A DNA stretch of 64,000 bases from a bacterium (GTDB lineage: Bacteria > Bacteroidota > Bacteroidia > Bacteroidales > WCHB1-69). Of this stretch, positions 1-64,000 are shown in pieces. The position numbers and the translations under genes are program-made. Numbering within the stretch: the first letter of the stretch is position 1; the number at the start of each line of letters is the position of its first letter. The notes below the pieces were generated by a model. It saw only the letters and a list, made by a program, of their open reading frames with translations, made no database searches and was not told the origin of the DNA. Location of the stretch: positions 9,213 through 73,212 of the forward strand of contig CAVIJD010000003.1 of NCBI GenBank assembly GCA_963643165.1, given 5' to 3'.

Positions 1-1954
1 ATGCGGCGTTGGCAATGGCGGCACGTTCCTCTTTGAATACGGAGAAGGCGTCGGCCTCCAACATCTCCGACCATTTATAACTATAGTACCCTGCGGCGTA
101 TCCGCCTGCGAAGATGTGGGAGAAGGAGGTGCTCATGCAGGCCTCATCTACTGTCGGCATCACGTCCAGAGGGTCCATGATGGCCCGTTCGCTCTTCTTG
201 ATGTCTTTAATGGTGTTGGGGGCGGTGGTGTGCCACATCATGTCCAGGTATCCGAAGGAGAGTTGGCGGACAGAATAGTAGCCGGCCAGATATTTGCGCA
301 TTCTTTCCAGTTGTGCTATGTAAGGGACCGGCAACTGTTCGCCGGTCTGGTAATGTTTGGCAAAGGTGCGCAGGAAAGCGATGTCGGTGCCCCAGTTCTC
401 GTTGATCTGCGAGGGCAGCTCCACGAAGTCCCTCGGCGTGTTGGTGCCGGAGATGGACTGGTAAGGAACTTCGGAGAGCATGCCGTGCAGGGCGTGCCCG
501 AACTCGTGCAGGAAAGTGTTGACCTCATCGTACGACAACAGCGAGGGCGTGCTGTCTGAGGCTGGCGTGAAGTTCATCACAAGGCTGACTAACGGGCGGA
601 TGTCTTTGCCGTTGAGGACATACTGCTCGCGGAAAGAGGTCATCCAGGCACCGCCGCGCTTGGTCTCTCGCGGGAAGAAGTCAAGGTAGAGCACGGCCAT
701 CATCTTTTCGCCGCGCGTCACTTTATAGACTTTCACTTCGGGATGATAGACATCCACATCATGCATTTCTTCAAAACTCAAACCGTAAAGGTTGTCGGCA
801 AGGGCGAAGATGCCGCGGATTACGCTGTTGAGCTCAAAATAGGGGCGAAGTTCGTCTGTGTTGAGTTTGAAGAGCGAGTCTTTCTGCTTTTCGGCATAAT
901 AGGAGAAGTCCCAACGCTGCACTTTTCCCTCCAGTCCTTGGCTGGCGGCAAAGGCCTGCAGTTGCTCCATCTCTTCGTGCGCCTTTGGCAAGGATGCCTC
1001 CTTGAGCTGGTCTAAAAGGTTATAGACACTCTTGGTGTTCTTGGCCATTCTGTCGTGCAAGGCGTATTCCGCATAATTTTTGTAGCCGAGCAGCCGTGCA
1101 ATGTTATAACGGCAGGTGAGGATGTCTTTGATGATTTTGGTGTTGTCATATTTCCCGTCATAAGCCTTGCAGCAGGAGTGCATATACATCTTCTTCCGGA
1201 GTTCACGATTGTCAGCATGCGTCATTATGGCCGTCATGTCCGGATAGGAGAGGTCGAAAACAAAACCATCCACCCCTTTCTGGCGGGCTTTCTTGGCTGC
1301 CAGTTCGAGCTCGTTCTCGCGGAGCCCTTTCAGTTCGTCCACATTGGTCACGTGCAGATACCAGTCGTTCGTGGCGGCGAGCACGTTCTGCCCGAAAAGG
1401 AGGGTCTTTTCTGACAATTTCAAGGAGTTTTTGCGGTATTCCTCTTTTTCGATGGCGTTAAGGTTAGCTCCGTGGTTGACAAACGCATCGTAGGTCTTGC
1501 TGAGGAGCATTTTCTCGGGTCCGTTCAGTCTGTTGTACTCGTTGTCATAAACATGTTTGACTCTGGCAAACAGTTCCTCGTTGAGATAGACGGAGTTGGA
1601 ATACTCCGTAAGTTCGGGCTGTACCTTTAAGGCAATCGCTTGCATCTCTGCTGTGCCGTCACACTCCAGGATGTTGAAGAAGAGGTTGCTTGTGCGGGTG
1701 AGCAGTTCCCCCGCTCTGTCAAGGGCAAGTACCGTATTCTCGAAAGTAGGCTTTGCCTTGTTCCCGACGATTCTGTCGATGTCTTTGTGCGCCAGTTTTA
1801 TGGCTTCCGTGAAGGCGGGAAGGTAATGTTCGGGCTTGATTTTGCTGAACGGCGGGGTGTTGTAAGGGGTCTGCCAGGTTGCGATCAGCGGGTTGTCACT
1901 TGCGGCAAGGTCCGACTGTGCTTCCACTATTTTCTGTGCTTGAGTCTGCATCAT
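1..1954 (-). CDS. dcp: M3-family zinc peptidyl-dipeptidase (Dcp-like); C-terminus runs off the window
   Basis: Absent from the ORF track because there is no in-window stop. My minus-strand translation from ATGATG (1954-1949) gives MMQTQAQKIVEAQSDLAASDNPLIATWQTPYNTPPFSKIKPEHYLPAF... An in-frame HEFGH zinc motif is encoded at 494-508 (rc CACGAGTTCGGGCAC). The listed + ORFs at 116-1966 are antisense artefacts. Confidence 0.85.
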   Translation of the reverse strand, partial: MMQTQAQKIVEAQSDLAASDNPLIATWQTPYNTPPFSKIKPEHYLPAFTEAIKLAHKDIDRIVGNKAKPTFENTVLALDRAGELLTRTSNLFFNILECDGTAEMQAIALKVQPELTEYSNSVYLNEELFARVKHVYDNEYNRLNGPEKMLLSKTYDAFVNHGANLNAIEKEEYRKNSLKLSEKTLLFGQNVLAATNDWYLHVTNVDELKGLRENELELAAKKARQKGVDGFVFDLSYPDMTAIMTHADNRELRKKMYMHSCCKAYDGKYDNTKIIKDILTCRYNIARLLGYKNYAEYALHDRMAKNTKSVYNLLDQLKEASLPKAHEEMEQLQAFAASQGLEGKVQRWDFSYYAEKQKDSLFKLNTDELRPYFELNSVIRGIFALADNLYGLSFEEMHDVDVYHPEVKVYKVTRGEKMMAVLYLDFFPRETKRGGAWMTSFREQYVLNGKDIRPLVSLVMNFTPASDSTPSLLSYDEVNTFLHEFGHALHGMLSEVPYQSISGTNTPRDFVELPSQINENWGTDIAFLRTFAKHYQTGEQLPVPYIAQLERMRKYLAGYYSVRQLSFGYLDMMWHTTAPNTIKDIKKSERAIMDPLDVMPTVDEACMSTSFSHIFAGGYAAGYYSYKWSEMLEADAFSVFKEERAAIANAA

Positions 1955-2006
1955 TGTTATGCTTAATAATAATATTGTAAGGAAATGTTTTTTCATAAGA
2001 AATGTT

Positions 2007-2489
2007 TTAATCGTTTTTGAGAATGGTGACCACGGCGGCGGCGGCGATGCCTTCACCCGCTCCTGTGAAGCCCATCTGTTCGTTGGTCTTGGCCTTGACG
2101 GAGATGTTTGCAGGGTCGGTCTGCAGCAGCGGCGCGAGCCGTTCGGTGATGCGGTCAATGTAGGGCTTCATCTTTGGCTGTTCTGCCACAATGACGCAGT
2201 CGAGGTTGTTGACGCGCCAGTTGCGTTCGGTCAGCAGTTTTACCACCTCAGAGAGCAGGATGGCGCTGTCCGCATTCTTGAAGCGGGCGTCGTTGTCCGG
2301 AAAATGGGTTCCGATGTCCTTGAGGGCGGCGGCGCCGAGCAACGCGTCGCAGATGGCATGTATCAACACGTCGCCGTCAGAATGGGCTTTCAGCCCTGAC
2401 TCGAAAGGAATGCGAATGCCCCCAATGACCAAAGGCCGTTCGGGGGCAAAGCGGTGAGAGTCGTAACCAATGCCTACTCTGAAATCCAT
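2007..2489 (-). CDS. ispF: 2-C-methyl-D-erythritol 2,4-cyclodiphosphate synthase
   Basis: 160-aa ORF. GIGYDSHRF...HSDGDVLIHAICDALLGA...DIGTHFP is the classic IspF metal and substrate motif set, and the length is typical. Confidence 0.92.
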   Translation of the reverse strand: MDFRVGIGYDSHRFAPERPLVIGGIRIPFESGLKAHSDGDVLIHAICDALLGAAALKDIGTHFPDNDARFKNADSAILLSEVVKLLTERNWRVNNLDCVIVAEQPKMKPYIDRITERLAPLLQTDPANISVKAKTNEQMGFTGAGEGIAAAAVVTILKND

Positions 2490-2496
2490 ATTTCCG

Positions 2497-3741
2497 TTAT
2501 CTTAATTTACCCTGGTTTTTGATTTCGTTTTTGTCAAATGAGGCGAAATTGAAAGAGAGGGAGAAACGGAGCGTGTTGGCCAACGGGTGTTTCTGTCCGT
2601 TGGTGGTGAAGAGGTAGGCGACATCGATGTTGAAGATGTTGTACTTGATGCCGATGCCGACGGTCATGAATTGACGGTTGCCCTTGTATTGGCTTTCGTG
2701 AAAATAGCCGGCCCTGACGAAAAACAGGTCGCGGTAGCTGTATTCTGCCCCGAGAGCCCATGCCACCTCGGAGAGTTCCTCCTTGAAACCGCCGGGAGCA
2801 TCGTAGAATGACTGGAAGATGCCCTGCGGCACCGACACGTCAGGGTTGCGTCCGGAGAGGATGACGGGGTTGTTGTTCTCGTCATATTCGGTGCGCCCGA
2901 GAGAGTCGGTTTTGTAAACGGGGTTCGTGGGCACGAGGAGCTTGTTGATCTCGCCCGTGATGGCTAATTTGTTGTAAGCGTCGAAGTCCATCTCGTATCC
3001 GATGCCCAGCCTGAGGTTCGTGGGCAGGAAGTCGCGGCGGAGCGTTCCGGACGAGTATGACATTTTGTTTCCGATGTTGGAGATGTTTAAGCCTGCACGA
3101 AGAGTGCTGTTTTCCAGACCTTTGGCTGCAAAGTCCTGCTCGTAGAAGAACGAGAGGTCGGCGGCGCCGGCAAGACCTGCTTTGGTCTCTTCGCCCGACA
3201 CGTATTGGTTGGCGGTCAGGTTGGAGTAGATGAAGCGCGGCGTGATGGCTATGGAGAGTTGGTCGATGAGTTTGCGCGAGTAGGTGAGGTCAATGGAGAA
3301 CTCGTTGGGTTTTTGGTCGCTCATTTTATTGCCTTGCTCATCAACGAACTCGATTTCGCCCAGGGAGAAATAACGGAGCGAGAGTGCCACAGCATCCATG
3401 TCTGTAATCCGATAGTAAGTGCTGAGGTAGAGCAGGTTGATGTCACTGACGAGGTTATGGAGCCACGGGCTGTAGGAGAGTCCTATGCCGAACATGTCGT
3501 TGTTGAAGACAGTCTTGGCGGGGTTGTAGGCCACGGAGTTCACGTCAGCAGAGGTGGCGCAGCCCATGTCTGCCAGACCGCCGGCACGGGAGTCGGGTGC
3601 AATCTGCAGGAATGGCACAGCTGTTGTGATGGTGTTCAGTTCTCTTCCGCTCAAAAGCCCGGGGTTGATGCTTTGGGCGTAAACGCTGCCGGCCAGCGAC
3701 AGCATCATTGTCGAAATCAGAACGGTTAGTGTTTTTTTCAT
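2497..3741 (-). CDS. porV: T9SS outer-membrane protein PorV (LptO)
   Basis: ORF 2497..3813. The likely start is the ATG at 3741 (MKKTLTVLISTMMLSLAGSVYAQ signal peptide). The N-terminal ITTAVPFLQIAPDSRAGGLADMG motif and beta-barrel-like remainder fit PorV. It lies directly downstream of porU, as in P. gingivalis (PG0026/PG0027) and F. johnsoniae. Confidence 0.8.
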   Translation of the reverse strand: MKKTLTVLISTMMLSLAGSVYAQSINPGLLSGRELNTITTAVPFLQIAPDSRAGGLADMGCATSADVNSVAYNPAKTVFNNDMFGIGLSYSPWLHNLVSDINLLYLSTYYRITDMDAVALSLRYFSLGEIEFVDEQGNKMSDQKPNEFSIDLTYSRKLIDQLSIAITPRFIYSNLTANQYVSGEETKAGLAGAADLSFFYEQDFAAKGLENSTLRAGLNISNIGNKMSYSSGTLRRDFLPTNLRLGIGYEMDFDAYNKLAITGEINKLLVPTNPVYKTDSLGRTEYDENNNPVILSGRNPDVSVPQGIFQSFYDAPGGFKEELSEVAWALGAEYSYRDLFFVRAGYFHESQYKGNRQFMTVGIGIKYNIFNIDVAYLFTTNGQKHPLANTLRFSLSFNFASFDKNEIKNQGKLR

Positions 3742-3828
3742 TGTTCTTTTGTTTTTATTATTAATATTCTTCATCTTTTTTGTTAGTCTGCACTGAAAAA
3801 TGACTAACGACAATATGGGAATATTATT

Positions 3829-6800
3829 TTACAATATCACCAGTTTTTCTATTTTTTCTGCAATTTCGCCGTTTTGGTTGCGAACGCGAAGCCGGTACAT
3901 GTAAACGCCGCGTCCTATTTTGTCGCCATAGTCGTCAAGTCCGTCCCACGGGATTCCGGCGCACCTGTTCCCTTCGATAAGTTGCGTTGTGTTAATGGTT
4001 TTCAGCAATTTGCCCGAGATGGTGTAAATCTGAACCTGTATGTCAAATTCGCCGCCGTTCTGGTTCTGCTCGAAGAAGAACGCCGTTCGGGTAGTGAAGG
4101 GGTTGGGGTAGTTGAGCACATGGCTGAGTGTCAGCGTTTCGTCAGACACGACTTCAAAGGAGAGTTCCGCCTCTGTGGGGTTGTTGTTGATGTCCCAGGC
4201 ACGCACCATGATTTTGTGCTTGCCTACGGAGATGTCGCTGAGACTATAGCGTACCGTGCCGACATTGAAGCTGTCTTTTTCGGTCTGGTAATAGTCGTTG
4301 AGCACGATTTGAGATTCGGAGGCATCGTCTAAGATGGCGACAAGGTCGTGCCCGATGCCGTTGCCTGTGGTGTTGATGCCGTAGTTGTCCTTTATCTTCG
4401 CTATCAAGACCGGATCTTGGTTGGTGATGCCGCCCTCCACGAAGTTCTCGTCGTTGAGGAAGAGTTCCACTTCCGGGCCTTTGTCGTCGGCCACGCCGGC
4501 AGAATCGACACCACCGATGATGAAGCCGGTGAAGGCGCCGGCGGCATCATAACGGTCTGTGCGTGCATAATAACTCATCTTCCCTTGCCCGAATTTGTAG
4601 TCGATGTCTTTGGGAACATAAAACGAGAAGGTGTAATGTCCGTTGCTGACGGTGCAGTTTCCCTTGAAGAGGATGCTTTTCTGGCTTTCAAAGTCAAAAG
4701 GCTGGCTGGTGGGGTCATTTGCCAAGGTGGTGACGGTCACTTTCTTGTCATATACCGACGGGAAGAGGGTGCCGTTGAAATTGTCGATGGTTTGCCCCAA
4801 GTCGTCAACCACACGTCCGCTGACGGTCACACGGGAGAGAGCCCTGACGGTGTCTTGCCGGTCGCCGACAGGCTGCCGGTTGACGGAGTCGGTCACGATC
4901 CGGTAGGTGGGGATGGCCAACGGCATGGAGGGGTCGCCCATCAGCACAAACATGGCCAGCGAGGTTGATGACCCTCCGTAGTTGTTCTTTCCGGCAATTT
5001 CAATCTCACCTATGGTCGGGTATCTGCCTTTTTCCGATTTGTCGAACATGGCGCCGAAGATGATGCGTCCGAACGAGTTGTTGGGCGATGACCAGGCTTC
5101 GCGCGAGGCCGTGATGATGGCACTGACGCCGCCGTTGCTGTTGAAGAATGCCAGTTCTGCGGGCGATACCGCAGGCCGGTCATAGAACCCGAAGGTACAC
5201 GAAAGGGTCAGCATTGCCGGCATGTTGTACTTGTTGGCCCACTTGTTGATGTCGGAGTTCTCCAACACGCGCTCGGCAGTCCAACCGTCTTTTCCGCTGT
5301 GCCCGATGTAGGTGTAGAACAGACAGCCGCGGTTCATACGGTTGTTGATGGCCGTGGTGACGTCAGGATAGCGTTGCCCGCCGGCATTCGACACCTGCGA
5401 GTAGGCGTCCAGATAGATTTTGTCAAAGTTGATGTTGCTGTTCTTGGCCTCTACGATCTTGGTGAAGTTGTCGGCGTTGCTGATGAAGTCGTTGTAGTCT
5501 TCGTCGTCGGCCACGAAAGCCATTACGTTTCGCCAGTCGCCGAAATTGGAGACAGACGTGCTGTTTTCAGAAACCAGATTGCGCCGTTCTGTGTAGCGTA
5601 TGCTTTTATCGACCGCTGTGGTGGCCTGCGCCAATGTGGAGCACGGGAAACGCCCTATGGCAATGTCATACAGCCCCGTTGCATTTGCGCCCTCTTCGTC
5701 ATCGAGCAGCCCGAAGGTGTCGTCGTTGGCATAGAAGCTGTATTCTGAGATGATGTTGCCCGACGCCGCATATTGGTAGTTGGGCACAAAGATTTCCGTG
5801 CCGCTCACCCGCCCCCGGTAGTCGTAGCAGGGACGCCCTACCAGCAGGAGGTATTTGGGCGACTGTCCCGAGGTTTTGTCGTAAATCATTTTCATATAGT
5901 CGCGGATGGCGATGGGGTCTTGCGATCCGCCGGAGAATTCGTTGTAAACCTGCTGTATGGTTGCCACCTTTACTTTGAGGCCGTCGTTCTGCTGCCGGAA
6001 GTTGGCCAGCCGGTTGGCCTGCGACAGAAAGTCGGGATGGGTCACGATGACCATATCGACGGCGCCGGTGGCGTGCAGGTTCTGGTTCTCGACGGCGCCG
6101 CCGCGTGTGACGGTCAGATACTGCGTGCCGTCGAAGGCTACGAAACGGCGCAGCACGTCCGTGTTTGCCTTAAAGGAGCCTGTGCCGCTGCCCAACGCCA
6201 GTTTGCAGCGCACCGCTTCCGAGGGGTCCGTAACGTCCCATACTTGCGTGCTCTGGTCTGCGCCGCCGATGTTGAACTGCGTGACACTGCCCTCACGCAC
6301 GGTGGCGGGGTTGCAGAAAGAAAACTGGGCGGCGTTCATGGTCAGCGAACAGGGCATCTCTACCTCTATCCAGTTGAGGTAGGCCGAGGAACTGGTCGAG
6401 GGCTTGCTGTAGGTCAACGTTACCGAAATCGCGCTCCCGTTGGGGGTGAAGTTGAGGTCCTGACGGTTCAGGGTCGCCATGGAGCCGGTTTGAAGCCCTC
6501 TGACGCTGACGTTGCCTATGGCGTTGCCGTTAACGCTGACCCTCATGGTAGAGTAACTGTTGGAAACGCCCGCCACTGCCACGGACAAGCGCCCCTGCGC
6601 AAGGCTCTGGCCGGGAGCCGTGAAAGTGTAAGACCGCTCGGTTGTGATGTCGAACAGGTCGCCGAACCAGTCTTTCCCGCTCTCCCCGAAATTGTAGAGG
6701 TCGTCTTCGTGAAAGTCGAAATAGGTGTATTCGCTCACCGAGGCGGTGGCGGAGAGGGCAGAATTGTCAACTGTGGCGATGCGTTTCTTCGCTCCTACGC

Positions 6801-7668
6801 CGGAGGAGGCCGTCACAAAGTAGCAGGAAACGTCGGCATAGATGTTGGTGGCATGGGTGAACCGTTTGTCGGAAGTGTCGTATTCTATGGTGTGTGGCGA
6901 CTCGCCGTAGAAGATGAAATAGTCGCCTTCGCCGAAGATGCCGTCGTTGTTGTCATACAGCATGATGGGGAGTTCGCGGAGGTCGTCGGTCCGGGGCTTG
7001 GCATTGGCTTCGGGCAGCATCTTGCCGCCGTTGCCGAAGATAGCGATCCGGTCTGAATATATCGGTGTGGGCATGCCCATGGCGACAAGGTCTTCGTAGG
7101 TCACTTTGTAGATGCCTGTTTCCGCCAACGTGAAGCTGAACCATTGTCCCTGCGAGAGCACGGAGCGCGCGGCATAGTTGCGGCTGCCTTTGGGCAAGGA
7201 GGCAACGTGCCCTGTGATCTCAAGGACCAACGAGGTGACGCGGCGGTACTGCCCGGCAGCGGTGCGCACTATCGGCACAAACGACAACACGGCATAGTTC
7301 TTGCCACGTTCGCGCGCCGGTGCCACCGACACTTTGACCTGCGCCGGCAAGTCGTAGCCCTCAAGTAGGCGGACATCCTGTTCGCTGACCGCCTCCGTCT
7401 GCACATCCGACAACTTAACATCGTAGCCGGAACGGAAACCGTCGACCGGAATCCGTTCATAATAGGAGGGTAACGACACTTGCGGCTGTAGGTAAACCGC
7501 CCCGTCAAAATGTAGGAAATCCGTTTCCTTGTCCTCGCCGAAAGTGAACGACACCTTGTCTGTCCAAGAAATTGAAATGTTTTTTGAAATTTTTTGTGCC
7601 TGAATATCAGTCAATTGAATAAAAAATAGGCACAGAAGGCAGAAGAATGCCCAAGATTTGCTTTTCAT
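3829..7668 (-). CDS. porU: T9SS C-terminal signal peptidase / sortase PorU (C25-like)
   Basis: ORF 3829..7839. The probable start is the ATG at 7668 (MKSKSWAFFCLLCLFFIQLTDIQAQ signal peptide). It is about 1280 aa with a gingipain-like middle region and a retained CTD-like C-terminus (LNYPNPFTTRTAFFFE...GVYMYRLRV). Synteny with porV supports the call. Confidence 0.8.
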   Translation of the reverse strand: MKSKSWAFFCLLCLFFIQLTDIQAQKISKNISISWTDKVSFTFGEDKETDFLHFDGAVYLQPQVSLPSYYERIPVDGFRSGYDVKLSDVQTEAVSEQDVRLLEGYDLPAQVKVSVAPARERGKNYAVLSFVPIVRTAAGQYRRVTSLVLEITGHVASLPKGSRNYAARSVLSQGQWFSFTLAETGIYKVTYEDLVAMGMPTPIYSDRIAIFGNGGKMLPEANAKPRTDDLRELPIMLYDNNDGIFGEGDYFIFYGESPHTIEYDTSDKRFTHATNIYADVSCYFVTASSGVGAKKRIATVDNSALSATASVSEYTYFDFHEDDLYNFGESGKDWFGDLFDITTERSYTFTAPGQSLAQGRLSVAVAGVSNSYSTMRVSVNGNAIGNVSVRGLQTGSMATLNRQDLNFTPNGSAISVTLTYSKPSTSSSAYLNWIEVEMPCSLTMNAAQFSFCNPATVREGSVTQFNIGGADQSTQVWDVTDPSEAVRCKLALGSGTGSFKANTDVLRRFVAFDGTQYLTVTRGGAVENQNLHATGAVDMVIVTHPDFLSQANRLANFRQQNDGLKVKVATIQQVYNEFSGGSQDPIAIRDYMKMIYDKTSGQSPKYLLLVGRPCYDYRGRVSGTEIFVPNYQYAASGNIISEYSFYANDDTFGLLDDEEGANATGLYDIAIGRFPCSTLAQATTAVDKSIRYTERRNLVSENSTSVSNFGDWRNVMAFVADDEDYNDFISNADNFTKIVEAKNSNINFDKIYLDAYSQVSNAGGQRYPDVTTAINNRMNRGCLFYTYIGHSGKDGWTAERVLENSDINKWANKYNMPAMLTLSCTFGFYDRPAVSPAELAFFNSNGGVSAIITASREAWSSPNNSFGRIIFGAMFDKSEKGRYPTIGEIEIAGKNNYGGSSTSLAMFVLMGDPSMPLAIPTYRIVTDSVNRQPVGDRQDTVRALSRVTVSGRVVDDLGQTIDNFNGTLFPSVYDKKVTVTTLANDPTSQPFDFESQKSILFKGNCTVSNGHYTFSFYVPKDIDYKFGQGKMSYYARTDRYDAAGAFTGFIIGGVDSAGVADDKGPEVELFLNDENFVEGGITNQDPVLIAKIKDNYGINTTGNGIGHDLVAILDDASESQIVLNDYYQTEKDSFNVGTVRYSLSDISVGKHKIMVRAWDINNNPTEAELSFEVVSDETLTLSHVLNYPNPFTTRTAFFFEQNQNGGEFDIQVQIYTISGKLLKTINTTQLIEGNRCAGIPWDGLDDYGDKIGRGVYMYRLRVRNQNGEIAEKIEKLVIL

Positions 7669-7787
7669 TTGTCGTTTTACAGATAGATGCATAACACTTG
7701 CGATAACGGAAAAGTGCTGTAAATATTGCAGATATGCAAGGAAAGAAAGAGATGGAAAAAGAAGTGTGGAACAATGAAATAATTTTG

Positions 7788-7795
7788 TATTTTTG
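7788..7795 (+). promoter_or_regulatory. Bacteroidetes -7 promoter box (TATTTTTG) for the porP/sprF-like gene
   Basis: Exact match to TAnnTTTG, 28 nt upstream of the ATG at 7823. Confidence 0.5.
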
Positions 7796-7822
7796 CCCGC
7801 TAATATACCAAATATAGTTACT

Positions 7823-8893
7823 ATGTATAAAAGAATCATAATCTTACTGGCAGCGATTACGGCATTTGCCGTTGTGCGAATTGACGCACAGGATGCAATG
7901 TTCTCCCAATTCTATGCCAATCCGCTCTATTTGAATCCTGCAATGGCGGGGACGAATGTCTGTCCCAGGGTGGCGTTGAATTTCCGCGACCAATGGCCGA
8001 AGCTGAAAGGTAACTATATCACTTATACGGGGTCGTTTGACGAGCATTTCGACAAGATTGCCGGCGGCGTAGGCATCATTCTCATGCACGACCACGCCGG
8101 AGCCAACGGAGGATACATCAACACTTCTACAATCAGCCCGATGTACTCTTTCAAGGCCCAGATCAGCAAGAAGTTCGCCTTGAGACTCGCCCTGCAACTC
8201 GACATTCAGGACAAGTACCTGAATTGGGACAACCTCGTGTTCGGCGACCAGATAGACTCCCGCTACGGATATGTCTATCAGACGCAGGAGACCCGCCCGG
8301 GCAGCCTGCACCGCTGGACGGCCGGACTCTCCGCCGGATTGCTGGGTTATACGCCCCACGTCTATTTTGGTATGGCAGTTCATCACATCACGACTTTCGC
8401 CCTCGACGGACAAAACACCAGTTACCTGACGGAAAGTTATGCTGACATGTACGATATGATGCCCGTGAAATGGACGGCACATGTCGGTGCCAACTTCGAT
8501 GTTAGACGCAAAAGCAAACGGGAAACATCGTTCGGCGATATCTCGTTAAGCCCCAATTTCGTATATCAACACCAGAGATACCTCAACTATTTCAACCTCG
8601 GACTTTATGCCAACTTCTATCCTTTCACGGTGGGCGTGTGGTACCGTTTCGTTCCGGCATACCAAGTCAAGGACAGCACCAATGCCGTTGTCGGCAAGAT
8701 CAACAATTCCGATGCACTGGTGTTTATGGCAGGCCTCGAGTATAAACTGGTGAAATTCGGCATCTCCTACGATATCACGTTGGGACAATTGAAGAACGAC
8801 ACGGGCGGCGCCATCGAGGCTTCGCTGCAGTTCCTCTTGCCGTGCCCCGAGAAGCACAAGGCTATCAAGGACCTCAAGTGCCCCTCATTCTAA
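7823..8893 (+). CDS. T9SS membrane protein, PorP/SprF family
   Basis: ORF 7793..8893. The start is at MYKRIIILLAAITAFAVVRIDAQ. DAMFSQFYANPLYLNPAMAG is the hallmark N-terminus of PorP/SprF-family beta-barrels. The gene is divergent from porU. Confidence 0.8.
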   Translation: MYKRIIILLAAITAFAVVRIDAQDAMFSQFYANPLYLNPAMAGTNVCPRVALNFRDQWPKLKGNYITYTGSFDEHFDKIAGGVGIILMHDHAGANGGYINTSTISPMYSFKAQISKKFALRLALQLDIQDKYLNWDNLVFGDQIDSRYGYVYQTQETRPGSLHRWTAGLSAGLLGYTPHVYFGMAVHHITTFALDGQNTSYLTESYADMYDMMPVKWTAHVGANFDVRRKSKRETSFGDISLSPNFVYQHQRYLNYFNLGLYANFYPFTVGVWYRFVPAYQVKDSTNAVVGKINNSDALVFMAGLEYKLVKFGISYDITLGQLKNDTGGAIEASLQFLLPCPEKHKAIKDLKCPSF

Positions 8894-8968
8894 ACAAAGA
8901 CTATATAATATAATTGTAACATTTACGTTCATCATATCAATCGAGAATAGAACTAATATAACAAGAAC

Positions 8969-10456
8969 ATGAATAAGATCACAAAAACAACAAGTCTGTT
9001 CACCGCACTGGTTCTGCTGGCAATGCTGTCATCTTGCAAGAAGGAGGCTTCTCCTACCACCGGTTGGAACTATAACGACGCTAAGAACGGCGGCTTTGAA
9101 GTGGCCCCGTATGAGGAGCAGGCTACCGGCCCCGGACTCGTATTCATCGAAGGCGGTACTTTTGTCATGGGTGCCATGGAAGAGGATGTTATGAAAGACT
9201 GGAACAATAACCCGCGCCGTGTGTCCGTGGCCTCTTTCTATATGGACGAGTGTGAGATCTCGAACCTCGACTACCGCGAGTATCTTTACTGGCTGGAGCG
9301 TGTGTTCATCCCGCAAGACTTGAAAGTGGTTTACGACAACGCCGTGCCCGATGAGAATGTCTGGCGTGACCGTCTCGGATACAATGAGCCTGACGTGGAG
9401 TACTATTTCCGTCACCCCGCATTCAATACCTATCCTGTGGTGGGTGTCAATTGGCTGCAGGCCACCAACTATGCCGCTTGGCGTACCGACCGTGTGAACG
9501 AGAAGATTCTCGCCGACCGCGGCTATGTGGAATATGCAGAAACCCCGACCGCCGAGGGCTATTTCAATACGGATGCCTACCTCACCTACGAGACCTACGA
9601 GGCTGAGGGCGAAAAACGCCTCCGCTATATCTCTTCCGGTGAATACCGCAACGTGAAGATGGAAGACGGTATCTTGCTGCCGAAGTACAGACTGCCAACC
9701 GAAGCTGAATGGGAGTACGCCGCCCTCGGACTTATCGGCAATACGATGAACGAACGCGTGCTCGAACGCAAGGTCTATCCTTGGAACGGCCAACAACTTC
9801 GTACCGAAGACAAGAAATACTATGGCGATATGATGACTAATATCCGCCGCGGCAGAGGTGACCTTATGGGTGTGGCCTCCGCTTTGAACGACGCCGGCTT
9901 CAAAACCAAAGATGTCAGGTCGGACTGGCCTAACGATTATGGCCTTTACCAAATGGCCGGCAATGTGTCCGAATGGGTGATGGACGTCTATAGACAAGGC
10001 TCACACGATGATGTGGCTGAGGTCAACCCGTTCCGTGGCAACTATTTCGAGACTAAAAAACTCCTCGAAGACGGTACGGTGGCTGAACGCGACAGCGTCG
10101 GTAAAATTCCGATGGTTCCCGTGTCTGACTTCAAGAACGACCGCAGACGCAACTACCGCGCCGCTGACAACAAGAACTACCTCGACGGCGATTGGCAGTC
10201 ATTGCACGATATGGACAGCTGGAAGTCGGCTACCACGAACACAGAAGCTACCGACCAGATGTACCGCAAACTCTCTGACAACTACGCTTTCTCGTTGGTC
10301 AGCGACCATGCCCGCGTCTATAAGGGCGGCTCCTGGAGAGACATCCCTTATTGGTCTTCCCCCGGCTCAAGACGCTACCTCGACGAGGATGAGGCCGCCG
10401 ACTATATCGGCTTCAGATGCGCTATGGCCCGCGTGGGGACGCAAACCAAAAACTAA
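8969..10456 (+). CDS. gldJ: GldJ-like lipoprotein (SUMF1/FGE-fold, T9SS/gliding associated)
   Basis: Lipobox LLAMLSSC. TGWNYNDAKNGGFEV...EQATGPGLVFIEGGTFVMG...DWNNNPRRVSVASFYMDECEISNLDYREYLYWL matches my recollection of GldJ rather than the GldK/PorK N-terminus. It is adjacent to porU/porV as in F. johnsoniae (Fjoh_1555-1557). Confidence 0.7.
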   Translation: MNKITKTTSLFTALVLLAMLSSCKKEASPTTGWNYNDAKNGGFEVAPYEEQATGPGLVFIEGGTFVMGAMEEDVMKDWNNNPRRVSVASFYMDECEISNLDYREYLYWLERVFIPQDLKVVYDNAVPDENVWRDRLGYNEPDVEYYFRHPAFNTYPVVGVNWLQATNYAAWRTDRVNEKILADRGYVEYAETPTAEGYFNTDAYLTYETYEAEGEKRLRYISSGEYRNVKMEDGILLPKYRLPTEAEWEYAALGLIGNTMNERVLERKVYPWNGQQLRTEDKKYYGDMMTNIRRGRGDLMGVASALNDAGFKTKDVRSDWPNDYGLYQMAGNVSEWVMDVYRQGSHDDVAEVNPFRGNYFETKKLLEDGTVAERDSVGKIPMVPVSDFKNDRRRNYRAADNKNYLDGDWQSLHDMDSWKSATTNTEATDQMYRKLSDNYAFSLVSDHARVYKGGSWRDIPYWSSPGSRRYLDEDEAADYIGFRCAMARVGTQTKN

Positions 10457-10485
10457 GCCCCAAAACAACGCGTAACAATATCAAG

Positions 10486-10521
10486 GCGGAGGAAAATCCA
10501 TTTGGAGTTTCCTCCGCTTTT
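10486..10521 (+). terminator. Rho-independent terminator after gldJ
   Basis: GCGGAGGAAA(10486-10495) pairs with TTTCCTCCGC(10508-10517), followed by TTTTCGTTTG. Confidence 0.65.
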
Positions 10522-10569
10522 CGTTTGTGAGCCCTGCGCTTTTTGATAGCCTCGTGAGGATATATTTTA

Positions 10570-10577
10570 TATTTTTG
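10570..10577 (+). promoter_or_regulatory. -7 promoter box TATTTTTG for the yitT-like gene
   Basis: Exact TAnnTTTG, 26 nt upstream of the ATG at 10603. Confidence 0.5.
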
Positions 10578-10602
10578 CACTTTTAATTTTAAATCGATTA
10601 AA

Positions 10603-11547
10603 ATGCTGAAAAAGAACAAATTAAAAGATTTAGTGTGGCCCTATTTTCTGCTTACATTGGGTAGTTTTCTCTTCGCCGTCGGCGATGTGATGTTTGTGAA
10701 CCCCTATTTGCTCGCCCCGGGCGGCACTTACGGTTTGTCGAATGTTTTTAACACACTATGGCCCTGGAAGATTTCCTATTACGCTATCTGTATGGACATT
10801 CCGCTGCTGCTCATCGGAACCTGGATCTTAGGTCCCCGGTTCGGCATCAAGACTATCATTTCCACTATTCTTATATTCTGTTTCACCTGGCTCGTGGAAA
10901 CCGTGTGGGGATATAATCCGGTTATCCATGAGGGCATTTTCGAAACTGCCGTCACCAGCAATTGCGTGCAGATTCCGCACAGCGAATTGTTTTTCATGCC
11001 CGACTATTTCCTGAACACAGTGGTGGGAGGCGTCATCTATGGTGTGGCCATCGGTTTGATATTCAAGTCGGGCGCCACTTCGGGAGGCAGCGATATCATC
11101 TCCATGATTCTGCACAAATACACAAAGATTTCACTCGGCACCCTGGTGCTCATTGTGGACTCTTGCATCACACTCACAACCCTCGTGGCTTTCAAGCAGA
11201 TCAGACTGCCCATCTATTCTGTCATCCTTATCGCTATCGAAGGCAAGGTTATCGACCTTATCGTCGATGGCATCAAATCGTATAAGACCGTGTTCATCGT
11301 GACCGACAAAACGGACGAGGTCCGTGACTTCATCATCAACGACTTGAAACGTGGCGGCACTGTCTTCGCAGGCACTGGCATGTACCAAGGCTCTGACCGC
11401 AAGATGGTTTATGTGACGCTTGGCCGTACTGACCTTGTAAAACTCAAAGCCAACCTCCGCCGTTTAGACCCCGCCGCTTTCGTCAACGTCATCGAAAGTT
11501 CAGAGATTATGGGACTCGGTTTCAAAGCCCTTCCCGAAAATGAGTAA
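10603..11547 (+). CDS. YitT-family membrane protein (DUF2179 C-terminal domain)
   Basis: 314 aa with multiple TM helices. The C-terminal part (KTVFIVTDKTDEVRDFIINDLKRGGTVFAGTGMYQG...VYVTLGRTDLVKLKANLRRLDPAAFVNV) is typical of YitT/DUF2179. Confidence 0.8.
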   Translation: MLKKNKLKDLVWPYFLLTLGSFLFAVGDVMFVNPYLLAPGGTYGLSNVFNTLWPWKISYYAICMDIPLLLIGTWILGPRFGIKTIISTILIFCFTWLVETVWGYNPVIHEGIFETAVTSNCVQIPHSELFFMPDYFLNTVVGGVIYGVAIGLIFKSGATSGGSDIISMILHKYTKISLGTLVLIVDSCITLTTLVAFKQIRLPIYSVILIAIEGKVIDLIVDGIKSYKTVFIVTDKTDEVRDFIINDLKRGGTVFAGTGMYQGSDRKMVYVTLGRTDLVKLKANLRRLDPAAFVNVIESSEIMGLGFKALPENE

Positions 11548-11565
11548 CAGTCTGAATATTTTCAC

Positions 11566-11573
11566 TACTTTTG
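11566..11573 (+). promoter_or_regulatory. -7 promoter box TACTTTTG for purL
   Basis: Exact TAnnTTTG, 23 nt upstream of the ATG at 11596. Confidence 0.5.
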
Positions 11574-11595
11574 CCGCCATATAAATATTAAAGCC

Positions 11596-14500
11596 ATGCG
11601 CAACGCCCGTATCTTTGTAGAGAAAAAAGAGGGCTTCAATGTGGAAGCCGTCAGTCTGAAGGAAACCCTCAACCGCAATTTCAACTTGAACATCCGCAAC
11701 CTCCGGCTGCTGAACATTTACGACATCTTCAATGTCAGCGACGAGTTGCTGGAACGTGCCAAGGTCGGAGTCCTTTCCGAGCCCGTTACCGACAACGTGA
11801 CTGAGTCGTTGTCACTGGATGGCCAGACCTGCTTTGCGGTTGAATACCTGCCCGGACAGTTTGACCAGCGCGCCGACAGCGCCATGCAGTGCTTTTCGCT
11901 GCTTGACCCCACGACGGACGTGCTCGTCAAAAGCGCCCGCGCATACGTTTTCGATGCCGACTTGACGGATGCGCAATTGGCCCAAATCAAGAAATACTGC
12001 ATCAATGAGGTTGAAGCCCGTGAAAAAGACCTCTCGGTGCTGGCTGTCACGGAAAACCCGACAGCCAATGACATCCCCGTCATCGTAGGATTCAACAGTT
12101 GGACTTCAGAGCAGCTGGAGTCATTCCGTGTGCGTTTAGGGCTTGCCATGTCGTTGGAAGACTTGATGTTCATACAGCAATATTTCAAAAACGAGGAGCG
12201 CCGCGAGCCATTTGAGACGGAAATCAAACTGCTTGACACCTATTGGAGCGACCACTGCCGCCACACCACTTTTGAGACGGAACTTGCAAAGATTGTCTTT
12301 ACGCCCTCGCACCTGCAATACCAACTGCAGGAGGCTTACGAGACTTACCTTGCCTTGCGGAAAGCGGTTTATGGCGAACACACCGATAGACCGCAGACCT
12401 TGATGGATATGGCCAGCATCAATGGCAAATACGAACGCAAAGCCGGCAATCTCAACGACATGGAGATTTCGGAAGAGAACAATGCCTGCAGCATACAGAT
12501 ACAGGTGGATGTGGATGGCACGCCGGAGCCTTGGCTACTGATGTTCAAGAACGAGACGCACAACCACCCGACGGAGATTGAGCCCTTTGGCGGGGCTGCC
12601 ACTTGCGTGGGCGGCGCCATCCGTGACCCGCTCAGTGGGCGCAGTTACGTCTATCAGGCCTTGCGCGTGACGGGTGCCGGCAATATCAATGCCCCTGTCA
12701 GTGAGACACTTGAGGGCAAACTTCCCCAGTCGGTGATTTCTAAAACCGCCGCCGCCGGTTACTCCTCCTACGGCAACCAGATCGGCCTTGCCACTACCCA
12801 TGTCCGCGAAGTCTATCATGACAACTACAAGGCCAAGCGGCTCGAAATTGGAGCCGTGGTCGGTGCAGCCCCTGTGAGCCACGTGCGCCGCGAACGTCCC
12901 GTGCCCGGCGATGTGGTCATCATGTTCGGCGGACGCACCGGACGCGACGGCATCGGAGGCGCTACGGGCTCTTCCAAAGAACATAACGAGAAGTCGCTCG
13001 ACACTTGCGCTGCAGAGGTGCAGAAAGGTAACGCCCCCGAGGAACGCAAGATACAACACCTGTTCAGACGGCCTGAAGTTACCCGCCTCGTCAAGAAGTC
13101 TAACGACTTTGGCGCCGGCGGCGTGAGCGTGGCTATCGGCGAACTGGCAGACGGCTTGTTTATCGACCTCGACTCCGTGAGAACAAAATACAAAGGACTT
13201 AACGGTACCGAAATCGCCATCAGCGAGTCGCAGGAACGTATGAGCGTTGTGGTCGATAAGAACGATGTGGAGACGTTCTTCGAATATTGTCGCCAAGAGA
13301 ATATCGAAGCCAACATCATCGCCCGCGTCACAGACGACAACCGCCTTACGATGACCTGGAAGGGCAACACGATAGTGAGTCTTAGCCGCGATTTCATCAA
13401 CACGAACGGCGTACGCCAGAAGACAGAGGCTGCCGTGGCCGCCGTCCCCGACAATGTGCTGGAAGCCAGTCCCGTACAAGGTGACACGCTGAGCGAGAAA
13501 ATGTACAGTTGCCTCAGCAATCCTAACGTTGCCTCCCAAAAAGGACTCATTGAGATGTTTGACGCCACCATCGGCGCTTCTACCGTGCTGATGCCTTTCG
13601 GCGGAAAACGCCAACTGACGGAAACTCAGGTTTCAGCCCAAAAACTGCCTGTCCTCCACGGCCATACCGACACCACGAGCATTATGGCCTTCGGTTATAA
13701 TCCTTATATCGCAATGCGGTCGCCATTCCACGCTGCCGTGTTTGCCATTCTCGAATCTATGTCCAAAATTGTGGCTGTAGGCGGCGACTTTCGCAAAATA
13801 CGCTTCACTTTCCAAGAATATTTTGAGAAAATGGGACACGAACCCAGTCGCTGGGGCAAACCCTGCGCCGCAATGTTAGGGTCGGTGTGGATGCTCAAGC
13901 AATTCGACCTGGCCTCCCTCGGCGGAAAGGATTCGATGAGCGGCACTTTCAAAGACCTGAATGTGCCTCCTACCTTTGTGTCGTTTGCCATCACTACCGA
14001 AAAGTCGGGTACAATCATCTCTCCGGAGTTCAAACAAAAAGGTAATCACATCTATCTTATTCACAATAAAATAGAAAATTGTCTTCCCGATGCGCGGCGC
14101 ACTGCCGAAATTTTCGAATTTATGCGCCAGAACATTCTGAACGGCCGTATTGTGTCGGCATTTACATTGCAACATGGCGGCATCGCCGAAGCATTGGCCA
14201 AGATGAGTTTCGGCAACGACTTAGGTTTCGAGATTAACACAGACCGGAACCTGTTCGACTATGGTTATGGCAGTTTTGTCGTGGAAACTGCGTCAGAACT
14301 GGATGCCGACTTTGCCATATCGCTCGGCAGGGTGTCAGACCGTTTCAGCATCAATGGCGAGATTATCGACAAGGAGAAGTGTCTTGATGTTTGGCGCGGC
14401 GTTTACAATGGGCTGTATCCCGACGAGGTCTCGAATGAGACGATTTCTACGGGTGAGGAATTTGCCAATGGAGGTCAGAAACGTTTCAGCGAACACGCCC

Positions 14501-15315
14501 CCGTCAAGGTCGAGGTGCCAAAAGTTGTGTTGCCTGTGTTTCCGGGCACCAATTGCGACTACGATACCGCCAAGGCTTTTGAAGACGCCGGTGCGGAAAC
14601 GCAAATTCTCGTGTTCCGCAACCTCAACGAAAAAGAAATCAACGATTCTCTGCACGAACTGGCAGAGGCAATCCGCAATTCGCAGATTTTGGCACTCAGC
14701 GGCGGCTTCAGTTTGGGCGACGAGCCCGACGGCAGCGGCAAATTCATCGCTACCGTGCTGAACAACGCCCTCGTCAAGTCGGCCATCCAAGACCTTCTTG
14801 CCCGCAAAGGCTTGATAATCGGTATTTGCAACGGTTTTCAGGCATTGGTCAAGTCTGGACTGCTCCCGTTCGGCAAGTTGGGCGATGTCACAACGGCGTC
14901 ACCTACGCTCTACCGCAACAACATCAACCGGCACATCTCGCGACTGGTGCGCACACGCATATCCTCCGTTTCGTCGCCGTGGCTCACCTCTTTTGCTGTG
15001 GGCGACATGCACCGTATCGCCGTCAGTCACGGCGAGGGCAAGTTCGTGGTGACCGAGGCTATGGCCCGCCAACTTTTTGAGAACGGACAGGTTGCTTTCC
15101 AATATTGCGACGAGAACGGCAAGCCCAGCATGGCTCCATCTGACAATCCCAATGGCTCATTCTATGCCATTGAGGGTATTGTCTCACCCGATGGTCTGGT
15201 GCTCGGAAAGATGGGTCACAGCGAAAGAAAAGGCTCAGACTTGTACAAGAACATCGACGGCAACAAGACCCAAGATATCTTCCGCAACGCGGTGGAGTAT
15301 TTCAAGAGAGGATAG
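11596..15315 (+). CDS. purL: Phosphoribosylformylglycinamidine synthase (single-chain large PurL)
   Basis: 1239 aa. It has N-terminal PurS-like, central AIR-synthase-like (ETHNHPTEIEPFGGAATCVGGAIRD) and C-terminal glutaminase (GICNGFQAL...HGEG) regions. Confidence 0.95.
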   Translation: MRNARIFVEKKEGFNVEAVSLKETLNRNFNLNIRNLRLLNIYDIFNVSDELLERAKVGVLSEPVTDNVTESLSLDGQTCFAVEYLPGQFDQRADSAMQCFSLLDPTTDVLVKSARAYVFDADLTDAQLAQIKKYCINEVEAREKDLSVLAVTENPTANDIPVIVGFNSWTSEQLESFRVRLGLAMSLEDLMFIQQYFKNEERREPFETEIKLLDTYWSDHCRHTTFETELAKIVFTPSHLQYQLQEAYETYLALRKAVYGEHTDRPQTLMDMASINGKYERKAGNLNDMEISEENNACSIQIQVDVDGTPEPWLLMFKNETHNHPTEIEPFGGAATCVGGAIRDPLSGRSYVYQALRVTGAGNINAPVSETLEGKLPQSVISKTAAAGYSSYGNQIGLATTHVREVYHDNYKAKRLEIGAVVGAAPVSHVRRERPVPGDVVIMFGGRTGRDGIGGATGSSKEHNEKSLDTCAAEVQKGNAPEERKIQHLFRRPEVTRLVKKSNDFGAGGVSVAIGELADGLFIDLDSVRTKYKGLNGTEIAISESQERMSVVVDKNDVETFFEYCRQENIEANIIARVTDDNRLTMTWKGNTIVSLSRDFINTNGVRQKTEAAVAAVPDNVLEASPVQGDTLSEKMYSCLSNPNVASQKGLIEMFDATIGASTVLMPFGGKRQLTETQVSAQKLPVLHGHTDTTSIMAFGYNPYIAMRSPFHAAVFAILESMSKIVAVGGDFRKIRFTFQEYFEKMGHEPSRWGKPCAAMLGSVWMLKQFDLASLGGKDSMSGTFKDLNVPPTFVSFAITTEKSGTIISPEFKQKGNHIYLIHNKIENCLPDARRTAEIFEFMRQNILNGRIVSAFTLQHGGIAEALAKMSFGNDLGFEINTDRNLFDYGYGSFVVETASELDADFAISLGRVSDRFSINGEIIDKEKCLDVWRGVYNGLYPDEVSNETISTGEEFANGGQKRFSEHAPVKVEVPKVVLPVFPGTNCDYDTAKAFEDAGAETQILVFRNLNEKEINDSLHELAEAIRNSQILALSGGFSLGDEPDGSGKFIATVLNNALVKSAIQDLLARKGLIIGICNGFQALVKSGLLPFGKLGDVTTASPTLYRNNINRHISRLVRTRISSVSSPWLTSFAVGDMHRIAVSHGEGKFVVTEAMARQLFENGQVAFQYCDENGKPSMAPSDNPNGSFYAIEGIVSPDGLVLGKMGHSERKGSDLYKNIDGNKTQDIFRNAVEYFKRG

Positions 15316-15318
15316 GCT

Positions 15319-15915
15319 ATGAAAAGAGTTCAACTTGTCGTGGCGGACATACGTTCTGTGCCTCGTTCGGAGGCTTTTTCGCTTATCCTGAAAGACCGGC
15401 ACAGCGAGCGCTATGTTCCAGTCATCATAGGCATAAGTGAAGCTCGCGCCATTCTCATCGAATTGAATCAGACCAAGACGCACCGCCCGCTGACGCATGA
15501 ACTGTTTATGACGTTGGCCGACAATTTCCGTTGCTCCCTGCTTGAAGTCAACATCATCTATTATGAAGAGGGGGTCTATTTTGCAGACCTGGTCATAAGA
15601 CGGGATGACGGCTCGCTCTTTCACTTGGATGCCCGTCCGTCTGACGCCATAGCCTTGGCATTGAAGGCAAATGTTCCCTTTTTCATGAATGAGGACATCT
15701 TCAATGATAATTGTATGTGCGACCAAATGTGCGGCGAAGACGCTGACCCCGACCTCGACGATACTCTTGAGCCTGTGAGATTACAAGATTTGAGCATTCA
15801 GGAACTCGAAGATTTGCTAGATGATGCTGTCGAACTCGAAGACTATGAACTGGCTGCCCAAATACAGGCAGAACTGGACCAAAGAGAGAATTCTGGCCAA
15901 TCGTCTGGCGACTAA
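15319..15915 (+). CDS. Bifunctional nuclease (BFN/DUF151) family protein with C-terminal UVR motif
   Basis: 198 aa. VPVIIGISEARAILIELNQTKTHRPLTHELF...ARPSDAIALALKANVPFF is the BFN core, and ELEDYELAAQIQAELDQRE is a UvrB/C-type helix. The gene starts 3 nt after purL. Confidence 0.7.
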   Translation: MKRVQLVVADIRSVPRSEAFSLILKDRHSERYVPVIIGISEARAILIELNQTKTHRPLTHELFMTLADNFRCSLLEVNIIYYEEGVYFADLVIRRDDGSLFHLDARPSDAIALALKANVPFFMNEDIFNDNCMCDQMCGEDADPDLDDTLEPVRLQDLSIQELEDLLDDAVELEDYELAAQIQAELDQRENSGQSSGD

Positions 15916-15940
15916 TCAAAAGGAGCAATCCCAATGAGGT

Positions 15941-15969
15941 TTCCAAGTGATTGGAAAATTGTTTTTTTT
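15941..15969 (+). terminator. Short terminator hairpin after the nuclease gene
   Basis: TTCCAA(15941-46) GTGA TTGGAA(15951-56), followed by AATTGTTTTTTTT. Confidence 0.45.
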
Positions 15970-16006
15970 ACGACGCAATCAGCAAAAATACGACCGAAAG
16001 AGTAGG

Positions 16007-16613
16007 CTATTCCCAAATGTTCAGGTTCACATCCATTGACTCGGCGTGAATCTTATCCTCCAGCCAATCAAATTGCTCCTTGCTGACATGGCATTTGAAA
16101 TGTTTGTCCTCCAACAACACAATTTCATCACAACCCTGCTTCAAAGTGGAGAAAATATGAGAGGATATCAAAACCGTTTTATGCTTGCCTTTCAGTAATT
16201 CTATCAAGTCGAACAAAATCATACTGCTTTGAAAATCAATGCCGTTGAAAGGCTCATCTAAGATGTAGCAATCAATATCTTGCAGCAATACGGCAAAAAG
16301 AGTTATGACGAGCAGGTTTTCCACCCATCGGATCAAAAAGTAATTCGGCTTGGAAAAGAGATTCTGCATAAAATCGCAACGGTTTCTGTTGCACAGAGGA
16401 AGGAGAAACAAGAGTCCTCCGCAAAAATAGGATGGCGCAAAGTATCTCAGGTTTCCCCCCAAAAAAGGCAGGCAGCAGAACGGCAGAAAGCACCAGCAAA
16501 AAACCAAGCGCAGGGTGCAGGCCGAAACGTCTGATGCGGCGGCACAACAGGATGAAGTCCCATTTTATATTAGAAAGCAATGGGTTGGGCGTATCAGTAT
16601 TAAAAGAGTTCAT
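16007..16613 (-). pseudogene. Frameshifted, N-terminally degenerate ABC-transporter ATPase remnant
   Basis: ORF 16007..16507 encodes Walker B and the distal part (CYILDEPFNGID...VLISSHIF). The signature-like MGGKPARHNSF is in the other frame (ORF 16272..16613). The two frames join at a T5 run (aactctttttgcc, about 16283-16295). Removing one T gives ...PMGGKPARHNSFAVLLQDIDCYILDEP, with canonical signature-to-Walker-B spacing. I found no Walker A in any frame. A spot count of 16121-16180 gives 21/60 G+C. Confidence 0.55.
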
Positions 16614-16645
16614 AATGTTTAGTTTATCTCTTGTAAGCCAGCAGA

Positions 16646-19213
16646 CTATGCCTGCCGCTTGCGTTTGCGCAGATGGTAGGCTGTCACCCCGATGAGGGTG
16701 AGGCAGAAAACGCCTAAGCAGGAGAGGGCGATGGTGTTGCCGCGGTGGATGCTGTCAGGGTCGAAGACCATAGCGAGCGTGTGCGTGCCGGCGGGGATGA
16801 CGGCCGCACGGAGCATATAGTTGGCGCGGGCAATGGGCAACTGCTCGCCGAGCTTGCCGTTCTCGTCGGTGAGGTAGAGCTTCCAACCGAAAGGATAGAA
16901 AATCTCGGAGAATATGGCGATGCGGTCGCGGCTGTTGCGGGCGGTATAGTCGATGCGGTTAGGAGCGTAATGATTTACCGATATGGTGTCGCCGGCCGCA
17001 GGCTCCGTGGCTGCCAAGCCGCCTTTGAGTTGTTCTGCAAAGGTCTTGTCCGCCACGGCCGTGGTGTGCAGGTTGACGCTGTCAAGGGCTGCAATCTCGT
17101 CGTTGGCGTTGTCGGTGACATACAGGTCGTTCACAAACCAGCAATTGCCCATAGCGTAGGGGTTCTGCACCGGCACCTGCTGTCCGTTTTGCAGCGGCAC
17201 AATGGCATACTTCATGTTCAGCATGTTGAGCACCGGGAAGATGCTGTCGCCGTTGCAGGGGGTCTGGAAACCGCCCGTGAGTGCGATGGCCTGCATCAGC
17301 GGGTTCATCTCTTGGGAGATGTGTACATCAATGAGGTCTTGGTAACGGCGCAGTTTGGCCGCCGAATAGCCGCCGATGGACTTGAGGTAGTAACTGGTGC
17401 GCGCCTCGTTGAAGGTGCTGGTCGAGAGGTTGAGCACCCGGAAATAGGTCGGGTCTTTGAGCAACTCCTCTTCGTAAGGCATTTTCTTGAATGTCTTGTT
17501 TCTGTCCTTTTTGGCGATGAAGTTGCTGTCGTTCAAGAACCTTTTGTCAACGGGCCACATGTCGGCCACGATGAAGACGGTCAGCAACAGCCCGAAGCAG
17601 AGGTTGAGGTTCTTGCTAGGCTTGAAATAGGAGCGGTAGGCAAATCCGAAAACCAAGAGCGCGCCAATCACTACGAAAGCGAACGAGCGCCAAGCGTCAG
17701 CCTTGATCATGGCCGTGCGTTGTCCGAGGATGGCGTCATAGATTTGTGGTCCAACCTGGTCTTTCCATTGTGCATCGTAAGTGGAGGCCACGTTGATGCT
17801 GCCGCTGAACAGTGCCGTGAAGAGGCATACGGCAGCGGTTACGCCGCCGGCAATGAAGATGCTGTTGCGGATACGCTGCCACGAGAGGGTGCCGTCGGTG
17901 ATGCGCTTGATGGCAAGGAAGCCGATCAGCGGCATGGTGATTTCGGCCACAATGAGGATGCTCTCAACGGCGCGGAATTTGCTGTACATGGGAAAATAGT
18001 TGAAGAACAGCTCCGTGAAAGGCATGAAATGATGTCCCCAGGCGAGAAGTACGGAGAAGAGCGTGGCGGCAAGGAGTGCCCATTTGTAGGGGCCGTCAAC
18101 GATGAGCAATCCTAACAGGAACAGGAAGCAGACAATGGCTCCCATATAGACGGGGCCGCTGGTGAAGGCTTTCTCGCCCCGGTAGGTGGGCGCACTTTGG
18201 CAGAACTGCCGGGCCTGCCGCGACGGCACGCCCATCTTTTTGAGCTCTTTTTCAAGTTGTGAGCCATCGCCGAGATTGTAGCCGCTGGCACCGCCCATAT
18301 AGTTGGGGATGAGAAAAGTCATGGTCTCATCGATGCCGTAACTCCAGGCGGTGGCATAGTCGAGGTCGAGACCTTTGGTCTTGTTGGTCTCGTCGGTTGT
18401 CTTCACAAGGTCGGAGTGCCCGCCGCGCATAGTTTCGGAAGCGTACTCCTGGTTTGCGAACATGTTGGCACAACCCATGCCGATGCCGATGGCCAAGGAG
18501 CCGGCAAATACGGCGGTGCCGATGCCGAAGTGCTTCCACGCTTTGTCACGCCACGCAATGGCCAGTTCGGCGAACCACAACACGCCGATGAGCATACACA
18601 TATAATAGCCCATCTGCGGGTGCAAGTACAACCCGAAAAGGGTGAAAAACATCACGAGAATGGCACCCCACCCATATTGCTTCCGGAAGATGAGAATGAA
18701 CCCCACTATCACTAATGTCATCCAGGTGATGGACATGGTTTTGGTGATATGGCTGGCTGAAATGATGATGAAGAAGTAACTCGACATGGCGATGGCAAAG
18801 GCACCGGCCAGAGAAATCCATTTGTCTATCTTGAAGGTGCGCAGCAACAGGAAAAAGGCAATGAGGTAGTACAGGAATATGAAGCAGACATTGTGACTGG
18901 CCCAAAGCAATACGGTGCGGAATGGCTTCAGGCATTTATCGACAGCATAGCTGCCATGACCGCCGATTTGATAGTTGGGCATTCCTGAAAACATGGCGCC
19001 GTTCCAATAAGAGTAGTCTCCCGTCTGATTGTGAAATTCGACAGACTCATGCGGTGCGGCCGAGGCGGTGATGCTGTCGCCGGCATTGATGACCTTGCCC
19101 TCGAATGCGGGGTAGAAGTAGATGACGTTCGCCAGCATGAAGAGGCAGAGGATGATGATGTCAGGAACGATTTTCTTGAAGGAGGTTTTTGTGCGTTGCA
19201 TTTCGGATTTCAA
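16646..19213 (-). CDS. YfhO-like polytopic membrane protein (GT-C-like)
   Basis: 855 aa with more than 12 predicted TM segments and a C-terminal TM anchor. The N-terminal YPAFEGKVINAGD...YWNGAMFSGMPNYQIGG resembles the YfhO family. Confidence 0.6.
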   Translation of the reverse strand: MKSEMQRTKTSFKKIVPDIIILCLFMLANVIYFYPAFEGKVINAGDSITASAAPHESVEFHNQTGDYSYWNGAMFSGMPNYQIGGHGSYAVDKCLKPFRTVLLWASHNVCFIFLYYLIAFFLLLRTFKIDKWISLAGAFAIAMSSYFFIIISASHITKTMSITWMTLVIVGFILIFRKQYGWGAILVMFFTLFGLYLHPQMGYYMCMLIGVLWFAELAIAWRDKAWKHFGIGTAVFAGSLAIGIGMGCANMFANQEYASETMRGGHSDLVKTTDETNKTKGLDLDYATAWSYGIDETMTFLIPNYMGGASGYNLGDGSQLEKELKKMGVPSRQARQFCQSAPTYRGEKAFTSGPVYMGAIVCFLFLLGLLIVDGPYKWALLAATLFSVLLAWGHHFMPFTELFFNYFPMYSKFRAVESILIVAEITMPLIGFLAIKRITDGTLSWQRIRNSIFIAGGVTAAVCLFTALFSGSINVASTYDAQWKDQVGPQIYDAILGQRTAMIKADAWRSFAFVVIGALLVFGFAYRSYFKPSKNLNLCFGLLLTVFIVADMWPVDKRFLNDSNFIAKKDRNKTFKKMPYEEELLKDPTYFRVLNLSTSTFNEARTSYYLKSIGGYSAAKLRRYQDLIDVHISQEMNPLMQAIALTGGFQTPCNGDSIFPVLNMLNMKYAIVPLQNGQQVPVQNPYAMGNCWFVNDLYVTDNANDEIAALDSVNLHTTAVADKTFAEQLKGGLAATEPAAGDTISVNHYAPNRIDYTARNSRDRIAIFSEIFYPFGWKLYLTDENGKLGEQLPIARANYMLRAAVIPAGTHTLAMVFDPDSIHRGNTIALSCLGVFCLTLIGVTAYHLRKRKRQA

Positions 19214-19251
19214 TTTGATGAATAGGATTGCTTTCGATTTTTCGAAGTGCG

Positions 19252-19259
19252 CAAAGATA
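19252..19259 (-). promoter_or_regulatory. -7 promoter box (rc TATCTTTG) for the YfhO-like gene
   Basis: + strand caaagata; the reverse complement matches TAnnTTTG 39 nt upstream of the ATG at 19213. Confidence 0.5.
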
Positions 19260-19303
19260 CAATATTTATGTGGAAGCCCGCAGCCTTTCTAAATCTCTCT
19301 GCT

Positions 19304-20254
19304 TTAGCATTGTTTTCCTTGCCACAGGTCAAGCCGTTCGAGCTCTTTCTCCACTCCCTGCACAAGGGTGTCGTATTTCGCCCCTTGCCATGGCGTTACG
19401 GCAAGGCACGCCGAGGAAACTTCGCTGGCCAGTCTTGCAACGACAATGTCGGCACGGAGCCGGGAGAGATATTGTGCGATAAATCGAATGTAGTCATCGC
19501 ATGTGAAAAGATGGAAGTCGTGCGGATGCAGTCTGAAATCTTCTTCCATACGGGTGCCGCGGATGATTTGCAACTGGTGGAACTTGAGGTCGTGCAGGGG
19601 CAGCCTGTTCACGATGTTCACCTCCTTGAGCCATTGTTCCGGTGTTTCGCCAGGGAGTCCGAAGATGAGATGACCGCCAATGGGAATGTTGTGAGATTCA
19701 ATGTGTTGCAAGGCTTCAAGGGTGCATGCTACGTTGTGCCCCCGGTTGATTCGGGCGAGCGTTCGTTCCTGAAGACTCTCTATGCCCAATTCCAACTGCA
19801 CGTAAGTGTGTTGTTGCAAGTCTTCCAGATAGCACAGCAACGGTTCGCTGATGCAGTCGGGGCGCGTGGAGATGACAATGCCGCTGATGGCCGGATGTTG
19901 CAAGGCCTCTTCATAGCGTGTCCGCAAAACCGGCAATGGGGCGTAGGTGCCGGTGTAAGCTTGGAAATAGGCCAGATAGCCGGTCTGTTCGTTGTGGGGC
20001 TTGCGGAAGAATGCGATGCCGTCGTCGATCTGTCGGGTGACGTTTTTTTGCGGACTGCAGTAGGCCGGCATAAAAGCTTCGTTGCTGCAGAAAGTACAGC
20101 CGCCTGTGCTGCAATGCCCGTCGCGGTTTGGACAGGTGAAGCCGCCGTTGATGGCGATGCGCTGCATACGCTTCCCGAAATGGCTGCGCGAGAACCGGAT
20201 GTAGGAGTTGAAACGCCGGGTGTCACCCCAGGGATAGACGGTTGCCGCGCCCAT
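19304..20254 (-). CDS. TIGR01212-family radical SAM protein (YhcC-like)
   Basis: 316 aa. The N-terminal GGFTCPNRDGHCSTGGCTFCSNEAF cluster and overall length are typical of the family. Confidence 0.8.
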   Translation of the reverse strand: MGAATVYPWGDTRRFNSYIRFSRSHFGKRMQRIAINGGFTCPNRDGHCSTGGCTFCSNEAFMPAYCSPQKNVTRQIDDGIAFFRKPHNEQTGYLAYFQAYTGTYAPLPVLRTRYEEALQHPAISGIVISTRPDCISEPLLCYLEDLQQHTYVQLELGIESLQERTLARINRGHNVACTLEALQHIESHNIPIGGHLIFGLPGETPEQWLKEVNIVNRLPLHDLKFHQLQIIRGTRMEEDFRLHPHDFHLFTCDDYIRFIAQYLSRLRADIVVARLASEVSSACLAVTPWQGAKYDTLVQGVEKELERLDLWQGKQC

Positions 20255-20766
20255 CAGTCTTTGTATAGCAGGTTGTCGCCGAACGGGTCCAGCGTGTAGG
20301 TCTTTTTCTTGTCCGGGGTGGACAGGAAGATGAACGGCATCTTTTTGCCGTCTTTGTGATAGGTGCAGGACACCATAAACAACAAGGGAGCCTCGTCTTG
20401 GAGGTCGCCCGCGTCAATCAGGTCGTCAAAGTCCTGCTGGGTGCGCAGCGCCTCGTTGATGTAGAGATCCAGGTATTCGAGTTTCTGCTGGTCGCCGTTT
20501 AGCGCCGTCTCTTCATACTGCTGCTGATAGGCCAGAATCATCTCTTGCAGCAGTTGGGAGTTGAGCCGTGCATAGCGCAATTCTGTCAGGGTGTCTATGC
20601 TGACGACGGTGAGCGAGTCGTAACCGGTGATCTGCTCCTCTTTGAGATAGGTTTTGGCGAGCGATTTCATCTGTCGCTGCAATTTTTTTGCCTCCCGGTT
20701 TTGGCAGGCAGGCAGTGTCAGTATGGCAACCGCAAGGAGCGACAAGAGGATGAGGTTTTTCTTCAT
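20254..20766 (-). CDS. Hypothetical lipoprotein
   Basis: 170 aa. MKKNLILLSLLAVAILTLPAC is a lipobox signal. The stop overlaps the radical SAM start (TGATG at 20252-20256). Confidence 0.6.
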   Translation of the reverse strand: MKKNLILLSLLAVAILTLPACQNREAKKLQRQMKSLAKTYLKEEQITGYDSLTVVSIDTLTELRYARLNSQLLQEMILAYQQQYEETALNGDQQKLEYLDLYINEALRTQQDFDDLIDAGDLQDEAPLLFMVSCTYHKDGKKMPFIFLSTPDKKKTYTLDPFGDNLLYKD

Positions 20767-20778
20767 CGTAAGAAAAGA

Positions 20779-21873
20779 TTAGAAAACATAGCCTATTTTA
20801 GGAATGGAAATGTCGTCCAAGCCTGACGGGAGCGTCTGAATGTCACCGAATTGGTAGATGTTCATAATGCCGTAGTCGTGGACTGGGTCATTGCCGCAGG
20901 TGAGGGTTATGTGTGCCGGCATCGGGGTGCGGTGCCGGTATCCGGCAGTCTTGGCTTTCTTGCCGTTGTCGTCGGTGCGGAAGGTTGCAAGGTCAAAAAC
21001 GGGAGAAAGAGAGAGTTGGTATGTTTTCCCGTTGTTGGAGAAAGAAATGCCCGTGTCTTCCGAGAAAGAGAACAACGGAACGGTGGTTTCTGCGCCCGGA
21101 AGAATATAGAAAGTGTATTCCTGTTCATTTTCGAGGGTCAGGCCTTTGAAGAGGCTGAGGTAGTTCTCTTCGGTTTGCTTCAGCGCTGCAATCATGGTCT
21201 TTACAGCTTCGGCGGAATAGGCTGTTTCTTGCTCGCCGGAAGCCAGTTGGTATTGGTCTTGGCGACTTTTGTTGATGACGTCGGCGGCCTCCTGCGCTTT
21301 TTGGCGGTCCGTCTTGTGAACCGTCTTGGTTTTGTTGGCAGGTATTTGGGTCACGACACCGTCAATGATTTTGGTCTCAACAAAGGCGGCTTCCGTTTGG
21401 GTGAAGGAGGGGTCGGCGTAGTTGCTGAAGAAGTCCGGCACGGAGTCGGTGGATGCTGTGTAGTTCACGGTGCTGTTTGAGGGGAGTGTCAGCAACCCGT
21501 CATTGAAAAGGGAGCACAGGAGTTTGCTTTTGTCTTGTTTTGAAGACAACTCCACCAGATAGGCGTGGCTGAAGTCGGGGACTTCAATGGCCTGGACTTG
21601 CACTTGGTGCAGCCGGTAGCGGGTGCGGTTTTCGGAGATGATGTTCGTGAGCCCGAGCAGCGACTGTGCATGTTCGGCATAGTAGCCTTTAAGTTCGCGC
21701 ACTTTTATGGTCTTGACGGTGATTTTGAAGGCGGTGGTGGGCAAGGCGTACCTGAAAGTGTTGCCTTTGACGGCAATGCCGCTGTCGAGTGGCAGGGGAA
21801 GCACGTTTTTCTGGGCGTTGGCGGAAACCAGCAGCAGGCACGATATTACGGTGAGGATAATCTGTCGTTTCAT
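20779..21873 (-). CDS. Hypothetical secreted protein (possibly DUF4831-like; family not verifiable here)
   Basis: 364 aa. MKRQIILTVISCLLLVSANAQ is a signal peptide. The gene is tightly packed between the YugP-like and lipoprotein genes. Confidence 0.6.
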   Translation of the reverse strand: MKRQIILTVISCLLLVSANAQKNVLPLPLDSGIAVKGNTFRYALPTTAFKITVKTIKVRELKGYYAEHAQSLLGLTNIISENRTRYRLHQVQVQAIEVPDFSHAYLVELSSKQDKSKLLCSLFNDGLLTLPSNSTVNYTASTDSVPDFFSNYADPSFTQTEAAFVETKIIDGVVTQIPANKTKTVHKTDRQKAQEAADVINKSRQDQYQLASGEQETAYSAEAVKTMIAALKQTEENYLSLFKGLTLENEQEYTFYILPGAETTVPLFSFSEDTGISFSNNGKTYQLSLSPVFDLATFRTDDNGKKAKTAGYRHRTPMPAHITLTCGNDPVHDYGIMNIYQFGDIQTLPSGLDDISIPKIGYVF

Positions 21874-21900
21874 AGAGTTTTGGTTGATGGTAAGTTGATT

Positions 21901-22587
21901 TTAGTCGCGGTTGCCTGCTAACAAGGCGATATAATAAAGCAGGGTGGCCAGTGAGGAGAGGGCGGCGATGAGGTAGGTGCGAGCGGCCCATTTGAGAGCG
22001 TCGCGGGCGGAGTCCGTCTCCCGGCCGTTGGTGATGCCTGTGTTTTCAAGCCAGGCCACGGCACGCGACGAGGCGTTGTACTCGACAGGAAGGGTGATGA
22101 CAGAGAACAAGGTGGTCAAGGCGAAGAGTACGATGCCGATGATGAGCACCACCTCGCCGAGCGTGGCAGAGAAGCCCAGCAACAGCATTCCGGCAAGGAG
22201 AATCCATTGTGACCAGTTGGCGCCGAATTGCACTATGGGTACAAGTCGTGAACGCATCGAGAGCCAGTGGTAGGCGGTGGCGTGCTGCACGGCATGGCCG
22301 CACTCGTGGGCGGCAACCGCCGCAGAGGCGATGCTGCAGCCGGAATAAACGTCAGGACTCAAGTTGACGGTTTTGTTCTGCGGGTTGTAGTGGTCCGTGA
22401 GATGCCCTTGAACGCATGTTACGCGGACATCGTAGATGCCGTTGTCGCGCAACATCTTTTCAGCAACCTGTTGCCCTGAAAGTCCGCTGCTGAGCCGCAT
22501 TTTGGAATACTTGGCAATCCGGGAGTTCAATACTTTGCTGACGATGAAACTCAGCACCATAAAGACGATGAAAATGATCCAATACAT
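21901..22587 (-). CDS. YugP-like membrane zinc metallopeptidase (Zn_peptidase_2 family)
   Basis: 228 aa. It has an N-terminal TM segment, an AAHECGHAVQH (HExxH) motif and C-terminal TM helices. Confidence 0.8.
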   Translation of the reverse strand: MYWIIFIVFMVLSFIVSKVLNSRIAKYSKMRLSSGLSGQQVAEKMLRDNGIYDVRVTCVQGHLTDHYNPQNKTVNLSPDVYSGCSIASAAVAAHECGHAVQHATAYHWLSMRSRLVPIVQFGANWSQWILLAGMLLLGFSATLGEVVLIIGIVLFALTTLFSVITLPVEYNASSRAVAWLENTGITNGRETDSARDALKWAARTYLIAALSSLATLLYYIALLAGNRD

Positions 22588-22817
22588 ATAGTTCTTGTTT
22601 TTGTTAGTTTACTAATAAAGCGGTGCAAAGGTATGCTTTTTTGTGGTTTGTGCGAAAAAAAATCTCTGCCCAAAAAATCAAGAGTCAAGGCTGTGGTGTG
22701 GAATAGTGTGCGAAAGTTATTGATATTATGAAACGTCAAAAAAAATCCCCCAGATTTCAATACGATGAAGAAAAGAATTATGTTACATTTGCACCGATTA
22801 TTCAAAAAGAGAAAATT

Positions 22818-22913
22818 ATGAAAGCAAAAGCCATTCCCCAGTTTCTTTTATTACGGTTTTGTTTGTTCTGGTTGGGGCTGAACAAGTTCATACTGCAAAC
22901 CTCCTTGCTGTAA
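22818..22913 (+). CDS. Candidate 31-aa hydrophobic small protein (speculative)
   Basis: MKAKAIPQFLLLRFCLFWLGLNKFILQTSLL. It is preceded by a TACATTTG -7 box at 22784-22791, and its stop lies in the loop of a hairpin (22896-22904 with 22930-22938). Confidence 0.3.
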   Translation: MKAKAIPQFLLLRFCLFWLGLNKFILQTSLL

Positions 22914-23123
22914 GTGTGTGCAACAGTAGGGAGGTTTGTGTGGCATAATTGTTTTGCTGAAATGTTTTATTTATTATTGTTGTGTCTGTGTGGCATTGGA
23001 TTGCACCACCAATTTTGAGTCATAACCCATTCGCAAAGCACCTATGTATAAAAAGAATGAAACACAGTCAGTGTTCTTCTTCAAATAAATATAAATTCCA
23101 AAAACAATTAAATTGTAGCCATT

Positions 23124-24767
23124 ATGAAAACTTTAAAGATGCTTATGTGCTGTTTGATGCTTGCGGGCATCTCTTGTTATGCACAAGATTCCGGACGTGT
23201 GGGAAAATCGTCCTTTGATAAGGTACTTCATTCTTTTTCTGTCCAATACAACAACTGCCTCCAGTTCCCGGCACGCTTTGATTACCATTGTAATTCCTCT
23301 CTCGGGTGGAGTCCCAGCCTGTCATACGGAAACGAATACTCGATTGGTTATGAACTGATTTCCAAGTCCGGTTTTGGATTTGGTTTAGATGTCACAAAAG
23401 GGTTGGTCGGGCTGAACGCCAAAACCCAAGGCCAATGGTCAATCAGATACGCTTCAAATTATGCTTTGGACTATGTGAATTTGCTGGAAGTTGACTATTG
23501 GGCAGTGAAAGCGAAAGCAACATATTCAAGAGTCTTGACGGACAGGGTTATGTTGAATGCTGCAGTTGGCTTGAATTTCCCGTTTTATACCCCGATGTTT
23601 GTCACATATATAAGCGCTCCGTACAACAACCTTGACGGAAACACCGACGAGAGTCTGTTCTTGAACAATGACGATTGTGTTCGCAACTGGGCCCCGGATC
23701 TTTTGTTGGGGGTGAATTTTCTGTTTCATACCAAAAGGAATCCCCGGAACAATTTTATTGTAGGCTGTAATTTCAATGCCGGTTTTTTGCCCCGTTATTC
23801 AGGCTATTTTGCCCTATCAGAATCTGTTGACCGGCATGATTGCGACATCAAGTACGGGTCATCTTACGTTGGTGTCAACTTCGGCTACTCATTTGTCGGA
23901 TTCGACAAGACTTTTGACCGCAAAAAACATCGCCAAGAATCTGAATACCGCACTTTCGATTTCAACAGTGCCGTTCATGCGGTCTCTTTAGAGATGAACA
24001 ACGGACTGGCAGTAGGTGGAAACGCACGTTGGGAAGGTCCAATCACTCCTGTGGTGCACACAACATATTCTCCTTCTTTGTCTTTGAAATACAGTTGTAT
24101 GATACGCAAAGGTTTTGGCTTGTCTGTGTCGGTTCCCTTAGGATTGTTCAGACGTCAGGGAACAATTTCCCTGCAAGGCGTTGTGCCGTCAGACACGGTC
24201 TGGACAAATGGAACTGTCGGAGGCAATGATTCGGAAAATGGCCTGAGCCTTTCTTCTCCTTACTGCGGATTGTCTTTGCAGGCAAGTTATGCCCGTCAGA
24301 TACACCGCAATGTCTTTATGCAGTGCGACCTCGGCTTTTCTGTACAACAGTTGCTCTACAACCATGAATTCGGATCGACGTCGTATGACGAAAACGGTAT
24401 GGTTGTCCTGAGTGATGAAGGCTTCTCATACATCGGGAATCCGTATGAACTTACTGCCGATGAGATGATTCCTTTTGCCCGCGAACACGTACAATACAGT
24501 CCAGATGTCGTCTGTTATCTCCCGAATATATGCGGCGGCATCAGTTTTATGGTTCACGGAAAGAATCCTTGCCACAATTTTGTCTTCGGGCTCAATTTCA
24601 ATGTGGATTACACCACGCGTATTTCATATAACTATACGACGCTGCCCAATTTCCCCCAAAAATACTACTCGTTTGGACTGATTAACTTTAACATGACAAC
24701 AGTAGGTCTGCATGTGGGCTATAAGTTTATGACAGGGAAGCAGGTGAAGTGGCAGGATAAAAGATAG
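23124..24767 (+). CDS. Hypothetical outer-membrane-type protein with an internal tandem duplication
   Basis: 547 aa with signal peptide MKTLKMLMCCLMLAGISCYAQ. The two halves align by eye: FDKVLHSFSVQYNN/FNSAVHAVSLEMNN; WSPSLSYGNEYSIGY..GFGFGLDV/YSPSLSLKYSCMIRKGFGLSVSV; PDLLLGVNFLFHTKRNPRNNFIVGCNFNAGF/PNICGGISFMVHGKNPCHNFVFGLNFNVDY; YVGVNFGYSFVG/TVGLHVGYKFMTG. Alternating aromatic/aliphatic strands suggest a beta-barrel. Confidence 0.65.
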   Translation: MKTLKMLMCCLMLAGISCYAQDSGRVGKSSFDKVLHSFSVQYNNCLQFPARFDYHCNSSLGWSPSLSYGNEYSIGYELISKSGFGFGLDVTKGLVGLNAKTQGQWSIRYASNYALDYVNLLEVDYWAVKAKATYSRVLTDRVMLNAAVGLNFPFYTPMFVTYISAPYNNLDGNTDESLFLNNDDCVRNWAPDLLLGVNFLFHTKRNPRNNFIVGCNFNAGFLPRYSGYFALSESVDRHDCDIKYGSSYVGVNFGYSFVGFDKTFDRKKHRQESEYRTFDFNSAVHAVSLEMNNGLAVGGNARWEGPITPVVHTTYSPSLSLKYSCMIRKGFGLSVSVPLGLFRRQGTISLQGVVPSDTVWTNGTVGGNDSENGLSLSSPYCGLSLQASYARQIHRNVFMQCDLGFSVQQLLYNHEFGSTSYDENGMVVLSDEGFSYIGNPYELTADEMIPFAREHVQYSPDVVCYLPNICGGISFMVHGKNPCHNFVFGLNFNVDYTTRISYNYTTLPNFPQKYYSFGLINFNMTTVGLHVGYKFMTGKQVKWQDKR

Positions 24768-24906
24768 GGGTGAAAACCGTCAAAACGTAAGAACTCGTTT
24801 GTCTGATGCCCAACGCATTGTATGTGTGGGTGAAGTTGAAAGCAGATGAGTTGTCTTTTTTTGACAATGCCTTGATTGCCAGCCGATTATTTTTTTCAAT
24901 AAAGAA

Positions 24907-24943
24907 AAGAGGGGACATCTTTTGGAGGATGTCTCCCTCTTTT
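24907..24943. terminator. Bidirectional terminator hairpin between convergent genes
   Basis: AAGAGGGGACATC(24907-19) pairs with GATGTCTCCCTCTT(24928-41), with T-runs on both strands. Confidence 0.65.
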
Positions 24944-24968
24944 GAAGAAAAGTGGTGGTGAAAAACAA

Positions 24969-26462
24969 TTATTGTTTCATGATTTTAATGTTTTGTCCGT
25001 TGACGCTGAGCAGATAGAAGCCATTTTCGAGGCTGCTCAGGTCGATGGTGGTGTTGCCGTTCATCTGCTCGGTGCGAACCAGCTTGCCCGAGATGTCATA
25101 GAGGTACGCCACAGTCACTGTTTCGCCGCAGACGATGGTACAGCGGTCGGACACGGGGTTGGGATAGACGGCGATGTGGGCTTTTTCGGCAGGGTTCTCT
25201 CTGACGGCGGCAGGCATCCAGCCGTTGAGCACGGCCACACCCGACAAGTCAAAGCCGCTGCTGGCGAATGGGGTGGGGTAAGGGTCGTTGATGATTTGCC
25301 CGTACTGGTCGCGGGTGCCGTATTGCGGGTCAATGGAGCCTACGACATCCACAAGTCGCACGTGTGTGATGTTGTTGATGTCGATGCCAGTGCTGTCGGC
25401 AAGCTGCGCCAAGTCAAAGGGCGTTCCCCAGCCGATGCGGTACTTGCCGGCGAGGTTGTTGATTTTGGTGGCGTCAACGCTGCCGCCATTGCCGATTTGT
25501 GTGCTGTCTTGTGTGTTTGAGGTGGCGGGAAAGCGAACATAACGCTCACCGTCAGAACTTACTTCCACGAAGGCCAACTCCAAGAAGGTATCGTTCAGTG
25601 CGTTCTCGAATACGGCAAAGTCGTAGCCGTCGCCGTCCTGAATGGGCAGGCTGAAGGTGAGCACGGCCGTGCCGCCGTCGCCAAGGCTAACCACACCGCT
25701 GGTGGTGACGCTCGAGGCTGCCCCAATGCCGTCTTCTTCAGTGCCGTAGGTGGCTAAAACGGAAGGGATGGCGATGTCTTGATAGCCGCGCGTGATTTGG
25801 CATCCCGTGGCCCAGCCTAAGATGGTGGGGTCTTCGCAATGGATGGCCTGACACCCCGGCGTGCCTACAATGCCGTCAAACAGCGTGTCAGGAGAGATGG
25901 GCGTTGGCGGTGTAGGGGGCGTAGGGGGCGTGACGGTGTCCGGGACCTGATTTGGGTCGCTTACATAGTAGAGGGTGGCATTGTCAAAGGTGCAGTCGCC
26001 CCATTCCTGCAGACTGAAGTCTGCACCGGTCTGCAATTGGTCGCCAAGTCCGCTGTACCAATGGTCTCCGCTTGAGTAGGTCAACATTCCGCCAGTGATG
26101 GCGAGGTTGTAGGCGGAGTCTTGATAGGTTACGCTTTCTACCCAACTGGTGACGCTTACGTTGATACGGCTGTCGGCAGCATTCAGTTCGTTGAAAAACT
26201 CCTGTACGGTCTTCGAGCCGTTCCAGGCATAGCCGTAAACTACCCCGACGGGATTGTCATTGTTGCAAAAGTAGAAACCTGCGGCAATGCGGTTGCTGCC
26301 TTGCCCGACCCAATATTGGATTTGTGCAGTGTCAACTACGGTCGTGACGGCTTTGACACCAGGCCTGAATTTGGCCCCGCCGTTCTGGTACGGGTACGGC
26401 GTCTGGGCAGAAAGGATACTTGCAAGAAACAGGATTGCAAGAAATAAGATGTTCTTTTTCAT
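24969..26462 (-). CDS. T9SS-sorted (type A CTD) secreted protein of unknown function, two domains joined by a Pro/Thr linker
   Basis: 497 aa with signal peptide MKKNILFLAILFLASILSAQ. The linker is PDTVTPPTPPTPPTPISPD. The C-terminal VYPNPVSDRCTIV...LYDISGKLV...LENGFYLLSVNGQNIKIMKQ is a T9SS CTD. The gene is last in the riboswitch-controlled unit. Confidence 0.7.
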   Translation of the reverse strand: MKKNILFLAILFLASILSAQTPYPYQNGGAKFRPGVKAVTTVVDTAQIQYWVGQGSNRIAAGFYFCNNDNPVGVVYGYAWNGSKTVQEFFNELNAADSRINVSVTSWVESVTYQDSAYNLAITGGMLTYSSGDHWYSGLGDQLQTGADFSLQEWGDCTFDNATLYYVSDPNQVPDTVTPPTPPTPPTPISPDTLFDGIVGTPGCQAIHCEDPTILGWATGCQITRGYQDIAIPSVLATYGTEEDGIGAASSVTTSGVVSLGDGGTAVLTFSLPIQDGDGYDFAVFENALNDTFLELAFVEVSSDGERYVRFPATSNTQDSTQIGNGGSVDATKINNLAGKYRIGWGTPFDLAQLADSTGIDINNITHVRLVDVVGSIDPQYGTRDQYGQIINDPYPTPFASSGFDLSGVAVLNGWMPAAVRENPAEKAHIAVYPNPVSDRCTIVCGETVTVAYLYDISGKLVRTEQMNGNTTIDLSSLENGFYLLSVNGQNIKIMKQ

Positions 26463-26508
26463 AGCGTTTTTTGATTTTTGTTTGTTATAATGAATGTTAG
26501 ATGTCTGA

Positions 26509-27576
26509 TTAGTATTTCACCAATATTGTTCCCGGATTCAGCCCGACGGCAAACGAAAATTTCTTTTTCCCGTTCTTGTCAAAGCAGTAAACGTCCCCGT
26601 TGACGGTGAAGTCGTAGGCATCGGAGATGTAAACGTCCCCGTTGAGTTGATTGACGGCGATGCCGTAGGGGCGTTTGAGCGTTGTGCCGTCGGTGACGAA
26701 ATTCTCAGTGACGATGCCGTCGCTCTCCAAGTCCATCACCTTGATCCAGTTGTTGTAGTTGTTGTAGTCGCTGTAGTAAAGATAGGCGTATTTGCCGGCG
26801 ATGGCAAAGTTGAGCACCTCCCAGTTGTATGTTCTGATGACCTCGTCGGTTGCAGCATCGATTTTCTGAAAGTTGTATGACTCGGAGCCGTAATTCCCGC
26901 GGGAGGCCACATAGACGTATTTGTCGTCGTAACTTTGTATGATGTAAGGGTTTGTGGCGACTTCTATGGTGCGCAGCAGGGTAAAGGTGGACAGGTCGAA
27001 TACGGAGACCGTTTTGCCGTAGTTGGGAGCATTGAGGCCGCCGGAGTTGGCAACGTACAGTTTGCCGTTGCAGACGCAGACGCCCTCGGGGTTGCTGCCC
27101 GAGTGCGCCGTGGCATCTACGGTCAGGGTGGCGGTGTCGATGCGCACGATGTCGCCGTCAAAGCAGCTGACGTATGCTTTGTCGCGGTAAAAGGTCAGCC
27201 GCCGCGGCTGCTTGCCGTTCAGTTGGATGGCCTTGATGGACTTGGCATCCGACGGGTTCATCACATCCACACGGTTTGAGTTGTTGATGACGCAGTACAA
27301 CTTGCCGCCGTATAGTTGCAGGTCGTTGCCGGTGTCGCCAAGGCCGCGTCCGTTGCTCTCAAGAAAGATGTCATTCGTCAAGTTGTTGGCGGTGAAGTCA
27401 TAGTAGGTCAGCGTGCTGTTGTTATGCTGGTAGAGCCCCTCATTGAGCACATAGACCCCCTCCGCCTGGTAATCGACTGGCGGGGTGTTAGGGGTTTGAG
27501 GCTCGGGCGGGTTGCAGGATGCCGCAAGCCAGATGCCCAAAAGGAGAAATACGGTTCGCTTTAATGTCAGTTTCAT
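26509..27576 (-). CDS. YncE/DUF5074-like beta-propeller surface lipoprotein (BtuG-like candidate)
   Basis: ORF 26509..27600. The likely start is the ATG at 27576 (MKLTLKRTVFLLLGIWLAASC lipobox). Blade-like repeats recur: VYVLNEG, LYCVINNSNRVDVM, AYVSCFDGDIVRID, LYVANSGG, VYVASRGNYG, DVYISDAYD. The gene is directly downstream of a cobalamin riboswitch. Confidence 0.7.
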   Translation of the reverse strand: MKLTLKRTVFLLLGIWLAASCNPPEPQTPNTPPVDYQAEGVYVLNEGLYQHNNSTLTYYDFTANNLTNDIFLESNGRGLGDTGNDLQLYGGKLYCVINNSNRVDVMNPSDAKSIKAIQLNGKQPRRLTFYRDKAYVSCFDGDIVRIDTATLTVDATAHSGSNPEGVCVCNGKLYVANSGGLNAPNYGKTVSVFDLSTFTLLRTIEVATNPYIIQSYDDKYVYVASRGNYGSESYNFQKIDAATDEVIRTYNWEVLNFAIAGKYAYLYYSDYNNYNNWIKVMDLESDGIVTENFVTDGTTLKRPYGIAVNQLNGDVYISDAYDFTVNGDVYCFDKNGKKKFSFAVGLNPGTILVKY

Positions 27577-27689
27577 TTCCTTCGCATTTTTTATCCACAA
27601 ATATGCTTCGGGGAAAGTGGAAACTGCTCTGGACGGAATGTCCTGAAGTTTTTCTCGCCACGACCAGCCTACCTCCCGAAGCGGTCAAC

Positions 27690-27845
27690 AACTGTCTGCA
27701 GGCAGGTTTTCTGACTTGTTTCTTCCGCAATGTCTTCCCATCATGCGACAGTGACAAAGGTACTGCGGAAACGTATGAAACTTACAGCAGCGGGTACTGT
27801 ACAGGATTTGCACCTGTTTCCCTTTCAGAAATTCGCTTATGCGAA
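27690..27845 (-). promoter_or_regulatory. Cobalamin (B12) riboswitch aptamer
   Basis: The rc of 27781-27830 is TTCTGAAAGGGAAACAGGTGCAAATCCTGTACAGTACCCGCTGCTGTAAG (conserved GGGAA / GGUGnAAAUCC / CCCGCnnCUGU core). The rc of 27701-27717 is AAGTCAGAAAACCTGCC (B12 box). CACTGTCGCATGATGGGAAGAC lies between them. Confidence 0.8.
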
Positions 27846-27866
27846 CTCTTCACCTGAAAACGGCGA

Positions 27867-27874
27867 CAAAAATA
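27867..27874 (-). promoter_or_regulatory. -7 promoter box (rc TATTTTTG) driving the riboswitch leader
   Basis: + strand caaaaata; the reverse complement matches TAnnTTTG. It lies between the TBDR stop (27893-27895) and the aptamer. Confidence 0.5.
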
Positions 27875-27892
27875 GAAAAAAAAGTGTCCGGT

Positions 27893-30379
27893 TCAGAACT
27901 CTACAGAAAATTTAACATTGACAAGCCGTCCGGTCAGGTAGTTGGGCACGGGATATCTGTTGTTGTCGATGTCAGAGAACCACGAATAGGAGGAGATGTT
28001 GTTGATGCCGAGGAGGTTGAAAACCTCGATATAGACACCGGCGTTTTTGATGCTGCGGACGAATTTCGACTTGTTGCGCATACGGTCGCGGCTCTGTTCC
28101 AGAATCATGAACGAAAAGCCGAGGTCTATGCGGCGGTACCAGGTGTGGTCGCGCAGCCGCTGGTAGGTGACGCCGTCGTCGGGACCGTAAGGCAAGCCGG
28201 TGGCAAAAACGAAATTAAGGTGCGCCCTGAACTGCGGGTATCCGGGGATGTGGTCTTGAAAGAAGAGGTTGAAGGCAAATCGTTGGTCGGTGGGGCGCGG
28301 AATGTAGCCCGTCTGCGCGGTTTCCCCGTCAACGTCGGTGTAGGTGATGTTCTCTTCCGTCTTCAGCAGTGAGACGGAGAGCCACGACTCGAGGCCGCGT
28401 ATGAACTCGCCGCTGACTTTGAGGTCCAGTCCGGTGGCGTACCCCACGGCGTCGTTTTCGCCACTGTAGGTGATGCGCACGTTGTCAACGTTGTAGGAGA
28501 TGAGCCGGTCAAGGTATTTGTAATAGGCTTCGGCGGTGAATTTGAATGGCCGCCGCCACAGGCTGAAGTTATATTCGCTGCCCAGCACAACTTGGAAAGA
28601 GCGCTGCGAGCGGATGTCCGGGTTGAGTGTTCCGTCACGGTGACGCATTTCGCGATAGAATGCCGGCTGGTAATAGAGGCCGGTGCGCAGCGAAAACAGC
28701 CAGTCGTGCCGCCATTGCGGGTTGTAGATGAAGGAGAGACGGGGCGAGACGGTGAACTCTTTTTTGTTGTAGGTCCAATAGTGAAAGCGCACGCCGCCGT
28801 TCAGCATGTAGTGCGGCATGCTGTCGCCGTCGATGTTCCACTGGTCTTGTATGAAGCCGGAGAAGCGGAATGTGCTCAAGCGGTTGGCGGACTGCAGGAA
28901 GCTGTTGTCTCCAAAGATGAGCCGGCGCGACGGGTCGTCCAACGGCACGTCTATGCCTATGGTCTCCTGTATGAAAGGCAGGGTATAGCCGGCGGAGTCG
29001 TTCATAGTCCACTCGCGGATGCGGTCGTCGATGTACTCGTGCTGCGCCTTTACTCCCCAGCTGATCGTGTTGGATGCCGGCAAGGTGTGCTCGCCGCGCA
29101 GGTCGGCGGCGGATACTATGGAGGTGATGTAGTTGCGGGCATGCTCCAGATAGCTGCCGATACCCCGGGTGTAGGTTTCATTGACGGTGCCCTCGGCAAT
29201 GTCAAGCTCAATGTCGCTGAAACGGTATTGCCCTAAGATGTCGTAGGTTTCGCTCTCTTGGGCATAGTAGGACGAGAAGGTCAGTTTCAGGCGGTTCCGA
29301 CGGTTCGGCGTGTAGGCGAACGTGAGCCCGCCGAGGTAGTTTTCGTAACGGTCCACCTCCTGCCCCTCAAAATAGACGGTGAACTGCTTGAAGTCGGAGA
29401 TGGAGCCGAAGCGCGTCTGCTTGTTGGACGGCTGGTAGATGTAGCTGTTGCGGGTGAAGATGCCCAGCAGGCTGATGCTGAACTTGTCGGTGATGTCCCA
29501 CTTGAGGAGCATCTGCGTGTCGAAGAAGCGCGGTTTGTAGTCGCCCGTGTCGCCGCTTACGCGCATGGATTTCAGGAGGTAGGCGTTCGACTTGAAGCGA
29601 GCGCCGACGAGGAACGAGAAGCAGCTGTCAACACGCCCCTCGGCGTGGACGGACGCGCCGAGCAGACTGGCGGAGACGGAGCCGCCGTACTGCGTGGGCT
29701 CTTTGTACTGCACGTCAAGCACCGACGACATCTTGTCGCCGTACTTGGCCTCGAAGCCGCCGGCAGAGAAGACAACGTTGCCCGTAAGGTCGGGATTTAC
29801 AAAACTCATGCCCTCTTGCTGGGCGTTGCGCACCAGAAAAGGCCGGTATATCTGGATGTCGTTGACGAAGACAAGGTTTTCGTCATAGTTGCCGCCGCGC
29901 ACATTGTACTGCGAACTCAATTCGTTGGACGAGGAGGTGCCGGGCAGCATCTTGATGAGCGACTCCATGCCGCCCGTGGCAGACGGCATCTGAAACGACA
30001 ACCGGGGATTTACCCGCACATAGCCGTTCTCACTGCGGCTCTGTATGTTCACTTGCTCCAAACGGTTGCCCACAGTGGCAAGCACAACCATAAGCACGGC
30101 GGTCTCCTTGGACTTGAGACGCATGTTGAGCAGGGTGTCTTTGTGGCTGATCTGCTGAAAATAGAGACGTAAGTCGGTTTCGGCAGGCACACTTAACGAG
30201 AACTGCCCGTAGTCGTTGGTGATGGTCTGGAGACTGTGGTCCAACACGCGGATGACGACGTTTTCAATAGGTTGGCCATATTCGTCAACAACAGACCCCT
30301 TTACGATGGCCTTCTGCCCGTAAGTTGTACCGGCAAACAGCATCGTTGCGAAGAGCAGAAACAATATTCTATGTCTCAA
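27893..30379 (-). CDS. TonB-dependent receptor with N-terminal carboxypeptidase-regulatory-like domain
   Basis: ORF 27893..30430. KAIVKGSVVDEYGQPIENVVIRVLD is a CarboxypepD_reg-like domain, followed by plug (VRGGNYDENLVFVNDIQIYRP) and barrel regions ending ...LVNVKFSVEF. There is no ATG upstream of the signal peptide. Candidate starts are TTG at 30379 (giving (M)RHRILFLLFATMLFAGTTYGQ) or TTG at 30430. Confidence 0.85.
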   Translation of the reverse strand: MRHRILFLLFATMLFAGTTYGQKAIVKGSVVDEYGQPIENVVIRVLDHSLQTITNDYGQFSLSVPAETDLRLYFQQISHKDTLLNMRLKSKETAVLMVVLATVGNRLEQVNIQSRSENGYVRVNPRLSFQMPSATGGMESLIKMLPGTSSSNELSSQYNVRGGNYDENLVFVNDIQIYRPFLVRNAQQEGMSFVNPDLTGNVVFSAGGFEAKYGDKMSSVLDVQYKEPTQYGGSVSASLLGASVHAEGRVDSCFSFLVGARFKSNAYLLKSMRVSGDTGDYKPRFFDTQMLLKWDITDKFSISLLGIFTRNSYIYQPSNKQTRFGSISDFKQFTVYFEGQEVDRYENYLGGLTFAYTPNRRNRLKLTFSSYYAQESETYDILGQYRFSDIELDIAEGTVNETYTRGIGSYLEHARNYITSIVSAADLRGEHTLPASNTISWGVKAQHEYIDDRIREWTMNDSAGYTLPFIQETIGIDVPLDDPSRRLIFGDNSFLQSANRLSTFRFSGFIQDQWNIDGDSMPHYMLNGGVRFHYWTYNKKEFTVSPRLSFIYNPQWRHDWLFSLRTGLYYQPAFYREMRHRDGTLNPDIRSQRSFQVVLGSEYNFSLWRRPFKFTAEAYYKYLDRLISYNVDNVRITYSGENDAVGYATGLDLKVSGEFIRGLESWLSVSLLKTEENITYTDVDGETAQTGYIPRPTDQRFAFNLFFQDHIPGYPQFRAHLNFVFATGLPYGPDDGVTYQRLRDHTWYRRIDLGFSFMILEQSRDRMRNKSKFVRSIKNAGVYIEVFNLLGINNISSYSWFSDIDNNRYPVPNYLTGRLVNVKFSVEF

Positions 30380-30448
30380 TGTCAGGTGTCTGTTTTTTTG
30401 CTGAAAAATATATACGGCCAAATTCCGCAATTATTGCATGACGGGGTG

Positions 30449-30489
30449 CAAAAAAAAACTGCTGCAACAGGAACTCCATTACAGCAGTT
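30449..30489 (-). terminator. Rho-independent terminator after rpmB
   Basis: The minus strand reads AACTGCTG..(loop)..CAGCAGTT (30489-30482 / 30464-30457), followed by T8 (rc of A-run 30451-30458). Confidence 0.7.
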
Positions 30490-30517
30490 GTGGCTTTTCT
30501 GAAAAGAACGAATCTTT

Positions 30518-30751
30518 TTAGAGGTTACCTTTCTCTGCGGCTTCTACCAGACATTGGAAGATGCCTTTCTTGTTGATGTTGCGCATGCCATGTGCAGAAA
30601 CCTTGAGATAAATCCATTCGTCCAACTCGGGAACGTAGAATTTCTTTGTATGCAGATTGGGCTTGAATGTTCTTTTTGTTTTGATATTAGAGTGGGATAC
30701 GTTATTTCCGACCACTGCTTTCTTACCTGTAATTTGACAAACTCGTGACAT
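30518..30751 (-). CDS. rpmB: 50S ribosomal protein L28
   Basis: The true start is [33 protein letters not shown]... at 30751. The upstream part of the 101-aa ORF is a spurious extension. Confidence 0.92.
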
Positions 30752-30797
30752 TTCTATTCCTTTTTTATTGTTATAATCGTATTTGTGATTCGGGCGG

Positions 30798-30805
30798 CAA
30801 AAATA
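30798..30805 (-). promoter_or_regulatory. -7 promoter box (rc TATTTTTG) for rpmB
   Basis: + strand caaaaata, 47 nt upstream of the ATG at 30751. Confidence 0.5.
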
Positions 30806-30974
30806 CAAAAAAAACAATATCACCCGATTGCCTGCAAAATTTTTATTTTCAGCTTGACTCCGAAAGGATAATGAAGCCTTTGAGGAAGCATAAAACCGCC
30901 CAATTTCAGACCTTAATCCGCAGTGTTTTTTGTGGGGCGTGCCGTCAGCATAGCCTCCCGTGTCTATTTTTTTC

Positions 30975-30982
30975 TATTTTTG
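30975..30982 (+). promoter_or_regulatory. -7 promoter box TATTTTTG for the C25 peptidase gene
   Basis: Exact TAnnTTTG, 58 nt upstream of the ATG at 31040. Confidence 0.5.
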
Positions 30983-31039
30983 CACGTTTTTCCAAAAACG
31001 ACAATATTAATAGTAACGTTAAATAAATAAGATAGTTAG

Positions 31040-34000
31040 ATGAAAAAATCATTCATTTTGTTTTGGGCACTGCTGCTTTTTGTATTCAGTGCATCTGCCC
31101 AACATTATGCCGTAAAGCAGAACGGTTACAGCAGAGTGGAAATCTCATTCACGCCGGGCAAGATTACGCCCCAGACGGTGAAAGAGGCCGGTGGCGTTTA
31201 TACGAAAATCACGATGGAAGACTATAGCCTGAGCACGCGTGAGGGCTATCCGCAACTCCCGATGATGAGCAAACTGATTGAGATTCCGGTTTGCGACTCT
31301 GTAGTGGCCCAGATCACCCACAGCGCATACGATGAGTACGATGCGGCAGAACTTGGCATTACCGCCCCCATCTATCCCGTTCAGCACGCTTACTCGAAGT
31401 CGTACAAAGGAGAACGCTCTTTCACGAAAAACAACGAGATCTATAGCCTCAACAGTTTTTATTCAGAGCCGATAGTGCGCGTGGAGAAGTCGGGAACAAT
31501 GCGCGACGTAACGATGGCCTGCATCATGGTGTCGCCCGTGGCCTACAATCCCGTGACGAACCGCATCCGTGTCTATCGTGAAATTGACGTGGCCGTGTCG
31601 CCCGTAAATGCAGACCTCCCCGCCACCTACGAACTCAAGAGCAAGTTGGGCAGTCCGCTGTTCAAACTGGCTTCCGAAGCGGTCATCAATCCGATAACCG
31701 ACATCCGTACGGAGTTCACGGCCGCTCCCATCAAATACCTGATTATCGCCAACTCGATGTTTTCGGGCAACGAGAACCTCAACAATTTCGTACAATGGAA
31801 AAAACGCTTGGGATACCTTGTGGAGGTGGCCTATACCAGCGATGCCAACGTGGGCACAACCACAACGTCTATCAAAAACTATATCCTGAGCCATTACAAC
31901 AATGCCACACCCGAAAATCCCGCCCCTACATTTCTGCTGCTCATCGGCGATGTGGCCCAGGTGCCGGCATTCGACAGCCAGGTTTCCGGTAGCGACCATG
32001 TGACAGACCTCTATTATGCTACGTGGACCACCGGCGACAACCTCCCCGACTGCTATTATGGCCGTTTTTCTGCCCGTAACATTTCCGAACTGACCCCCCA
32101 AATCGAAAAGTCGCTGATGTATGAACAATACACGATGCCCGACCCCTCCTATCTGGGCACCGCCATCCTGATTGCCGGCACAGACAGCTATTGGTCGCCC
32201 ACCCACGCACAGGGACAGGTCAACTACATCTACAATAATTATGTCAACACATCGTCTTCAACCCATAATTACACGACAGTTTTGAAGCACGACTACGACT
32301 GCAGCAGCCAGGCCGCCACCATCCGCAGCGAGATCAGTGCCGGTGCCGGCTGGGTCAACTACACCGCCCATGGCGCCGAGGAGGAGTGGTACAGTCCCTC
32401 GTTCACTGTGTCGCAAATTTCCTCCCTGGCCAATGCCGGCAAGTATGGCCTGATGATTGGCAACTGCTGTCTTACGGGCAAGTTTGACGAAGCCAACTGC
32501 TTCGGTGAGGCTTTGATGCGTGCCAGCAACAAAGGCGCGTTGGCTTATATCGGCGGCTCTAACGTCACCTACTGGGACGAGGATGTCTATTGGGCCGTCG
32601 GCGTGCGCAACAACATAAACGCCAACATGACCTACTCCTCGTCGAATCTTGGCGCTTACGACCGTATCTTCCATACCCACAATGAAACGCACGACAAATG
32701 GAGCACCACCATCGGTGGCTATATGGAAGGCGGAAACCTCGCGGTGCAGTCTTCAACCTCGTCTCGGAAAAAATATTACTGGGAGGTCTATCACACATTT
32801 GGCGACCCCTCCATCCGTCCTTATCTGGGCATCCCGAACACGATGAACGTTTCCTGTTCTGACGTGCTGACCGTGGGACAGAACTCTTTGGTGGTGACGG
32901 CCGCACCCGCCTACGCATACGTGGCATTGACGCACAACAACGACTTTGTGGCCGCCGCTTTCGCAGATGCTAACGGCGAGGCTACGCTCTCCTTTGACGC
33001 GCTCAGCGAGCCCGGACAGTATGAGTTGGCCGTCGGCGCACAAAACTATGTCCAGTATTTCAAGACTATCTCGGTCATTGTCCCCGACGGTCCCTATATT
33101 ACCGCTTCAAATGTGCAGTTGAACGGCATCGCTGAGGTGGGCACAACCGTCACCTGGAATCTTTCCGTCAAGAACTTGGGCGTCTCTGCCGCCTCTACCG
33201 TGTATGCCAAGATGACCACTTCCGCACAGGGCGTCACGCTGGTGCAGGACTCTGTCTATATCGGCAATGTGGCCGTTGATGAGACGAAAGCCCTCCAGAA
33301 CGCCTTCAGCGCCGCCATTTCAGGATCCTTGGAAGACGAGACCCCTGTAACATTCAATGTCACCGTGTATTGGGGATCCGGTCACTCTGACAAAGCCATC
33401 TCAGAACGTGCCGCCGCACCCAAACTCGTGGTGGCCGCAAACCGCATCTCTCCCCAGACAATAACCCCCGGCAGCATGGTGACGGTTGAGATTGACAATA
33501 AAAACGAAGGCCATGCCGCACTGCCGTTTGCCATCGTGGACCTCACCTCCAACTATACCGGCGCAAGGGTGATCTCACCCTCCTACTATATGTACGCACT
33601 GCAGCCCGACCAGACAACGACCAACACCTTCACGGTGAAAGTCGCCGACAATGTGCCCGACAACGCTATCATACCGCTTTACTACCATAGGGTGATAGGC
33701 TCGTCGCATACAATCGATACCTTATTTATGCTGGTAGGCACATGTACCGAAGACTTTGAAACCGGCGACTTCTCGACGCGCTTTGAATGGGACAACACTT
33801 CGGCCTATCCGTGGACAGTCACTTCAGCCCAGAAACATAGCGGAAACTATAGCATGCGCTCAAAAGAGGACCTTGCCCACAACAAAACATCCACTCTCGA
33901 ACTGACAGCCACTTCCATCATGGACGGCGAATTCTCCTATTTCCGGAAAGTTTCAACGGAAGCCAATTACGACAAGTTCAAATTCTATGTGGATAACGTG

Positions 34001-34450
34001 CAGAAAGACGAAGCCTCCGGTTCGGTGGGCTGGACACAGATTACAGTGCCTGTGACGGCCGGAACGCATACCTATCGTTTTGATTATACCAAAGACGGCA
34101 GCCAGTCGTCATACAGCGACTGTATCTGGGTTGACGACATTGTCATTCCGGGATTCGGCACGATGGTAGAGGCCGACACGACTGACGGCGTGGGCGTGGA
34201 TGAGTACATCACCACAGAAACGGATGTGCGCCTTTATCCCAACCCTGCCACCACAAGCGTTGCCGTTGAGAGCAACGAGCCAATTCAGGAGATTGCAGTG
34301 GTGGATATGAGCGGTCGACTGGTTTGCACCGCTGCTGCAAATGGCGAGACAAAGTGTATGGTTCCCGTGACTGACCTTGCAGACGGCATCTATTTTATCA
34401 CTATAAAGAGTGCCGGCAAAGAAAGCACCCTTAAATTCATCAAGCAATAA
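31040..34450 (+). CDS. Gingipain-like C25 cysteine peptidase with T9SS C-terminal domain
   Basis: 1136 aa. It has a signal peptide, a propeptide-like N-terminus and a C25 core: LLLIGDVAQVPAF, NYTAHGAEEEW (His444, codon 32369-32371), GNCCLTGKFD (Cys476/477, 32465-32470). These are followed by CARDB/Ig-like repeats, a MAM-like jelly-roll (CTEDFETGDF...CIWVDDIVI) and a CTD (VRLYPNPATTSVAV...GIYFITIKSAGKESTLKFIKQ). Confidence 0.85.
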   Translation: MKKSFILFWALLLFVFSASAQHYAVKQNGYSRVEISFTPGKITPQTVKEAGGVYTKITMEDYSLSTREGYPQLPMMSKLIEIPVCDSVVAQITHSAYDEYDAAELGITAPIYPVQHAYSKSYKGERSFTKNNEIYSLNSFYSEPIVRVEKSGTMRDVTMACIMVSPVAYNPVTNRIRVYREIDVAVSPVNADLPATYELKSKLGSPLFKLASEAVINPITDIRTEFTAAPIKYLIIANSMFSGNENLNNFVQWKKRLGYLVEVAYTSDANVGTTTTSIKNYILSHYNNATPENPAPTFLLLIGDVAQVPAFDSQVSGSDHVTDLYYATWTTGDNLPDCYYGRFSARNISELTPQIEKSLMYEQYTMPDPSYLGTAILIAGTDSYWSPTHAQGQVNYIYNNYVNTSSSTHNYTTVLKHDYDCSSQAATIRSEISAGAGWVNYTAHGAEEEWYSPSFTVSQISSLANAGKYGLMIGNCCLTGKFDEANCFGEALMRASNKGALAYIGGSNVTYWDEDVYWAVGVRNNINANMTYSSSNLGAYDRIFHTHNETHDKWSTTIGGYMEGGNLAVQSSTSSRKKYYWEVYHTFGDPSIRPYLGIPNTMNVSCSDVLTVGQNSLVVTAAPAYAYVALTHNNDFVAAAFADANGEATLSFDALSEPGQYELAVGAQNYVQYFKTISVIVPDGPYITASNVQLNGIAEVGTTVTWNLSVKNLGVSAASTVYAKMTTSAQGVTLVQDSVYIGNVAVDETKALQNAFSAAISGSLEDETPVTFNVTVYWGSGHSDKAISERAAAPKLVVAANRISPQTITPGSMVTVEIDNKNEGHAALPFAIVDLTSNYTGARVISPSYYMYALQPDQTTTNTFTVKVADNVPDNAIIPLYYHRVIGSSHTIDTLFMLVGTCTEDFETGDFSTRFEWDNTSAYPWTVTSAQKHSGNYSMRSKEDLAHNKTSTLELTATSIMDGEFSYFRKVSTEANYDKFKFYVDNVQKDEASGSVGWTQITVPVTAGTHTYRFDYTKDGSQSSYSDCIWVDDIVIPGFGTMVEADTTDGVGVDEYITTETDVRLYPNPATTSVAVESNEPIQEIAVVDMSGRLVCTAAANGETKCMVPVTDLADGIYFITIKSAGKESTLKFIKQ

Positions 34451-34453
34451 GCA

Positions 34454-35014
34454 ATGGCCAACACGTCAGATCAATATGACGAGATGATACGCTACTGCCA
34501 GGAGGTCTTCAATAAGAAGGCCTCCGACTATGGCACGGCGTGGCGCATCCTCCGCACCCCTTCGCTCACCGACCAGATATTCATCAAGGCGAACCGCGTG
34601 CGCAGCATTCAAGAGAAGGGCGAGGCCCGCATCGCCGAGGGCATCATCCCCGAATTTGTCGGAATGGTGAACTATGCCGTCATGGCCTTGATTCAACTTG
34701 AAGTAGGCGTGGCCAACGGTTCTGAACAGGCAATAATGAAGGCCGAAGAGGCTACTGCGCTGTATGCCAAATATATACAGGCTGCAAAAAGTCTGATGAT
34801 GAACAAAAACCACGACTATGACGAAGCTTGGCGGCAGATGCGCATCAGCTCCCTGACCGACATCATCCTGATGAAACTGCTCCGCATCAAGTCTATTGAA
34901 GACCACAACGGCGCCACGCTCGTCTCCGAGGGGCTGGACGCCAATTATTATGATATTGTAAATTACGCCATGTTCGCACTCATTCGGCTTGTGCTTGAGA
35001 AAGAGCAACCCTGA
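34454..35014 (+). CDS. DUF1599 domain-containing protein
   Basis: 186 aa with two copies of the DYG.AWR...SLTDQI.IK..R motif (ASDYGTAWRILRTPSLTDQIFIKANRV and NHDYDEAWRQMRISSLTDIILMKLLRI). Confidence 0.8.
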   Translation: MANTSDQYDEMIRYCQEVFNKKASDYGTAWRILRTPSLTDQIFIKANRVRSIQEKGEARIAEGIIPEFVGMVNYAVMALIQLEVGVANGSEQAIMKAEEATALYAKYIQAAKSLMMNKNHDYDEAWRQMRISSLTDIILMKLLRIKSIEDHNGATLVSEGLDANYYDIVNYAMFALIRLVLEKEQP

Positions 35015-35057
35015 CGAGTCTGGACATAGACGTGCTCACCTTTAAAACAATTGCATT

Positions 35058-36233
35058 ATGTCAACGAAAAAAGAACCAATCTGGCTGAAAATCATCCGAA
35101 TACTGTTAGGATGTCTATTCCTGTTCTCGAGTTTCACCAAAGCCGTGGACCCTGTCAATTTCGGCATTACCATGAACGACTATTTTGTCTCGTTCGGGAT
35201 GGGCTTCCTGCATCCGTTGGCTCAGCTGGCTGCCGTGTGCGCCATCGCCTGCGAGTTTGTGCTGGGCTGTATGCTGCTCCTGCGCATCAAGGTCAACCTC
35301 GCCGCCTGGGGCTATCTGCTCTTCATGACGTTCTTCTTCTTCCTGACACTCTGGCTCGCCGTGGCCGAGTATCTTGAAGTGCATCATATCCATGATTTCG
35401 GTGTGGTGAAAGACTGCGGCTGCTTCGGACAGGCCGTCAAGATGTCGAATTGGCAGACTTTCCTCAAGAATGTCGTCATCATCATCCCCACCATCATCGT
35501 CTTCGCGAAACGCAAGAAGATCCCGGAAGTAAAATTCAGCGTTGCGGCCCAGTGGCTGCTCATTGTTGTTTTCGCCGCTGTCACCGTCGTGTTCCAACTA
35601 CACTGCATCCGCCATCTGCCGCTGATCGACTTTACCGATTGGAAAAAAGGCAAAGATGTGGTCTGCTTCATTGAACAGCCCGCCCAAAAAGAGGTGATGT
35701 TCGTCTATCAAAACAAAGCCGACAACAGCCAAGTCACCCTCTCGCAGGACGAACTGATGGCACAGCCTGACGATTTCTATGAACAATACGACTGCGTTGA
35801 CCGCAAAGACAGTATCATCAAGGAACTGGTGCGCGCCAAGATTGACGGCTTCAATATGCTCGATGCCAACGGCGCCGACCACTCCTACGAGCTGGTCAGC
35901 CACGACAATACCGCCGACCTTTACGTGCTCTTTGTCCACAACCTCAAAGAGGCCAACCCCAAGGGCATAGCCAAAGCCAAGCAACTGGCCGCCGACTGCT
36001 CCGCCAAGGGCATCGACTTTGTGGCGGTGACAAACTCCTCCGTTGAGGAAATTGAAGCGTTTGTGGAGACCAACGGCATAGAGTTCCCGCTCTATTACAA
36101 TCCGATAGACCCCGTGAAAGGACCTTTCATGGTGCGCGATGCCGTGCGCTCAAATCCAGGCCTTATGCTGCTCCGGCAGGGTGTAGTGGCCGACAAATGG
36201 GCATGGCGCGACATTCCCGAAAGTGCAGAATGA
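35058..36233 (+). CDS. DoxX/MauE-like membrane domain fused to a thioredoxin-like domain (BT_3928-like)
   Basis: 391 aa. The N-terminus has 4 TM segments (LKIIRILLGCLFLFSSFTKAVDPVNF). The C-terminal redoxin-like fold (LYVLFVHNL...IDFVAVTNSS.EEIEAFVETNGIEFPLYYNPID) lacks an obvious CxxC. Pairing with DUF1599 is typical for Bacteroidales. Confidence 0.6.
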   Translation: MSTKKEPIWLKIIRILLGCLFLFSSFTKAVDPVNFGITMNDYFVSFGMGFLHPLAQLAAVCAIACEFVLGCMLLLRIKVNLAAWGYLLFMTFFFFLTLWLAVAEYLEVHHIHDFGVVKDCGCFGQAVKMSNWQTFLKNVVIIIPTIIVFAKRKKIPEVKFSVAAQWLLIVVFAAVTVVFQLHCIRHLPLIDFTDWKKGKDVVCFIEQPAQKEVMFVYQNKADNSQVTLSQDELMAQPDDFYEQYDCVDRKDSIIKELVRAKIDGFNMLDANGADHSYELVSHDNTADLYVLFVHNLKEANPKGIAKAKQLAADCSAKGIDFVAVTNSSVEEIEAFVETNGIEFPLYYNPIDPVKGPFMVRDAVRSNPGLMLLRQGVVADKWAWRDIPESAE

Positions 36234-37093
36234 TGACGATAAGGGAATACAAACAACACATCATCCAAACCTTGCAGCCGCTTTACGATGCTCGTGAAGC
36301 GGCTGCAATTGCAAATCTGTATCTTGGACACAGATTGCAGAAGCCGGCGTACCAGTTGGCACTGCTTGGCAACGAGCCGGTCGAAGCGGGGCTGTACGGC
36401 CAGTTTGAGGCAGACCTGGCGCAACTGCGTGCGGGGTGTCCTGTGCAGTATGTGTTAGGCGAAGCCGAGTTTGACGGGCTCAGTTTCAAAGTGTCGCCGG
36501 CGGTGCTCATCCCGCGCCCTGAAACCGAAGAGTTAGTGGCACTGGCCGTTGAACGGCTGCAAGGCAAAGCGAGTCCGACGGTGTGGGACCTTGGCACGGG
36601 CAGCGGCTGCATAGCGGTGGCCGTGGCCAAAAGGTTGCCCCAAGCGCGCGTCTATGCTACCGACATCTCGGAGGCTGCACTGCTTGTGGCACGCGACAAC
36701 GCCCGCATGAACGGTGCCGACGTGACCTTTGCGCAGCACGACATGGAGGATGTTGCCGGCCTGCCTTTTGCCGGCGTGACTTTCGACCTGCTGGTCAGCA
36801 ACCCGCCCTACATACCCCAAAGTGCGGCGGACAGTCTGCATGCCAACGTGCGCGACTATGAGCCGCACGAGGCCTTGTTTGTGCCCGACAGTCAACCATT
36901 GGCTTTCTACGAGATGGTCGGCGTCATTGGGAGCAAGTGCCTGCGACCCGGCGGATGCGTGTGTGCCGAGACCTACGAAACCTTCCACGACGGGCTGCGC
37001 GACCTGTTTGGCAGGCTGGGGTACAGTGACTTCGTCTCCTTGAACGACCTCAACGGCCGAAAACGGATGGTGGTGGCAAGCATGCCCCATTAA
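36230..37093 (+). CDS. prmC: Release-factor glutamine N5-methyltransferase
   Basis: The start ATGATG at 36230 overlaps the upstream stop (ATGA). The motifs are the SAM-binding VWDLGTGSGCIAV and the catalytic LLVSNPPYI. Confidence 0.85.
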   Translation: MMTIREYKQHIIQTLQPLYDAREAAAIANLYLGHRLQKPAYQLALLGNEPVEAGLYGQFEADLAQLRAGCPVQYVLGEAEFDGLSFKVSPAVLIPRPETEELVALAVERLQGKASPTVWDLGTGSGCIAVAVAKRLPQARVYATDISEAALLVARDNARMNGADVTFAQHDMEDVAGLPFAGVTFDLLVSNPPYIPQSAADSLHANVRDYEPHEALFVPDSQPLAFYEMVGVIGSKCLRPGGCVCAETYETFHDGLRDLFGRLGYSDFVSLNDLNGRKRMVVASMPH

Positions 37094-37131
37094 AGCGCTT
37101 GCTCATTTTTTTCGCCTCTGCACAATTTTTG

Positions 37132-37139
37132 TATCTTTG
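37132..37139 (+). promoter_or_regulatory. -7 promoter box TATCTTTG for trpS
   Basis: Exact TAnnTTTG, 40 nt upstream of the ATG at 37179. Confidence 0.5.
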
Positions 37140-37178
37140 CGCCCTTTTAGTGCATTAAAAGAATAATAACCGATTGTT

Positions 37179-38180
37179 ATGAAAAAAGACATAGTAGTCA
37201 GCGGAATCAGGCCCACGGGTTTCCTGCATTTAGGCAATTATTTCGGGGCGTTGCGTAATTTCATCCGAATGCAGGAAGAGAACGAATGTTACTTCTTCAT
37301 AGCGGATTACCATTCGCTTACCACGCATCCCACCCCCTCCGACCTGCAGGACAATGTCCGCAATATCCTTATAGACTACATCGCCGCCGGTCTCGACCCT
37401 GAGAAAGCCACGATTTATGTGCAGAGCGATGTGCCGCAAGTGTGCGAACTCAGCCTCCTGCTCTCTATGAACGTCTATGTGGGTGAACTGCAACGCGTGG
37501 CCTCTTTCAAGGAGAAAGTACGCCGCAACCCTAATAATGTCAATGCCGGACTGCTCTGCTATCCCGTGCTGATGGCCGCCGACATTCTGCTGCACCACGC
37601 CGACAAGGTGCCCGTTGGCAAAGACCAGGAACAGCACCTGGAGATGACGCGCGACTATGCCCAACGCTTCAACCGCATCTATGGCCACGACTATTTCACC
37701 CTGCCCGTGGCCTATAACTTTGGGCAAGAACTGGTGAAAATTCCCGGACTCGACGGCTCTACCAAGATGTCGAAGTCGGACAACGAGGGGGCTTGCATCT
37801 TCCTGTCTGACAAGCCGGAAGTTATCCGCAAAAAGATTATGCGCGCCGTGTCAGACAGTGGGCCTACAGAACCCGGACAGCCTAAGTCGCAGGCGGTTGA
37901 AAACCTGTTTGCCCTCATGCGCGCCGTGTCCGCACCCGAAACGGTACAGCATTTTGAGGAGTGCTACCAGTCGTGCCAGATCCGATACGGCGACATGAAA
38001 AAGCAACTTGCCGAAGACATGATTGCCTTTGTGCAGCCCATCTATGAGCGCATTCTTGAACTGCGTTCCAAGAACGACTACATCTCGAAAGTGGCTCGCC
38101 AAGGCGCCGAAAGGGCCCGAGAAAGCGCCGCCAAGACGGTGAAAGAGGTGAGGGAGATAATCGGCTTTAAACCGCTCTGA
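37179..38180 (+). CDS. trpS: Tryptophan--tRNA ligase
   Basis: 333 aa. The class I motifs GFLHLGNY (HIGH-like) and KMSKS are present, and the length is typical. Confidence 0.95.
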   Translation: MKKDIVVSGIRPTGFLHLGNYFGALRNFIRMQEENECYFFIADYHSLTTHPTPSDLQDNVRNILIDYIAAGLDPEKATIYVQSDVPQVCELSLLLSMNVYVGELQRVASFKEKVRRNPNNVNAGLLCYPVLMAADILLHHADKVPVGKDQEQHLEMTRDYAQRFNRIYGHDYFTLPVAYNFGQELVKIPGLDGSTKMSKSDNEGACIFLSDKPEVIRKKIMRAVSDSGPTEPGQPKSQAVENLFALMRAVSAPETVQHFEECYQSCQIRYGDMKKQLAEDMIAFVQPIYERILELRSKNDYISKVARQGAERARESAAKTVKEVREIIGFKPL

Positions 38181-38188
38181 CAGCTGCC

Positions 38189-40288
38189 ATGGCTCTATTG
38201 ACCGGACATACCCTGTGGCTTCTTCCGCTCGTCCTGCTCGTCGGGGCGGGTTATGCCATGTTCCTCTATTTCAGGAATGACAACGTGGTGTTTGAGCGAA
38301 AGCCCAAAATCGTGATGGCAGTCCTCCGCGGAATCTCTATGTCACTGATCGCTTTCCTGCTCCTCGCGCCGATGCTCATGATGACGGTCAAGCAGACCGA
38401 AAAACCGGTGGTGGTAGTGGCGGTTGACAACAGCGAATCGCTCGGCGCGACGGCCGACTCCGCCTATTACCGCAACGGCGGCTATCAGAAGGATGTCCAG
38501 AAACTGATCGATGCACTCGGCGACGGCTATGAGGTGCGCCCTTATCTTGTGGGCGACCGCCCCATGCCCGTGGAGGAGGGCCAAAACCTTGAGGTCGATT
38601 TGTCAGACAAGACCACCGACCTTGCCACCATGTTTGAGCAGACTGAAATGCTCTATTCCGGGACGAACATCGGCGCCGTGGTCATGATTTCGGACGGCAT
38701 CTACAATACGGGCGCAAATCCTTATTATAGAGCTTCAAAGGCTGGGTGCCCCGTCTATACGGTCGGGCTCGGCAATACCGAATTTCCTGTTGACCTCAGC
38801 TTCGCTGACGTGAAAACCAACCGGCAGGCACTCAAGGGCAATATGTTTCCTGTTGAACTGAAAGTGTCCGCCGGAAAACTGTCGGGAAAGTCGGCGGAAT
38901 TGACCGTTTTTGAGGGAGACGAACGGCTGTACAGCAAGAACATCGCCATCTCGGGCAACCGTTTCTTTGAGACCGTTCGGTTCAGCCTCGAGGCCAAGAG
39001 TGCCGGCATACACCGCTACCGCGCTGAACTTACAGAGTTGGAGGGCGAAATCACCCACAAGAACAACCACATTCAGTTTTTCATAGAAGTCATTGAGGCT
39101 AAAGACAAAATAGCCATAGTCTATAATTCTCCCCACCCCGACATAGCCGCCATCGGCGAAGCCTTGGCCTTGACTGAAAACTATGACGTTGAGGTGGCAT
39201 CAGCGGCTGACTTCAAAGGGAACGCCGCCGACTACAGTCTGATTATCCTGCACCAACTGCCGTCACGCGCAAATCCGTCCTCTAACCTGCTCTCGCAGAT
39301 GCGCAAAAGCAACGTGCCGGCATTGTATGTCATCGGGCAGCAGACCGACCTGAACGCATTCAACGCGCTGAATGCCGGACTGACGGTGGCGCAAAACGGC
39401 ACGCTGCTCAACAACGCCATGCCGCTCCTGAACGACAACTTCACGCTGTTCACTTGTTCTGAAGAGATGAGGCAGGTCTATAAACAACTGCCGCCTGTAA
39501 AAACCGTGTTCGGAACCTACAAGACCGCGGTTTCCGCTGAAGTGTTCTTGTATCAGAAAATCAGCGGCGTCGAAACGAAATACCCGCTGGTGCTGTTCAA
39601 CGGCAGGGACGGCATGAAAAGTGGTGTCATTGCCGGTTCCGGCATTTGGATGTGGAAACTGTATGACTATATGTATGCCGGCAACCATGACGCATTCAAT
39701 GAAACGGTGCAGAAAATAGCCCAATACTTGGCGGTAAAGGGCGACAAAAGCCAGTTTAGAGTCCATCACCAAGATGTAATTGCCGAAAACATGCCCGTGG
39801 AGTTCACGGCAGAGCTCTTCAACGACAGTTATGAGCTGATCAATGAGCCCGACGTGAAATTGTCGGTGAAAGGTGGCGGCGACACGCTTTATGAGGCGCA
39901 ATTCTCCAAACAGAACAACGGATATTACCTCGACATGGGAGAACTGCCGTCCGGGAACTACTCGTGGACCGCAACTACGGAGATAGGAAACAGGCGATTA
40001 GAGAAAAAAGGGCATTTTGCCGTGCAGCCCGTGGTGGTGGAAACGGCCAATTTGGTGGCCGACCACGAATTGCTGAAAAATATGGCCTCGGCCACAGGCG
40101 GACGATTCTTCACACAGGCGGAGATGCAGAACGTTGCGCAAGAAATCAAGGCAAATGACAACATCAAGCCTATCGCGTCGTACCGGAAAAAGTACAGTGT
40201 GCTGCTCAATTCGCCGTGGTATCTGGCTGCCATAGTGTTGCTTTTGGGCATAGAATGGTTTTTGCGGAAATGGAACGGCGGTTATTGA
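38189..40288 (+). CDS. Large membrane-anchored protein, BatA-N-terminal/vWA-like family (function unknown)
   Basis: 699 aa. It has N-terminal TM helices, then VVVVAVDNSESL (vWA/MIDAS-like) and a C-terminal TM anchor (WYLAAIVLLLGIEWFLRKW). It precedes a DUF4159 gene, as in many Bacteroidetes. Confidence 0.55.
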   Translation: MALLTGHTLWLLPLVLLVGAGYAMFLYFRNDNVVFERKPKIVMAVLRGISMSLIAFLLLAPMLMMTVKQTEKPVVVVAVDNSESLGATADSAYYRNGGYQKDVQKLIDALGDGYEVRPYLVGDRPMPVEEGQNLEVDLSDKTTDLATMFEQTEMLYSGTNIGAVVMISDGIYNTGANPYYRASKAGCPVYTVGLGNTEFPVDLSFADVKTNRQALKGNMFPVELKVSAGKLSGKSAELTVFEGDERLYSKNIAISGNRFFETVRFSLEAKSAGIHRYRAELTELEGEITHKNNHIQFFIEVIEAKDKIAIVYNSPHPDIAAIGEALALTENYDVEVASAADFKGNAADYSLIILHQLPSRANPSSNLLSQMRKSNVPALYVIGQQTDLNAFNALNAGLTVAQNGTLLNNAMPLLNDNFTLFTCSEEMRQVYKQLPPVKTVFGTYKTAVSAEVFLYQKISGVETKYPLVLFNGRDGMKSGVIAGSGIWMWKLYDYMYAGNHDAFNETVQKIAQYLAVKGDKSQFRVHHQDVIAENMPVEFTAELFNDSYELINEPDVKLSVKGGGDTLYEAQFSKQNNGYYLDMGELPSGNYSWTATTEIGNRRLEKKGHFAVQPVVVETANLVADHELLKNMASATGGRFFTQAEMQNVAQEIKANDNIKPIASYRKKYSVLLNSPWYLAAIVLLLGIEWFLRKWNGGY

Positions 40289-40968
40289 TGTCGAGAATGA
40301 AAGAATCGAAAAACAGGATGAATATGAAAAGAACCGGGCTTTTATCCTTGCTGTTGATGGCCACAATGCTGCTTTCGGCGCAGCAGTTGGCGTTGCTGAA
40401 ATACAGTGGCGGCGGCGACTGGTATGCCAATCCCACATCGCTCCCCAATCTCATAAAGTTCTGCAACCAGAATTTGGGCATGTCTTTGGATGCCAAGCCT
40501 GCCACGGTGGATGTGGGCAGCGCCGACATCTTCCAGTACCCGTATGTGCATGCCACGGGGCATGGCAACATCGTGTTCAGCGATGCCGAGGCGGAGAACC
40601 TGCGCCGGTATCTCATAGCCGGCGGCTTCTTCCATGCTGACGACAACTATGGCCTGTCACCATTCATCCGGAAAGAGATGAAGAAAGTGTTCCCTGAGCT
40701 CGAACTGGTGGAAGTGCCTTTCAGCCATCCCATATTTCACCAAAAATACGACTTCCCCAACGGGTTGCCTAAGATCCACGAGCACGACAACAAGTCGCCG
40801 CAGGCGTTCGCGTTGTTTTGGGAGGGGAGGATGGTATTCCTGTTCACATACGAGTGTGACCTTGGCGACGGCTGGGAAGACTATACCGTGCATAAAGACA
40901 CTGAAGCCACGCGCACCAAGGCGTTGAAGATGGGGGCGAACATCTTGCAGTACGTCTTCACCCGGTAG
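40288..40968 (+). CDS. DUF4159 domain-containing protein
   Basis: LLKYSGGGDWYANPTSLPNLIKF...YPYVHATGHGNIVFSDAEAENLRRYLIAGGFFHADDNYG is typical of DUF4159. The start is ambiguous: ATG at 40288 (TGATG overlap), 40297, 40318 or 40324 (MKRTGLLSLLLMATMLLSAQQ). Confidence 0.7.
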   Translation: MSRMKESKNRMNMKRTGLLSLLLMATMLLSAQQLALLKYSGGGDWYANPTSLPNLIKFCNQNLGMSLDAKPATVDVGSADIFQYPYVHATGHGNIVFSDAEAENLRRYLIAGGFFHADDNYGLSPFIRKEMKKVFPELELVEVPFSHPIFHQKYDFPNGLPKIHEHDNKSPQAFALFWEGRMVFLFTYECDLGDGWEDYTVHKDTEATRTKALKMGANILQYVFTR

Positions 40969-41015
40969 GTGGAAAGAAAAATATTTGCGCACAGCGTGTT
41001 GGATTAAAAAAAGTG

Positions 41016-41023
41016 TATATTTG
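41016..41023 (+). promoter_or_regulatory. -7 promoter box TATATTTG for the rplC block
   Basis: Exact TAnnTTTG. It is part of a 12-nt direct repeat ATATTTGCGCAC (40981-40992 and 41017-41028). The ATG at 41145 is about 120 nt downstream. Confidence 0.5.
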
Positions 41024-41144
41024 CGCACTTGTTGCAATAAACCAAATTGTGTTCATAACTGTCTTATTGGCAAACAGTTAGCGAAAAACGGGGTTTATTG
41101 TAAATGTAGCGAAAGACACTTTAAAATTCATAAATCAACAAAAA

Positions 41145-41774
41145 ATGTCAGGATTAATAGGAAAAAAAATTGGGATGACTAGCATCTATGATGCCTCCGG
41201 CAAGATAGTGCCGTGCACAGTACTAGAGGCTGGTCCTTGCGTCGTTACGCAAGTCAAGACCGTCGAGAAGGACGGCTACAGTGCAATCCAATTGGGTTAT
41301 GACGAGAAGAAAGAAAAGAACACCACGAAGCCTTTGAAGGGTCATTTTGCAAAGGCCGGCACCACGCCGAAGAAGATTCTCCGCGAGTTCACCCGTTTTG
41401 AGGAGGGTTCAAAGAAGAAATTCGGTGAGGTTCTGGACGTGACCGTGTTTTCAGAAGGCGAGTTCGTTGACGTGAGCGGCATTTCCAAGGGTAAAGGTTT
41501 CCAGGGCGTTGTGAAACGTCATGGTTTCGGTGGTGTAGGCGACGCCACGCACGGCCAGCACAACCGTTTGAGAGCTCCCGGTTCAATGGGTGCGTCTTCG
41601 TATCCTTCCCGCGTGTTCAAGGGAATGCGCATGGCAGGTCAGATGGGCAATGCCAAGGTTAAGGTCATCAACCTCCAGATTTTGAAAATCGTCAAGGAGA
41701 AGAATTTATTAGTAGTAAAAGGTTCCGTACCCGGAGCAAATGGATCTTATATAATTATTGAAAGATGGAGCTAA
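41145..41774 (+). CDS. rplC: 50S ribosomal protein L3
   Basis: [39 protein letters not shown]...[16 protein letters not shown] is canonical L3. Confidence 0.95.
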
Positions 41775-42394
41775 AAGTATATAAAACAGACGGCAGCGAG
41801 GCTGCAAGAACGGTCACATTGAACGACCGCATCTTCAATGTAGAACCTAACGATCATGCTATTTGGCTTGACGTGAAGCAATATTTGGCAAACCAGAGAC
41901 AAGGCACCCACAATACCCTTGAGCGTTCTGCCGTTTCGGGCAGCACACGCAAGCTGAAAAGACAGAAGGGTACTGGCGGTGCGCGTGCCGGCAGCATCAA
42001 GAGCCCGACCATCAGAGGCGGCGCCACCGTGTTCGGCCCTCATCCGAGAGACTACTCTTTCAAGCTCAACAAAAAGCTGAAAAGACTGGCCCGTTTCTCC
42101 GCATTTACCTACAAACAGAGAGAAGGCAACATCACCGTTGTGGAAGATTTCAGTTTTGACGCTCCTAAGACGAAAGCTTACAAGGCAGTGCTCAAGAACC
42201 TGAACCTCGAAGGCCAGAAGACGCTCCTGCTTCTTCCTGAAGCCAACCAAAACGTGTTCCTTTCCGCCCGCAATCTTCCGAAAACGAAGGTCATGCGCGC
42301 CGGCGAAGCCAACACCTACCACGTGATGAACGCCAAACATCTCATCATCTGCGAAGGCAGCCTGCCTGAGCTTGACAAAATGTTAGGCGAATAA
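41765..42394 (+). CDS. rplD: 50S ribosomal protein L4
   Basis: 209 aa; [33 protein letters not shown]. It overlaps the rplC end by 10 nt. Confidence 0.95.
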
Positions 42395-42420
42395 TTTCAA
42401 AACCTTTAAAAGAGAAGAAA

Positions 42421-42711
42421 ATGAGCATCATTATAAAACCCATCATCAGCGAGAAAATGACGCAGACGGCCGAGAAATACAACCGTTATGGTTTCATGGT
42501 GACCCGTGAGGCAACCAAGCCCGAAATCAAACGCGAGATTGAGGCAGTCTATGGTGTAAAAGTAGTCCGCGTTAATACTTTGATCCAGCGCGGGAAAGTC
42601 ACGAACCGCAACACAAAAGCCGGCGTCATAACAGGTCAGAAGAACAATTTCAAGAAGGCCTACGTGTTCGTGGATAAGGATCAAAAAATTGATTTTTATA
42701 GTAATATTTAA
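42421..42711 (+). CDS. rplW: 50S ribosomal protein L23
   Basis: 96 aa; IIKPIISEKMTQTAEKYNRYGFMV..ATKPEIKREIEAVYGVKV. Confidence 0.95.
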   Translation: MSIIIKPIISEKMTQTAEKYNRYGFMVTREATKPEIKREIEAVYGVKVVRVNTLIQRGKVTNRNTKAGVITGQKNNFKKAYVFVDKDQKIDFYSNI

Positions 42712-42717
42712 AAAAAG

Positions 42718-43542
42718 ATGGCATTAAAGAAGTACAAACCAGTAACGCCGGGTCAGCGCTTTAAAGTAATCAGCGCATTTGATGACATTACCACCAGCAC
42801 GCCCGAAAAGAGCTTGCTGTGTCCGAAACACAGGACAGGCGGAAGAAACAACAGTGGTAAAATGACGGTCCGCTACCGCGGCGGCGGCCACAAACAGATG
42901 TACCGTATCATTGACTTCAAACGCAACAAGGACGGTATCCCCGCAACAGTGAAGACTATCGAGTACGACCCTAACCGCTCCGCTCGCATCGCTTTGGTTT
43001 TTTATGCAGACGGCGAGAAACGCTACATCGTGGCTCCCCACGGTCTTAAGGTCGGTCAAGTTATCGTCAGCGGTTCAGGCGTGTCCCCTGACCTTGGCAA
43101 CTGCCTCCCTGTAGGTGAAGTTCCTTTCGGCTCTATCATCCACAATATCGAGATGTGCCCGGGCCAAGGCGCCAAGATCGCCCGCAGCGCCGGCTCCTAC
43201 GCCCAGCTGATGTCACGCGACGGTAAATATGCCATCATCAAACTGCCCTCAGGCGAAACCCGTATGATCCTCTGCGCCTGCAAGGCTACCATCGGTATCG
43301 TCTCTAACGGCGACCACAGCCTCGAGGTGTCCGGCAAGGCCGGCAGAAGCCGCTGGCTCGGCAGACGCCCGCGCAACCGCGGCGTCGTCATGAACCCGGT
43401 TGACCACCCGATGGGCGGTGGCGAAGGCCGTGCTTCCGGTGGACATCCCCGTACCCGCAAAGGCATTCCTTCCAAGGGCTACAAGACAAGACACCCGAAG
43501 AAGAATTCTACGCAGTATATTATCGAAAGAAGAAAGAAATAA
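42718..43542 (+). CDS. rplB: 50S ribosomal protein L2
   Basis: 274 aa; [15 protein letters not shown]...[19 protein letters not shown]. Confidence 0.95.
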
Positions 43543-43559
43543 TCTAAAATCCCTAAACT

Positions 43560-43838
43560 ATGAGTCGTTCATTAAAAAAAGGTCCTTATATTCATTACAA
43601 ACTGGAACAACGTGTGATTGCCGCTCAGGAATCCGGCAAGAAAAGCACTATCAAGACCTGGTCTCGCGCCTCGATGATCTCTCCCGACTTCGTCGGTCTG
43701 ACTATCGCTGTGCATAACGGCAATAAGTTCATTCCTGTCTATGTTACTGAAAATATGGTCGGTCATAAACTCGGCGAGTTCGCCCCGACACGTATCTTCA
43801 GAGGACACGCAGGAAGCAAGGACAAGGGCTCCAGATAA
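43560..43838 (+). CDS. rpsS: 30S ribosomal protein S19
   Basis: 92 aa; [15 protein letters not shown]...[46 protein letters not shown]. Confidence 0.95.
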
Positions 43839-43897
43839 TTCCTGAAGATTATTTTCTTCAATCTTTCGACAAATTACATTTTTTTGGAATTTATTAT

Positions 43898-43940
43898 AAA
43901 GAGAGAACCGTTTTGAGGTTCTCTCTTTGTCTGTTTTCTG
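43898..43940 (+). terminator. Rho-independent terminator directly after rpsS
   Basis: AAAGAGAGAACC(43898-43909) GTTTTGA GGTTCTCTCTTT(43917-43928), followed by GTCTGTTTTCTG. Confidence 0.7.
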
Positions 43941-44052
43941 TTGCACCAATCTTCCAAAAACCTTCCCGCAATCCGTTTTACGACTTCTGATTACGTGGAT
44001 AACTGCCATGCGCTCAGTTATTTGATTTTTTTGGCAGTATGAAAAAAATATG

Positions 44053-44060
44053 TATTTTTG
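44053..44060 (+). promoter_or_regulatory. -7 promoter box TATTTTTG for acpP
   Basis: Exact TAnnTTTG, 26 nt upstream of the ATG at 44086. Confidence 0.5.
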
Positions 44061-44085
44061 CAGCCTATTTTTAAAACAATAAACT

Positions 44086-44328
44086 ATGTCAGAAATTTTA
44101 GAAAAAGTACAATCCATCATTGCAGAAAAATTAAGTGTTGACGCTGCTGATGTAACGCCAGAGAAGAGTTTCACGAATGACCTCGGCGCTGACTCCCTTG
44201 ATACGGTCGAACTGATTATGGAATTTGAAAATGTTTTTGGCATTAAGATTCCTGATGAAGAAACCGAGAAGATTACCACAGTGGGCGACGCAGTCTCCTA
44301 TATCGAAAATAAACTTTCTTCTAAATAG
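44086..44328 (+). CDS. acpP: Acyl carrier protein
   Basis: 80 aa. [16 protein letters not shown] contains the phosphopantetheine-attachment serine. Confidence 0.95.
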
Positions 44329-44361
44329 GTTTAGCGTTACCTTTTCTACACTCTCTCTTTA

Positions 44362-45615
44362 ATGAAGCTCAAACGAGTAGTCGTTACCGGCTTGGGGGCT
44401 ATTACACCCGTCGGCAATGATGTATCTGAATATTGGCAGGCGCTCCTGAACGGCGTTTCAGGAGCTGCCACTATTACACACTTCAACCCCGAGAAATTCA
44501 AAACTCAATTCGGGTGCGAAATAAAGAGCTTCAACGCCTTGGATTACCTTAATCCAAAGGAGGTCCAAAGGATGGACCCTTGCGCCCAATATGCTATGGT
44601 TACCGCCATACAAGCGCTGCGCGACTCGGGTCTCAATCTGGATAATATGGACAAAACAAGAATAGGAGCCATCTACGGAACAGGCGTAGGCGGCTTCTCT
44701 TCTATTATGGCTGGGGCTAACACTTTCTTTGAGAACGGCAATACACCCCGTTTTAGCCCTTACTTGATTATCAGGGTGCTGTCGGATATGGTTGCCGGCT
44801 ACATTTCGTTGAAGTTCGGTCTGAAAGGCCCGGCTTACGTGACCAGCTCCGCCTGCGCCTCGTCCGGCAATGCCATTGGCGACGCTTTGCGCCTGATCCA
44901 ATGCGGCAACGCCGACGTGATGTTTACCGGCGGCACGGAGGCCAGCATCGTCGAAACAGCCATCGGAGGCTTTGACGCTATGCACGCACTCTCTGTCCGC
45001 AACGACGAACCCCAAAAAGCCTCGCGCCCCTTTGACGTGCAACGCGACGGCTTTGTGATGGGCGAGGGCTCCGCAACCCTCATCCTGGAGGAAATGGAAC
45101 ACGCCATCGCCCGCGGTGCTACCATCTATGCCGAACTCGGCAGTGTGGGCATGTCTGCCGACGCCTACCACGCTACCGCCCCCGACCCGAACGGCGGCGG
45201 CGCCATCCTCTCGATGGAACAAGCACTCCGCGCCGCTGATGTCAAACCCGAAGAGGTTGACTATATCAATATGCACGCCACCTCAACCCCACTCGGCGAT
45301 ATCTCCGAATGTGTGGCCATACAGAAGGTCTTCGGCGAACACGCTCGCAAGATGACTTTCAATTCCACCAAATCGATGACCGGACACTTGCTCGGTGCCA
45401 GCGGCGCCATCGAAAGTATTGCCGTCATCCTTTCCATACGTGACGGCATTATGCACCCCACCATCAATCTTGAGCGCCTTGACCCTAAATTGCCGCAAGA
45501 CTGGAATTATGCTGCTAACACTACCGTTAGACGTGAGGTTAATGTGGGCATTACCAACTCTTTCGGCTTCGGCGGTCACAATGTCTCCGTGCTTTTTAAA
45601 AAATTTAAACCCTGA
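44362..45615 (+). CDS. fabF: Beta-ketoacyl-ACP synthase II
   Basis: 417 aa. It has the active-site SSACASS, MHATSTPLGD and the C-terminal NSFGFGGHN. Confidence 0.93.
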   Translation: MKLKRVVVTGLGAITPVGNDVSEYWQALLNGVSGAATITHFNPEKFKTQFGCEIKSFNALDYLNPKEVQRMDPCAQYAMVTAIQALRDSGLNLDNMDKTRIGAIYGTGVGGFSSIMAGANTFFENGNTPRFSPYLIIRVLSDMVAGYISLKFGLKGPAYVTSSACASSGNAIGDALRLIQCGNADVMFTGGTEASIVETAIGGFDAMHALSVRNDEPQKASRPFDVQRDGFVMGEGSATLILEEMEHAIARGATIYAELGSVGMSADAYHATAPDPNGGGAILSMEQALRAADVKPEEVDYINMHATSTPLGDISECVAIQKVFGEHARKMTFNSTKSMTGHLLGASGAIESIAVILSIRDGIMHPTINLERLDPKLPQDWNYAANTTVRREVNVGITNSFGFGGHNVSVLFKKFKP

Positions 45616-45620
45616 AGTCT

Positions 45621-46307
45621 ATGGAACATTCGGTAAAGGAGATTCGGACCTATTTCCGCAATGTTTTCGGTTTCAGGATTAAACATCCGGATTTGTACAG
45701 AACGGCCCTCACACACCGGTCGGCGGCCAACGTTGATGCGTTTTGCGGCCGTCTGAATAACGAAAGACTCGAATACCTCGGCGATGCGGTTTTGGGTGCC
45801 GTCGTGGCCGATTTTCTTTTCCATAAATACCCTCTCGAGGATGAAGGCTCGCTTACCCGTATGCGTTCAAAACTGGTGAACCGCAACCGGCTTAATGCCC
45901 TCGCCTGCAAGATTGGCCTCCACGATATGATCCGTATCCATGCCAACGCCGCGGCAGTTTATGCCGACGGCAATGCCTTTGAGGCTGTGGTAGGTGCCAT
46001 CTATGTTGACCAAGGCTTCAAGAAGACGTACAATATCCTTATCAACAACATCTTCCTTGTTCATCTGGATATTGATGCCATCCATGAGGTGGATGATGAT
46101 TATAAGAGCCGTATCTTGATTTGGGCCCAGAAAAATAAGCATACCGTCCACTTTACCTCAGAGTTGATTAAAAAAGAACGTCAATACCGTTCTTGTCTTA
46201 CCATAAATGGCCAACCCTATACCGAGGGCATGGGCATCTCGGTAAAAAAAGCAGAACAGGCCGCAGCCGAGAAGGCGCTGCAAAAGATGCACGAATCCAA
46301 CGACTGA
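45621..46307 (+). CDS. rnc: Ribonuclease III
   Basis: 228 aa. It has the signature NERLEYLGDAVLG and a C-terminal dsRBD (GISVKKAEQAAAEKAL). Confidence 0.9.
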   Translation: MEHSVKEIRTYFRNVFGFRIKHPDLYRTALTHRSAANVDAFCGRLNNERLEYLGDAVLGAVVADFLFHKYPLEDEGSLTRMRSKLVNRNRLNALACKIGLHDMIRIHANAAAVYADGNAFEAVVGAIYVDQGFKKTYNILINNIFLVHLDIDAIHEVDDDYKSRILIWAQKNKHTVHFTSELIKKERQYRSCLTINGQPYTEGMGISVKKAEQAAAEKALQKMHESND

Positions 46308-46321
46308 CAGTCGCCCGTGTT

Positions 46322-47803
46322 ATGAATGCCCAAAGATTTTCCGCTCTTTCCAAAACGCTGAAGTCTGTTCTCACGAGCGTCCCCTTCTATGTGTTGCTAT
46401 TTGCGCTTTTGCGCCTCTACGGGATAACCAATCCGCCGCTCGAAACCGGTCATAACTGGCGGCAGATCACGGGACTGATGGTGGCACGCAACTTCTATGA
46501 AACGGATGCCAATATCTTCTATCCCCGCGTTGACGACTGTGGCGACCGTGAGGGCATTGTGGCTATGGAGTTTCCCTCGCTCAATTATCTGCACTACCTT
46601 GTGTCGAGTCTGTTCGGTTACAGCGACTGGTACGGAAGGCTTATCAACCTCGCTGTTTCTTCGTTAGGCGTTCTGTTTTTCGCCAAATTGTTGCAATTGG
46701 TTGGCTTCTCCCGAAAGATGGTGTTGCTGTCGGCACTCTTTCTGCTCTCTTCAATCTGGTTTTCATTCTCACGCAAAATGATGCCCGACACCTACTGTAT
46801 CTCGCTGATGTTCATAGGCGTGTATTTTGCAGGCCGCTATCTGCAGCAGGGCAGGCGTTACGATGTGCTTCTGTTTGTCCTCTTTGCCTCGTTGGCTTCC
46901 CTTTCCAAGATTCCGGCGGCGATTTATTTCATATACCTCATTCCACTCCTGTTCTCACGCTCAATTGAACGCAAAAGACTGCTCAATGTTTTCATGGCTT
47001 CAGCCGTGCCCGTCGCCTTGTCGCTTTTCTGGTATTTTGGCTGGAATCAAAAGTTGGTTCACGATTATCACAACTGGTACAATACGGGTGTGCCGTTTCT
47101 GTACGGATTGAAAGATTGTGCCCGTCATCTTCCGCAAATCCTGCACCGCTTCTGTTTTGACGCCTTTTGCGGCTACGTCGGGTTCTTCTTGTCCTTGGCC
47201 GGAATGGTTCTTATGTTCCTACGTGGTGACCGCAAGATGATGACTTTGTCACTTTGTCCGTTTGCTGTTTTCGTGCTTTACATCATCAAGGCGGGGAGCA
47301 GTTTCTATGACCAGAACTACTATATGATACCTTTTGTGCCAGTAATGGCAACGTTGGCGGCCTACGCGCTGACTTCAGTCCGGCTAAAATGGGTGGTTCC
47401 TATATTGGCGGCAGCCGTTGTCACCGAAGGCATTGCCAACCAGCATCACGACTTCATCCTAAAAGAAGAGACCTGCCATCTCCTCAAGCTCGAAAAAATA
47501 ATGGACAAATACAGCAGTAGGCAAGATATTCTCATCGTAAATGGTGACGGAAACGGGCAGATGCTTTATTTCGCCCATCGGAAAGGCTGGTCGTGCCGTG
47601 GCAGCGAGATTGCTGAAAAACTCCGAGTAGTGTCCCTGAACAACCATGAATTGAGAGTCCGTTATTTTGTCGTGCTCGACAAGCACAAACCGTCAATACC
47701 CTCGATTGACTTGTCTGTAGTGTATGAAGATGAAGACTTTATCGTCTATGCTTATTTGTCGGAGAATGAGAAAATGGACTTCTCAAAATGCTCGCGGGCA
47801 TAG
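46322..47803 (+). CDS. ArnT/PMT-like GT-C glycosyltransferase (family 39/83-like)
   Basis: ORF 46193..47803. The likely start is the ATG at 46322, just after the rnc stop. It is polytopic, with [27 protein letters not shown] at the N-terminus. The 3' end overlaps the clpX 3' end by 52 nt. Confidence 0.65.
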
Positions 47804-48993
47804 TCCAGGGTCACTGACATCTTGCGGCGATTAGAGCTGGGGAAATCGTACATGGCATCGGTCATAATCTTCTCCACGATTGCTCTCAGGCCGCGTGCGC
47901 CGAGTTTCAAATCGATGGCTTTCTGAACCATATAGTCCAACGCTTCGTCTTCGAAGACAAGGTTTATGCCGTCCATCTTGAAAAGTTTCACATACTGTTT
48001 CACCAAAGCGTTCTTGGGTTTGGTGAGGATTTGTTTCAAGGCGGGGGCGTCGAGCGGATTCAGGGACGTGATGACGGGGAAGCGTCCGCACAATTCCGGA
48101 ATCAGCCCGAATTGCTTGATATCTTGAGCCGAAACATACTTCAGCATATTCGACTTGTCAATAGTGCGGTTTTTCTTGTTGTAGCCGATGGCGTTGGTGT
48201 TCATGCGTTCGCTGATAATCTGTGGCAGATTGTTGAACGCACCGCTGGCGATGAACAGGATATGCTGGGTGTTGATTTGAATGAACTCCTGTTCAGGATG
48301 TTTTCGGCCTCCTTGTGGCGGCACATTCACCATTGAGCCCTCCAGCAGTTTGAGCAGCGACTGTTGAACGCCCTCGCCGGAGACATCGCGGGTGATGGAC
48401 GGGTTGTCAGCGCCTTTGCGTGCAATCTTGTCAATCTCGTCGATGAAGACGATGCCGCGTTCCGCGCTGGCAACGTCATAGTTGGCGGCCTGCAGCAGAC
48501 GGGTAAGGATGCTTTCCACATCTTCGCCCACATAGCCGGCTTCGGTAAAGACCGTTGCGTCGGCTATGCAGAACGGCACGTCCAGCAATTTGGCTATCGT
48601 CCGGGCCAGCAATGTCTTCCCTGTGCCCGTGTCGCCAATCATCAAGATGTTCGACTTCTCAATTTCCACCTCCTTGTCATCTTTGGAGGTGTCCTGAAGC
48701 AGGCGTTTGTAGTGGTTATAAACGGCCACGGCGATAACCTTCTTGGCCTCGTCCTGACCTATGACATACTCGTCAAGTTTAGCCTTGATCTCGTGTGGTT
48801 TGAGCAAGTTGACTTTCAGAGAGGCAAGCGACTTTTCCTTCATCCGCAACTCCCGTTTGAGCACGACTTCATGGATGACATCGGCGCAGTCTGGGCAAAT
48901 CGCTGCCGACAATCCGGTTATCAGTACCTCATCGTTAGAGACGTAACGCCCGCAGAAACTGCAGACCCTGTCGTTCAGTTTATTCTTGGCCAT
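47752..48993 (-). CDS. clpX: ATP-dependent Clp protease ATP-binding subunit ClpX
   Basis: 413 aa. It has the zinc ribbon CSFCGR...CPDC, Walker A GDTGTGKT and Walker B VFIDEIDK. Confidence 0.95.
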
Positions 48994-48996
48994 AAA

Positions 48997-49674
48997 CTAT
49001 TGGCGGTCTTTAGAGAGTATCTGGTCAATCAGTCCGTACTCTTTGGCTTCGGCAGCGATCATCCAATGGTCGCGGTCGCAGTCTTTCCAGACCTGTTCAA
49101 AATCTTTGCCGGTATGTTCTGCAATGATTTCGTACAGTTCCCTTTTGATCTTCATAATCTCTTGAGCCTCAATCTCGATGTCAGAAGCCTGTCCTTGGGC
49201 GCCGCCCATAGGTTGGTGAATCATCACGCGGGAGTGGGGCAGGGCAAAACGTTTGCCTTTGGCGCCGGCGCAGAGAATCACGGCTGCCATAGATGCGGCC
49301 ATGCCTGTGCAGATAGTCGAAACGTCCGGTTTGATGTACTGAATCGTGTCATAGATGCCGAGACCGGAATAAACTTGTCCTCCGGGACTGTTCAGGTAAA
49401 TCTGGATGTCTCTGTCAGGGTCCTGAGATTCAAGAAAGAGCAGCTGCGCTTGAATGATATTTGCGACATCATCGTCAATGGGCACGCCTAAGAAAATGAT
49501 GCGTTCTTTCATCAGACGCGAGAACACATCCAGTTGGGTGATGTTCATCGGACGCTCTTCAATGATGTAGGGCGTGATGTAGTTGCGTGTCATCGAGACA
49601 TAACTGTCCATTTTCATGCTGCTGATGCCATGTTGCTTCAGCGCATACTTTCTGAATTCATCGTTAATCATCAT
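48997..49674 (-). CDS. clpP: ATP-dependent Clp protease proteolytic subunit
   Basis: 225 aa. [15 protein letters not shown] (Ser) and MIHQPMGG (His) are present. Confidence 0.95.
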
Positions 49675-49677
49675 GTA

Positions 49678-51153
49678 TTATTGTTCTGTGGTTTTCTTTG
49701 TTCGCTTTGCGGCAGTCTTTTTTGGCTTTGCGGCAGTCTCTTCAGCGCTCTCTTCTGTCTTTTCTTCAGCCTTGGCCTCAGATTTCTTGGCAGCGCTTTT
49801 CTTCGGAGCTTCTTCTTCCTCTTTGGTCTCGGCCTTCTTGTCGCGTCCTACAAGCAGGTCAACAAATGCTTCAATGTTGCCCTCTTGTGCTTTCAAATTC
49901 AGTTTAGAGCGGAAAAGTTTGACCAATTTTCCGTCATAGAGCAGGTCATACACATTCTTGAGGTTCTCTTTGTTCTCCATTGCCTGCTTCACCAGTTCCT
50001 CAATTCTGGGCGCAACATCTTCAGCATTGAAGTTTGCGAAATAGTTGTTGATGAAATACTGGCGGAAATAATCCTTCACCTCATCGGCACTGACGCGCAC
50101 GTCTTCACCCTCAACCATTTTTTCCTCGATGATCTGCCACTTGATTGACTTTTTGAATTCGTCAAATTGCGTATTGAGTTTCTCTTCCGTCATGTCTTTC
50201 TGTACGAGGCGGATATAGCGTTTAATGAACTCATCGGGCAATTCAACTTCGACGTTGTTCACGAGCATTTCGACAGCATCGTTCATGAACTTGCGGTCTA
50301 TCTCTTGGGCATATTGTTGTTGGAAAACAGCAATCACGTTGTCTTTCAGCTGCTCTTCGTTCGTCACAGAGCCGTCCGGGTAGGCTTTTTTGTAGAACTC
50401 TTCGTTGATTTCGGCGAGTTCAATCCGTCCGATGTGGCTTATTGTCAATTCATAAGTGTAGTCGTTGCCCTCTTCAAGATCTTTGGCGTCGATATGGAGG
50501 AAATGGGCAAGAGCATAGTTGTTGTTGAATGCTTGTCTTAAAGAAATCGCCACCTTGTCGCCAATCTTCTTCCCTACAAACTCTTTGCAGGCATCGGGAG
50601 TGAGTTGTTCGAGTGCGATATAGCTTTCCTTGCCTTCGCCATATTTGACAGACACATTGTCGCCGGCCTCGATCGTTTCAGGCTCCATATAGTTGCCGTG
50701 GCGTTTGCGGAGATTGTCGATGTATTTCGTGCAGTCTTCGTCTGACGGGACTATCTTGAAATTGATGATCTCGGGCAGTTTTGCATAATCGATGTTCACT
50801 TCCGGGGCAAGTGCATATTCATAAACGAACTCAAAGTTGTCGGCGGCGTCGAAGTCGGCATTTGTCTTGCCTTCAACCGGGATAGGCTCGAAGATGTACT
50901 TGACGTTGTTGTCCTTCATGAACTTGTCCATATTTTCGTTGACAAGTCTGTCGATTTCCTGAACAAGAAGGGACTTCTCGTACATTTTCTTCACCATGCC
51001 CATCGGGGCGTTGCCGGGGCGGAAGCCCGGAATCTGCACGTTCCGTCTTTGTTTTCTCAGGGCAGCCTCGAGACTGGCTGCATAGTCTTCCTTGTTGATT
51101 TCAAACGTCACTTCCTGCACCTGGCCAGGAACATTCTCATGCTTAATATTCAT
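49678..51153 (-). CDS. tig: Trigger factor with a Lys/Ala/Glu-rich C-terminal tail
   Basis: 491 aa. The N-terminal ribosome-binding signature (IPGFRPGNAPMGMVKK) is present, and the tig-clpP-clpX order is classical. The last 55 aa or so are low complexity (KKAETKEEEEAPKKSAAKKSEAKAEEK...). Confidence 0.9.
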   Translation of the reverse strand: MNIKHENVPGQVQEVTFEINKEDYAASLEAALRKQRRNVQIPGFRPGNAPMGMVKKMYEKSLLVQEIDRLVNENMDKFMKDNNVKYIFEPIPVEGKTNADFDAADNFEFVYEYALAPEVNIDYAKLPEIINFKIVPSDEDCTKYIDNLRKRHGNYMEPETIEAGDNVSVKYGEGKESYIALEQLTPDACKEFVGKKIGDKVAISLRQAFNNNYALAHFLHIDAKDLEEGNDYTYELTISHIGRIELAEINEEFYKKAYPDGSVTNEEQLKDNVIAVFQQQYAQEIDRKFMNDAVEMLVNNVEVELPDEFIKRYIRLVQKDMTEEKLNTQFDEFKKSIKWQIIEEKMVEGEDVRVSADEVKDYFRQYFINNYFANFNAEDVAPRIEELVKQAMENKENLKNVYDLLYDGKLVKLFRSKLNLKAQEGNIEAFVDLLVGRDKKAETKEEEEAPKKSAAKKSEAKAEEKTEESAEETAAKPKKTAAKRTKKTTEQ

Positions 51154-51238
51154 ACTGAAACTATATAATTATTCATAATAAAAGACATACAGCACCGCCG
51201 GGTGTTGCATGTCCCTAAATTTCCGTTAAAGTGTTGCG

Positions 51239-51538
51239 TTACTCTTGGGTTTCCGTATCGCTGTCATTTTGGGTCTGCTCTGTAGGGTAATTGTTGGCGT
51301 TCAGAGATTTAACTTCGCTTTTTGACATAAAAGCACATACAAAACAGAGAACCATGATGAACGTAGCAATTCCCCAGGTTGCCTTCTCGAGGACATCGGC
51401 CGTTTTGCGCACGCCCATAATCTGGTTTGACGAGGCGAAATTGGATGCGAGGCCGCCGCCTTTGGAGTTCTGGATTAAAATCACAAAAGCCAGCACCACG
51501 CAGGCCAAAATGATCAATATGATACAAAGTGTAAACAT
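51239..51538 (-). CDS. secG: Preprotein translocase subunit SecG
   Basis: 99 aa with two TM helices; LIQNSKGGGLASNFASSNQIMG is the SecG signature. Confidence 0.85.
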   Translation of the reverse strand: MFTLCIILIILACVVLAFVILIQNSKGGGLASNFASSNQIMGVRKTADVLEKATWGIATFIMVLCFVCAFMSKSEVKSLNANNYPTEQTQNDSDTETQE

Positions 51539-51568
51539 TGCTTTTAATTTACTGTTTAATATTACGTT

Positions 51569-52201
51569 TTAATTTATTTCGTCTTGAATTTCCTGCTCTT
51601 TTTGCAGTTTTTCAATTTGGGCTGCAAAGTAACGATTTTTTTCTGGAAAATGCAACTTTAAAATTTCGTACATCTGCACCGCCTTGCCGTAGCATCCCTG
51701 CTCTGCATAAATCTTTGCCAATGTTTCACTTACGATATTCGGATCCTCTTCAAGACTGTCGGCTCCGTAATTGGCTTCCGCGTCGTGCGTTTCAGGTGAG
51801 TAGATGATTTTAGGAGCATCTTTAGAAAATTTTTCAATCAGCTGGTCAATCAGTTCCTGCCGTTGGTTGTGGTTCTCTGAGGGATGGCGCACAAAAACAG
51901 GCTGGGAGCCGGGTTGCCTTGACTCTTTGGGCGCCGCCGTCTGCAACACGTTCATCCGTGGCCTTTCTGTCTGCACTACAGGCTCGAACTCTGCCGAAAA
52001 CTGATAGAAACGGTGCCTGTCTGACAACGTGAGCAACATTCTGTTGCGGTTGCGCGACAATATCCTGGCCGACAATAGTTTGAGACAAAAGAAACTGACC
52101 ATCGACGAAGCCGGGTACTTCTTCTGCAGGTCGAGTAGCGTCTGTTTTGCCTCTTCTTTGTCTTTGACGCTGACAAAATCGTTGAAAAATATCCTATTCA
52201 T
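51569..52201 (-). CDS. Hypothetical protein (TPR-like C-terminal helix pair)
   Basis: ORF 51569..52225 begins at a TTG; the ATG at 52201 (MNRIFFNDF...) is more likely. The C-terminal LAKIYAEQGCYGKAVQMYEILKLHFPEK is TPR-like. It lies between the lptE-like gene and secG. Confidence 0.55.
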   Translation of the reverse strand: MNRIFFNDFVSVKDKEEAKQTLLDLQKKYPASSMVSFFCLKLLSARILSRNRNRMLLTLSDRHRFYQFSAEFEPVVQTERPRMNVLQTAAPKESRQPGSQPVFVRHPSENHNQRQELIDQLIEKFSKDAPKIIYSPETHDAEANYGADSLEEDPNIVSETLAKIYAEQGCYGKAVQMYEILKLHFPEKNRYFAAQIEKLQKEQEIQDEIN

Positions 52202-52258
52202 TGCTGTAAACCAAGCAGGCGGCAAAGATACAAAAATTCGTTCACGGCACTGCGCTGT

Positions 52259-52777
52259 TTACCAATTGACGAAGGCTTTGTTGAATATGTCGTCTGTCAA
52301 CGCTTCGTTGATCTCTTCGACTAGCGAGTTTTCCACGCTGCTCAAGTTCCTGGAACTCGAATAGTCGGCATAGCGCGAGAATGTCTGCTCAAAATTCTGC
52401 GTCTCGTCGAACTTGTTGGTGAAGCGCACTTTGACGGTCACTGTGAGCCTGTTCATGGCCGGTGTGTCGTTGCCTTGAATGGCGACAGGTGAGACGGAAT
52501 AGCCGGTGATTTCGCCCTCGATGGCATAGTCGCCTTGCGCGCTCACAATCGTCAAGGGGGTTTGCCCCTGTATCTTGTCTTTGAGTGCGGTGGTGAACGA
52601 CTGGCTCAAGGAGGGGTTCACGAGCGAGGCGTTGTTGCGGAACGTTGTAATCTCCACGGTCTTGGCACGCGGGTCTATCGTGCCGCCTGTCAATGAAATA
52701 GACATCCTGCATCCAGTTATGCACGTCAGAAGAAAAGTGCATAGCAGTGCCGTTCGAGATAATTTCCTACAGCCCAT
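52259..52777 (-). CDS. LptE-like LPS-assembly lipoprotein
   Basis: The true start is the ATG at 52777 (MGCRKLSRTALLCTFLLTCITGC lipobox). The upstream 64 aa of the ORF overlap the sigma-54 activator gene. The call rests on size, the lipoprotein signal and position. Confidence 0.55.
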   Translation of the reverse strand: MGCRKLSRTALLCTFLLTCITGCRMSISLTGGTIDPRAKTVEITTFRNNASLVNPSLSQSFTTALKDKIQGQTPLTIVSAQGDYAIEGEITGYSVSPVAIQGNDTPAMNRLTVTVKVRFTNKFDETQNFEQTFSRYADYSSSRNLSSVENSLVEEINEALTDDIFNKAFVNW

Positions 52778-53984
52778 ATTCTTTGATTTTCCGGTAAAGT
52801 GTCCTTTCCGATATGCGCAACTCTTCGGCGGCCAGTTTCCGGTTATGATGGTTTCGTTCAAGTGCCTTGGATATAGCGTTTTTCTCGGTGTTCTCCATTG
52901 AAAGGTCGCCCTCTTCGATGACGATGGTGTTGTCGTAATGGGGCTCGTCGCCGCTCTTTTTCGGCGCAACAGGAGCGTGGGTTATTTCATAGTCCAGTTC
53001 ATTGTCTTCAAGCGGATACTCTTTCAGTTGCGCCGGATTTGCGTGTCCGGCGGTGCCGTTGAGGATCTGGTTTACCGTTGCCTTGAGTTCAGAGATCTCT
53101 CTTTGCAGTTCGCCGATGAACTTGAAAAGTATTTCCCGTTGAAACTGCTCGTTGCTTTCGCTTTCAGGCCGGAGCACGGCAGGCAGGTTTGAGCCCGTAG
53201 GCGACACCAAATAGGGCTTGAGGGTGTCGGCATCAATGGTCCTGTTTTTCTCAATGAGCGAAATCTGTTCGGTCACATGCTTGAGTTGCCGTATGTTGCC
53301 GGGCCACCGGTATTTTTTCAGGGCTTCGATGGCGTCGTCGGTCAGCGTGATGGCGGGGAAGTGGTACTTGGCGGAAAAGTCGCTTGAGAACTTTACGAAA
53401 AGCGGGTAGATGTCGTCCTGGCGTTCGCGCAGGGGCGGCAGGTGTATCGCGACGGAGTTGAGCCGGTAGTAAAGGTCCTCCCGGAACTTGCCTTTGGCAA
53501 TGCGTTCCGCCACGTTCACATTGGTGGCGGCCACTACCCTGACATCCGTTTTCATGACCTTTGAGGAGCCCACGCGTATGTATTCGCCGTTCTCGAGCAC
53601 CCGCAGCAGCCGCACTTGGGTGGACAAAGGCAGGTCGGCCACCTCGTCCAGGAAGATGGTGCCGCCGTCGGCCACCTCAAAATAGCCTTTACGCGCCTCA
53701 ACAGCCCCGGTAAAAGCGCCCTTTTCGTGCCCGAAAAGTTCTGAGTCGATGGTTCCCTCCGGTATCGCACCGCAGTTCACGGCGATGTATTTGCCCTGCC
53801 GGCGCGCACTGTTCTCGTGTATGATTTTGGGGAAGTTCTCTTTCCCGACACCACTTTCGCCCGTAATCAGGACAGAAAGGTCTGTTGCGGCCACTTGCAC
53901 GGCAATGTCTATCGCTCTTTCCAAAGCCGGGTCGAAACCGATAATGCCAAAGCGGCGTTTGATAGCATCAAAATTTGCCCCCAT
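52767..53984 (-). CDS. Sigma-54-dependent transcriptional activator (AAA+ and Fis-type HTH, no receiver domain)
   Basis: The true start is the ATG at 53984 (MGANFDAIKRRFGIIG...). It has Walker A GESGVGKE, GAFTGA, Walker B IFLDEV and a C-terminal HTH LAAEELRISERTLYRKIKEYGL. Confidence 0.85.
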   Translation of the reverse strand: MGANFDAIKRRFGIIGFDPALERAIDIAVQVAATDLSVLITGESGVGKENFPKIIHENSARRQGKYIAVNCGAIPEGTIDSELFGHEKGAFTGAVEARKGYFEVADGGTIFLDEVADLPLSTQVRLLRVLENGEYIRVGSSKVMKTDVRVVAATNVNVAERIAKGKFREDLYYRLNSVAIHLPPLRERQDDIYPLFVKFSSDFSAKYHFPAITLTDDAIEALKKYRWPGNIRQLKHVTEQISLIEKNRTIDADTLKPYLVSPTGSNLPAVLRPESESNEQFQREILFKFIGELQREISELKATVNQILNGTAGHANPAQLKEYPLEDNELDYEITHAPVAPKKSGDEPHYDNTIVIEEGDLSMENTEKNAISKALERNHHNRKLAAEELRISERTLYRKIKEYGL

Positions 53985-54005
53985 AGAAGTTTCGTTAGTC
54001 GGGTG

Positions 54006-54013
54006 CAAAGATA
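54006..54013 (-). promoter_or_regulatory. -7 promoter box (rc TATCTTTG) for the sigma-54 activator operon
   Basis: + strand caaagata, 22 nt upstream of the ATG at 53984. Confidence 0.5.
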
Positions 54014-54058
54014 GCAATTTTGCACGACTGGTGGTTCGCTGCGCAAAAGGAAAAAATG

Positions 54059-55030
54059 TCACTCCCGTTCCTGGTAAGTCTGGAGCAATTCGCGTATTTC
54101 TTCCATTGTTGTGGCCTGCATCAGCCTCATGCGTGTGCTCTTGAAGTCGCGGAGTCCTTTGAAATAGCCGGCGTAAAAGGCGCGCATTTCCAGCACGGCG
54201 CATCGCTCGCCCTTTTCTATGGCCATCATTTCCAGATGGCGCAGGGCCGTTTCCATACGTTCCTGATAGGTCGGGAGTGTCGTTGCCCTGTTCGCCAGTT
54301 TTTCTTTTATCGCCTTGAATATCCAGGGATTGCCTATTGCCGCGCGACCAACCATCACGGCATCTACGCCATATCTGTCGCGACAGAGGAGTGCCTTGTC
54401 GGCCGTGTCGATGTCACCGTTCCCGATGACGGGAATGCTCATTCTGGGGTTGCGTTTCACGGCCTCAATCAGCGACCAGTCAGCTTCGCCGCCGTACATC
54501 TGCGCCCGGGTGCGTCCGTGGATGGCTATCGCTTCAATGCCCACATCTTGCAGTCTTTCGGCAACTTCAACAATGGGCTTGTCGGAACTGTCCCAGCCCA
54601 GCCGGGTCTTTACCGTCACGGGGATGTCCACGGCTTTGACAACTGCTGCCGTCAACGACACCATTTTCGGGACGTCTTTCAGGATGGCGGAGCCCGCGCC
54701 TTTGCTGACCACTTTGCGAACGGGGCACCCCCAGTTGATGTCTATGAAGTCGGGCTTGTCGGCGGCGGCAATCTGAGCGGCGGCGATAAGCGATTCTTCA
54801 TTGTGCCCGAAAATCTGTATTCCGATCGGTCGTTCTGTTTCCGAAAACTGCATTTTCTTCAGACTTTTGTCCACCTCCCGGGAGAGCGCGTCGGATGAGA
54901 TGAACTCGGAAATGAGCACGTCCGCGCCCATTTCCTTGCAGATCAAACGGAAAGACTGGTCTGTCACACCCTCCATGGGTGCGAGATAGACGGGAAACGG
55001 GTATTTTTCAAGAAGTTCCTTTATGTGCAT
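54059..55030 (-). CDS. dusB: tRNA-dihydrouridine synthase
   Basis: 323 aa; LAPMEGVTDQSFRLICKE...IDINWGCP...HGRTRAQMY. Confidence 0.88.
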   Translation of the reverse strand: MHIKELLEKYPFPVYLAPMEGVTDQSFRLICKEMGADVLISEFISSDALSREVDKSLKKMQFSETERPIGIQIFGHNEESLIAAAQIAAADKPDFIDINWGCPVRKVVSKGAGSAILKDVPKMVSLTAAVVKAVDIPVTVKTRLGWDSSDKPIVEVAERLQDVGIEAIAIHGRTRAQMYGGEADWSLIEAVKRNPRMSIPVIGNGDIDTADKALLCRDRYGVDAVMVGRAAIGNPWIFKAIKEKLANRATTLPTYQERMETALRHLEMMAIEKGERCAVLEMRAFYAGYFKGLRDFKSTRMRLMQATTMEEIRELLQTYQERE

Positions 55031-55044
55031 ATCAAAAAAAAGCG

Positions 55045-55067
55045 CAAAGATATTTTTTTTACTTTTG
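55045..55067. promoter_or_regulatory. Back-to-back divergent -7 boxes (dusB and the 55113 gene)
   Basis: caaagata (55045-55052, rc TATCTTTG) serves dusB. TACTTTTG (55060-55067) serves the + strand gene. Confidence 0.5.
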
Positions 55068-55112
55068 CACCCCGCTTCAAAAATTGCGACACGTTTAATA
55101 AATTCTCATATT

Positions 55113-55757
55113 ATGAAAAAATGTATCATTTTACTCTCGATTTTTGTGGCCGCATTGACCGTGTCGGCTCAAGAAGTGAACACATCGATGATTGACTTTA
55201 ACAAAACCCAGGTCTCGGGCTATCTGGTCAACATCCCGGATGCCACCATCGAACTGGCTGACGGCGCATTCCGCAACATGATGGAAAACCGCTACGGACT
55301 GAAGGCCTCCAAAGAGAGCGGCTTCAGAGCCTATCTGAACCAGAATTTCCAGCCGTTTGGAACAGAGAACTTCGACATTTATTACACGGTGACAGAGTTT
55401 GGCAAGAAGAAAAGCAAAACCACGCAGCTTGTGTTGATAGTTTGCACAGGCAACATGAATGCCGTAACGCCGGCCAGCAAGCCGGAGACTGACCAGGCCA
55501 TCAAGACATTTTTGGCCGAATTTGCCCCGAAAGTGCAAGCATATGGGCAACAGTTGAAAGCCGAGCAGTTAAAAGAGCAGATTGCCAAACTCGAGGCTTC
55601 CAAGAGTTCTGTCGAGAAAGAAGAGGAAAAGGCTACCAAACAGATTGAAAAATTGAACCAGAGCCTTGGGGAGATGGCCAAGAAAAAAGCAGATTACGAA
55701 AATCAGATTTCAAAACTGCAGTCTGAATTGAAAGAGATTGAGAGCAAGTTGCCGTAA
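55113..55757 (+). CDS. Hypothetical secreted protein with C-terminal coiled coil
   Basis: The start is at MKKCIILLSIFVAALTVSAQ. The C-terminal 70 aa are a heptad-like, K/E/Q-rich coiled coil. Confidence 0.6.
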   Translation: MKKCIILLSIFVAALTVSAQEVNTSMIDFNKTQVSGYLVNIPDATIELADGAFRNMMENRYGLKASKESGFRAYLNQNFQPFGTENFDIYYTVTEFGKKKSKTTQLVLIVCTGNMNAVTPASKPETDQAIKTFLAEFAPKVQAYGQQLKAEQLKEQIAKLEASKSSVEKEEEKATKQIEKLNQSLGEMAKKKADYENQISKLQSELKEIESKLP

Positions 55758-55778
55758 AGTAAAACGGTTGAGCTAAGG

Positions 55779-55824
55779 CAAAAAGAGAAGAGCGCGACCC
55801 ATGGGTCGCGCTCTTCTCTTTTTG
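55779..55824. terminator. Perfect palindromic bidirectional terminator
   Basis: AAAAAGAGAAGAGCGCGACCCA(55779-55800) pairs with TGGGTCGCGCTCTTCTCTTTTT(55801-55822). It lies between convergent genes. Confidence 0.8.
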
Positions 55825-55838
55825 TGTCAAGCAGCCGT

Positions 55839-56831
55839 TCATGGCTGTTCTGCCGTCTCTTTTTCGGAAAGGCTTTTCAGTTCGCCTTTGAGTTTGTGTA
55901 CGTCTTCGTAAAGGGTGGCCAGATTCTTGACATAGATCATCTCTTTCCATTTCTTCTGCGCATCTACGGCTGGGATGCCGAACAATGTCGTGCCCTCTTC
56001 AGTCACATTCTTGTCGATGGCGGAGAGCGCAAGGAGCGTCGTGTTCTTGGCCACATAAAGGTCCTTGTTCACGCTTGACTTGGCCCAAATCTTGCAGTCG
56101 TCGTCGATAAAGGTGCAGCCCGCAATGCCGCTTTGTGCGCCCAGCAGGACGCGCTCGCCGATGTGCGTGTCGTGACCGATCTGCACCAGATTGTCGAATT
56201 TTGTACCCTTGCCGATGTGCGTGACTCCGGAGACGCCTCTGTCGATGCAGCAGTTGCAGCCCACTTCAACATCGTCGCCGATGTAGGTGCTGCCGCAAGA
56301 CTCCAGTTTTGTCCAATCGTGTCTTTTCTGAAAATAGCAGGCATCGCCTCCGATAGTGCTGTTAGAGTGGATGATAACCCTGTCGCCGATGACCGTGTCG
56401 GCATAAATGCTGACGTTGGAGTGTATGACGCAATTCCTCCCTATGCGCACATTCTCACCGATGAACACCAGTGGTTGGATGACCGTGCCTTCGCCTATCA
56501 CCGCGGTGGGGTGAATGTTGGTGTTTTGAGGGTGAAAAGCCGTAAAATGCTTCACCACGGAAAGATAATCACGCAATGGGTCGTCGCTTACCAACAGTGT
56601 CTTTCCATCGGGGCAATCCATATCTTTTTTGTCCGTCAAGACGACAGAGGCCTTGCTTTGCAGCACACGGTTATAGTATTTTTCGTTATCGACGAACGTG
56701 ATGTCCCCCTCCTCCACCGAGTGGAGCTCGTTGATGCCTGTCACGTTACCGCTATAGGAACCGATAACTTCGACGGGGCAACCGATAATCCGGACTATTT
56801 CGTCTAACGAAAGCGGTTTCGGGAATCTCAT
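55839..56831 (-). CDS. lpxD: UDP-3-O-acylglucosamine N-acyltransferase
   Basis: 330 aa. It has an N-terminal LpxD domain followed by left-handed beta-helix hexapeptide repeats (IGDRVIIHSNSTIG, IGDDVEVGCNCCID, IGERVLLGAQSGIAG). Confidence 0.88.
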   Translation of the reverse strand: MRFPKPLSLDEIVRIIGCPVEVIGSYSGNVTGINELHSVEEGDITFVDNEKYYNRVLQSKASVVLTDKKDMDCPDGKTLLVSDDPLRDYLSVVKHFTAFHPQNTNIHPTAVIGEGTVIQPLVFIGENVRIGRNCVIHSNVSIYADTVIGDRVIIHSNSTIGGDACYFQKRHDWTKLESCGSTYIGDDVEVGCNCCIDRGVSGVTHIGKGTKFDNLVQIGHDTHIGERVLLGAQSGIAGCTFIDDDCKIWAKSSVNKDLYVAKNTTLLALSAIDKNVTEEGTTLFGIPAVDAQKKWKEMIYVKNLATLYEDVHKLKGELKSLSEKETAEQP

Positions 56832-56834
56832 CGA

Positions 56835-57404
56835 TTATTCTTTAACCCGTTCGGAGTATTTGTTGTTTCTTGTGTCAACCTTGATTTTGTCGCCGGTGTT
56901 TATGAAAAGCGGCACATAGACTTCGGCTCCGGTTTCCACCACGGCGCGTTTCAGCGAGTTGGTGGCGGTGTTGCCCTTGATGCCGGGGTCGGACTCGACC
57001 ACTTCCAGGTCAACGAACGGCGGAAGTTCGCAGGTCAGCGGCGTGTCGGTGTCGGTATGGTACATCACCTCGACGGTCTGGCCCTCTTTGAGCAGGTCGG
57101 GGTTGTTGATCAGGTCTTTCTCGATGGTCAACGGCTCGTAAGTTTCAGCGTGCATGAAATTGTAGGTGGTAGGGCCTTCTTTATAAGAAAAGATGTAAGG
57201 ACGGCGTTCCACGCGCGCAAGGTCAATCTTCACGCCTGCGGTGAACGTGTATTCAAGAACTCTGCCGTTGCGGAGATTTTTCAGTTTCGTGCGCACGAAA
57301 GCGGGACCTTTGCCCGGTTTCACATGCTGGAATTCAACGATTGTCCACAGATCATTGTTATATTCAATGCATAATCCGTTTTTAAAATCAGCTGTCGTTG
57401 CCAT
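56835..57404 (-). CDS. efp: Elongation factor P
   Basis: 189 aa; MATTADFKNGLCIEYNNDLWTIVEFQHVKPGKGPAFVRTKLKNL. Confidence 0.95.
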   Translation of the reverse strand: MATTADFKNGLCIEYNNDLWTIVEFQHVKPGKGPAFVRTKLKNLRNGRVLEYTFTAGVKIDLARVERRPYIFSYKEGPTTYNFMHAETYEPLTIEKDLINNPDLLKEGQTVEVMYHTDTDTPLTCELPPFVDLEVVESDPGIKGNTATNSLKRAVVETGAEVYVPLFINTGDKIKVDTRNNKYSERVKE

Positions 57405-57440
57405 AATTATCTAAAATTTTATGAATAAAAAAACCGGCGG

Positions 57441-57448
57441 CAAAAGTA
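57441..57448 (-). promoter_or_regulatory. -7 promoter box (rc TACTTTTG) for efp
   Basis: + strand caaaagta, 37 nt upstream of the ATG at 57404. Confidence 0.5.
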
Positions 57449-57518
57449 CATTTTTTTTCTGTCAGAATGCACCCTCCGATGGCAAGTTGCTGGATGTTTG
57501 TTAGTAAGTAACTTGAAA

Positions 57519-58103
57519 TCAGTCTATTACAATTTTGTTTTTGGAGATGATTTTTCGCAGGTTGATGAGGGCGTAGCGCATGCGTCCCAAGGCAGTATTG
57601 ATGCTGACGCCGGTGATTTCGGAAATCTCCTTGAAACTGTATTCTTGATAGATGCGCATGACCAGCACCTCTTTCTGTTCGGCGGGCAGATAGTCGATGA
57701 TGCGGCGCAAGTCGCTATAAACCTGTTCCTTTATGATTTTCTGCTCAACGGAGTCTTCTTGGGTGCTCAGAACGTCAAAGATGTCGAACTCGCTGCCGTT
57801 CTCGAACACGGGCATCCGCTGCAACCGTCTGTAATAGTCGATTTTAAGGTTGTTGGCGATGCGCATGACCCATTGGAAAAACTTTCCCTCTTCATGGTAG
57901 TTGCCGGAACGGATGGTGTTGATGACCTTGATGAACGTGTCTTGGAAAATGTCCTCGGCCAACTCTTTGTTCTTGACGGAAATCAGAATGTAGGAGAAGA
58001 GGCGCTTCTCGTAACGCATCACCAGCATTTTCAATGCCGACTCGTCACCAGCCTGATAACGTGCTATCAATTCATTGTCAGTCAACTTCATGACACCATT
58101 CAT
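57519..58103 (-). CDS. ECF-type sigma-70 family RNA polymerase sigma factor
   Basis: 194 aa. It has region 2 (DIFQDTFIKV...FFQWVMRIANNLKIDYYR) and region 4 (EVLVMRIYQEYSFKEISEITGVSINTALGRMRYA). No adjacent anti-sigma gene is visible. Confidence 0.85.
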   Translation of the reverse strand: MNGVMKLTDNELIARYQAGDESALKMLVMRYEKRLFSYILISVKNKELAEDIFQDTFIKVINTIRSGNYHEEGKFFQWVMRIANNLKIDYYRRLQRMPVFENGSEFDIFDVLSTQEDSVEQKIIKEQVYSDLRRIIDYLPAEQKEVLVMRIYQEYSFKEISEITGVSINTALGRMRYALINLRKIISKNKIVID

Positions 58104-58219
58104 AATGGTACTCCTTTCTTTTGTAGGTTTATACTATATTTCTTAAGAAAGTAGATTTTAATCGATAGCCGGTCTCCTTATGCTTTATTGTGTTGTTGAT
58201 GTTTAAGAATAACAGGCGC

Positions 58220-58227
58220 AAAAATAC
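58220..58227 (-). promoter_or_regulatory. -7 promoter box (rc TATTTTTG) upstream of the sigma factor gene
   Basis: + strand caaaaata, 117 nt upstream of the ATG at 58103. Confidence 0.4.
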
Positions 58228-58383
58228 AACATTTTTAATGATTCCGCAAATTTATAACAAAAAAATGTCGAAAAACAAATAATATACATTGTAGTGATTT
58301 GATTTTCAGGGTGTTTTAAATAATAACAAAACATCGTGCAAATAAATTTGGCACTTTAGATTTGAATGTCGGGGTAAAATATG

Positions 58384-58391
58384 TATTTTTG
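58384..58391 (+). promoter_or_regulatory. -7 promoter box TATTTTTG for the ZapB-like/zapA operon
   Basis: Exact TAnnTTTG, 23 nt upstream of the ATG at 58414. This argues against the ORF-track start at 58381. Confidence 0.5.
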
Positions 58392-58413
58392 CACGTCTTT
58401 ATGTACGGCAAGT

Positions 58414-58701
58414 ATGGCATCGTTTGAGAGCTTATACAACAAGATAGAATACAATGTGAAAGAGGCGCTTGCAAAGGATGCCGAGTTGAGACGTCAAAAC
58501 GCGGACTTGCGTCGCCAGAATGAGAATCTGCGGGCGGAGTGCGAAGAGTTGGAGAAACGGCTGTCGGACATGGAGAGCAAAATGAAAATATTAACGATAA
58601 CGAATACAATATTAAGCAAAGAAGATAAACAAAAGACGAAGAAACAGATAAACGATTGGGTACGGGAGATAGACCGATGTGTGGCAATGCTCTCTAAATA
58701 G
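58414..58701 (+). CDS. Small coiled-coil protein (ZapB-like, hypothetical)
   Basis: 95 aa from MASFESLYNKIE. It has leucine-zipper-like repeats (AELRRQNADLRRQNENLRAECEELEKRL). It lies directly upstream of zapA. Confidence 0.55.
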   Translation: MASFESLYNKIEYNVKEALAKDAELRRQNADLRRQNENLRAECEELEKRLSDMESKMKILTITNTILSKEDKQKTKKQINDWVREIDRCVAMLSK

Positions 58702-58709
58702 AACAGAAA

Positions 58710-59006
58710 ATGGAAGGAGATAGGATTTCGATCACAATACAGGTGGCGCAACGACCGATGACGATTGCAATCGAAAAGGAGTGGGAACACTATTTCAGAG
58801 AGGCCGAGAAGATAATCAATGACAGTTTTCTGGAGTTTGCAAAGAGATGGAAATATACAGATCATCAGGATTTATTATCCAAAATATTAGTTGATTTTGT
58901 CGTGAAATGGCTGGCAGACGAAGAAAGACTGAGAAGTTACGATGAGGAGATTGTTCCGATGATGGAATCCCTAAAGGATCTTACAGATAAATTTGAAATT
59001 GATTAA
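58710..59006 (+). CDS. zapA: Cell division protein ZapA
   Basis: 98 aa. ISITIQVAQRPMTIAIEKEWEHYFREAEKIIND has the ZapA-like N-terminal fold pattern, and the position upstream of rny is typical in Bacteroidetes. Confidence 0.65.
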   Translation: MEGDRISITIQVAQRPMTIAIEKEWEHYFREAEKIINDSFLEFAKRWKYTDHQDLLSKILVDFVVKWLADEERLRSYDEEIVPMMESLKDLTDKFEID

Positions 59007-59025
59007 AACGTTCTTTGACAAGACA

Positions 59026-59216
59026 TCCCGCATAAGTCCAGATACGTTTGTTAAACTCAACACATTTTTCAAACGAAGGGGACGCTTACTCGATTAAGAG
59101 CAGGCCTGAATCTTAACGGATGGTGCATAACCCGTGGACGTTCGCGATTGAGTGGCACCTTCAATCATATCAGTCAGGAGTTTTTCGAAACCCTACAGGA
59201 CTTATGCGGTTTTTTT
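59026..59216 (+). ncRNA. ssrS: Candidate 6S-like structured RNA (about 190 nt)
   Basis: A 12-bp closing stem CCGCATAAGTCC(59028-59039)/GGACTTATGCGG(59198-59209) is followed by T7. Nested helices are AAACTC(59053-58)/GAGTTT(59178-83), GAAGG(59075-79)/CCTTC(59158-62) and ACTCGAT(59088-94)/ATTGAGT(59147-53). It has no coding potential and lies downstream of zapA. Confidence 0.5.
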
Positions 59217-59299
59217 CTTTCTCACCCGCCCCAAAGCACTAAAAGACAGACAGAACCAATTTAATTAATTACAAACTATCAAAAATACATCAACAGACA

Positions 59300-60844
59300 A
59301 TGACTAACATACTTTGGGTGATTATAAGCGCGCTGGCCGGTATCGGTATCGGTCTTGTTTTAGCTTACACATTGCTGAAAAACCAGTTCACGAAGTCAGG
59401 ACGCGAGGTCCTGAAGAAGGCCGAAGAAGACGGCGAACTGCTCAAGAAGGAGAAGATCCTGCAGGCAAAAGAGAAGTTCCTGCACCTTAAGAGCGAATAT
59501 GAGAAGACTGTCAATGAGAAGCAGCAGCAGATTGCCTCCGCGGAGAACAGGATTAAGCAGAAGGAGAACTCCCTGAGCCAAAAGCAGGAGGACCTGAACC
59601 GCAAGAATGCCGAGAATGCTTCGCTGAAAGAGTCTCTTAACAAGCAACTCCAGGCCGCCAACCAGAAACGGAAGGAACTCGAAGAGCAGACTGCCATACA
59701 GAAAGCCAAACTTGAGTCGATAGCCGAGCTGACGTCAGAACAGGCCAAGGCTCAACTCATCGAACTGATGCGCGACGAGGCGAAAGCCGATGCCGTCGTG
59801 ATGATCAAGGATATTGTGGACGAAGCCAAGAACACGGCCAATATGGAAGCCAAGAAGATGGTTGTCAATGCTTTGCAACGCACAGGCGTTGAGGTGGCTT
59901 TGGAAAATACGGTTTCGGTCTTCAATATCGAGAACGACGAGATCAAAGGCCGCATCATCGGACGCGAGGGCCGCAACATCCGCACATTGGAGAACCTCAC
60001 CGGCGTGGACGTCATCATCGACGACTCTCCTGACGCTATCCTCCTGTCGAGTTTCGACCCCGTACGTCGCGAGATCGCTCGCCTCTCCCTCCAGAAACTG
60101 GTCTCAGACGGTCGAATACATCCGGCACGAATCGAAGAGGTGGTGGCCAAGACGAAGAAACAGATTGAACAGGAAATTGCCGAAATCGGAAAGAGAACCT
60201 GTATCGACTTGGGCATCAACAATATGCCGCACGAACTGATGCGAATGGTCGGCAAGATGCGTTACCGTTCTTCCTACGGCCAGAACTTGCTCCAGCACGC
60301 CAAGGAGGTGGCAAACCTCAGCGCTACCATGGCGGCCGAATTGGGACTGAATGCCAAGATGGCCCGCCGTGCCGGTCTGCTGCACGACATTGGCAAAGTG
60401 CCCGACACCGAACCCGAATTGCCGCACGCTCTCTTTGGCGCACGTCTCGCTGAACAATACAAGGAACGCCCCGAAATCGTGAACGCCATCGGAGCCCACC
60501 ATGACGAGATGGAGATGACCACGCTGATTGCGCCGATTGTGCAAGTGTGCGATGCCATATCCGGTGCCCGCCCCGGTGCCCGCAGAGAGGTGGTGGAAGC
60601 CTATATGAAACGTCTCAACGACCTTGAGAACCTCGCGCTCACGTACCCTGGCGTGGTGAAGACTTACGCTATCCAGGCCGGACGCGAACTCCGCGTGATC
60701 GTCGGGGCCGAGAAGGTGTCAGACGCTGAAGTGAACCAGATTTCACTCGACTTGTCAAAGAAGATTCAGAATGAAATGACCTACCCGGGACAAATCAAGA
60801 TTACCGTAATCCGCGAAACCCGCTCCGTCAACTACGCTAGATAA
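59300..60844 (+). CDS. rny: Ribonuclease Y
   Basis: 514 aa. It has an N-terminal TM segment, a coiled coil, a KH domain ([15 protein letters not shown]) and an HD domain (LLHDIGKV...GAHHDE). Confidence 0.95.
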
Positions 60845-60855
60845 AACACACCGTT

Positions 60856-61161
60856 ATGGATACGAATGAACCGAAAACCAAAAGAAAAAGACGATTGTTC
60901 ATCCTCTTGTATGGGGTCACTTTCGCTTTGTTCCTTTGTTATACGTTCTTCATTTCGGACCATAACGTCAAAACGCACCACGAACTGAACAAGAAAATCC
61001 AGAATCTGGAAGAGAAAATCGTTTATACGAAAAATCAGGTGGGAAACGTTTACACTTTCGATCAACTTAATGCAGATTCTGTCTTGCTTGAAAAATATGC
61101 ACGGGAGAATCTCAATATGCACAGAAAGAATGAGGATGTCTTCATACTGATACACGAATAG
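60856..61161 (+). CDS. Septum formation initiator (FtsB/DivIC-like) family protein
   Basis: 101 aa with a single TM segment (LFILLYGVTFALFLCYTFFI) followed by a coiled coil (HHELNKKIQNLEEKI). Confidence 0.6.
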   Translation: MDTNEPKTKRKRRLFILLYGVTFALFLCYTFFISDHNVKTHHELNKKIQNLEEKIVYTKNQVGNVYTFDQLNADSVLLEKYARENLNMHRKNEDVFILIHE

Positions 61162-61181
61162 GGAATGAAAGGTTCGGCGAT

Positions 61182-61637
61182 ATGAAAGTGCTTATTTTGA
61201 ACGGCGCAAATCTTGGACAGCTCGGCACCCGGGAGGTGAACATCTATGGACACCTCTCTTTCGAGGAGTATCTGGAGTGTCTGAGGTCTTTGTATCCCGA
61301 TGTCGTTTTCGATTATTTCCAGACGGATTCGGAAGTGGAGTTGACCGGCAGAATAGCCGCCGCCAAGGATTATGAGGGCGTGGTCCTCAATGCCGGAGCT
61401 TACACGCACACGTCGGTGTTGCTGGCAGATGCCGTCCGGACAACCAGTTGCCCCGTGGTTGAGGTACACATCTCGAACCTTTTCGGGCGCGAGCGGTACC
61501 GTCGCGAGTCTGTACTCTCCGGCTGCTGCGTCGGCCTCATCGCCGGCTTCGGCCTCGACAGTTACCGACTCGCTGTCGAAGCCTTGCTGAAAAATCAGTC
61601 GGCCACTAAACCTATCAATGAAACAATAGTCTGCTAA
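61182..61637 (+). CDS. aroQ: Type II 3-dehydroquinate dehydratase
   Basis: 151 aa; ILNGANLGQLGTRE..IYG...LNAGAYTHTSVLLADA...VVEVHISN. Confidence 0.92.
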   Translation: MKVLILNGANLGQLGTREVNIYGHLSFEEYLECLRSLYPDVVFDYFQTDSEVELTGRIAAAKDYEGVVLNAGAYTHTSVLLADAVRTTSCPVVEVHISNLFGRERYRRESVLSGCCVGLIAGFGLDSYRLAVEALLKNQSATKPINETIVC

Positions 61638-61663
61638 ATTCTAAAAACTTAAATTATACTATT

Positions 61664-62122
61664 ATGAAAAAAGCATTCAGTTTATTAGTCATCCTGTCGT
61701 TCCTGTTCGCAGGAAATGCCCAGGAGAATGTCAACGGCAAGACAAAGAAAGAAAAAGTGCCTGAGATTACATTCGAGAAGCTGGTACACGACTATGGCAA
61801 TATTCTGCAAGGCGACAACGGCACCTGCGAATTTGTCTTCAAGAACACGGGAAAAGCAGATTTGCTGCTGACCAATTGCCGTTCAAGTTGCGGCTGCACT
61901 GTCCCCGAATGGCCGAAAGACCCGATCGCACCGGGCAAGAAGGCTGTCATCAAGGTGAAATACAACACGCAGCGCATCGGTGTCATCAACAAGTCCGTCA
62001 CGGTTGAGTCCAATGCCGTGAACAACCGCGTGATCTTGAGCATCAAGGGCAACGTCTCCACCAAGCCGGTTGAGGCAGCTCCGAGCAACGAGACAACGCC
62101 GTTAAAGCAAAACAACCGCTAA
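61664..62122 (+). CDS. DUF1573 domain-containing protein
   Basis: 152 aa with a signal peptide; F.F.NTGKADLLLTNCRSSCGCTVPEWPKDPIAPGKKAVIKVKY. Confidence 0.8.
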   Translation: MKKAFSLLVILSFLFAGNAQENVNGKTKKEKVPEITFEKLVHDYGNILQGDNGTCEFVFKNTGKADLLLTNCRSSCGCTVPEWPKDPIAPGKKAVIKVKYNTQRIGVINKSVTVESNAVNNRVILSIKGNVSTKPVEAAPSNETTPLKQNNR

Positions 62123-62134
62123 ATTTTAATAACG

Positions 62135-62539
62135 ATGAAAAGATTAATGATTCTTGGCTGTATGATATGCTGCCTGTTCGCTGTGCAGGCGCAAAGTGCC
62201 AAAAAGGCGTCTTCCAGTACTTACAAAGGCACTGGCGCTGAAATCAAATTCGAGAATGTGACGGTCGATTTCGGCACGCTGAAAGTCGGCGATGTGAAAG
62301 TGGTGACGGTCAAGTTCAAGAATATCGGCAAGAAACCGCTCATTTTGGACGATGTCATCTCTTCGTGCGACTGCACCACGGCCGACTGGTCAAAGATGCC
62401 TGTGATGCCGGGCAAGGAGGGGGTGATCAAAGCCACCTACACGGCAAAACACACAGGACTTATCAGCAAACGGCTTACGGTTTTGTCGAATGCCAACACA
62501 GACAGAATCATTCTGCAACTCAAGGGAGAGGTGAAGTAG
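62135..62539 (+). CDS. DUF1573 domain-containing protein (tandem paralog)
   Basis: 134 aa with a signal peptide; VKFKNIGKKPLILDDVISSCDCTTADWSKMPVMPGKEGVIKATY. Confidence 0.8.
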   Translation: MKRLMILGCMICCLFAVQAQSAKKASSSTYKGTGAEIKFENVTVDFGTLKVGDVKVVTVKFKNIGKKPLILDDVISSCDCTTADWSKMPVMPGKEGVIKATYTAKHTGLISKRLTVLSNANTDRIILQLKGEVK

Positions 62540-62555
62540 CGCTGCTCCCTCCTCC

Positions 62556-62948
62556 GGGGCCGTTTGGTTTTGACAGCAAGTTCGGGGGATTGTAAGCAAG
62601 TCGGAGTTTGTGAGCCGAATCCGTTAAAAGTCAACTCTCGATGCCAATAAATGGCGAAACTTCATATTCATTCGCAGCGTAAGCGTTGCGAATCCCGCCG
62701 CACAGACAAGGTCTGCAGCCGCGGGCGCTTCCCCGGAAGTTCCTCGGTCCAACGTCCGGCCCAGAAGTGTCATAAAGGGACTGATAGTCTGTATAGGCTT
62801 CGATATACGGGCGAAAACTAAGAAGATACGCGGCTGCCAGGCCTGTTCCGTGCCATGCGGCCGCCGACAATCCAAACGAGAACTAAACTTGTAGAAAGCA
62901 GTCTTGCGGCATGTTTGGACGAGGGTTCGACTCCCTCCGGCTCCACCA
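62556..62948 (+). ncRNA. ssrA: tmRNA (SsrA)
   Basis: The 5' GGGGCCG(62556-62) pairs with CGGCTCC plus ACCA at the 3' end, including a G3:U wobble. The T-arm is GAGGG TTCGACT CCCTC (62921-62937). The tag ORF GGC GAA ACT TCA TAT TCA TTC GCA GCG TAA (62653-62682) encodes GETSYSFAA. The length of 393 nt is typical. Confidence 0.9.
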
Positions 62949-62987
62949 AAAAAGAGCGCGGTGTGTGTCACACACCGCGCTCTTTTT
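62949..62987. terminator. Bidirectional terminator after ssrA / M20 peptidase gene
   Basis: AGAGCGCGGTGTGTG(62953-67) pairs with CACACACCGCGCTCT(62969-83), flanked by an A-run and a T-run. Confidence 0.75.
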
Positions 62988-63010
62988 GTACTCGTCACTA
63001 CAGCCTTGCC

Positions 63011-64000
63011 TTATTCGGCAAAGTGGCGGTAAAATGCGATGATGGTCTCGATGCCCTTGTAGAAATGGTCGAGACGGTAATTCTCGTTGGGGGAGTGGAT
63101 GGCATCCTCGCCAAGACCGAAGCCCATCAGCACAGACTTGATGCCCAGCACCTGCTCAAAGGCAGAGATGATGGGGATGCTGCCGCCGCTGCGCATCGGA
63201 ACGGGCTGCTTGCCGTAGGTGTCCATAAAGGCTGCCTCCGCTGCTTTGTATGCCGGGAGGTCAATCGGGCAACCGTAGGCTTGTCCGCCATGCAGGGGCG
63301 TCACTTTCACCTTGACGCATGCAGGGGCGTTCTGCTCAAAATAATCTTTCACCAGAACGGCAATTTTCTCGTGGTCCTGGTTGGGCACGAGTCGGCACGA
63401 AAGTTTGGCGTAAGCCTTGGATGGAAGCACCGTCTTGGAGCCTTCGCCCGTGTATCCTCCCCACATGCCGCAGAGGTCAAACGTCGGCCGTATGCCCACC
63501 TGCTCAATCTTCGTGTAGCCCTTCTCGCCGCGCAACTCACGCACGTCGAGACTTTTCTTATAGTCTGCTTCGCAATAAGGCGCCTTGTTGAGCAGTTCTC
63601 TTTCGTAGGCTGAACATTCTACCACGTCATCATAGAAGTGCGGTATCGTGATATGGTTGTTCTCGTCCATGCACTTGGCAATCATCTCGCACAGCACATT
63701 CAGCGGGTTGGCCACAGAGCCGCCGAAAATGCCGGAGTGGAGGTCGGCGTTAGGACCGGTCACCTCAATTTCCCAATAAGAGAGGCCGCGCAGTCCTGTA
63801 GTGATCGAAGGTACGTCCGTGGCAATCATGCTGGTGTCAGAAACTAAGATGATGTCGGCCTTGACCAGGTCTTTGTTTTCGACAATCCATTTAGACAAAG
63901 CAGGAGACCCGATTTCCTCTTCGCCTTCCAGCATAAACTTGACGTTGCAAGGAAGCGTGTTCGTTTTCAACATAGTTTCAAAGGCCTTGGCGTGCATGAA
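63011..64000 (-). CDS. M20-family dipeptidase/metallohydrolase; N-terminus off window
   Basis: NVKFMLEGEEEIGSPAL, ILVSDT, GLRGLSYWEIEVTGPNADLHSGIFGG and MRSGGSIP are typical of M20 dimerisation and catalytic regions. The ORF is open to the window edge. Confidence 0.8.
   Translation of the reverse strand, partial: FMHAKAFETMLKTNTLPCNVKFMLEGEEEIGSPALSKWIVENKDLVKADIILVSDTSMIATDVPSITTGLRGLSYWEIEVTGPNADLHSGIFGGSVANPLNVLCEMIAKCMDENNHITIPHFYDDVVECSAYERELLNKAPYCEADYKKSLDVRELRGEKGYTKIEQVGIRPTFDLCGMWGGYTGEGSKTVLPSKAYAKLSCRLVPNQDHEKIAVLVKDYFEQNAPACVKVKVTPLHGGQAYGCPIDLPAYKAAEAAFMDTYGKQPVPMRSGGSIPIISAFEQVLGIKSVLMGFGLGEDAIHSPNENYRLDHFYKGIETIIAFYRHFAE

Follow-up and report, generated by a model that had tools for sequence, protein, structure and literature searches.

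A two-gene operon behind a cobalamin riboswitch, 26509-27576 followed by 24969-26462 and closed by a terminator, was found on the minus strand of the window, that is the whole stretch of 64,000 nucleotides that was analysed. It can with reasonable probability be read as a self-contained, B12-repressed transcription unit that would encode two cell-surface corrinoid-capture proteins with different export routes, the first being, judged from its sequence, a BtuG1-type propeller lipoprotein and the second a T9SS cargo of 497 aa. The family of the latter is probably a new B12-scavenging component, since, throughout the phylum Bacteroidota, its members adjoin B12-uptake genes and B12-sensing riboswitches. 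All sequence features listed in a preliminary description of this DNA were found again at the same coordinates.

The riboswitch-led operon and its BtuG-like product

A search with the Rfam model RF00174 revealed a match at 27684-27872 on the minus strand (93.2 bits, E=7e-22, full model 1-189), well above the gathering score of 31.5 bits, and the same aptamer scores 202 bits with the family-specific riboswitch model R1. Given the Rfam E-value and the fact that the arrangement recurs in other genomes, a chance occurrence is excluded. TAnnTTTG is the -7 consensus of Bacteroides promoters, and an element of this Bacteroidota type (TATTTTTG) is located directly 5' of the aptamer (27867-27874, minus strand); among 71 homologous riboswitch loci the box is found at the identical offset in 62, whichever gene lies upstream. 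The riboswitch thus has its own promoter box, in line with the preliminary description.

The leader or expression platform (27577-27683, minus strand) contains the motif GCUUCGGGAG followed by an A-rich stretch before the ATG. This motif, which 13 related loci conserve in their leaders, is able to pair with CCCGAAGC ~60 nt downstream; the fold of the leader is no better than that of shuffled sequences (z-score -0.97), which makes it weak evidence, and no U-tract terminator is present on the minus strand of 27577-27683. At the end of the operon a hairpin with T-runs (24911-24936), read on both strands, serves as terminator of both the operon and the convergent gene, which agrees with the bidirectional terminator proposed earlier. 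A further terminator is located 3' of rpmB (30457-30489). Homologues of BtuB, BtuC/FecCD and DUF4465 were not detectable anywhere in the 64-kb window, and the absence of a BtuFCD-type importer noted before was thereby upheld.

The first gene (26509-27576, minus strand) encodes a surface lipoprotein of 355 aa with the N-terminus MKLTLKRTVFLLLGIWLAASC, within which a lipobox is found; signal peptide and lipobox (LAASC) are located at 27514-27576 on the minus strand. Searches with Pfam and phmmer identified a seven-bladed propeller of the DUF5074 family (58 bits, cut-off 27.2), closest to BtuG1 of B. thetaiotaomicron (8BLW chain B, E=6e-81) and with E-values of about 5e-80 for BtuG1 with CNCbl or Cbi (8PTD/8PTF), so that the propeller previously described as BtuG-like is a true BtuG. 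The BtuG1 propeller binds both CNCbl and Cbi (8PTD/8PTF), and when the seven corrinoid-contact residues named for it (10.1101/2024.02.16.580637) were compared, six were found to be kept; F60, Q139, R141, E180, R244 and Y290 correspond to Y, Q, R, E, R and Y, while E249 is replaced by G.

The 497-aa T9SS cargo and its family

Translation and profile matches of the second gene (24969-26462, minus strand) reveal an ORF of 497 aa that combines a Sec signal with a type A T9SS sorting domain (CTD). The Sec signal peptide (MKKNILFLAILFLASILSA|Q, putative cleavage site) is encoded at 26406-26462 on the minus strand, and a helix is predicted by the structure model for residues 2-20. According to BLASTP and the model a DUF4430-like N-terminal module of ~140 aa follows (residues 38-176; 25935-26351, minus strand; pLDDT about 85-95), which matches the three tandem repeats of the protein P0020 with E=5e-30, 9e-12 and 2e-7. 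The repeats in P0020, P0064 and P0045 reach 33-49 bits with Pfam DUF4430 (threshold 23.8), while the window's own module is below that 23.8-bit threshold. A Pro/Thr-rich linker, TVTPPTPPTPPTPISPDTL (residues 177-194; 25881-25934, minus strand; pLDDT <50), leads to a central domain of ~225 aa (residues 195-420; 25203-25880, minus strand), which is characteristic of the family; about 50 of its positions are invariant in a set of 81 sequences. The AlphaFold2 model (pLDDT 90, pTM 0.89) predicts a beta-sandwich or jelly-roll-like fold for this domain, for which no Pfam or PDB sequence match and no close solved structure were found, the top fold matches in the PDB being of the CBM32/CBM6/F5-8-type-C kind (E>=2e-3, TM<=0.53). 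When run against the PDB, the family profile matched CTDs only and revealed no relation of the central domain to BtuH, BtuJ or BtuG.

The CTD itself (residues 432-497; 24972-25169, minus strand) matches PF18962 with 45.8 bits and TIGR04183 with 40.4 bits over residues 432-496, both above cut-off, and its profile matches the solved CTDs 7PZJ and 8GLJ. In the same window porV (2497-3774, minus strand; NF033710, 481 bits) and porU (3829-7839, minus strand; NF033707, 1210 bits) were identified, adjoined by PorP/SprF-family and GldJ-like genes. With both CTD models above cut-off and PorU/PorV encoded in the window, the earlier assignments of a type A T9SS cargo and of nearby sortase machinery were borne out; PorV and PorU, as T9SS shuttle and sortase, would be needed in trans for the 497-aa protein. 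The window also encodes another type A cargo, a gingipain-like C25 peptidase at 31040-34450.

The family to which the protein belongs has 1,848 representatives (50%-identity clusters) in 1.84 billion clusters, and neither a description of it nor any T9SS cargo linked to cobalamin riboswitches or Btu loci was found in the literature searched. Its architecture consists of 0-5 or more DUF4430-like repeats, the conserved ~225-aa domain and the CTD, the last present in 73 of 74 ORFs. A survey of the genomic neighbourhoods was strongly positive for the recurrent riboswitch that the preliminary description had anticipated; a cobalamin riboswitch is located upstream on the same strand in 71 of 80 homologue loci, at distances of 113-5480 nt, against 3 of 80 control loci, and RF00174 was identified by Rfam in eight out of eight family loci. 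Neither R1 nor Rfam revealed a riboswitch in the full 10-kb upstream flank of L049, L064 and L072. BtuG-like genes share the operon in 29 loci and BtuB1-type genes (E=2e-180 to 8BLW_A) in 16, and about 25 loci have no gene behind the riboswitch other than the family member. Fusions of the central domain with DUF4465 (BtuJ) and with BtuG occur repeatedly and in both orders, the former in 8 of 146 representatives and in L073, while P0365 combines a BtuG propeller, the central domain and a CTD. Forms of DUF4465 with a T9SS CTD are present in the same operons as the family in L075, L078 and L080, and one such form of BtuG shares an operon with a family member (L066:8924-10210).

The upstream barrel and competing explanations

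The gene directly upstream of the riboswitch (27893-30379, minus strand) encodes a TonB-type barrel in which Pfam identifies a CarboxypepD_reg domain and a weak Plug (23.4 bits, below the 23.9 cut-off); with a TTG start at 30379 it comprises 828 aa, as do its closest homologues, and its stop codon is located 20 nt before the riboswitch. The preliminary description had counted this receptor as part of the B12 module and had seen a regulatory design in the riboswitch being placed after it, and neither claim could be sustained. Neither single-sequence nor profile comparison revealed any similarity between the barrel and BtuB1, BtuB2, BtuB3 or E. coli BtuB, and in a sample of 84 orthologues (41-76% identity) the gene conserved next to the barrel is rpmB, which the orthologues follow, while btuG comes next in 5 cases (79 without) and a riboswitch in 3 (81 without). 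The barrel is therefore probably not part of the module, and since it lacks similarity to BtuB and its orthologues are rarely accompanied by btuG or a riboswitch, the placement of the latter is most likely an accident of the insertion site.

It has nevertheless to be considered that the barrel could be the cognate outer-membrane transporter, acting in place of BtuB as a non-canonical analogue with the BtuG-like lipoprotein as its cap; the riboswitch would then lie within an operon of receptor, lid and accessory scavenger and would gate the latter two alone. The order of barrel, 20-80 nt gap, riboswitch, btuG and T9SS gene recurs in L001, L002, L003, L005, L041, L093 and L107, and in L081 a 63%-identical btuG is located 11 nt after a 76%-identical barrel with no riboswitch between; furthermore, the barrel is followed by FecCD and an ABC ATPase in L084 and L132, and orthologues are found near B12 loci in L068 and L080. 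However, in all barrel-adjacent cases the barrel is at least 66% identical to that of the window, and these cases therefore represent one lineage, whereas most operons with btuG and the T9SS gene have other genes upstream and 16 homologous operons contain genuine BtuB1-type genes. Taken together with the association of the orthologues with rpmB, and with the riboswitch's own -7 box at the position usual in the family, this makes the barrel an improbable transporter for the system.

The 497-aa protein could also be co-regulated with B12 uptake and have a lectin-like jelly roll that binds something other than corrinoids, the candidates being glycans of neighbouring B12 producers, B12 carrier proteins of a host or of the environment, or the cell's own envelope. 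This is judged rather unlikely, yet the best fold matches are indeed CBM32, CBM6, CBM35 and F5/8 type C, no link in sequence or fold leads from the central domain to known B12-binding domains, and BtuK2 and BtuL are precedents for riboswitch-controlled Btu-locus proteins without B12 binding (for BtuL, PMC13616437), BtuL, with its proposed role in vesicle release, being a model for a ligand in the own envelope. On the other hand these matches are weak, and jelly rolls are a generic scaffold that is also found in BtuJ (DUF4465), a protein experimentally shown to bind B12 (PMC13616437). The repeated fusions to DUF4465 and BtuG and the companion DUF4430-like repeats point to corrinoids, and the occurrence of the family in gut, soil and marine taxa argues against a ligand specific to host carriers.

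Cobalamin riboswitches also control B12-independent substitutes such as metE and nrdD, and in L054 nrdD is present in the same riboswitch-led gene string, but that the operon of the window would supply such a substitute function instead of B12 acquisition is very improbable; its first product is closely homologous to a structurally proven B12 binder, the second is exported and lacks enzyme-like family matches in Pfam and curated profile searches, and the operon partners of the family are B12 transport proteins.

Proposed function and comparison with known systems

The preferred reading, B12-repressed capture of corrinoids at the cell surface, would work as follows. Transcription is proposed to start at the Bacteroidota promoter, which overlaps the 3' end of the upstream gene, and to proceed through the riboswitch, the leader permitting expression at low intracellular cobamide and the liganded aptamer presumably shutting the operon off at high cobamide, in line with the OFF logic usual for RF00174. 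The lipoprotein would bind corrinoids and cap a BtuB-type TonB-dependent transporter, as BtuG caps BtuB in the solved complexes; a transporter of this type, encoded outside the window, is assumed as the uptake route. The 497-aa protein would be a Sec substrate whose type A CTD is recognised by the T9SS (PorV, PorU), and it would be either released or attached to the surface, displaying a single DUF4430-like module together with a single conserved jelly-roll-like domain. It is best read as a corrinoid-capture accessory whose most likely role is to bind corrinoids from the medium and hand them to BtuG/BtuB.

When compared with BtuG1 (BT1490 propeller domain), the first gene product aligns over 315 residues within DUF5074, carries a lipobox, is encoded behind a cobalamin riboswitch and keeps six of the seven named contacts, but it lacks the fused BtuH domain of BT1490, its gene has no adjoining btuB or btuFCD genes and it is followed by the gene of an unrelated T9SS cargo instead of a lipoprotein gene. 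The second product resembles BtuH (BT1956; BT1490 C-terminal domain; 7BIZ) in being encoded directly after, or in homologues fused to, BtuG, P0365 mirroring the BtuG-BtuH fusion BT1490 (PMC13616437), and in its putative role as surface accessory of a B12 locus. However, no sequence similarity to BtuH was found even by family profile at E<=10, 7BIZ and 8BLW_B are outside the 50 best fold matches of the central domain, and export is by T9SS and not by lipidation. With BtuJ/DUF4465 (BT1491, BT1957; 9FCT, 9I2L) it shares a beta-sandwich or jelly-roll type extracellular domain, the riboswitch-controlled B12 loci and, among homologues, fusions of the two domains and operons that also hold DUF4465 with a T9SS CTD, but it has no Pfam DUF4465 match (hhalign probability 0.2%), and the two, when found together, form separate genes or domains and are therefore not redundant copies. 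The relationship of the propeller to BtuG put forward in the preliminary description stands, while the 497-aa protein resembles neither BtuH nor BtuJ in sequence or predicted fold and constitutes a separate family.

Its N-terminal module is homologous to repeats above the threshold of DUF4430 (PF14478), the domain found at the C terminus of transcobalamin-type B12 binders (transcobalamin, intrinsic factor and haptocorrin; PMC4350170), although the window's copy scores below it and the module is roughly double the Pfam model in length; the literature searched yielded no case of bacterial DUF4430 repeats that bind B12. Like other type A cargo, for example the C25 peptidase, the 497-aa protein has a Sec signal and a Por_Secre_tail, but, in contrast to these, it is encoded within B12 uptake loci and under the control of a cobalamin riboswitch. 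A precedent for a nutrient binder anchored by T9SS is the haem-binding cargo HBP35 of Porphyromonas gingivalis; Bacteroides is not known to have a T9SS. The role proposed for the 497-aa protein would be that of the BtuH and BtuJ lipoproteins in Bacteroides.

The riboswitch unit and its leader

Analysis of the region between 24.9 and 30.4 kb located the open reading frames, the riboswitch and the terminator in the minus-strand arrangement of the preliminary description. A search of the leader with the Rfam model RF00174 bore out the proposed cobalamin riboswitch, its aptamer being matched at 27684–27872 (minus strand) over model positions 1–189 of 189 with a score of 93.2 bits (E=7e-22), the gathering score being 31.5. 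The btuG-like gene (26509–27576, minus strand) starts 107 nt past the end of the aptamer and is followed, after a gap of 46 nt, by the gene of the 497-aa cargo protein (24969–26462, minus strand), and the operon ends at a hairpin (24911–24936) active in either orientation by its appearance, with T-runs flanking it on each strand. The convergent open reading frame at 23124–24767 (plus strand, 547 aa) has a signal-peptide-like start and no Pfam or NCBIfam match, and may encode an uncharacterised outer-membrane protein. A tmRNA gene (RF00023, 145.8 bits) was also identified, at 62556–62948 (plus strand).

When analysing the promoter region a putative -7 box, TATTTTTG, was found at 27874–27867 (minus strand). 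Of the 71 homologous riboswitch loci, 62 have the sequence TAnnTTTG at the same offset, irrespective of the upstream gene, and as its "TA" falls outside the covariance model the element is independent of the model fit. Because this element of conserved offset corresponds to the Bacteroides -7 promoter consensus, the riboswitch unit is predicted to have its own promoter. Directly 3' of the aptamer lies the motif GCUUCGGGAG (27670–27683, minus strand), which is kept across distant loci (the leaders of the sampled loci L001–L025) and is able to base-pair with CCCGAAGC, located some 60 nt further downstream; within the expression platform it may form the regulatory (kissing-loop) helix. An intrinsic terminator in this role was ruled out, as neither a U-tract nor an intrinsic terminator was found in the minus-strand stretch 27577–27683 and the leader folds no better than shuffled sequences.

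The BtuG-like protein and the adjacent barrel

The btuG-like gene encodes 355 aa from its ATG, starting with MKLTLKRTVFLLLGIWLAASC, which includes a lipobox cysteine. That the propeller lipoprotein is a BtuG, as first proposed, is upheld by the lipobox, by a match to Pfam DUF5074 (58 bits, threshold 27.2) and by an alignment of 315 residues (E=6e-81) to chain B of PDB entry 8BLW, in which BtuB1 and BtuG1 of B. thetaiotaomicron form a complex (PMC10404256). The entries 8PTD and 8PTF, in which the BtuG1 propeller holds cyanocobalamin and cobinamide respectively (10.1101/2024.02.16.580637), were matched at about 5e-80. Among the BtuG1 contact residues listed in the latter study six of seven are kept in the alignment (Q139, R141, E180, R244 and Y290 as such and F60 as Y), the exception being E249, which aligns to G. 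Since similarity to BtuG2 and BtuG3 is far lower (about 1e-22), the protein is classified from its sequence as BtuG1-type, though it lacks the fused BtuH domain. Only one acidic residue follows the lipobox cysteine, so that the surface export signal is not clear; a lipobox-like motif is present in 30 of 40 BtuG-like open reading frames of related loci.

No BtuB homologue was found anywhere in the 64-kb window. A BtuG is expected to be encoded beside a BtuB transporter and to form a complex with it; the btuG of the window has no neighbouring btuB, a difference which bears on the gene context and not on the fold family of the protein. Unlike the window, relatives of the cargo gene are in part found together with btuB1-type genes within the same operon (16 loci; the copy in locus L004 matches 8BLW_A at E=2e-180), and in Winogradskyella (W. 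costae and W. undariae; L066 and L071) the order is riboswitch-btuB-btuG-btuG-family gene, the second btuG bearing a CTD (the T9SS C-terminal sorting domain).

The TonB-type barrel gene (27893–30379, minus strand) ends 20 nt ahead of the aptamer, and a TTG start at 30379 gives 828 aa, the same length as in its nearest homologues; upstream of it lies rpmB (30518–30751, minus strand) with a terminator. The protein contains a CarboxypepD_reg domain and a Plug match of 23.4 bits, under the cut-off of 23.9, and no barrel-family domain was matched in the open reading frame. The preliminary description had counted this receptor as part of a corrinoid module, a view that the comparisons did not support. 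As a BtuB it was ruled out by PDB searches with the sequence and with a seven-sequence profile, which showed no BtuB, by phmmer with two BtuB queries over the whole window, which gave no match at E<=10, and by the context of 84 orthologues, where B12 genes are rarely next to it. The barrel family is strongly conserved (55–76% identity over many Bacteroidales) and its sole recurring neighbour is rpmB, located directly upstream or one gene of ~219 aa further in about 28 of the 84 orthologues (41–76% identity). The downstream gene varies: it is btuG in five cases, three of them with a riboswitch, and in two (L084 and L132) FecCD and ABC ATPase genes start 11 nt after the barrel. Adjacency of barrel, riboswitch and btuG was seen only where the barrel shares 66% identity or more with that of the window. 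The weight of evidence is against a functional pairing of barrel and BtuG; the pairing keeps some support because in locus L081 (6001–9581), from a close relative, a 63%-identical btuG is situated 11 nt past the barrel, followed by uvrC. Riboswitch and cargo-family gene are absent from that locus, which represents either their loss or an ancestral state before their insertion.

The T9SS cargo protein and its family

The 497-aa protein carries a type A T9SS C-terminal sorting domain (CTD) at residues 432–496 (TIGR04183, 40.4 bits against 23; PF18962, 45.8 bits against 27), which is its only Pfam or NCBIfam match, and an N-terminal Sec signal peptide, MKKNILFLAILFLASILSAQ, read by eye. Its proposed identity as a type A cargo agrees with these features and with the presence of PorU and PorV in the window: porV is located at 2497–3774 (minus strand) and the long form of porU at 3829–7839 (minus strand; NF033707, 1210 bits), and they are accompanied by a PorP/SprF-family gene (7823–8893, plus strand) and a GldJ-like gene just under the equivalog cut-off (8969–10456, plus strand). 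Secretion of the protein by T9SS is predicted. Another T9SS cargo with a type A CTD is encoded at 31040–34450 (plus strand), a gingipain-like peptidase of 1136 aa in which Propeptide_C25, Peptidase_C25 and the C25 Ig-like domain were recognised; it was ruled out as PorU, the PorU model not being matched and the true PorU lying at 3829–7839.

Homologues of the cargo protein number in the thousands and their alignment reveals a common plan of a signal peptide, one or more modules of ~140 aa, a Pro/Thr linker, a central domain of ~225 aa with about 50 invariant positions, and the CTD. The N-terminal modules of three relatives (P0020, P0064 and P0045) match Pfam DUF4430 (PF14478) with 33–49 bits against a threshold of 23.8, a domain that transcobalamin-type carriers have at their C terminus (PMC4350170). 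The single module of the window's protein (residues 38–176) is under this threshold, and each of the three P0020 repeats aligns with it (E=5e-30, 9e-12 and 2e-7).

For the central domain (residues 195–420) no Pfam or NCBIfam model was matched, and the PDB was found to contain no sequence relative, not even when searched with a profile of 81 sequences. Run exhaustively against 1.84 billion cluster representatives, phmmer gave 1,848 proteins with the domain, each standing for a cluster at 50% identity, of which 793 were at E<=1e-30. Outside Bacteroidota, PEP-CTERM-like tails end the central-domain proteins P0305, P0325, P0370 and P0381, which suggests that the domain can be carried over as a surface module between different anchoring systems. 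A fold search with the full-length protein returned only low-TM matches to GH2 glucuronidases, stemming from the layout of a jelly roll plus an Ig-like CTD, and as this was uninformative the central domain was searched alone. Its structure model (pLDDT 90, pTM 0.89) has as best matches generic carbohydrate-binding jelly rolls with E>=2e-3 and TM<=0.53, and entries of BtuH, BtuJ or BtuG are absent from the best 50.

These searches bear on two alternative identities. That the cargo protein is a BtuH was prompted by the BtuG1-BtuH fusion and the gene order; this was ruled out, since the 81-sequence profile found only CTDs in the PDB at E<=10, the single sequence likewise gave no match and neither 7BIZ nor 8BLW is among the best 50 fold matches of the central domain. 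An identity as BtuJ (DUF4465) was ruled out as well, PF14717 being missing in 24 of 24 family members at E<=1 and the hhalign probability of family against DUF4465 being 0.2%. DUF4465 is found as a partner of the family: CTD-bearing DUF4465 proteins are encoded in family operons (L075, L078 and L080) and fusions of the central domain with DUF4465, in both orders, make up 8 of the 146 distant representatives. A CTD-bearing BtuG propeller is likewise encoded in a family operon (L066, 8924–10210), and the relative P0365 consists of BtuG propeller, central domain and CTD. BtuJ and BtuG are both experimentally established B12 binders (PMC13616437). Among the same 146 representatives P0290 is a plain lipoprotein, and several have PEP-CTERM-like tails.

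The genomic context of the family was surveyed in 80 loci with relatives of 38–88% identity, from rumen and hindgut Bacteroidales MAGs, Winogradskyella, Ulvibacter, Flavobacterium, Crocinitomix, Chitinophagaceae, Lentimicrobiaceae and Prolixibacteraceae. A first Rfam scan of eight loci revealed RF00174 upstream in each, and a covariance model built from these riboswitches and run on all 80 showed a same-strand upstream riboswitch in 71, located 113–5480 nt from the match. The expected recurrence of the riboswitch beside homologues of the cargo gene was thus borne out against 80 metagenome control loci (963 kb), picked by the unrelated neighbouring barrel, which contained three riboswitches only, all of them copies of the window's own arrangement. 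Nine family loci are without the riboswitch, and in five of these the sequence available upstream is shorter than 2.2 kb; its absence was confirmed with Rfam in the seven that were re-scanned (L007, L039, L047, L049, L064, L068 and L072), including three (L049, L064 and L072) with full 10-kb flanks. In about 25 loci the riboswitch is followed by the family gene alone and in about 20, the window's clade among them, by btuG and then the family gene. The CTD is present on 73 of 74 open reading frames with the central domain and on 14 of 15 with N-terminal repeats only; because the latter carry CTDs, repeats and central domain can be separate cargo proteins.

Some loci showed additional features. 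Tandem same-strand cobalamin riboswitches occur in L045 (1612–1810 and 8301–8499), each ahead of a family member, one of these being a protein of 2122 aa with numerous N-terminal repeats, and in L030 (1669–1852 and 5248–5430), where the second abuts the contig end. In L054 (5151–16249) NrdD (anaerobic ribonucleotide reductase) and a CTD-bearing PKD/fn3 protein are encoded behind the same riboswitch, and in L066 (14050–17607, Winogradskyella) methylmalonyl-CoA mutase genes are situated downstream of the btu genes.

A putative secreted corrinoid scavenger

The best-supported reading of the locus is a two-gene unit repressed by B12, the direction of regulation being proposed by analogy with RF00174 in general and the loci of B. 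thetaiotaomicron, where it is established (PMC10404256, PMC13616437). BtuG would cap a BtuB encoded elsewhere, and the cargo protein would leave the cell by Sec and then T9SS, capture corrinoids at or beyond the surface and feed them to BtuG/BtuB, thereby taking the niche held in T9SS-less Bacteroides by the lipoproteins BtuH and BtuJ. The proposed corrinoid binding is argued from gene context, from the fusions and from the link to DUF4430, and not from similarity to a proven site; BtuL and BtuK2 are precedents showing that binding inferred from a Btu-locus context can fail.

A wider reading, which we put forward tentatively and rate slightly short of an even chance, is that the central domain represents a novel fold for binding corrinoids, that the DUF4430-like repeats correspond in bacteria to the beta-domain of transcobalamin and that T9SS exports a whole scavenger set, comprising the cargo family together with CTD-tagged BtuJ and BtuG paralogues, in T9SS-bearing rumen and hindgut Bacteroidales, marine and soil Flavobacteriia and Chitinophagia. 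If so, T9SS would be a route of vitamin acquisition and T9SS mutants would be starved of B12 at environmental concentrations.

The cobalamin riboswitch and BtuG are already known, and what is new is the cargo family and the use of T9SS for accessory proteins of B12 loci. The family, 1,848 clusters at 50% identity, is without a Pfam model, a solved relative or a mention in the searchable literature. No T9SS cargo tied to cobalamin, B12, corrinoid or BtuG, and no such link for DUF4430, was found in the searchable full text, which is mostly without subscription journals, and the same cargo class is not described in the Btu papers of 2023–2026 or in a 2026 review. Should the family bind corrinoids, a new binding fold would be added, T9SS and B12 uptake, both well studied yet unconnected, would become linked, and a handle would be gained on how rumen Bacteroidales and marine Flavobacteriia that are auxotrophic for B12 compete for cobamides. 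For Bacteroidota, current models of how B12 is captured rest almost wholly on B. thetaiotaomicron, which has no T9SS and uses only the lipoproteins BtuG, H, J, K and L (PMC13616437). In the T9SS-bearing Bacteroidota studied here, i.e. the window and the 80 related loci, the accessory proteins encoded behind cobalamin riboswitches are T9SS cargo, whereas in B. thetaiotaomicron they are lipoproteins.

Follow-up and report, generated by a model that had tools for sequence, protein, structure and literature searches.

A cobalamin riboswitch between a TonB-dependent receptor-like gene and a btuG homologue in a Bacteroidales genome: a probable B12-repressed switch with its own promoter

The window analysed here is a stretch of 64,000 nucleotides of Bacteroidales DNA, in which a cobalamin riboswitch occupies the gap between two protein-coding genes. 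The riboswitch, its target genes and its upstream neighbours all lie on the minus strand. On the upstream side stands a gene for an 845-aa protein resembling TonB-dependent receptors (TBDR-like), which ends with a TGA stop codon at 27895..27893. It follows rpmB (30751..30518), which is preceded by a TATTTTTG box at 30805..30798, found by pattern match, and has a strong terminator-like hairpin after it, at 30489..30457. Downstream of the riboswitch lie the two regulated genes, gene 1 (26509..27576; 355 aa), a btuG homologue, and gene 2 (24969..26462; 497 aa), recognised as coding for a T9SS-exported protein by its Por_Secre_tail domain. A scan for terminators placed a terminator-like hairpin at 24914..24933, which is the probable end of the riboswitch unit; a convergent gene lies beyond it.

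Gene 1 was assigned by homology. Its product begins with a signal peptide of the lipoprotein type that ends in LAASC (N-terminus MKLTLKRTVFLLLGIWLAASC), matches the Pfam family DUF5074 (E 9.9e-16), and has PDB entry 8blw_B as its closest solved relative (E 6.3e-81), followed by the BtuG2/G3 structures at ~E 1e-20 to 1e-23. Entry 8BLW is the BtuB1-BtuG1 complex of B. thetaiotaomicron (PMC10404256). The predicted product of gene 1 is a BtuG1-type B12-capturing surface lipoprotein. This BtuG is without a visible partner here, because tblastn with four BtuB-like queries found no BtuB-like gene within the 64-kb window. Related loci are referred to below by their L numbers; a search of metagenome contigs for a B12 box with the P13 motif behind it yielded 79 loci. 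The riboswitch stands directly 5′ of btuG homologues in L001-3, L005, L006, L008, L009, L099, L100 and L106-L108, and its placement 5′ of a gene of B12-uptake type recurs in more than 40 loci.

The TBDR-like gene upstream was considered as a possible BtuB partner or member of the B12 regulon. In its product a CarboxypepD_reg domain is recognised, and a match to Plug is borderline (23.4 bits, with a cutoff of 23.9). No relative was found for it in the PDB by sequence, nor does it resemble the BtuB-like proteins encoded at related loci. Homologues number in the thousands at 55-76% identity, and the few with a name go by TonB-dependent receptor or hypothetical protein. The gene directly follows rpmB in all eight independent contexts as well as in the window. 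Its downstream neighbours vary, with FecCD/ABC found once, unrelated genes four times, and btuG in one sublineage only. Members of this sublineage with the riboswitch are the window, L001-L003, L005, L099/L100 and L108; those without it are L004, L007 and L104, where btuG begins 10-55 nt after the TBDR-like gene. A role as BtuB partner or in the B12 regulon was rejected, given the empty PDB and BtuB comparisons, the linkage to rpmB and the variable downstream genes. We conclude that it is a conserved core gene to which the riboswitch-btuG cassette is merely adjacent.

The earlier note on this DNA had read a cobalamin riboswitch directly from the minus strand, and its reading is borne out by a cmscan search against Rfam. 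The match to RF00174 (Cobalamin) at 27684..27872 scores 93.2 bits, exceeding the gathering score of 31.5 by a wide margin, with an E-value of 7.1e-22 and coverage of model positions 1-189 of 189. An Rfam 15 scan of the full window gave two above-threshold matches, this one and a tmRNA at 62556-62948, and hence no second cobalamin riboswitch within the 64 kb. The motifs quoted in the earlier note were all found at the positions given there when 27400-28000 was read on the minus strand. They comprise the small hairpin TTCGC-ATAA-GCGAA (27845..27832), which is P2 in the Rfam alignment, the conserved core GAAAGGGAAACAGGTGCAAATCCTGTACAGTACCCGCTGCTGTAAG (27826..27781), the motif CACTGTCGCATGATGGGAAGAC after this core, and the B12 box AAGTCAGAAAACCTGCC (27717..27701), or AAGUCAGAAAACCUGCC as RNA. 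The B12 box aligns to model positions 159-175 of RF00174 with high posterior probability (PP). The junction core (GGGAA, the T-loop hairpin GGUGcAAAUCC, CCCGC and CUGUAA) and a P6 peripheral extension at 27779..27722, with CACUG...GGGAAG, are both aligned to the model with PP '*'.

Two loops make up the predicted regulatory contact. The L5 loop, UACCCG at 27791..27796, is closed by CAG/CUG in the Rfam alignment and forms the aptamer half of the kissing loop. The published consensus of L5 is UCCCG, and regulation in this class is defined by the kissing loop between L5 and L13, through which P13 is stabilised (PMC10327014). The other half was located by constrained folding, in which GACC-GCUU / AGGC-U-GGUC at 27662..27686 forms the P13 hairpin. 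Its L13 loop, CGGGAGGU at 27678..27671, contains a CGGG complementary to the CCCG of L5. This complementarity is a sequence-level result, and P13 and L13 are conserved in all close relatives. All the features that define RF00174 at the level of sequence, the kissing loop among them, are present in the element, which by these features is a genuine and ordinary RF00174-type cobalamin (corrinoid) riboswitch; we infer that it responds to its ligand.

Downstream of the B12 box, the earlier note had described an 8-bp stem between GCUUCGGG (27682..27675) and CCCGAAGC (27612..27605), which encloses 62 nt and whose last base lies 29 nt before the A of the ATG at 27576. This pairing and its distances are correct, but the P13/L13 kissing-loop hairpin (27686..27662) had been overlooked. 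The strand GCUUCGGG consists of the P13 5′ arm together with the kissing nucleotides, and since it is common to both structures, the 8-bp stem and the P13/kissing loop are mutually exclusive. For the same reason, the stem is best read as the ligand-free alternative and not as a platform hairpin of the ligand-bound state, and CCCGAAGC would in effect mimic L5. We refer to this stem as the switch helix (27605..27682) and propose that it represents the ligand-free (ON) structure. It is present in the minimum free energy (MFE) structure of the full leader and in that of the platform alone, and in the unconstrained fold it can be extended to ~28 interrupted pairs, between 27682..27652 and 27638..27605.

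The switch helix is conserved among related leaders. The RNAalifold consensus of 43 related platforms is a long-range GCUUCGG:CCGAAGC helix. Seven or more contiguous pairs to GCUUCGGG are available in 52 of the 78 unique downstream sequences, compared with 19% of shuffles, in a collection where the 5′ strand of the helix was set by the scan pattern and many sequences are related. The variants of the 3′ strand are CCGAGGC, CCGAAGU, CCCGGGGC (L002), CCUGAAGC (L003) and CCCGGAGC, and every variant observed keeps the pairing through G-U or Watson-Crick pairs. The changes are one-sided and pairing-compatible, with no true compensatory pairs, the 5′ strand having been fixed by the scan. In the MAFFT alignment of six platforms from the TBDR lineage (A3), the L108 strand is displaced by one column. 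In one group of relatives (L037, L038, L044, L057 and L090), CCCGGAGC supplies the 5′ arm of a clear intrinsic terminator in which CCCG...CGGG precedes U7, so that the switch helix would act as an anti-terminator in riboswitches of the L037/L038/L044 type.

No hairpin with a U-tract is found on the minus strand between the aptamer and the btuG ATG (27577..27700), and the terminator scan gave no terminator-like site on this strand anywhere in 27577-27892, in agreement with the earlier view that the leader has no classical terminator. A translational or RNA-stability platform, as had been suggested, is consistent with this absence and with the folds obtained when P13 is forced. Folding the leader freely and under constraint returns two mutually exclusive structures that are 2 kcal/mol apart, an ON fold at -33.8 kcal/mol and an OFF fold with a sequestor at -31.8 kcal/mol. 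For the OFF fold, P13 was forced and L13 was kept unpaired as a mimic of the ligand-bound state. The candidate sequestor helix (27568..27626) pairs CAGUUUC/UUUCC/GCAU/UUU (27626..27599) with AAA/AUGC/GGAAA/GAAACUG (27591..27568). It spans the A-rich initiation region with its A-run, the AUG of an upstream open reading frame (uORF) at 27587, and the btuG AUG at 27576. Inside it lie A residues at -3, -6 and -12 to -17 relative to AUG 27576, positions that fit the initiation signature of Bacteroidetes (PMC7366714).

The candidate sequestor is also the MFE structure of the platform alone when 37-40 nt of coding sequence are added, and with 40 nt of coding sequence the unconstrained MFE of the window's leader is already an OFF-like fold. 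Helices at the start region are found in relatives as well, namely GCAUUUC:GAAAUGC in L108, which covers the AUG, and AAGCAUAG:CUAUGCUU beside the AUG in the L105 type; no compensatory pairs were found for the candidate sequestor itself. Modelling of start-site accessibility over 46 leaders gave a mean of 0.445 for ON against 0.40 for OFF, with ON the more open in 32 leaders, where the ON constraint allowed P13 and the ON values are hence those of the unconstrained fold.

A working scheme for the switch can be drawn from these folds. With corrinoid bound, L5 (UACCCG) would pair with L13 (CGGG) and lock P13 (27686-27662), so that GCUUCGGG could no longer pair with CCCGAAGC (27612-27605). Once released, CCCGAAGC and its pyrimidine-rich flank (27626-27599) would pair with the A-rich initiation region (27591-27568), the AUGs of the uORF and of btuG would both be covered, and translation would fall. 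When ligand is absent, the 8-bp stem, extendable to ~28 pairs, would form and preclude P13, leaving the start region open. On this model, expression would be expected to stay low in the absence of B12 if CCCGAAGC were changed to GGGCAAGC. We take repression of translation to be the most likely output; co-transcriptional kinetics, Rho or RNA decay could matter, because the modelled difference in accessibility is small and the free MFE is OFF-like once coding sequence is included.

This last point leads to an alternative output step, in which the aptamer and switch work as proposed but ligand binding would leave the leader open to Rho-dependent termination or RNase attack, a form of transcriptional or stability control. 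We regard this as doubtful. It would sit well with the modest ON/OFF difference in the modelling and with a platform that is long (107 nt) and has no SD-type site to hide, and clear intrinsic terminators in close relatives within the subfamily (the L018, L037 and L053 types) point to transcriptional control in the family. The window's own platform, however, is without a hairpin plus U-tract, a helix covering both AUGs is predicted once P13 is fixed, and L108 and the L105 type also have helices at the start region. Furthermore, the Btu riboswitches of B. thetaiotaomicron have been described as repressing translation (PMC13616437), and occlusion of the start region is the output that we retain as the likeliest for the window's switch.

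Occlusion could also operate through the uORF. This consists of four codons, AUG CGA AGG AAA UGA (MRRK*; 27573..27587), and its stop codon overlaps the btuG start as AUGA; the GCAU:AUGC arm of the sequestor would hide the uORF start, and btuG would be translated mainly by termination-reinitiation at AUGA. The reading frame is confirmed in the sequence and is kept in L001, L003 and, in a longer form, L002, and six A residues precede its AUG. In L099 and L108, btuG itself starts at the corresponding AUGC, which in other subfamilies serves as an upstream AUG in frame, and a riboswitch-controlled uORF with reinitiation has been documented at ppe2 of M. tuberculosis (PMC11260477). Nevertheless, the lineage that carries the uORF amounts to four sequences, short out-of-frame AUGs near a start codon are common by chance, and the stop codon in L002 no longer overlaps the AUG. 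We think it unlikely that control runs through the uORF, and direct occlusion of the btuG start remains the preferred reading.

How the leader is transcribed can be judged from its 5′ edge. A Bacteroidetes-type -7 box, TATTTTTG (27867..27874), adjoins the 5′ edge of the aptamer. As the earlier note had placed it, the box begins 19 nt past the TGA stop of the upstream gene, with 18 nt between the two. It conforms to TAnnTTTG, which is the -7 element recognised by the primary sigma factor of Bacteroidetes (PMC7366714). A -33 TTTG element is absent from the 45 nt upstream of the box; the -33 motif is reported to be poorly conserved, and in Flavobacterium johnsoniae it was not identifiable (PMC7366714). 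The box alone would be weak evidence, and TANNTTTG is mildly enriched in the window, with 41 occurrences against 28.6 expected. What makes it convincing is that its position is fixed in relatives: TAnnTTTG stands at the 5′ edge of the aptamer in 70 of 73 distinct related upstream sequences, 138-166 nt before the B12 box, with a chance expectation of ~1.4% per sequence, the sequences not being independent of one another. The box is invariant in the alignment with L001-3 and L005 (A1), and it is kept irrespective of the upstream gene, the cassette being found behind unrelated genes.

This fixed position in 70 of 73 related riboswitches argues for the dedicated promoter that the earlier note had claimed. 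We consider it most likely that the riboswitch is transcribed from its own Bacteroidetes -7 promoter and that the RNA starts essentially at P1; the predicted transcription start site (TSS) is ~27864-27860, ~5 nt past the G of the box and at the first bases of P1. Since there is no terminator between the TBDR-like gene and the box, read-through transcripts are likely, and the riboswitch would probably act on these too. That the element is instead purely intercistronic, with no internal promoter and with transcription beginning upstream of the TBDR-like gene, is highly improbable: the short gap, the missing terminator, the mild enrichment of the box, the absent -33 TTTG and the direct adjoining of the TBDR-like gene and the btuG homologue in L004, L007 and L104, which suggests co-transcription in these riboswitch-free relatives, would all suit such an arrangement, but they are outweighed by a box that is co-located with related riboswitches whatever lies upstream, by the same TATTTTTG box at the window's rpmB promoter, and by operon 1 of B. 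thetaiotaomicron, whose internal riboswitch, just past btuH1, is described as paired with a promoter of its own and having no terminator in front of it (PMC13616437).

Taking these lines of evidence together, the best explanation as a whole, and one in which we have good confidence, is that the element is a B12-repressed OFF switch with its own promoter, which acts by occlusion of the start region and governs a two-gene unit. The unit would most likely be turned down when B12 is plentiful.

The second gene of this unit is the less familiar. The T9SS C-terminal sorting domain is the sole domain recognised by Pfam in its product, and sequence and profile searches of the PDB gave matches confined to that domain. 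Thousands of homologues exist and are unannotated. When homologues were chosen by protein similarity alone, four of four loci lay behind RF00174 riboswitches, one of them as a single-gene unit; conversely, the gene 2 family is present in most of the riboswitch-selected loci, amounting to dozens. DUF4430, the transcobalamin-like domain, is found in about half of the 33 homologues sampled, and Pfam gave no match to DUF4465. The conserved central domain of gene 2 belongs to no Pfam family and is modelled with confidence as a jelly-roll (pLDDT 84, pTM 0.87). Foldseek searches with the whole model of gene 2 returned generic beta-sandwich matches, and with the central domain the best match in the PDB by TM-score was the B12-binding lipoprotein BtuH2 (7biz_B), a weak match with E 7.6e-3 and TMq 0.45. 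The literature was searched for T9SS in combination with cobalamin riboswitches, and nothing relevant was found. Tentatively, gene 2 may belong to a so far undescribed family of rumen and gut Bacteroidales proteins that are exported by the T9SS and bind corrinoids outside the cell, although we place somewhat less than even weight on this. If true, B12 would be scavenged in these bacteria by secreted or T9SS-anchored cargo and not by the lipoproteins known from Bacteroides.

The riboswitch itself matters little, as any annotation based on Rfam would flag it, and its own promoter, its place right after an upstream gene and its btuG-type target all have published precedents in B. thetaiotaomicron. 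Its value is that of a marker. It assigns both genes behind it to the response of an uncultured Bacteroidales lineage to B12 limitation, and it points to a large unannotated family of T9SS cargo proteins as candidate corrinoid scavengers. In addition, the ~90 related leaders form a natural series in which one switching strand, the GCUUCGGG of P13/L13, works with an intrinsic terminator in some cases and with a start-region helix in others.

Among known systems, the closest parallels are with the Btu riboswitches of B. thetaiotaomicron, where an RF00174-type OFF switch likewise resides in a Bacteroidales B12-uptake locus (PMC13616437). The second riboswitch of operon 1 is located downstream of btuH1 and upstream of btuB1-btuGH-btuJ1. 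As in that case, the window's switch adjoins an upstream gene with no terminator in between, has its own promoter on our reading, and precedes a BtuG1-type target (PMC13616437, PMC10404256). The two arrangements differ in that the window's switch stands directly before btuG, with btuB absent from the unit and from the 64-kb window, in that the second gene encodes a T9SS cargo protein and not BtuH, BtuJ or BtuK, and in that the upstream gene is the unrelated, rpmB-linked TBDR-like gene.

With respect to mechanism, the proposed switch resembles the E. coli btuB and env8 HyCbl riboswitches, in which the L5-L13 interaction stabilises P13 and so favours a hairpin that hides the start (PMC10327014). 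In contrast to these, P13 in the window lies ~85 nt upstream of the AUG, a relay strand, CCCGAAGC, would alternate between the P13 5′ arm and the start region, and the target is an A-rich Bacteroidetes initiation region with no Shine-Dalgarno sequence. A further parallel exists with metE of Priestia megaterium, where a downstream strand captures part of P13 as long as no ligand is bound, and where the resulting three-way competition between P13, antiterminator and terminator has been shown in that system by compensatory mutagenesis. The window's alternative helix uses the P13 5′ arm and the L13 loop, unlike the 3′ arm used in metE, and its downstream element would be a start-region helix in place of a terminator, whereas the L037-type relatives of the window's riboswitch follow the P. 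megaterium metE design.

The 845-aa TonB-dependent-receptor-like (TBDR-like) protein encoded upstream of the riboswitch (window 27893-30430, minus strand) carries a CarboxypepD_reg domain and a borderline Plug domain, and is highly conserved across Bacteroidales at 55-76% identity; no sequence relative of it was found in the PDB. Its gene is preceded in all contexts examined by rpmB, encoding L28 (window 30518-30751, minus strand), and is followed in one relative, L096, by genes for a FecCD-type ABC importer. The rpmB promoter box, TATTTTTG at 30805..30798, is the same box as in the probable riboswitch promoter, and a strong terminator-like hairpin lies 3′ of rpmB at 30489..30457.

In three related loci (L004, L007 and L104), a btuG homologue adjoins the rpmB-linked TBDR-like gene with only 10-55 nt between them and no riboswitch (junctions at 5909-5965, 5972-5983 and 6496-6508, respectively); uvrC comes next. 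Gene order is the same in the sister locus L099/L100, where the riboswitch is present; at least one loss of the riboswitch therefore seems to have occurred among such relatives. Expression of btuG in these three loci is presumably B12-independent.

The expression platform contains a four-codon uORF, MRRK* (window 27573-27587, minus strand), whose UGA stop overlaps the btuG start codon (AUGA). L001 and L003 retain the uORF, L002 has a longer version of it, and in the loci L099 and L108 the corresponding AUGC is itself the start codon of btuG. The genomes most closely related to the window are those of L001-L003, with 86-94% protein identity over this locus. They are MAGs whose records bear the title ‘Oscillospiraceae bacterium’ or ‘bacterium’; these bins or labels look misassigned, since the locus content is typically Bacteroidales (T9SS cargo, BtuG and TAnnTTTG promoters). 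Elsewhere, the window holds a full-length tmRNA gene at 62556-62948 (plus strand; RF00023, 145.8 bits).

Four relatives (L006, L040, L047 and L087) have a pair of same-subfamily cobalamin riboswitches on one strand, 2.5-3.6 kb apart (1669-1852 and 5246-5430 in L006), the first 5′ of btuG and the second 5′ of T9SS-family genes. The two share their leader sequence up to the start codon and past it (AUGCGUUUAUGG), which suggests that the whole regulatory cassette was duplicated. In two unrelated loci, Cas9-like genes (∼1415 aa) lie directly 3′ of the riboswitch-btuG unit (L005, 7249-11508; L106, 9097-14382, here accompanied by cas1 and cas2), which is probably coincidence.

The 497-aa T9SS-exported protein encoded behind the riboswitch (window 24969-26462, minus strand) is a member of a very large family that lacks annotation, with homologues in the related loci L105-L108 and in many of L006-L095; the family appears to be linked consistently to cobalamin riboswitches. 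DUF4430 is present in about half of the homologues sampled (n = 33). No Pfam family corresponds to the conserved central domain (residues 195-425), whose Foldseek comparison gave a weak match to the B12-binding lipoprotein BtuH2 (7biz_B), and the protein is a candidate secreted corrinoid binder.
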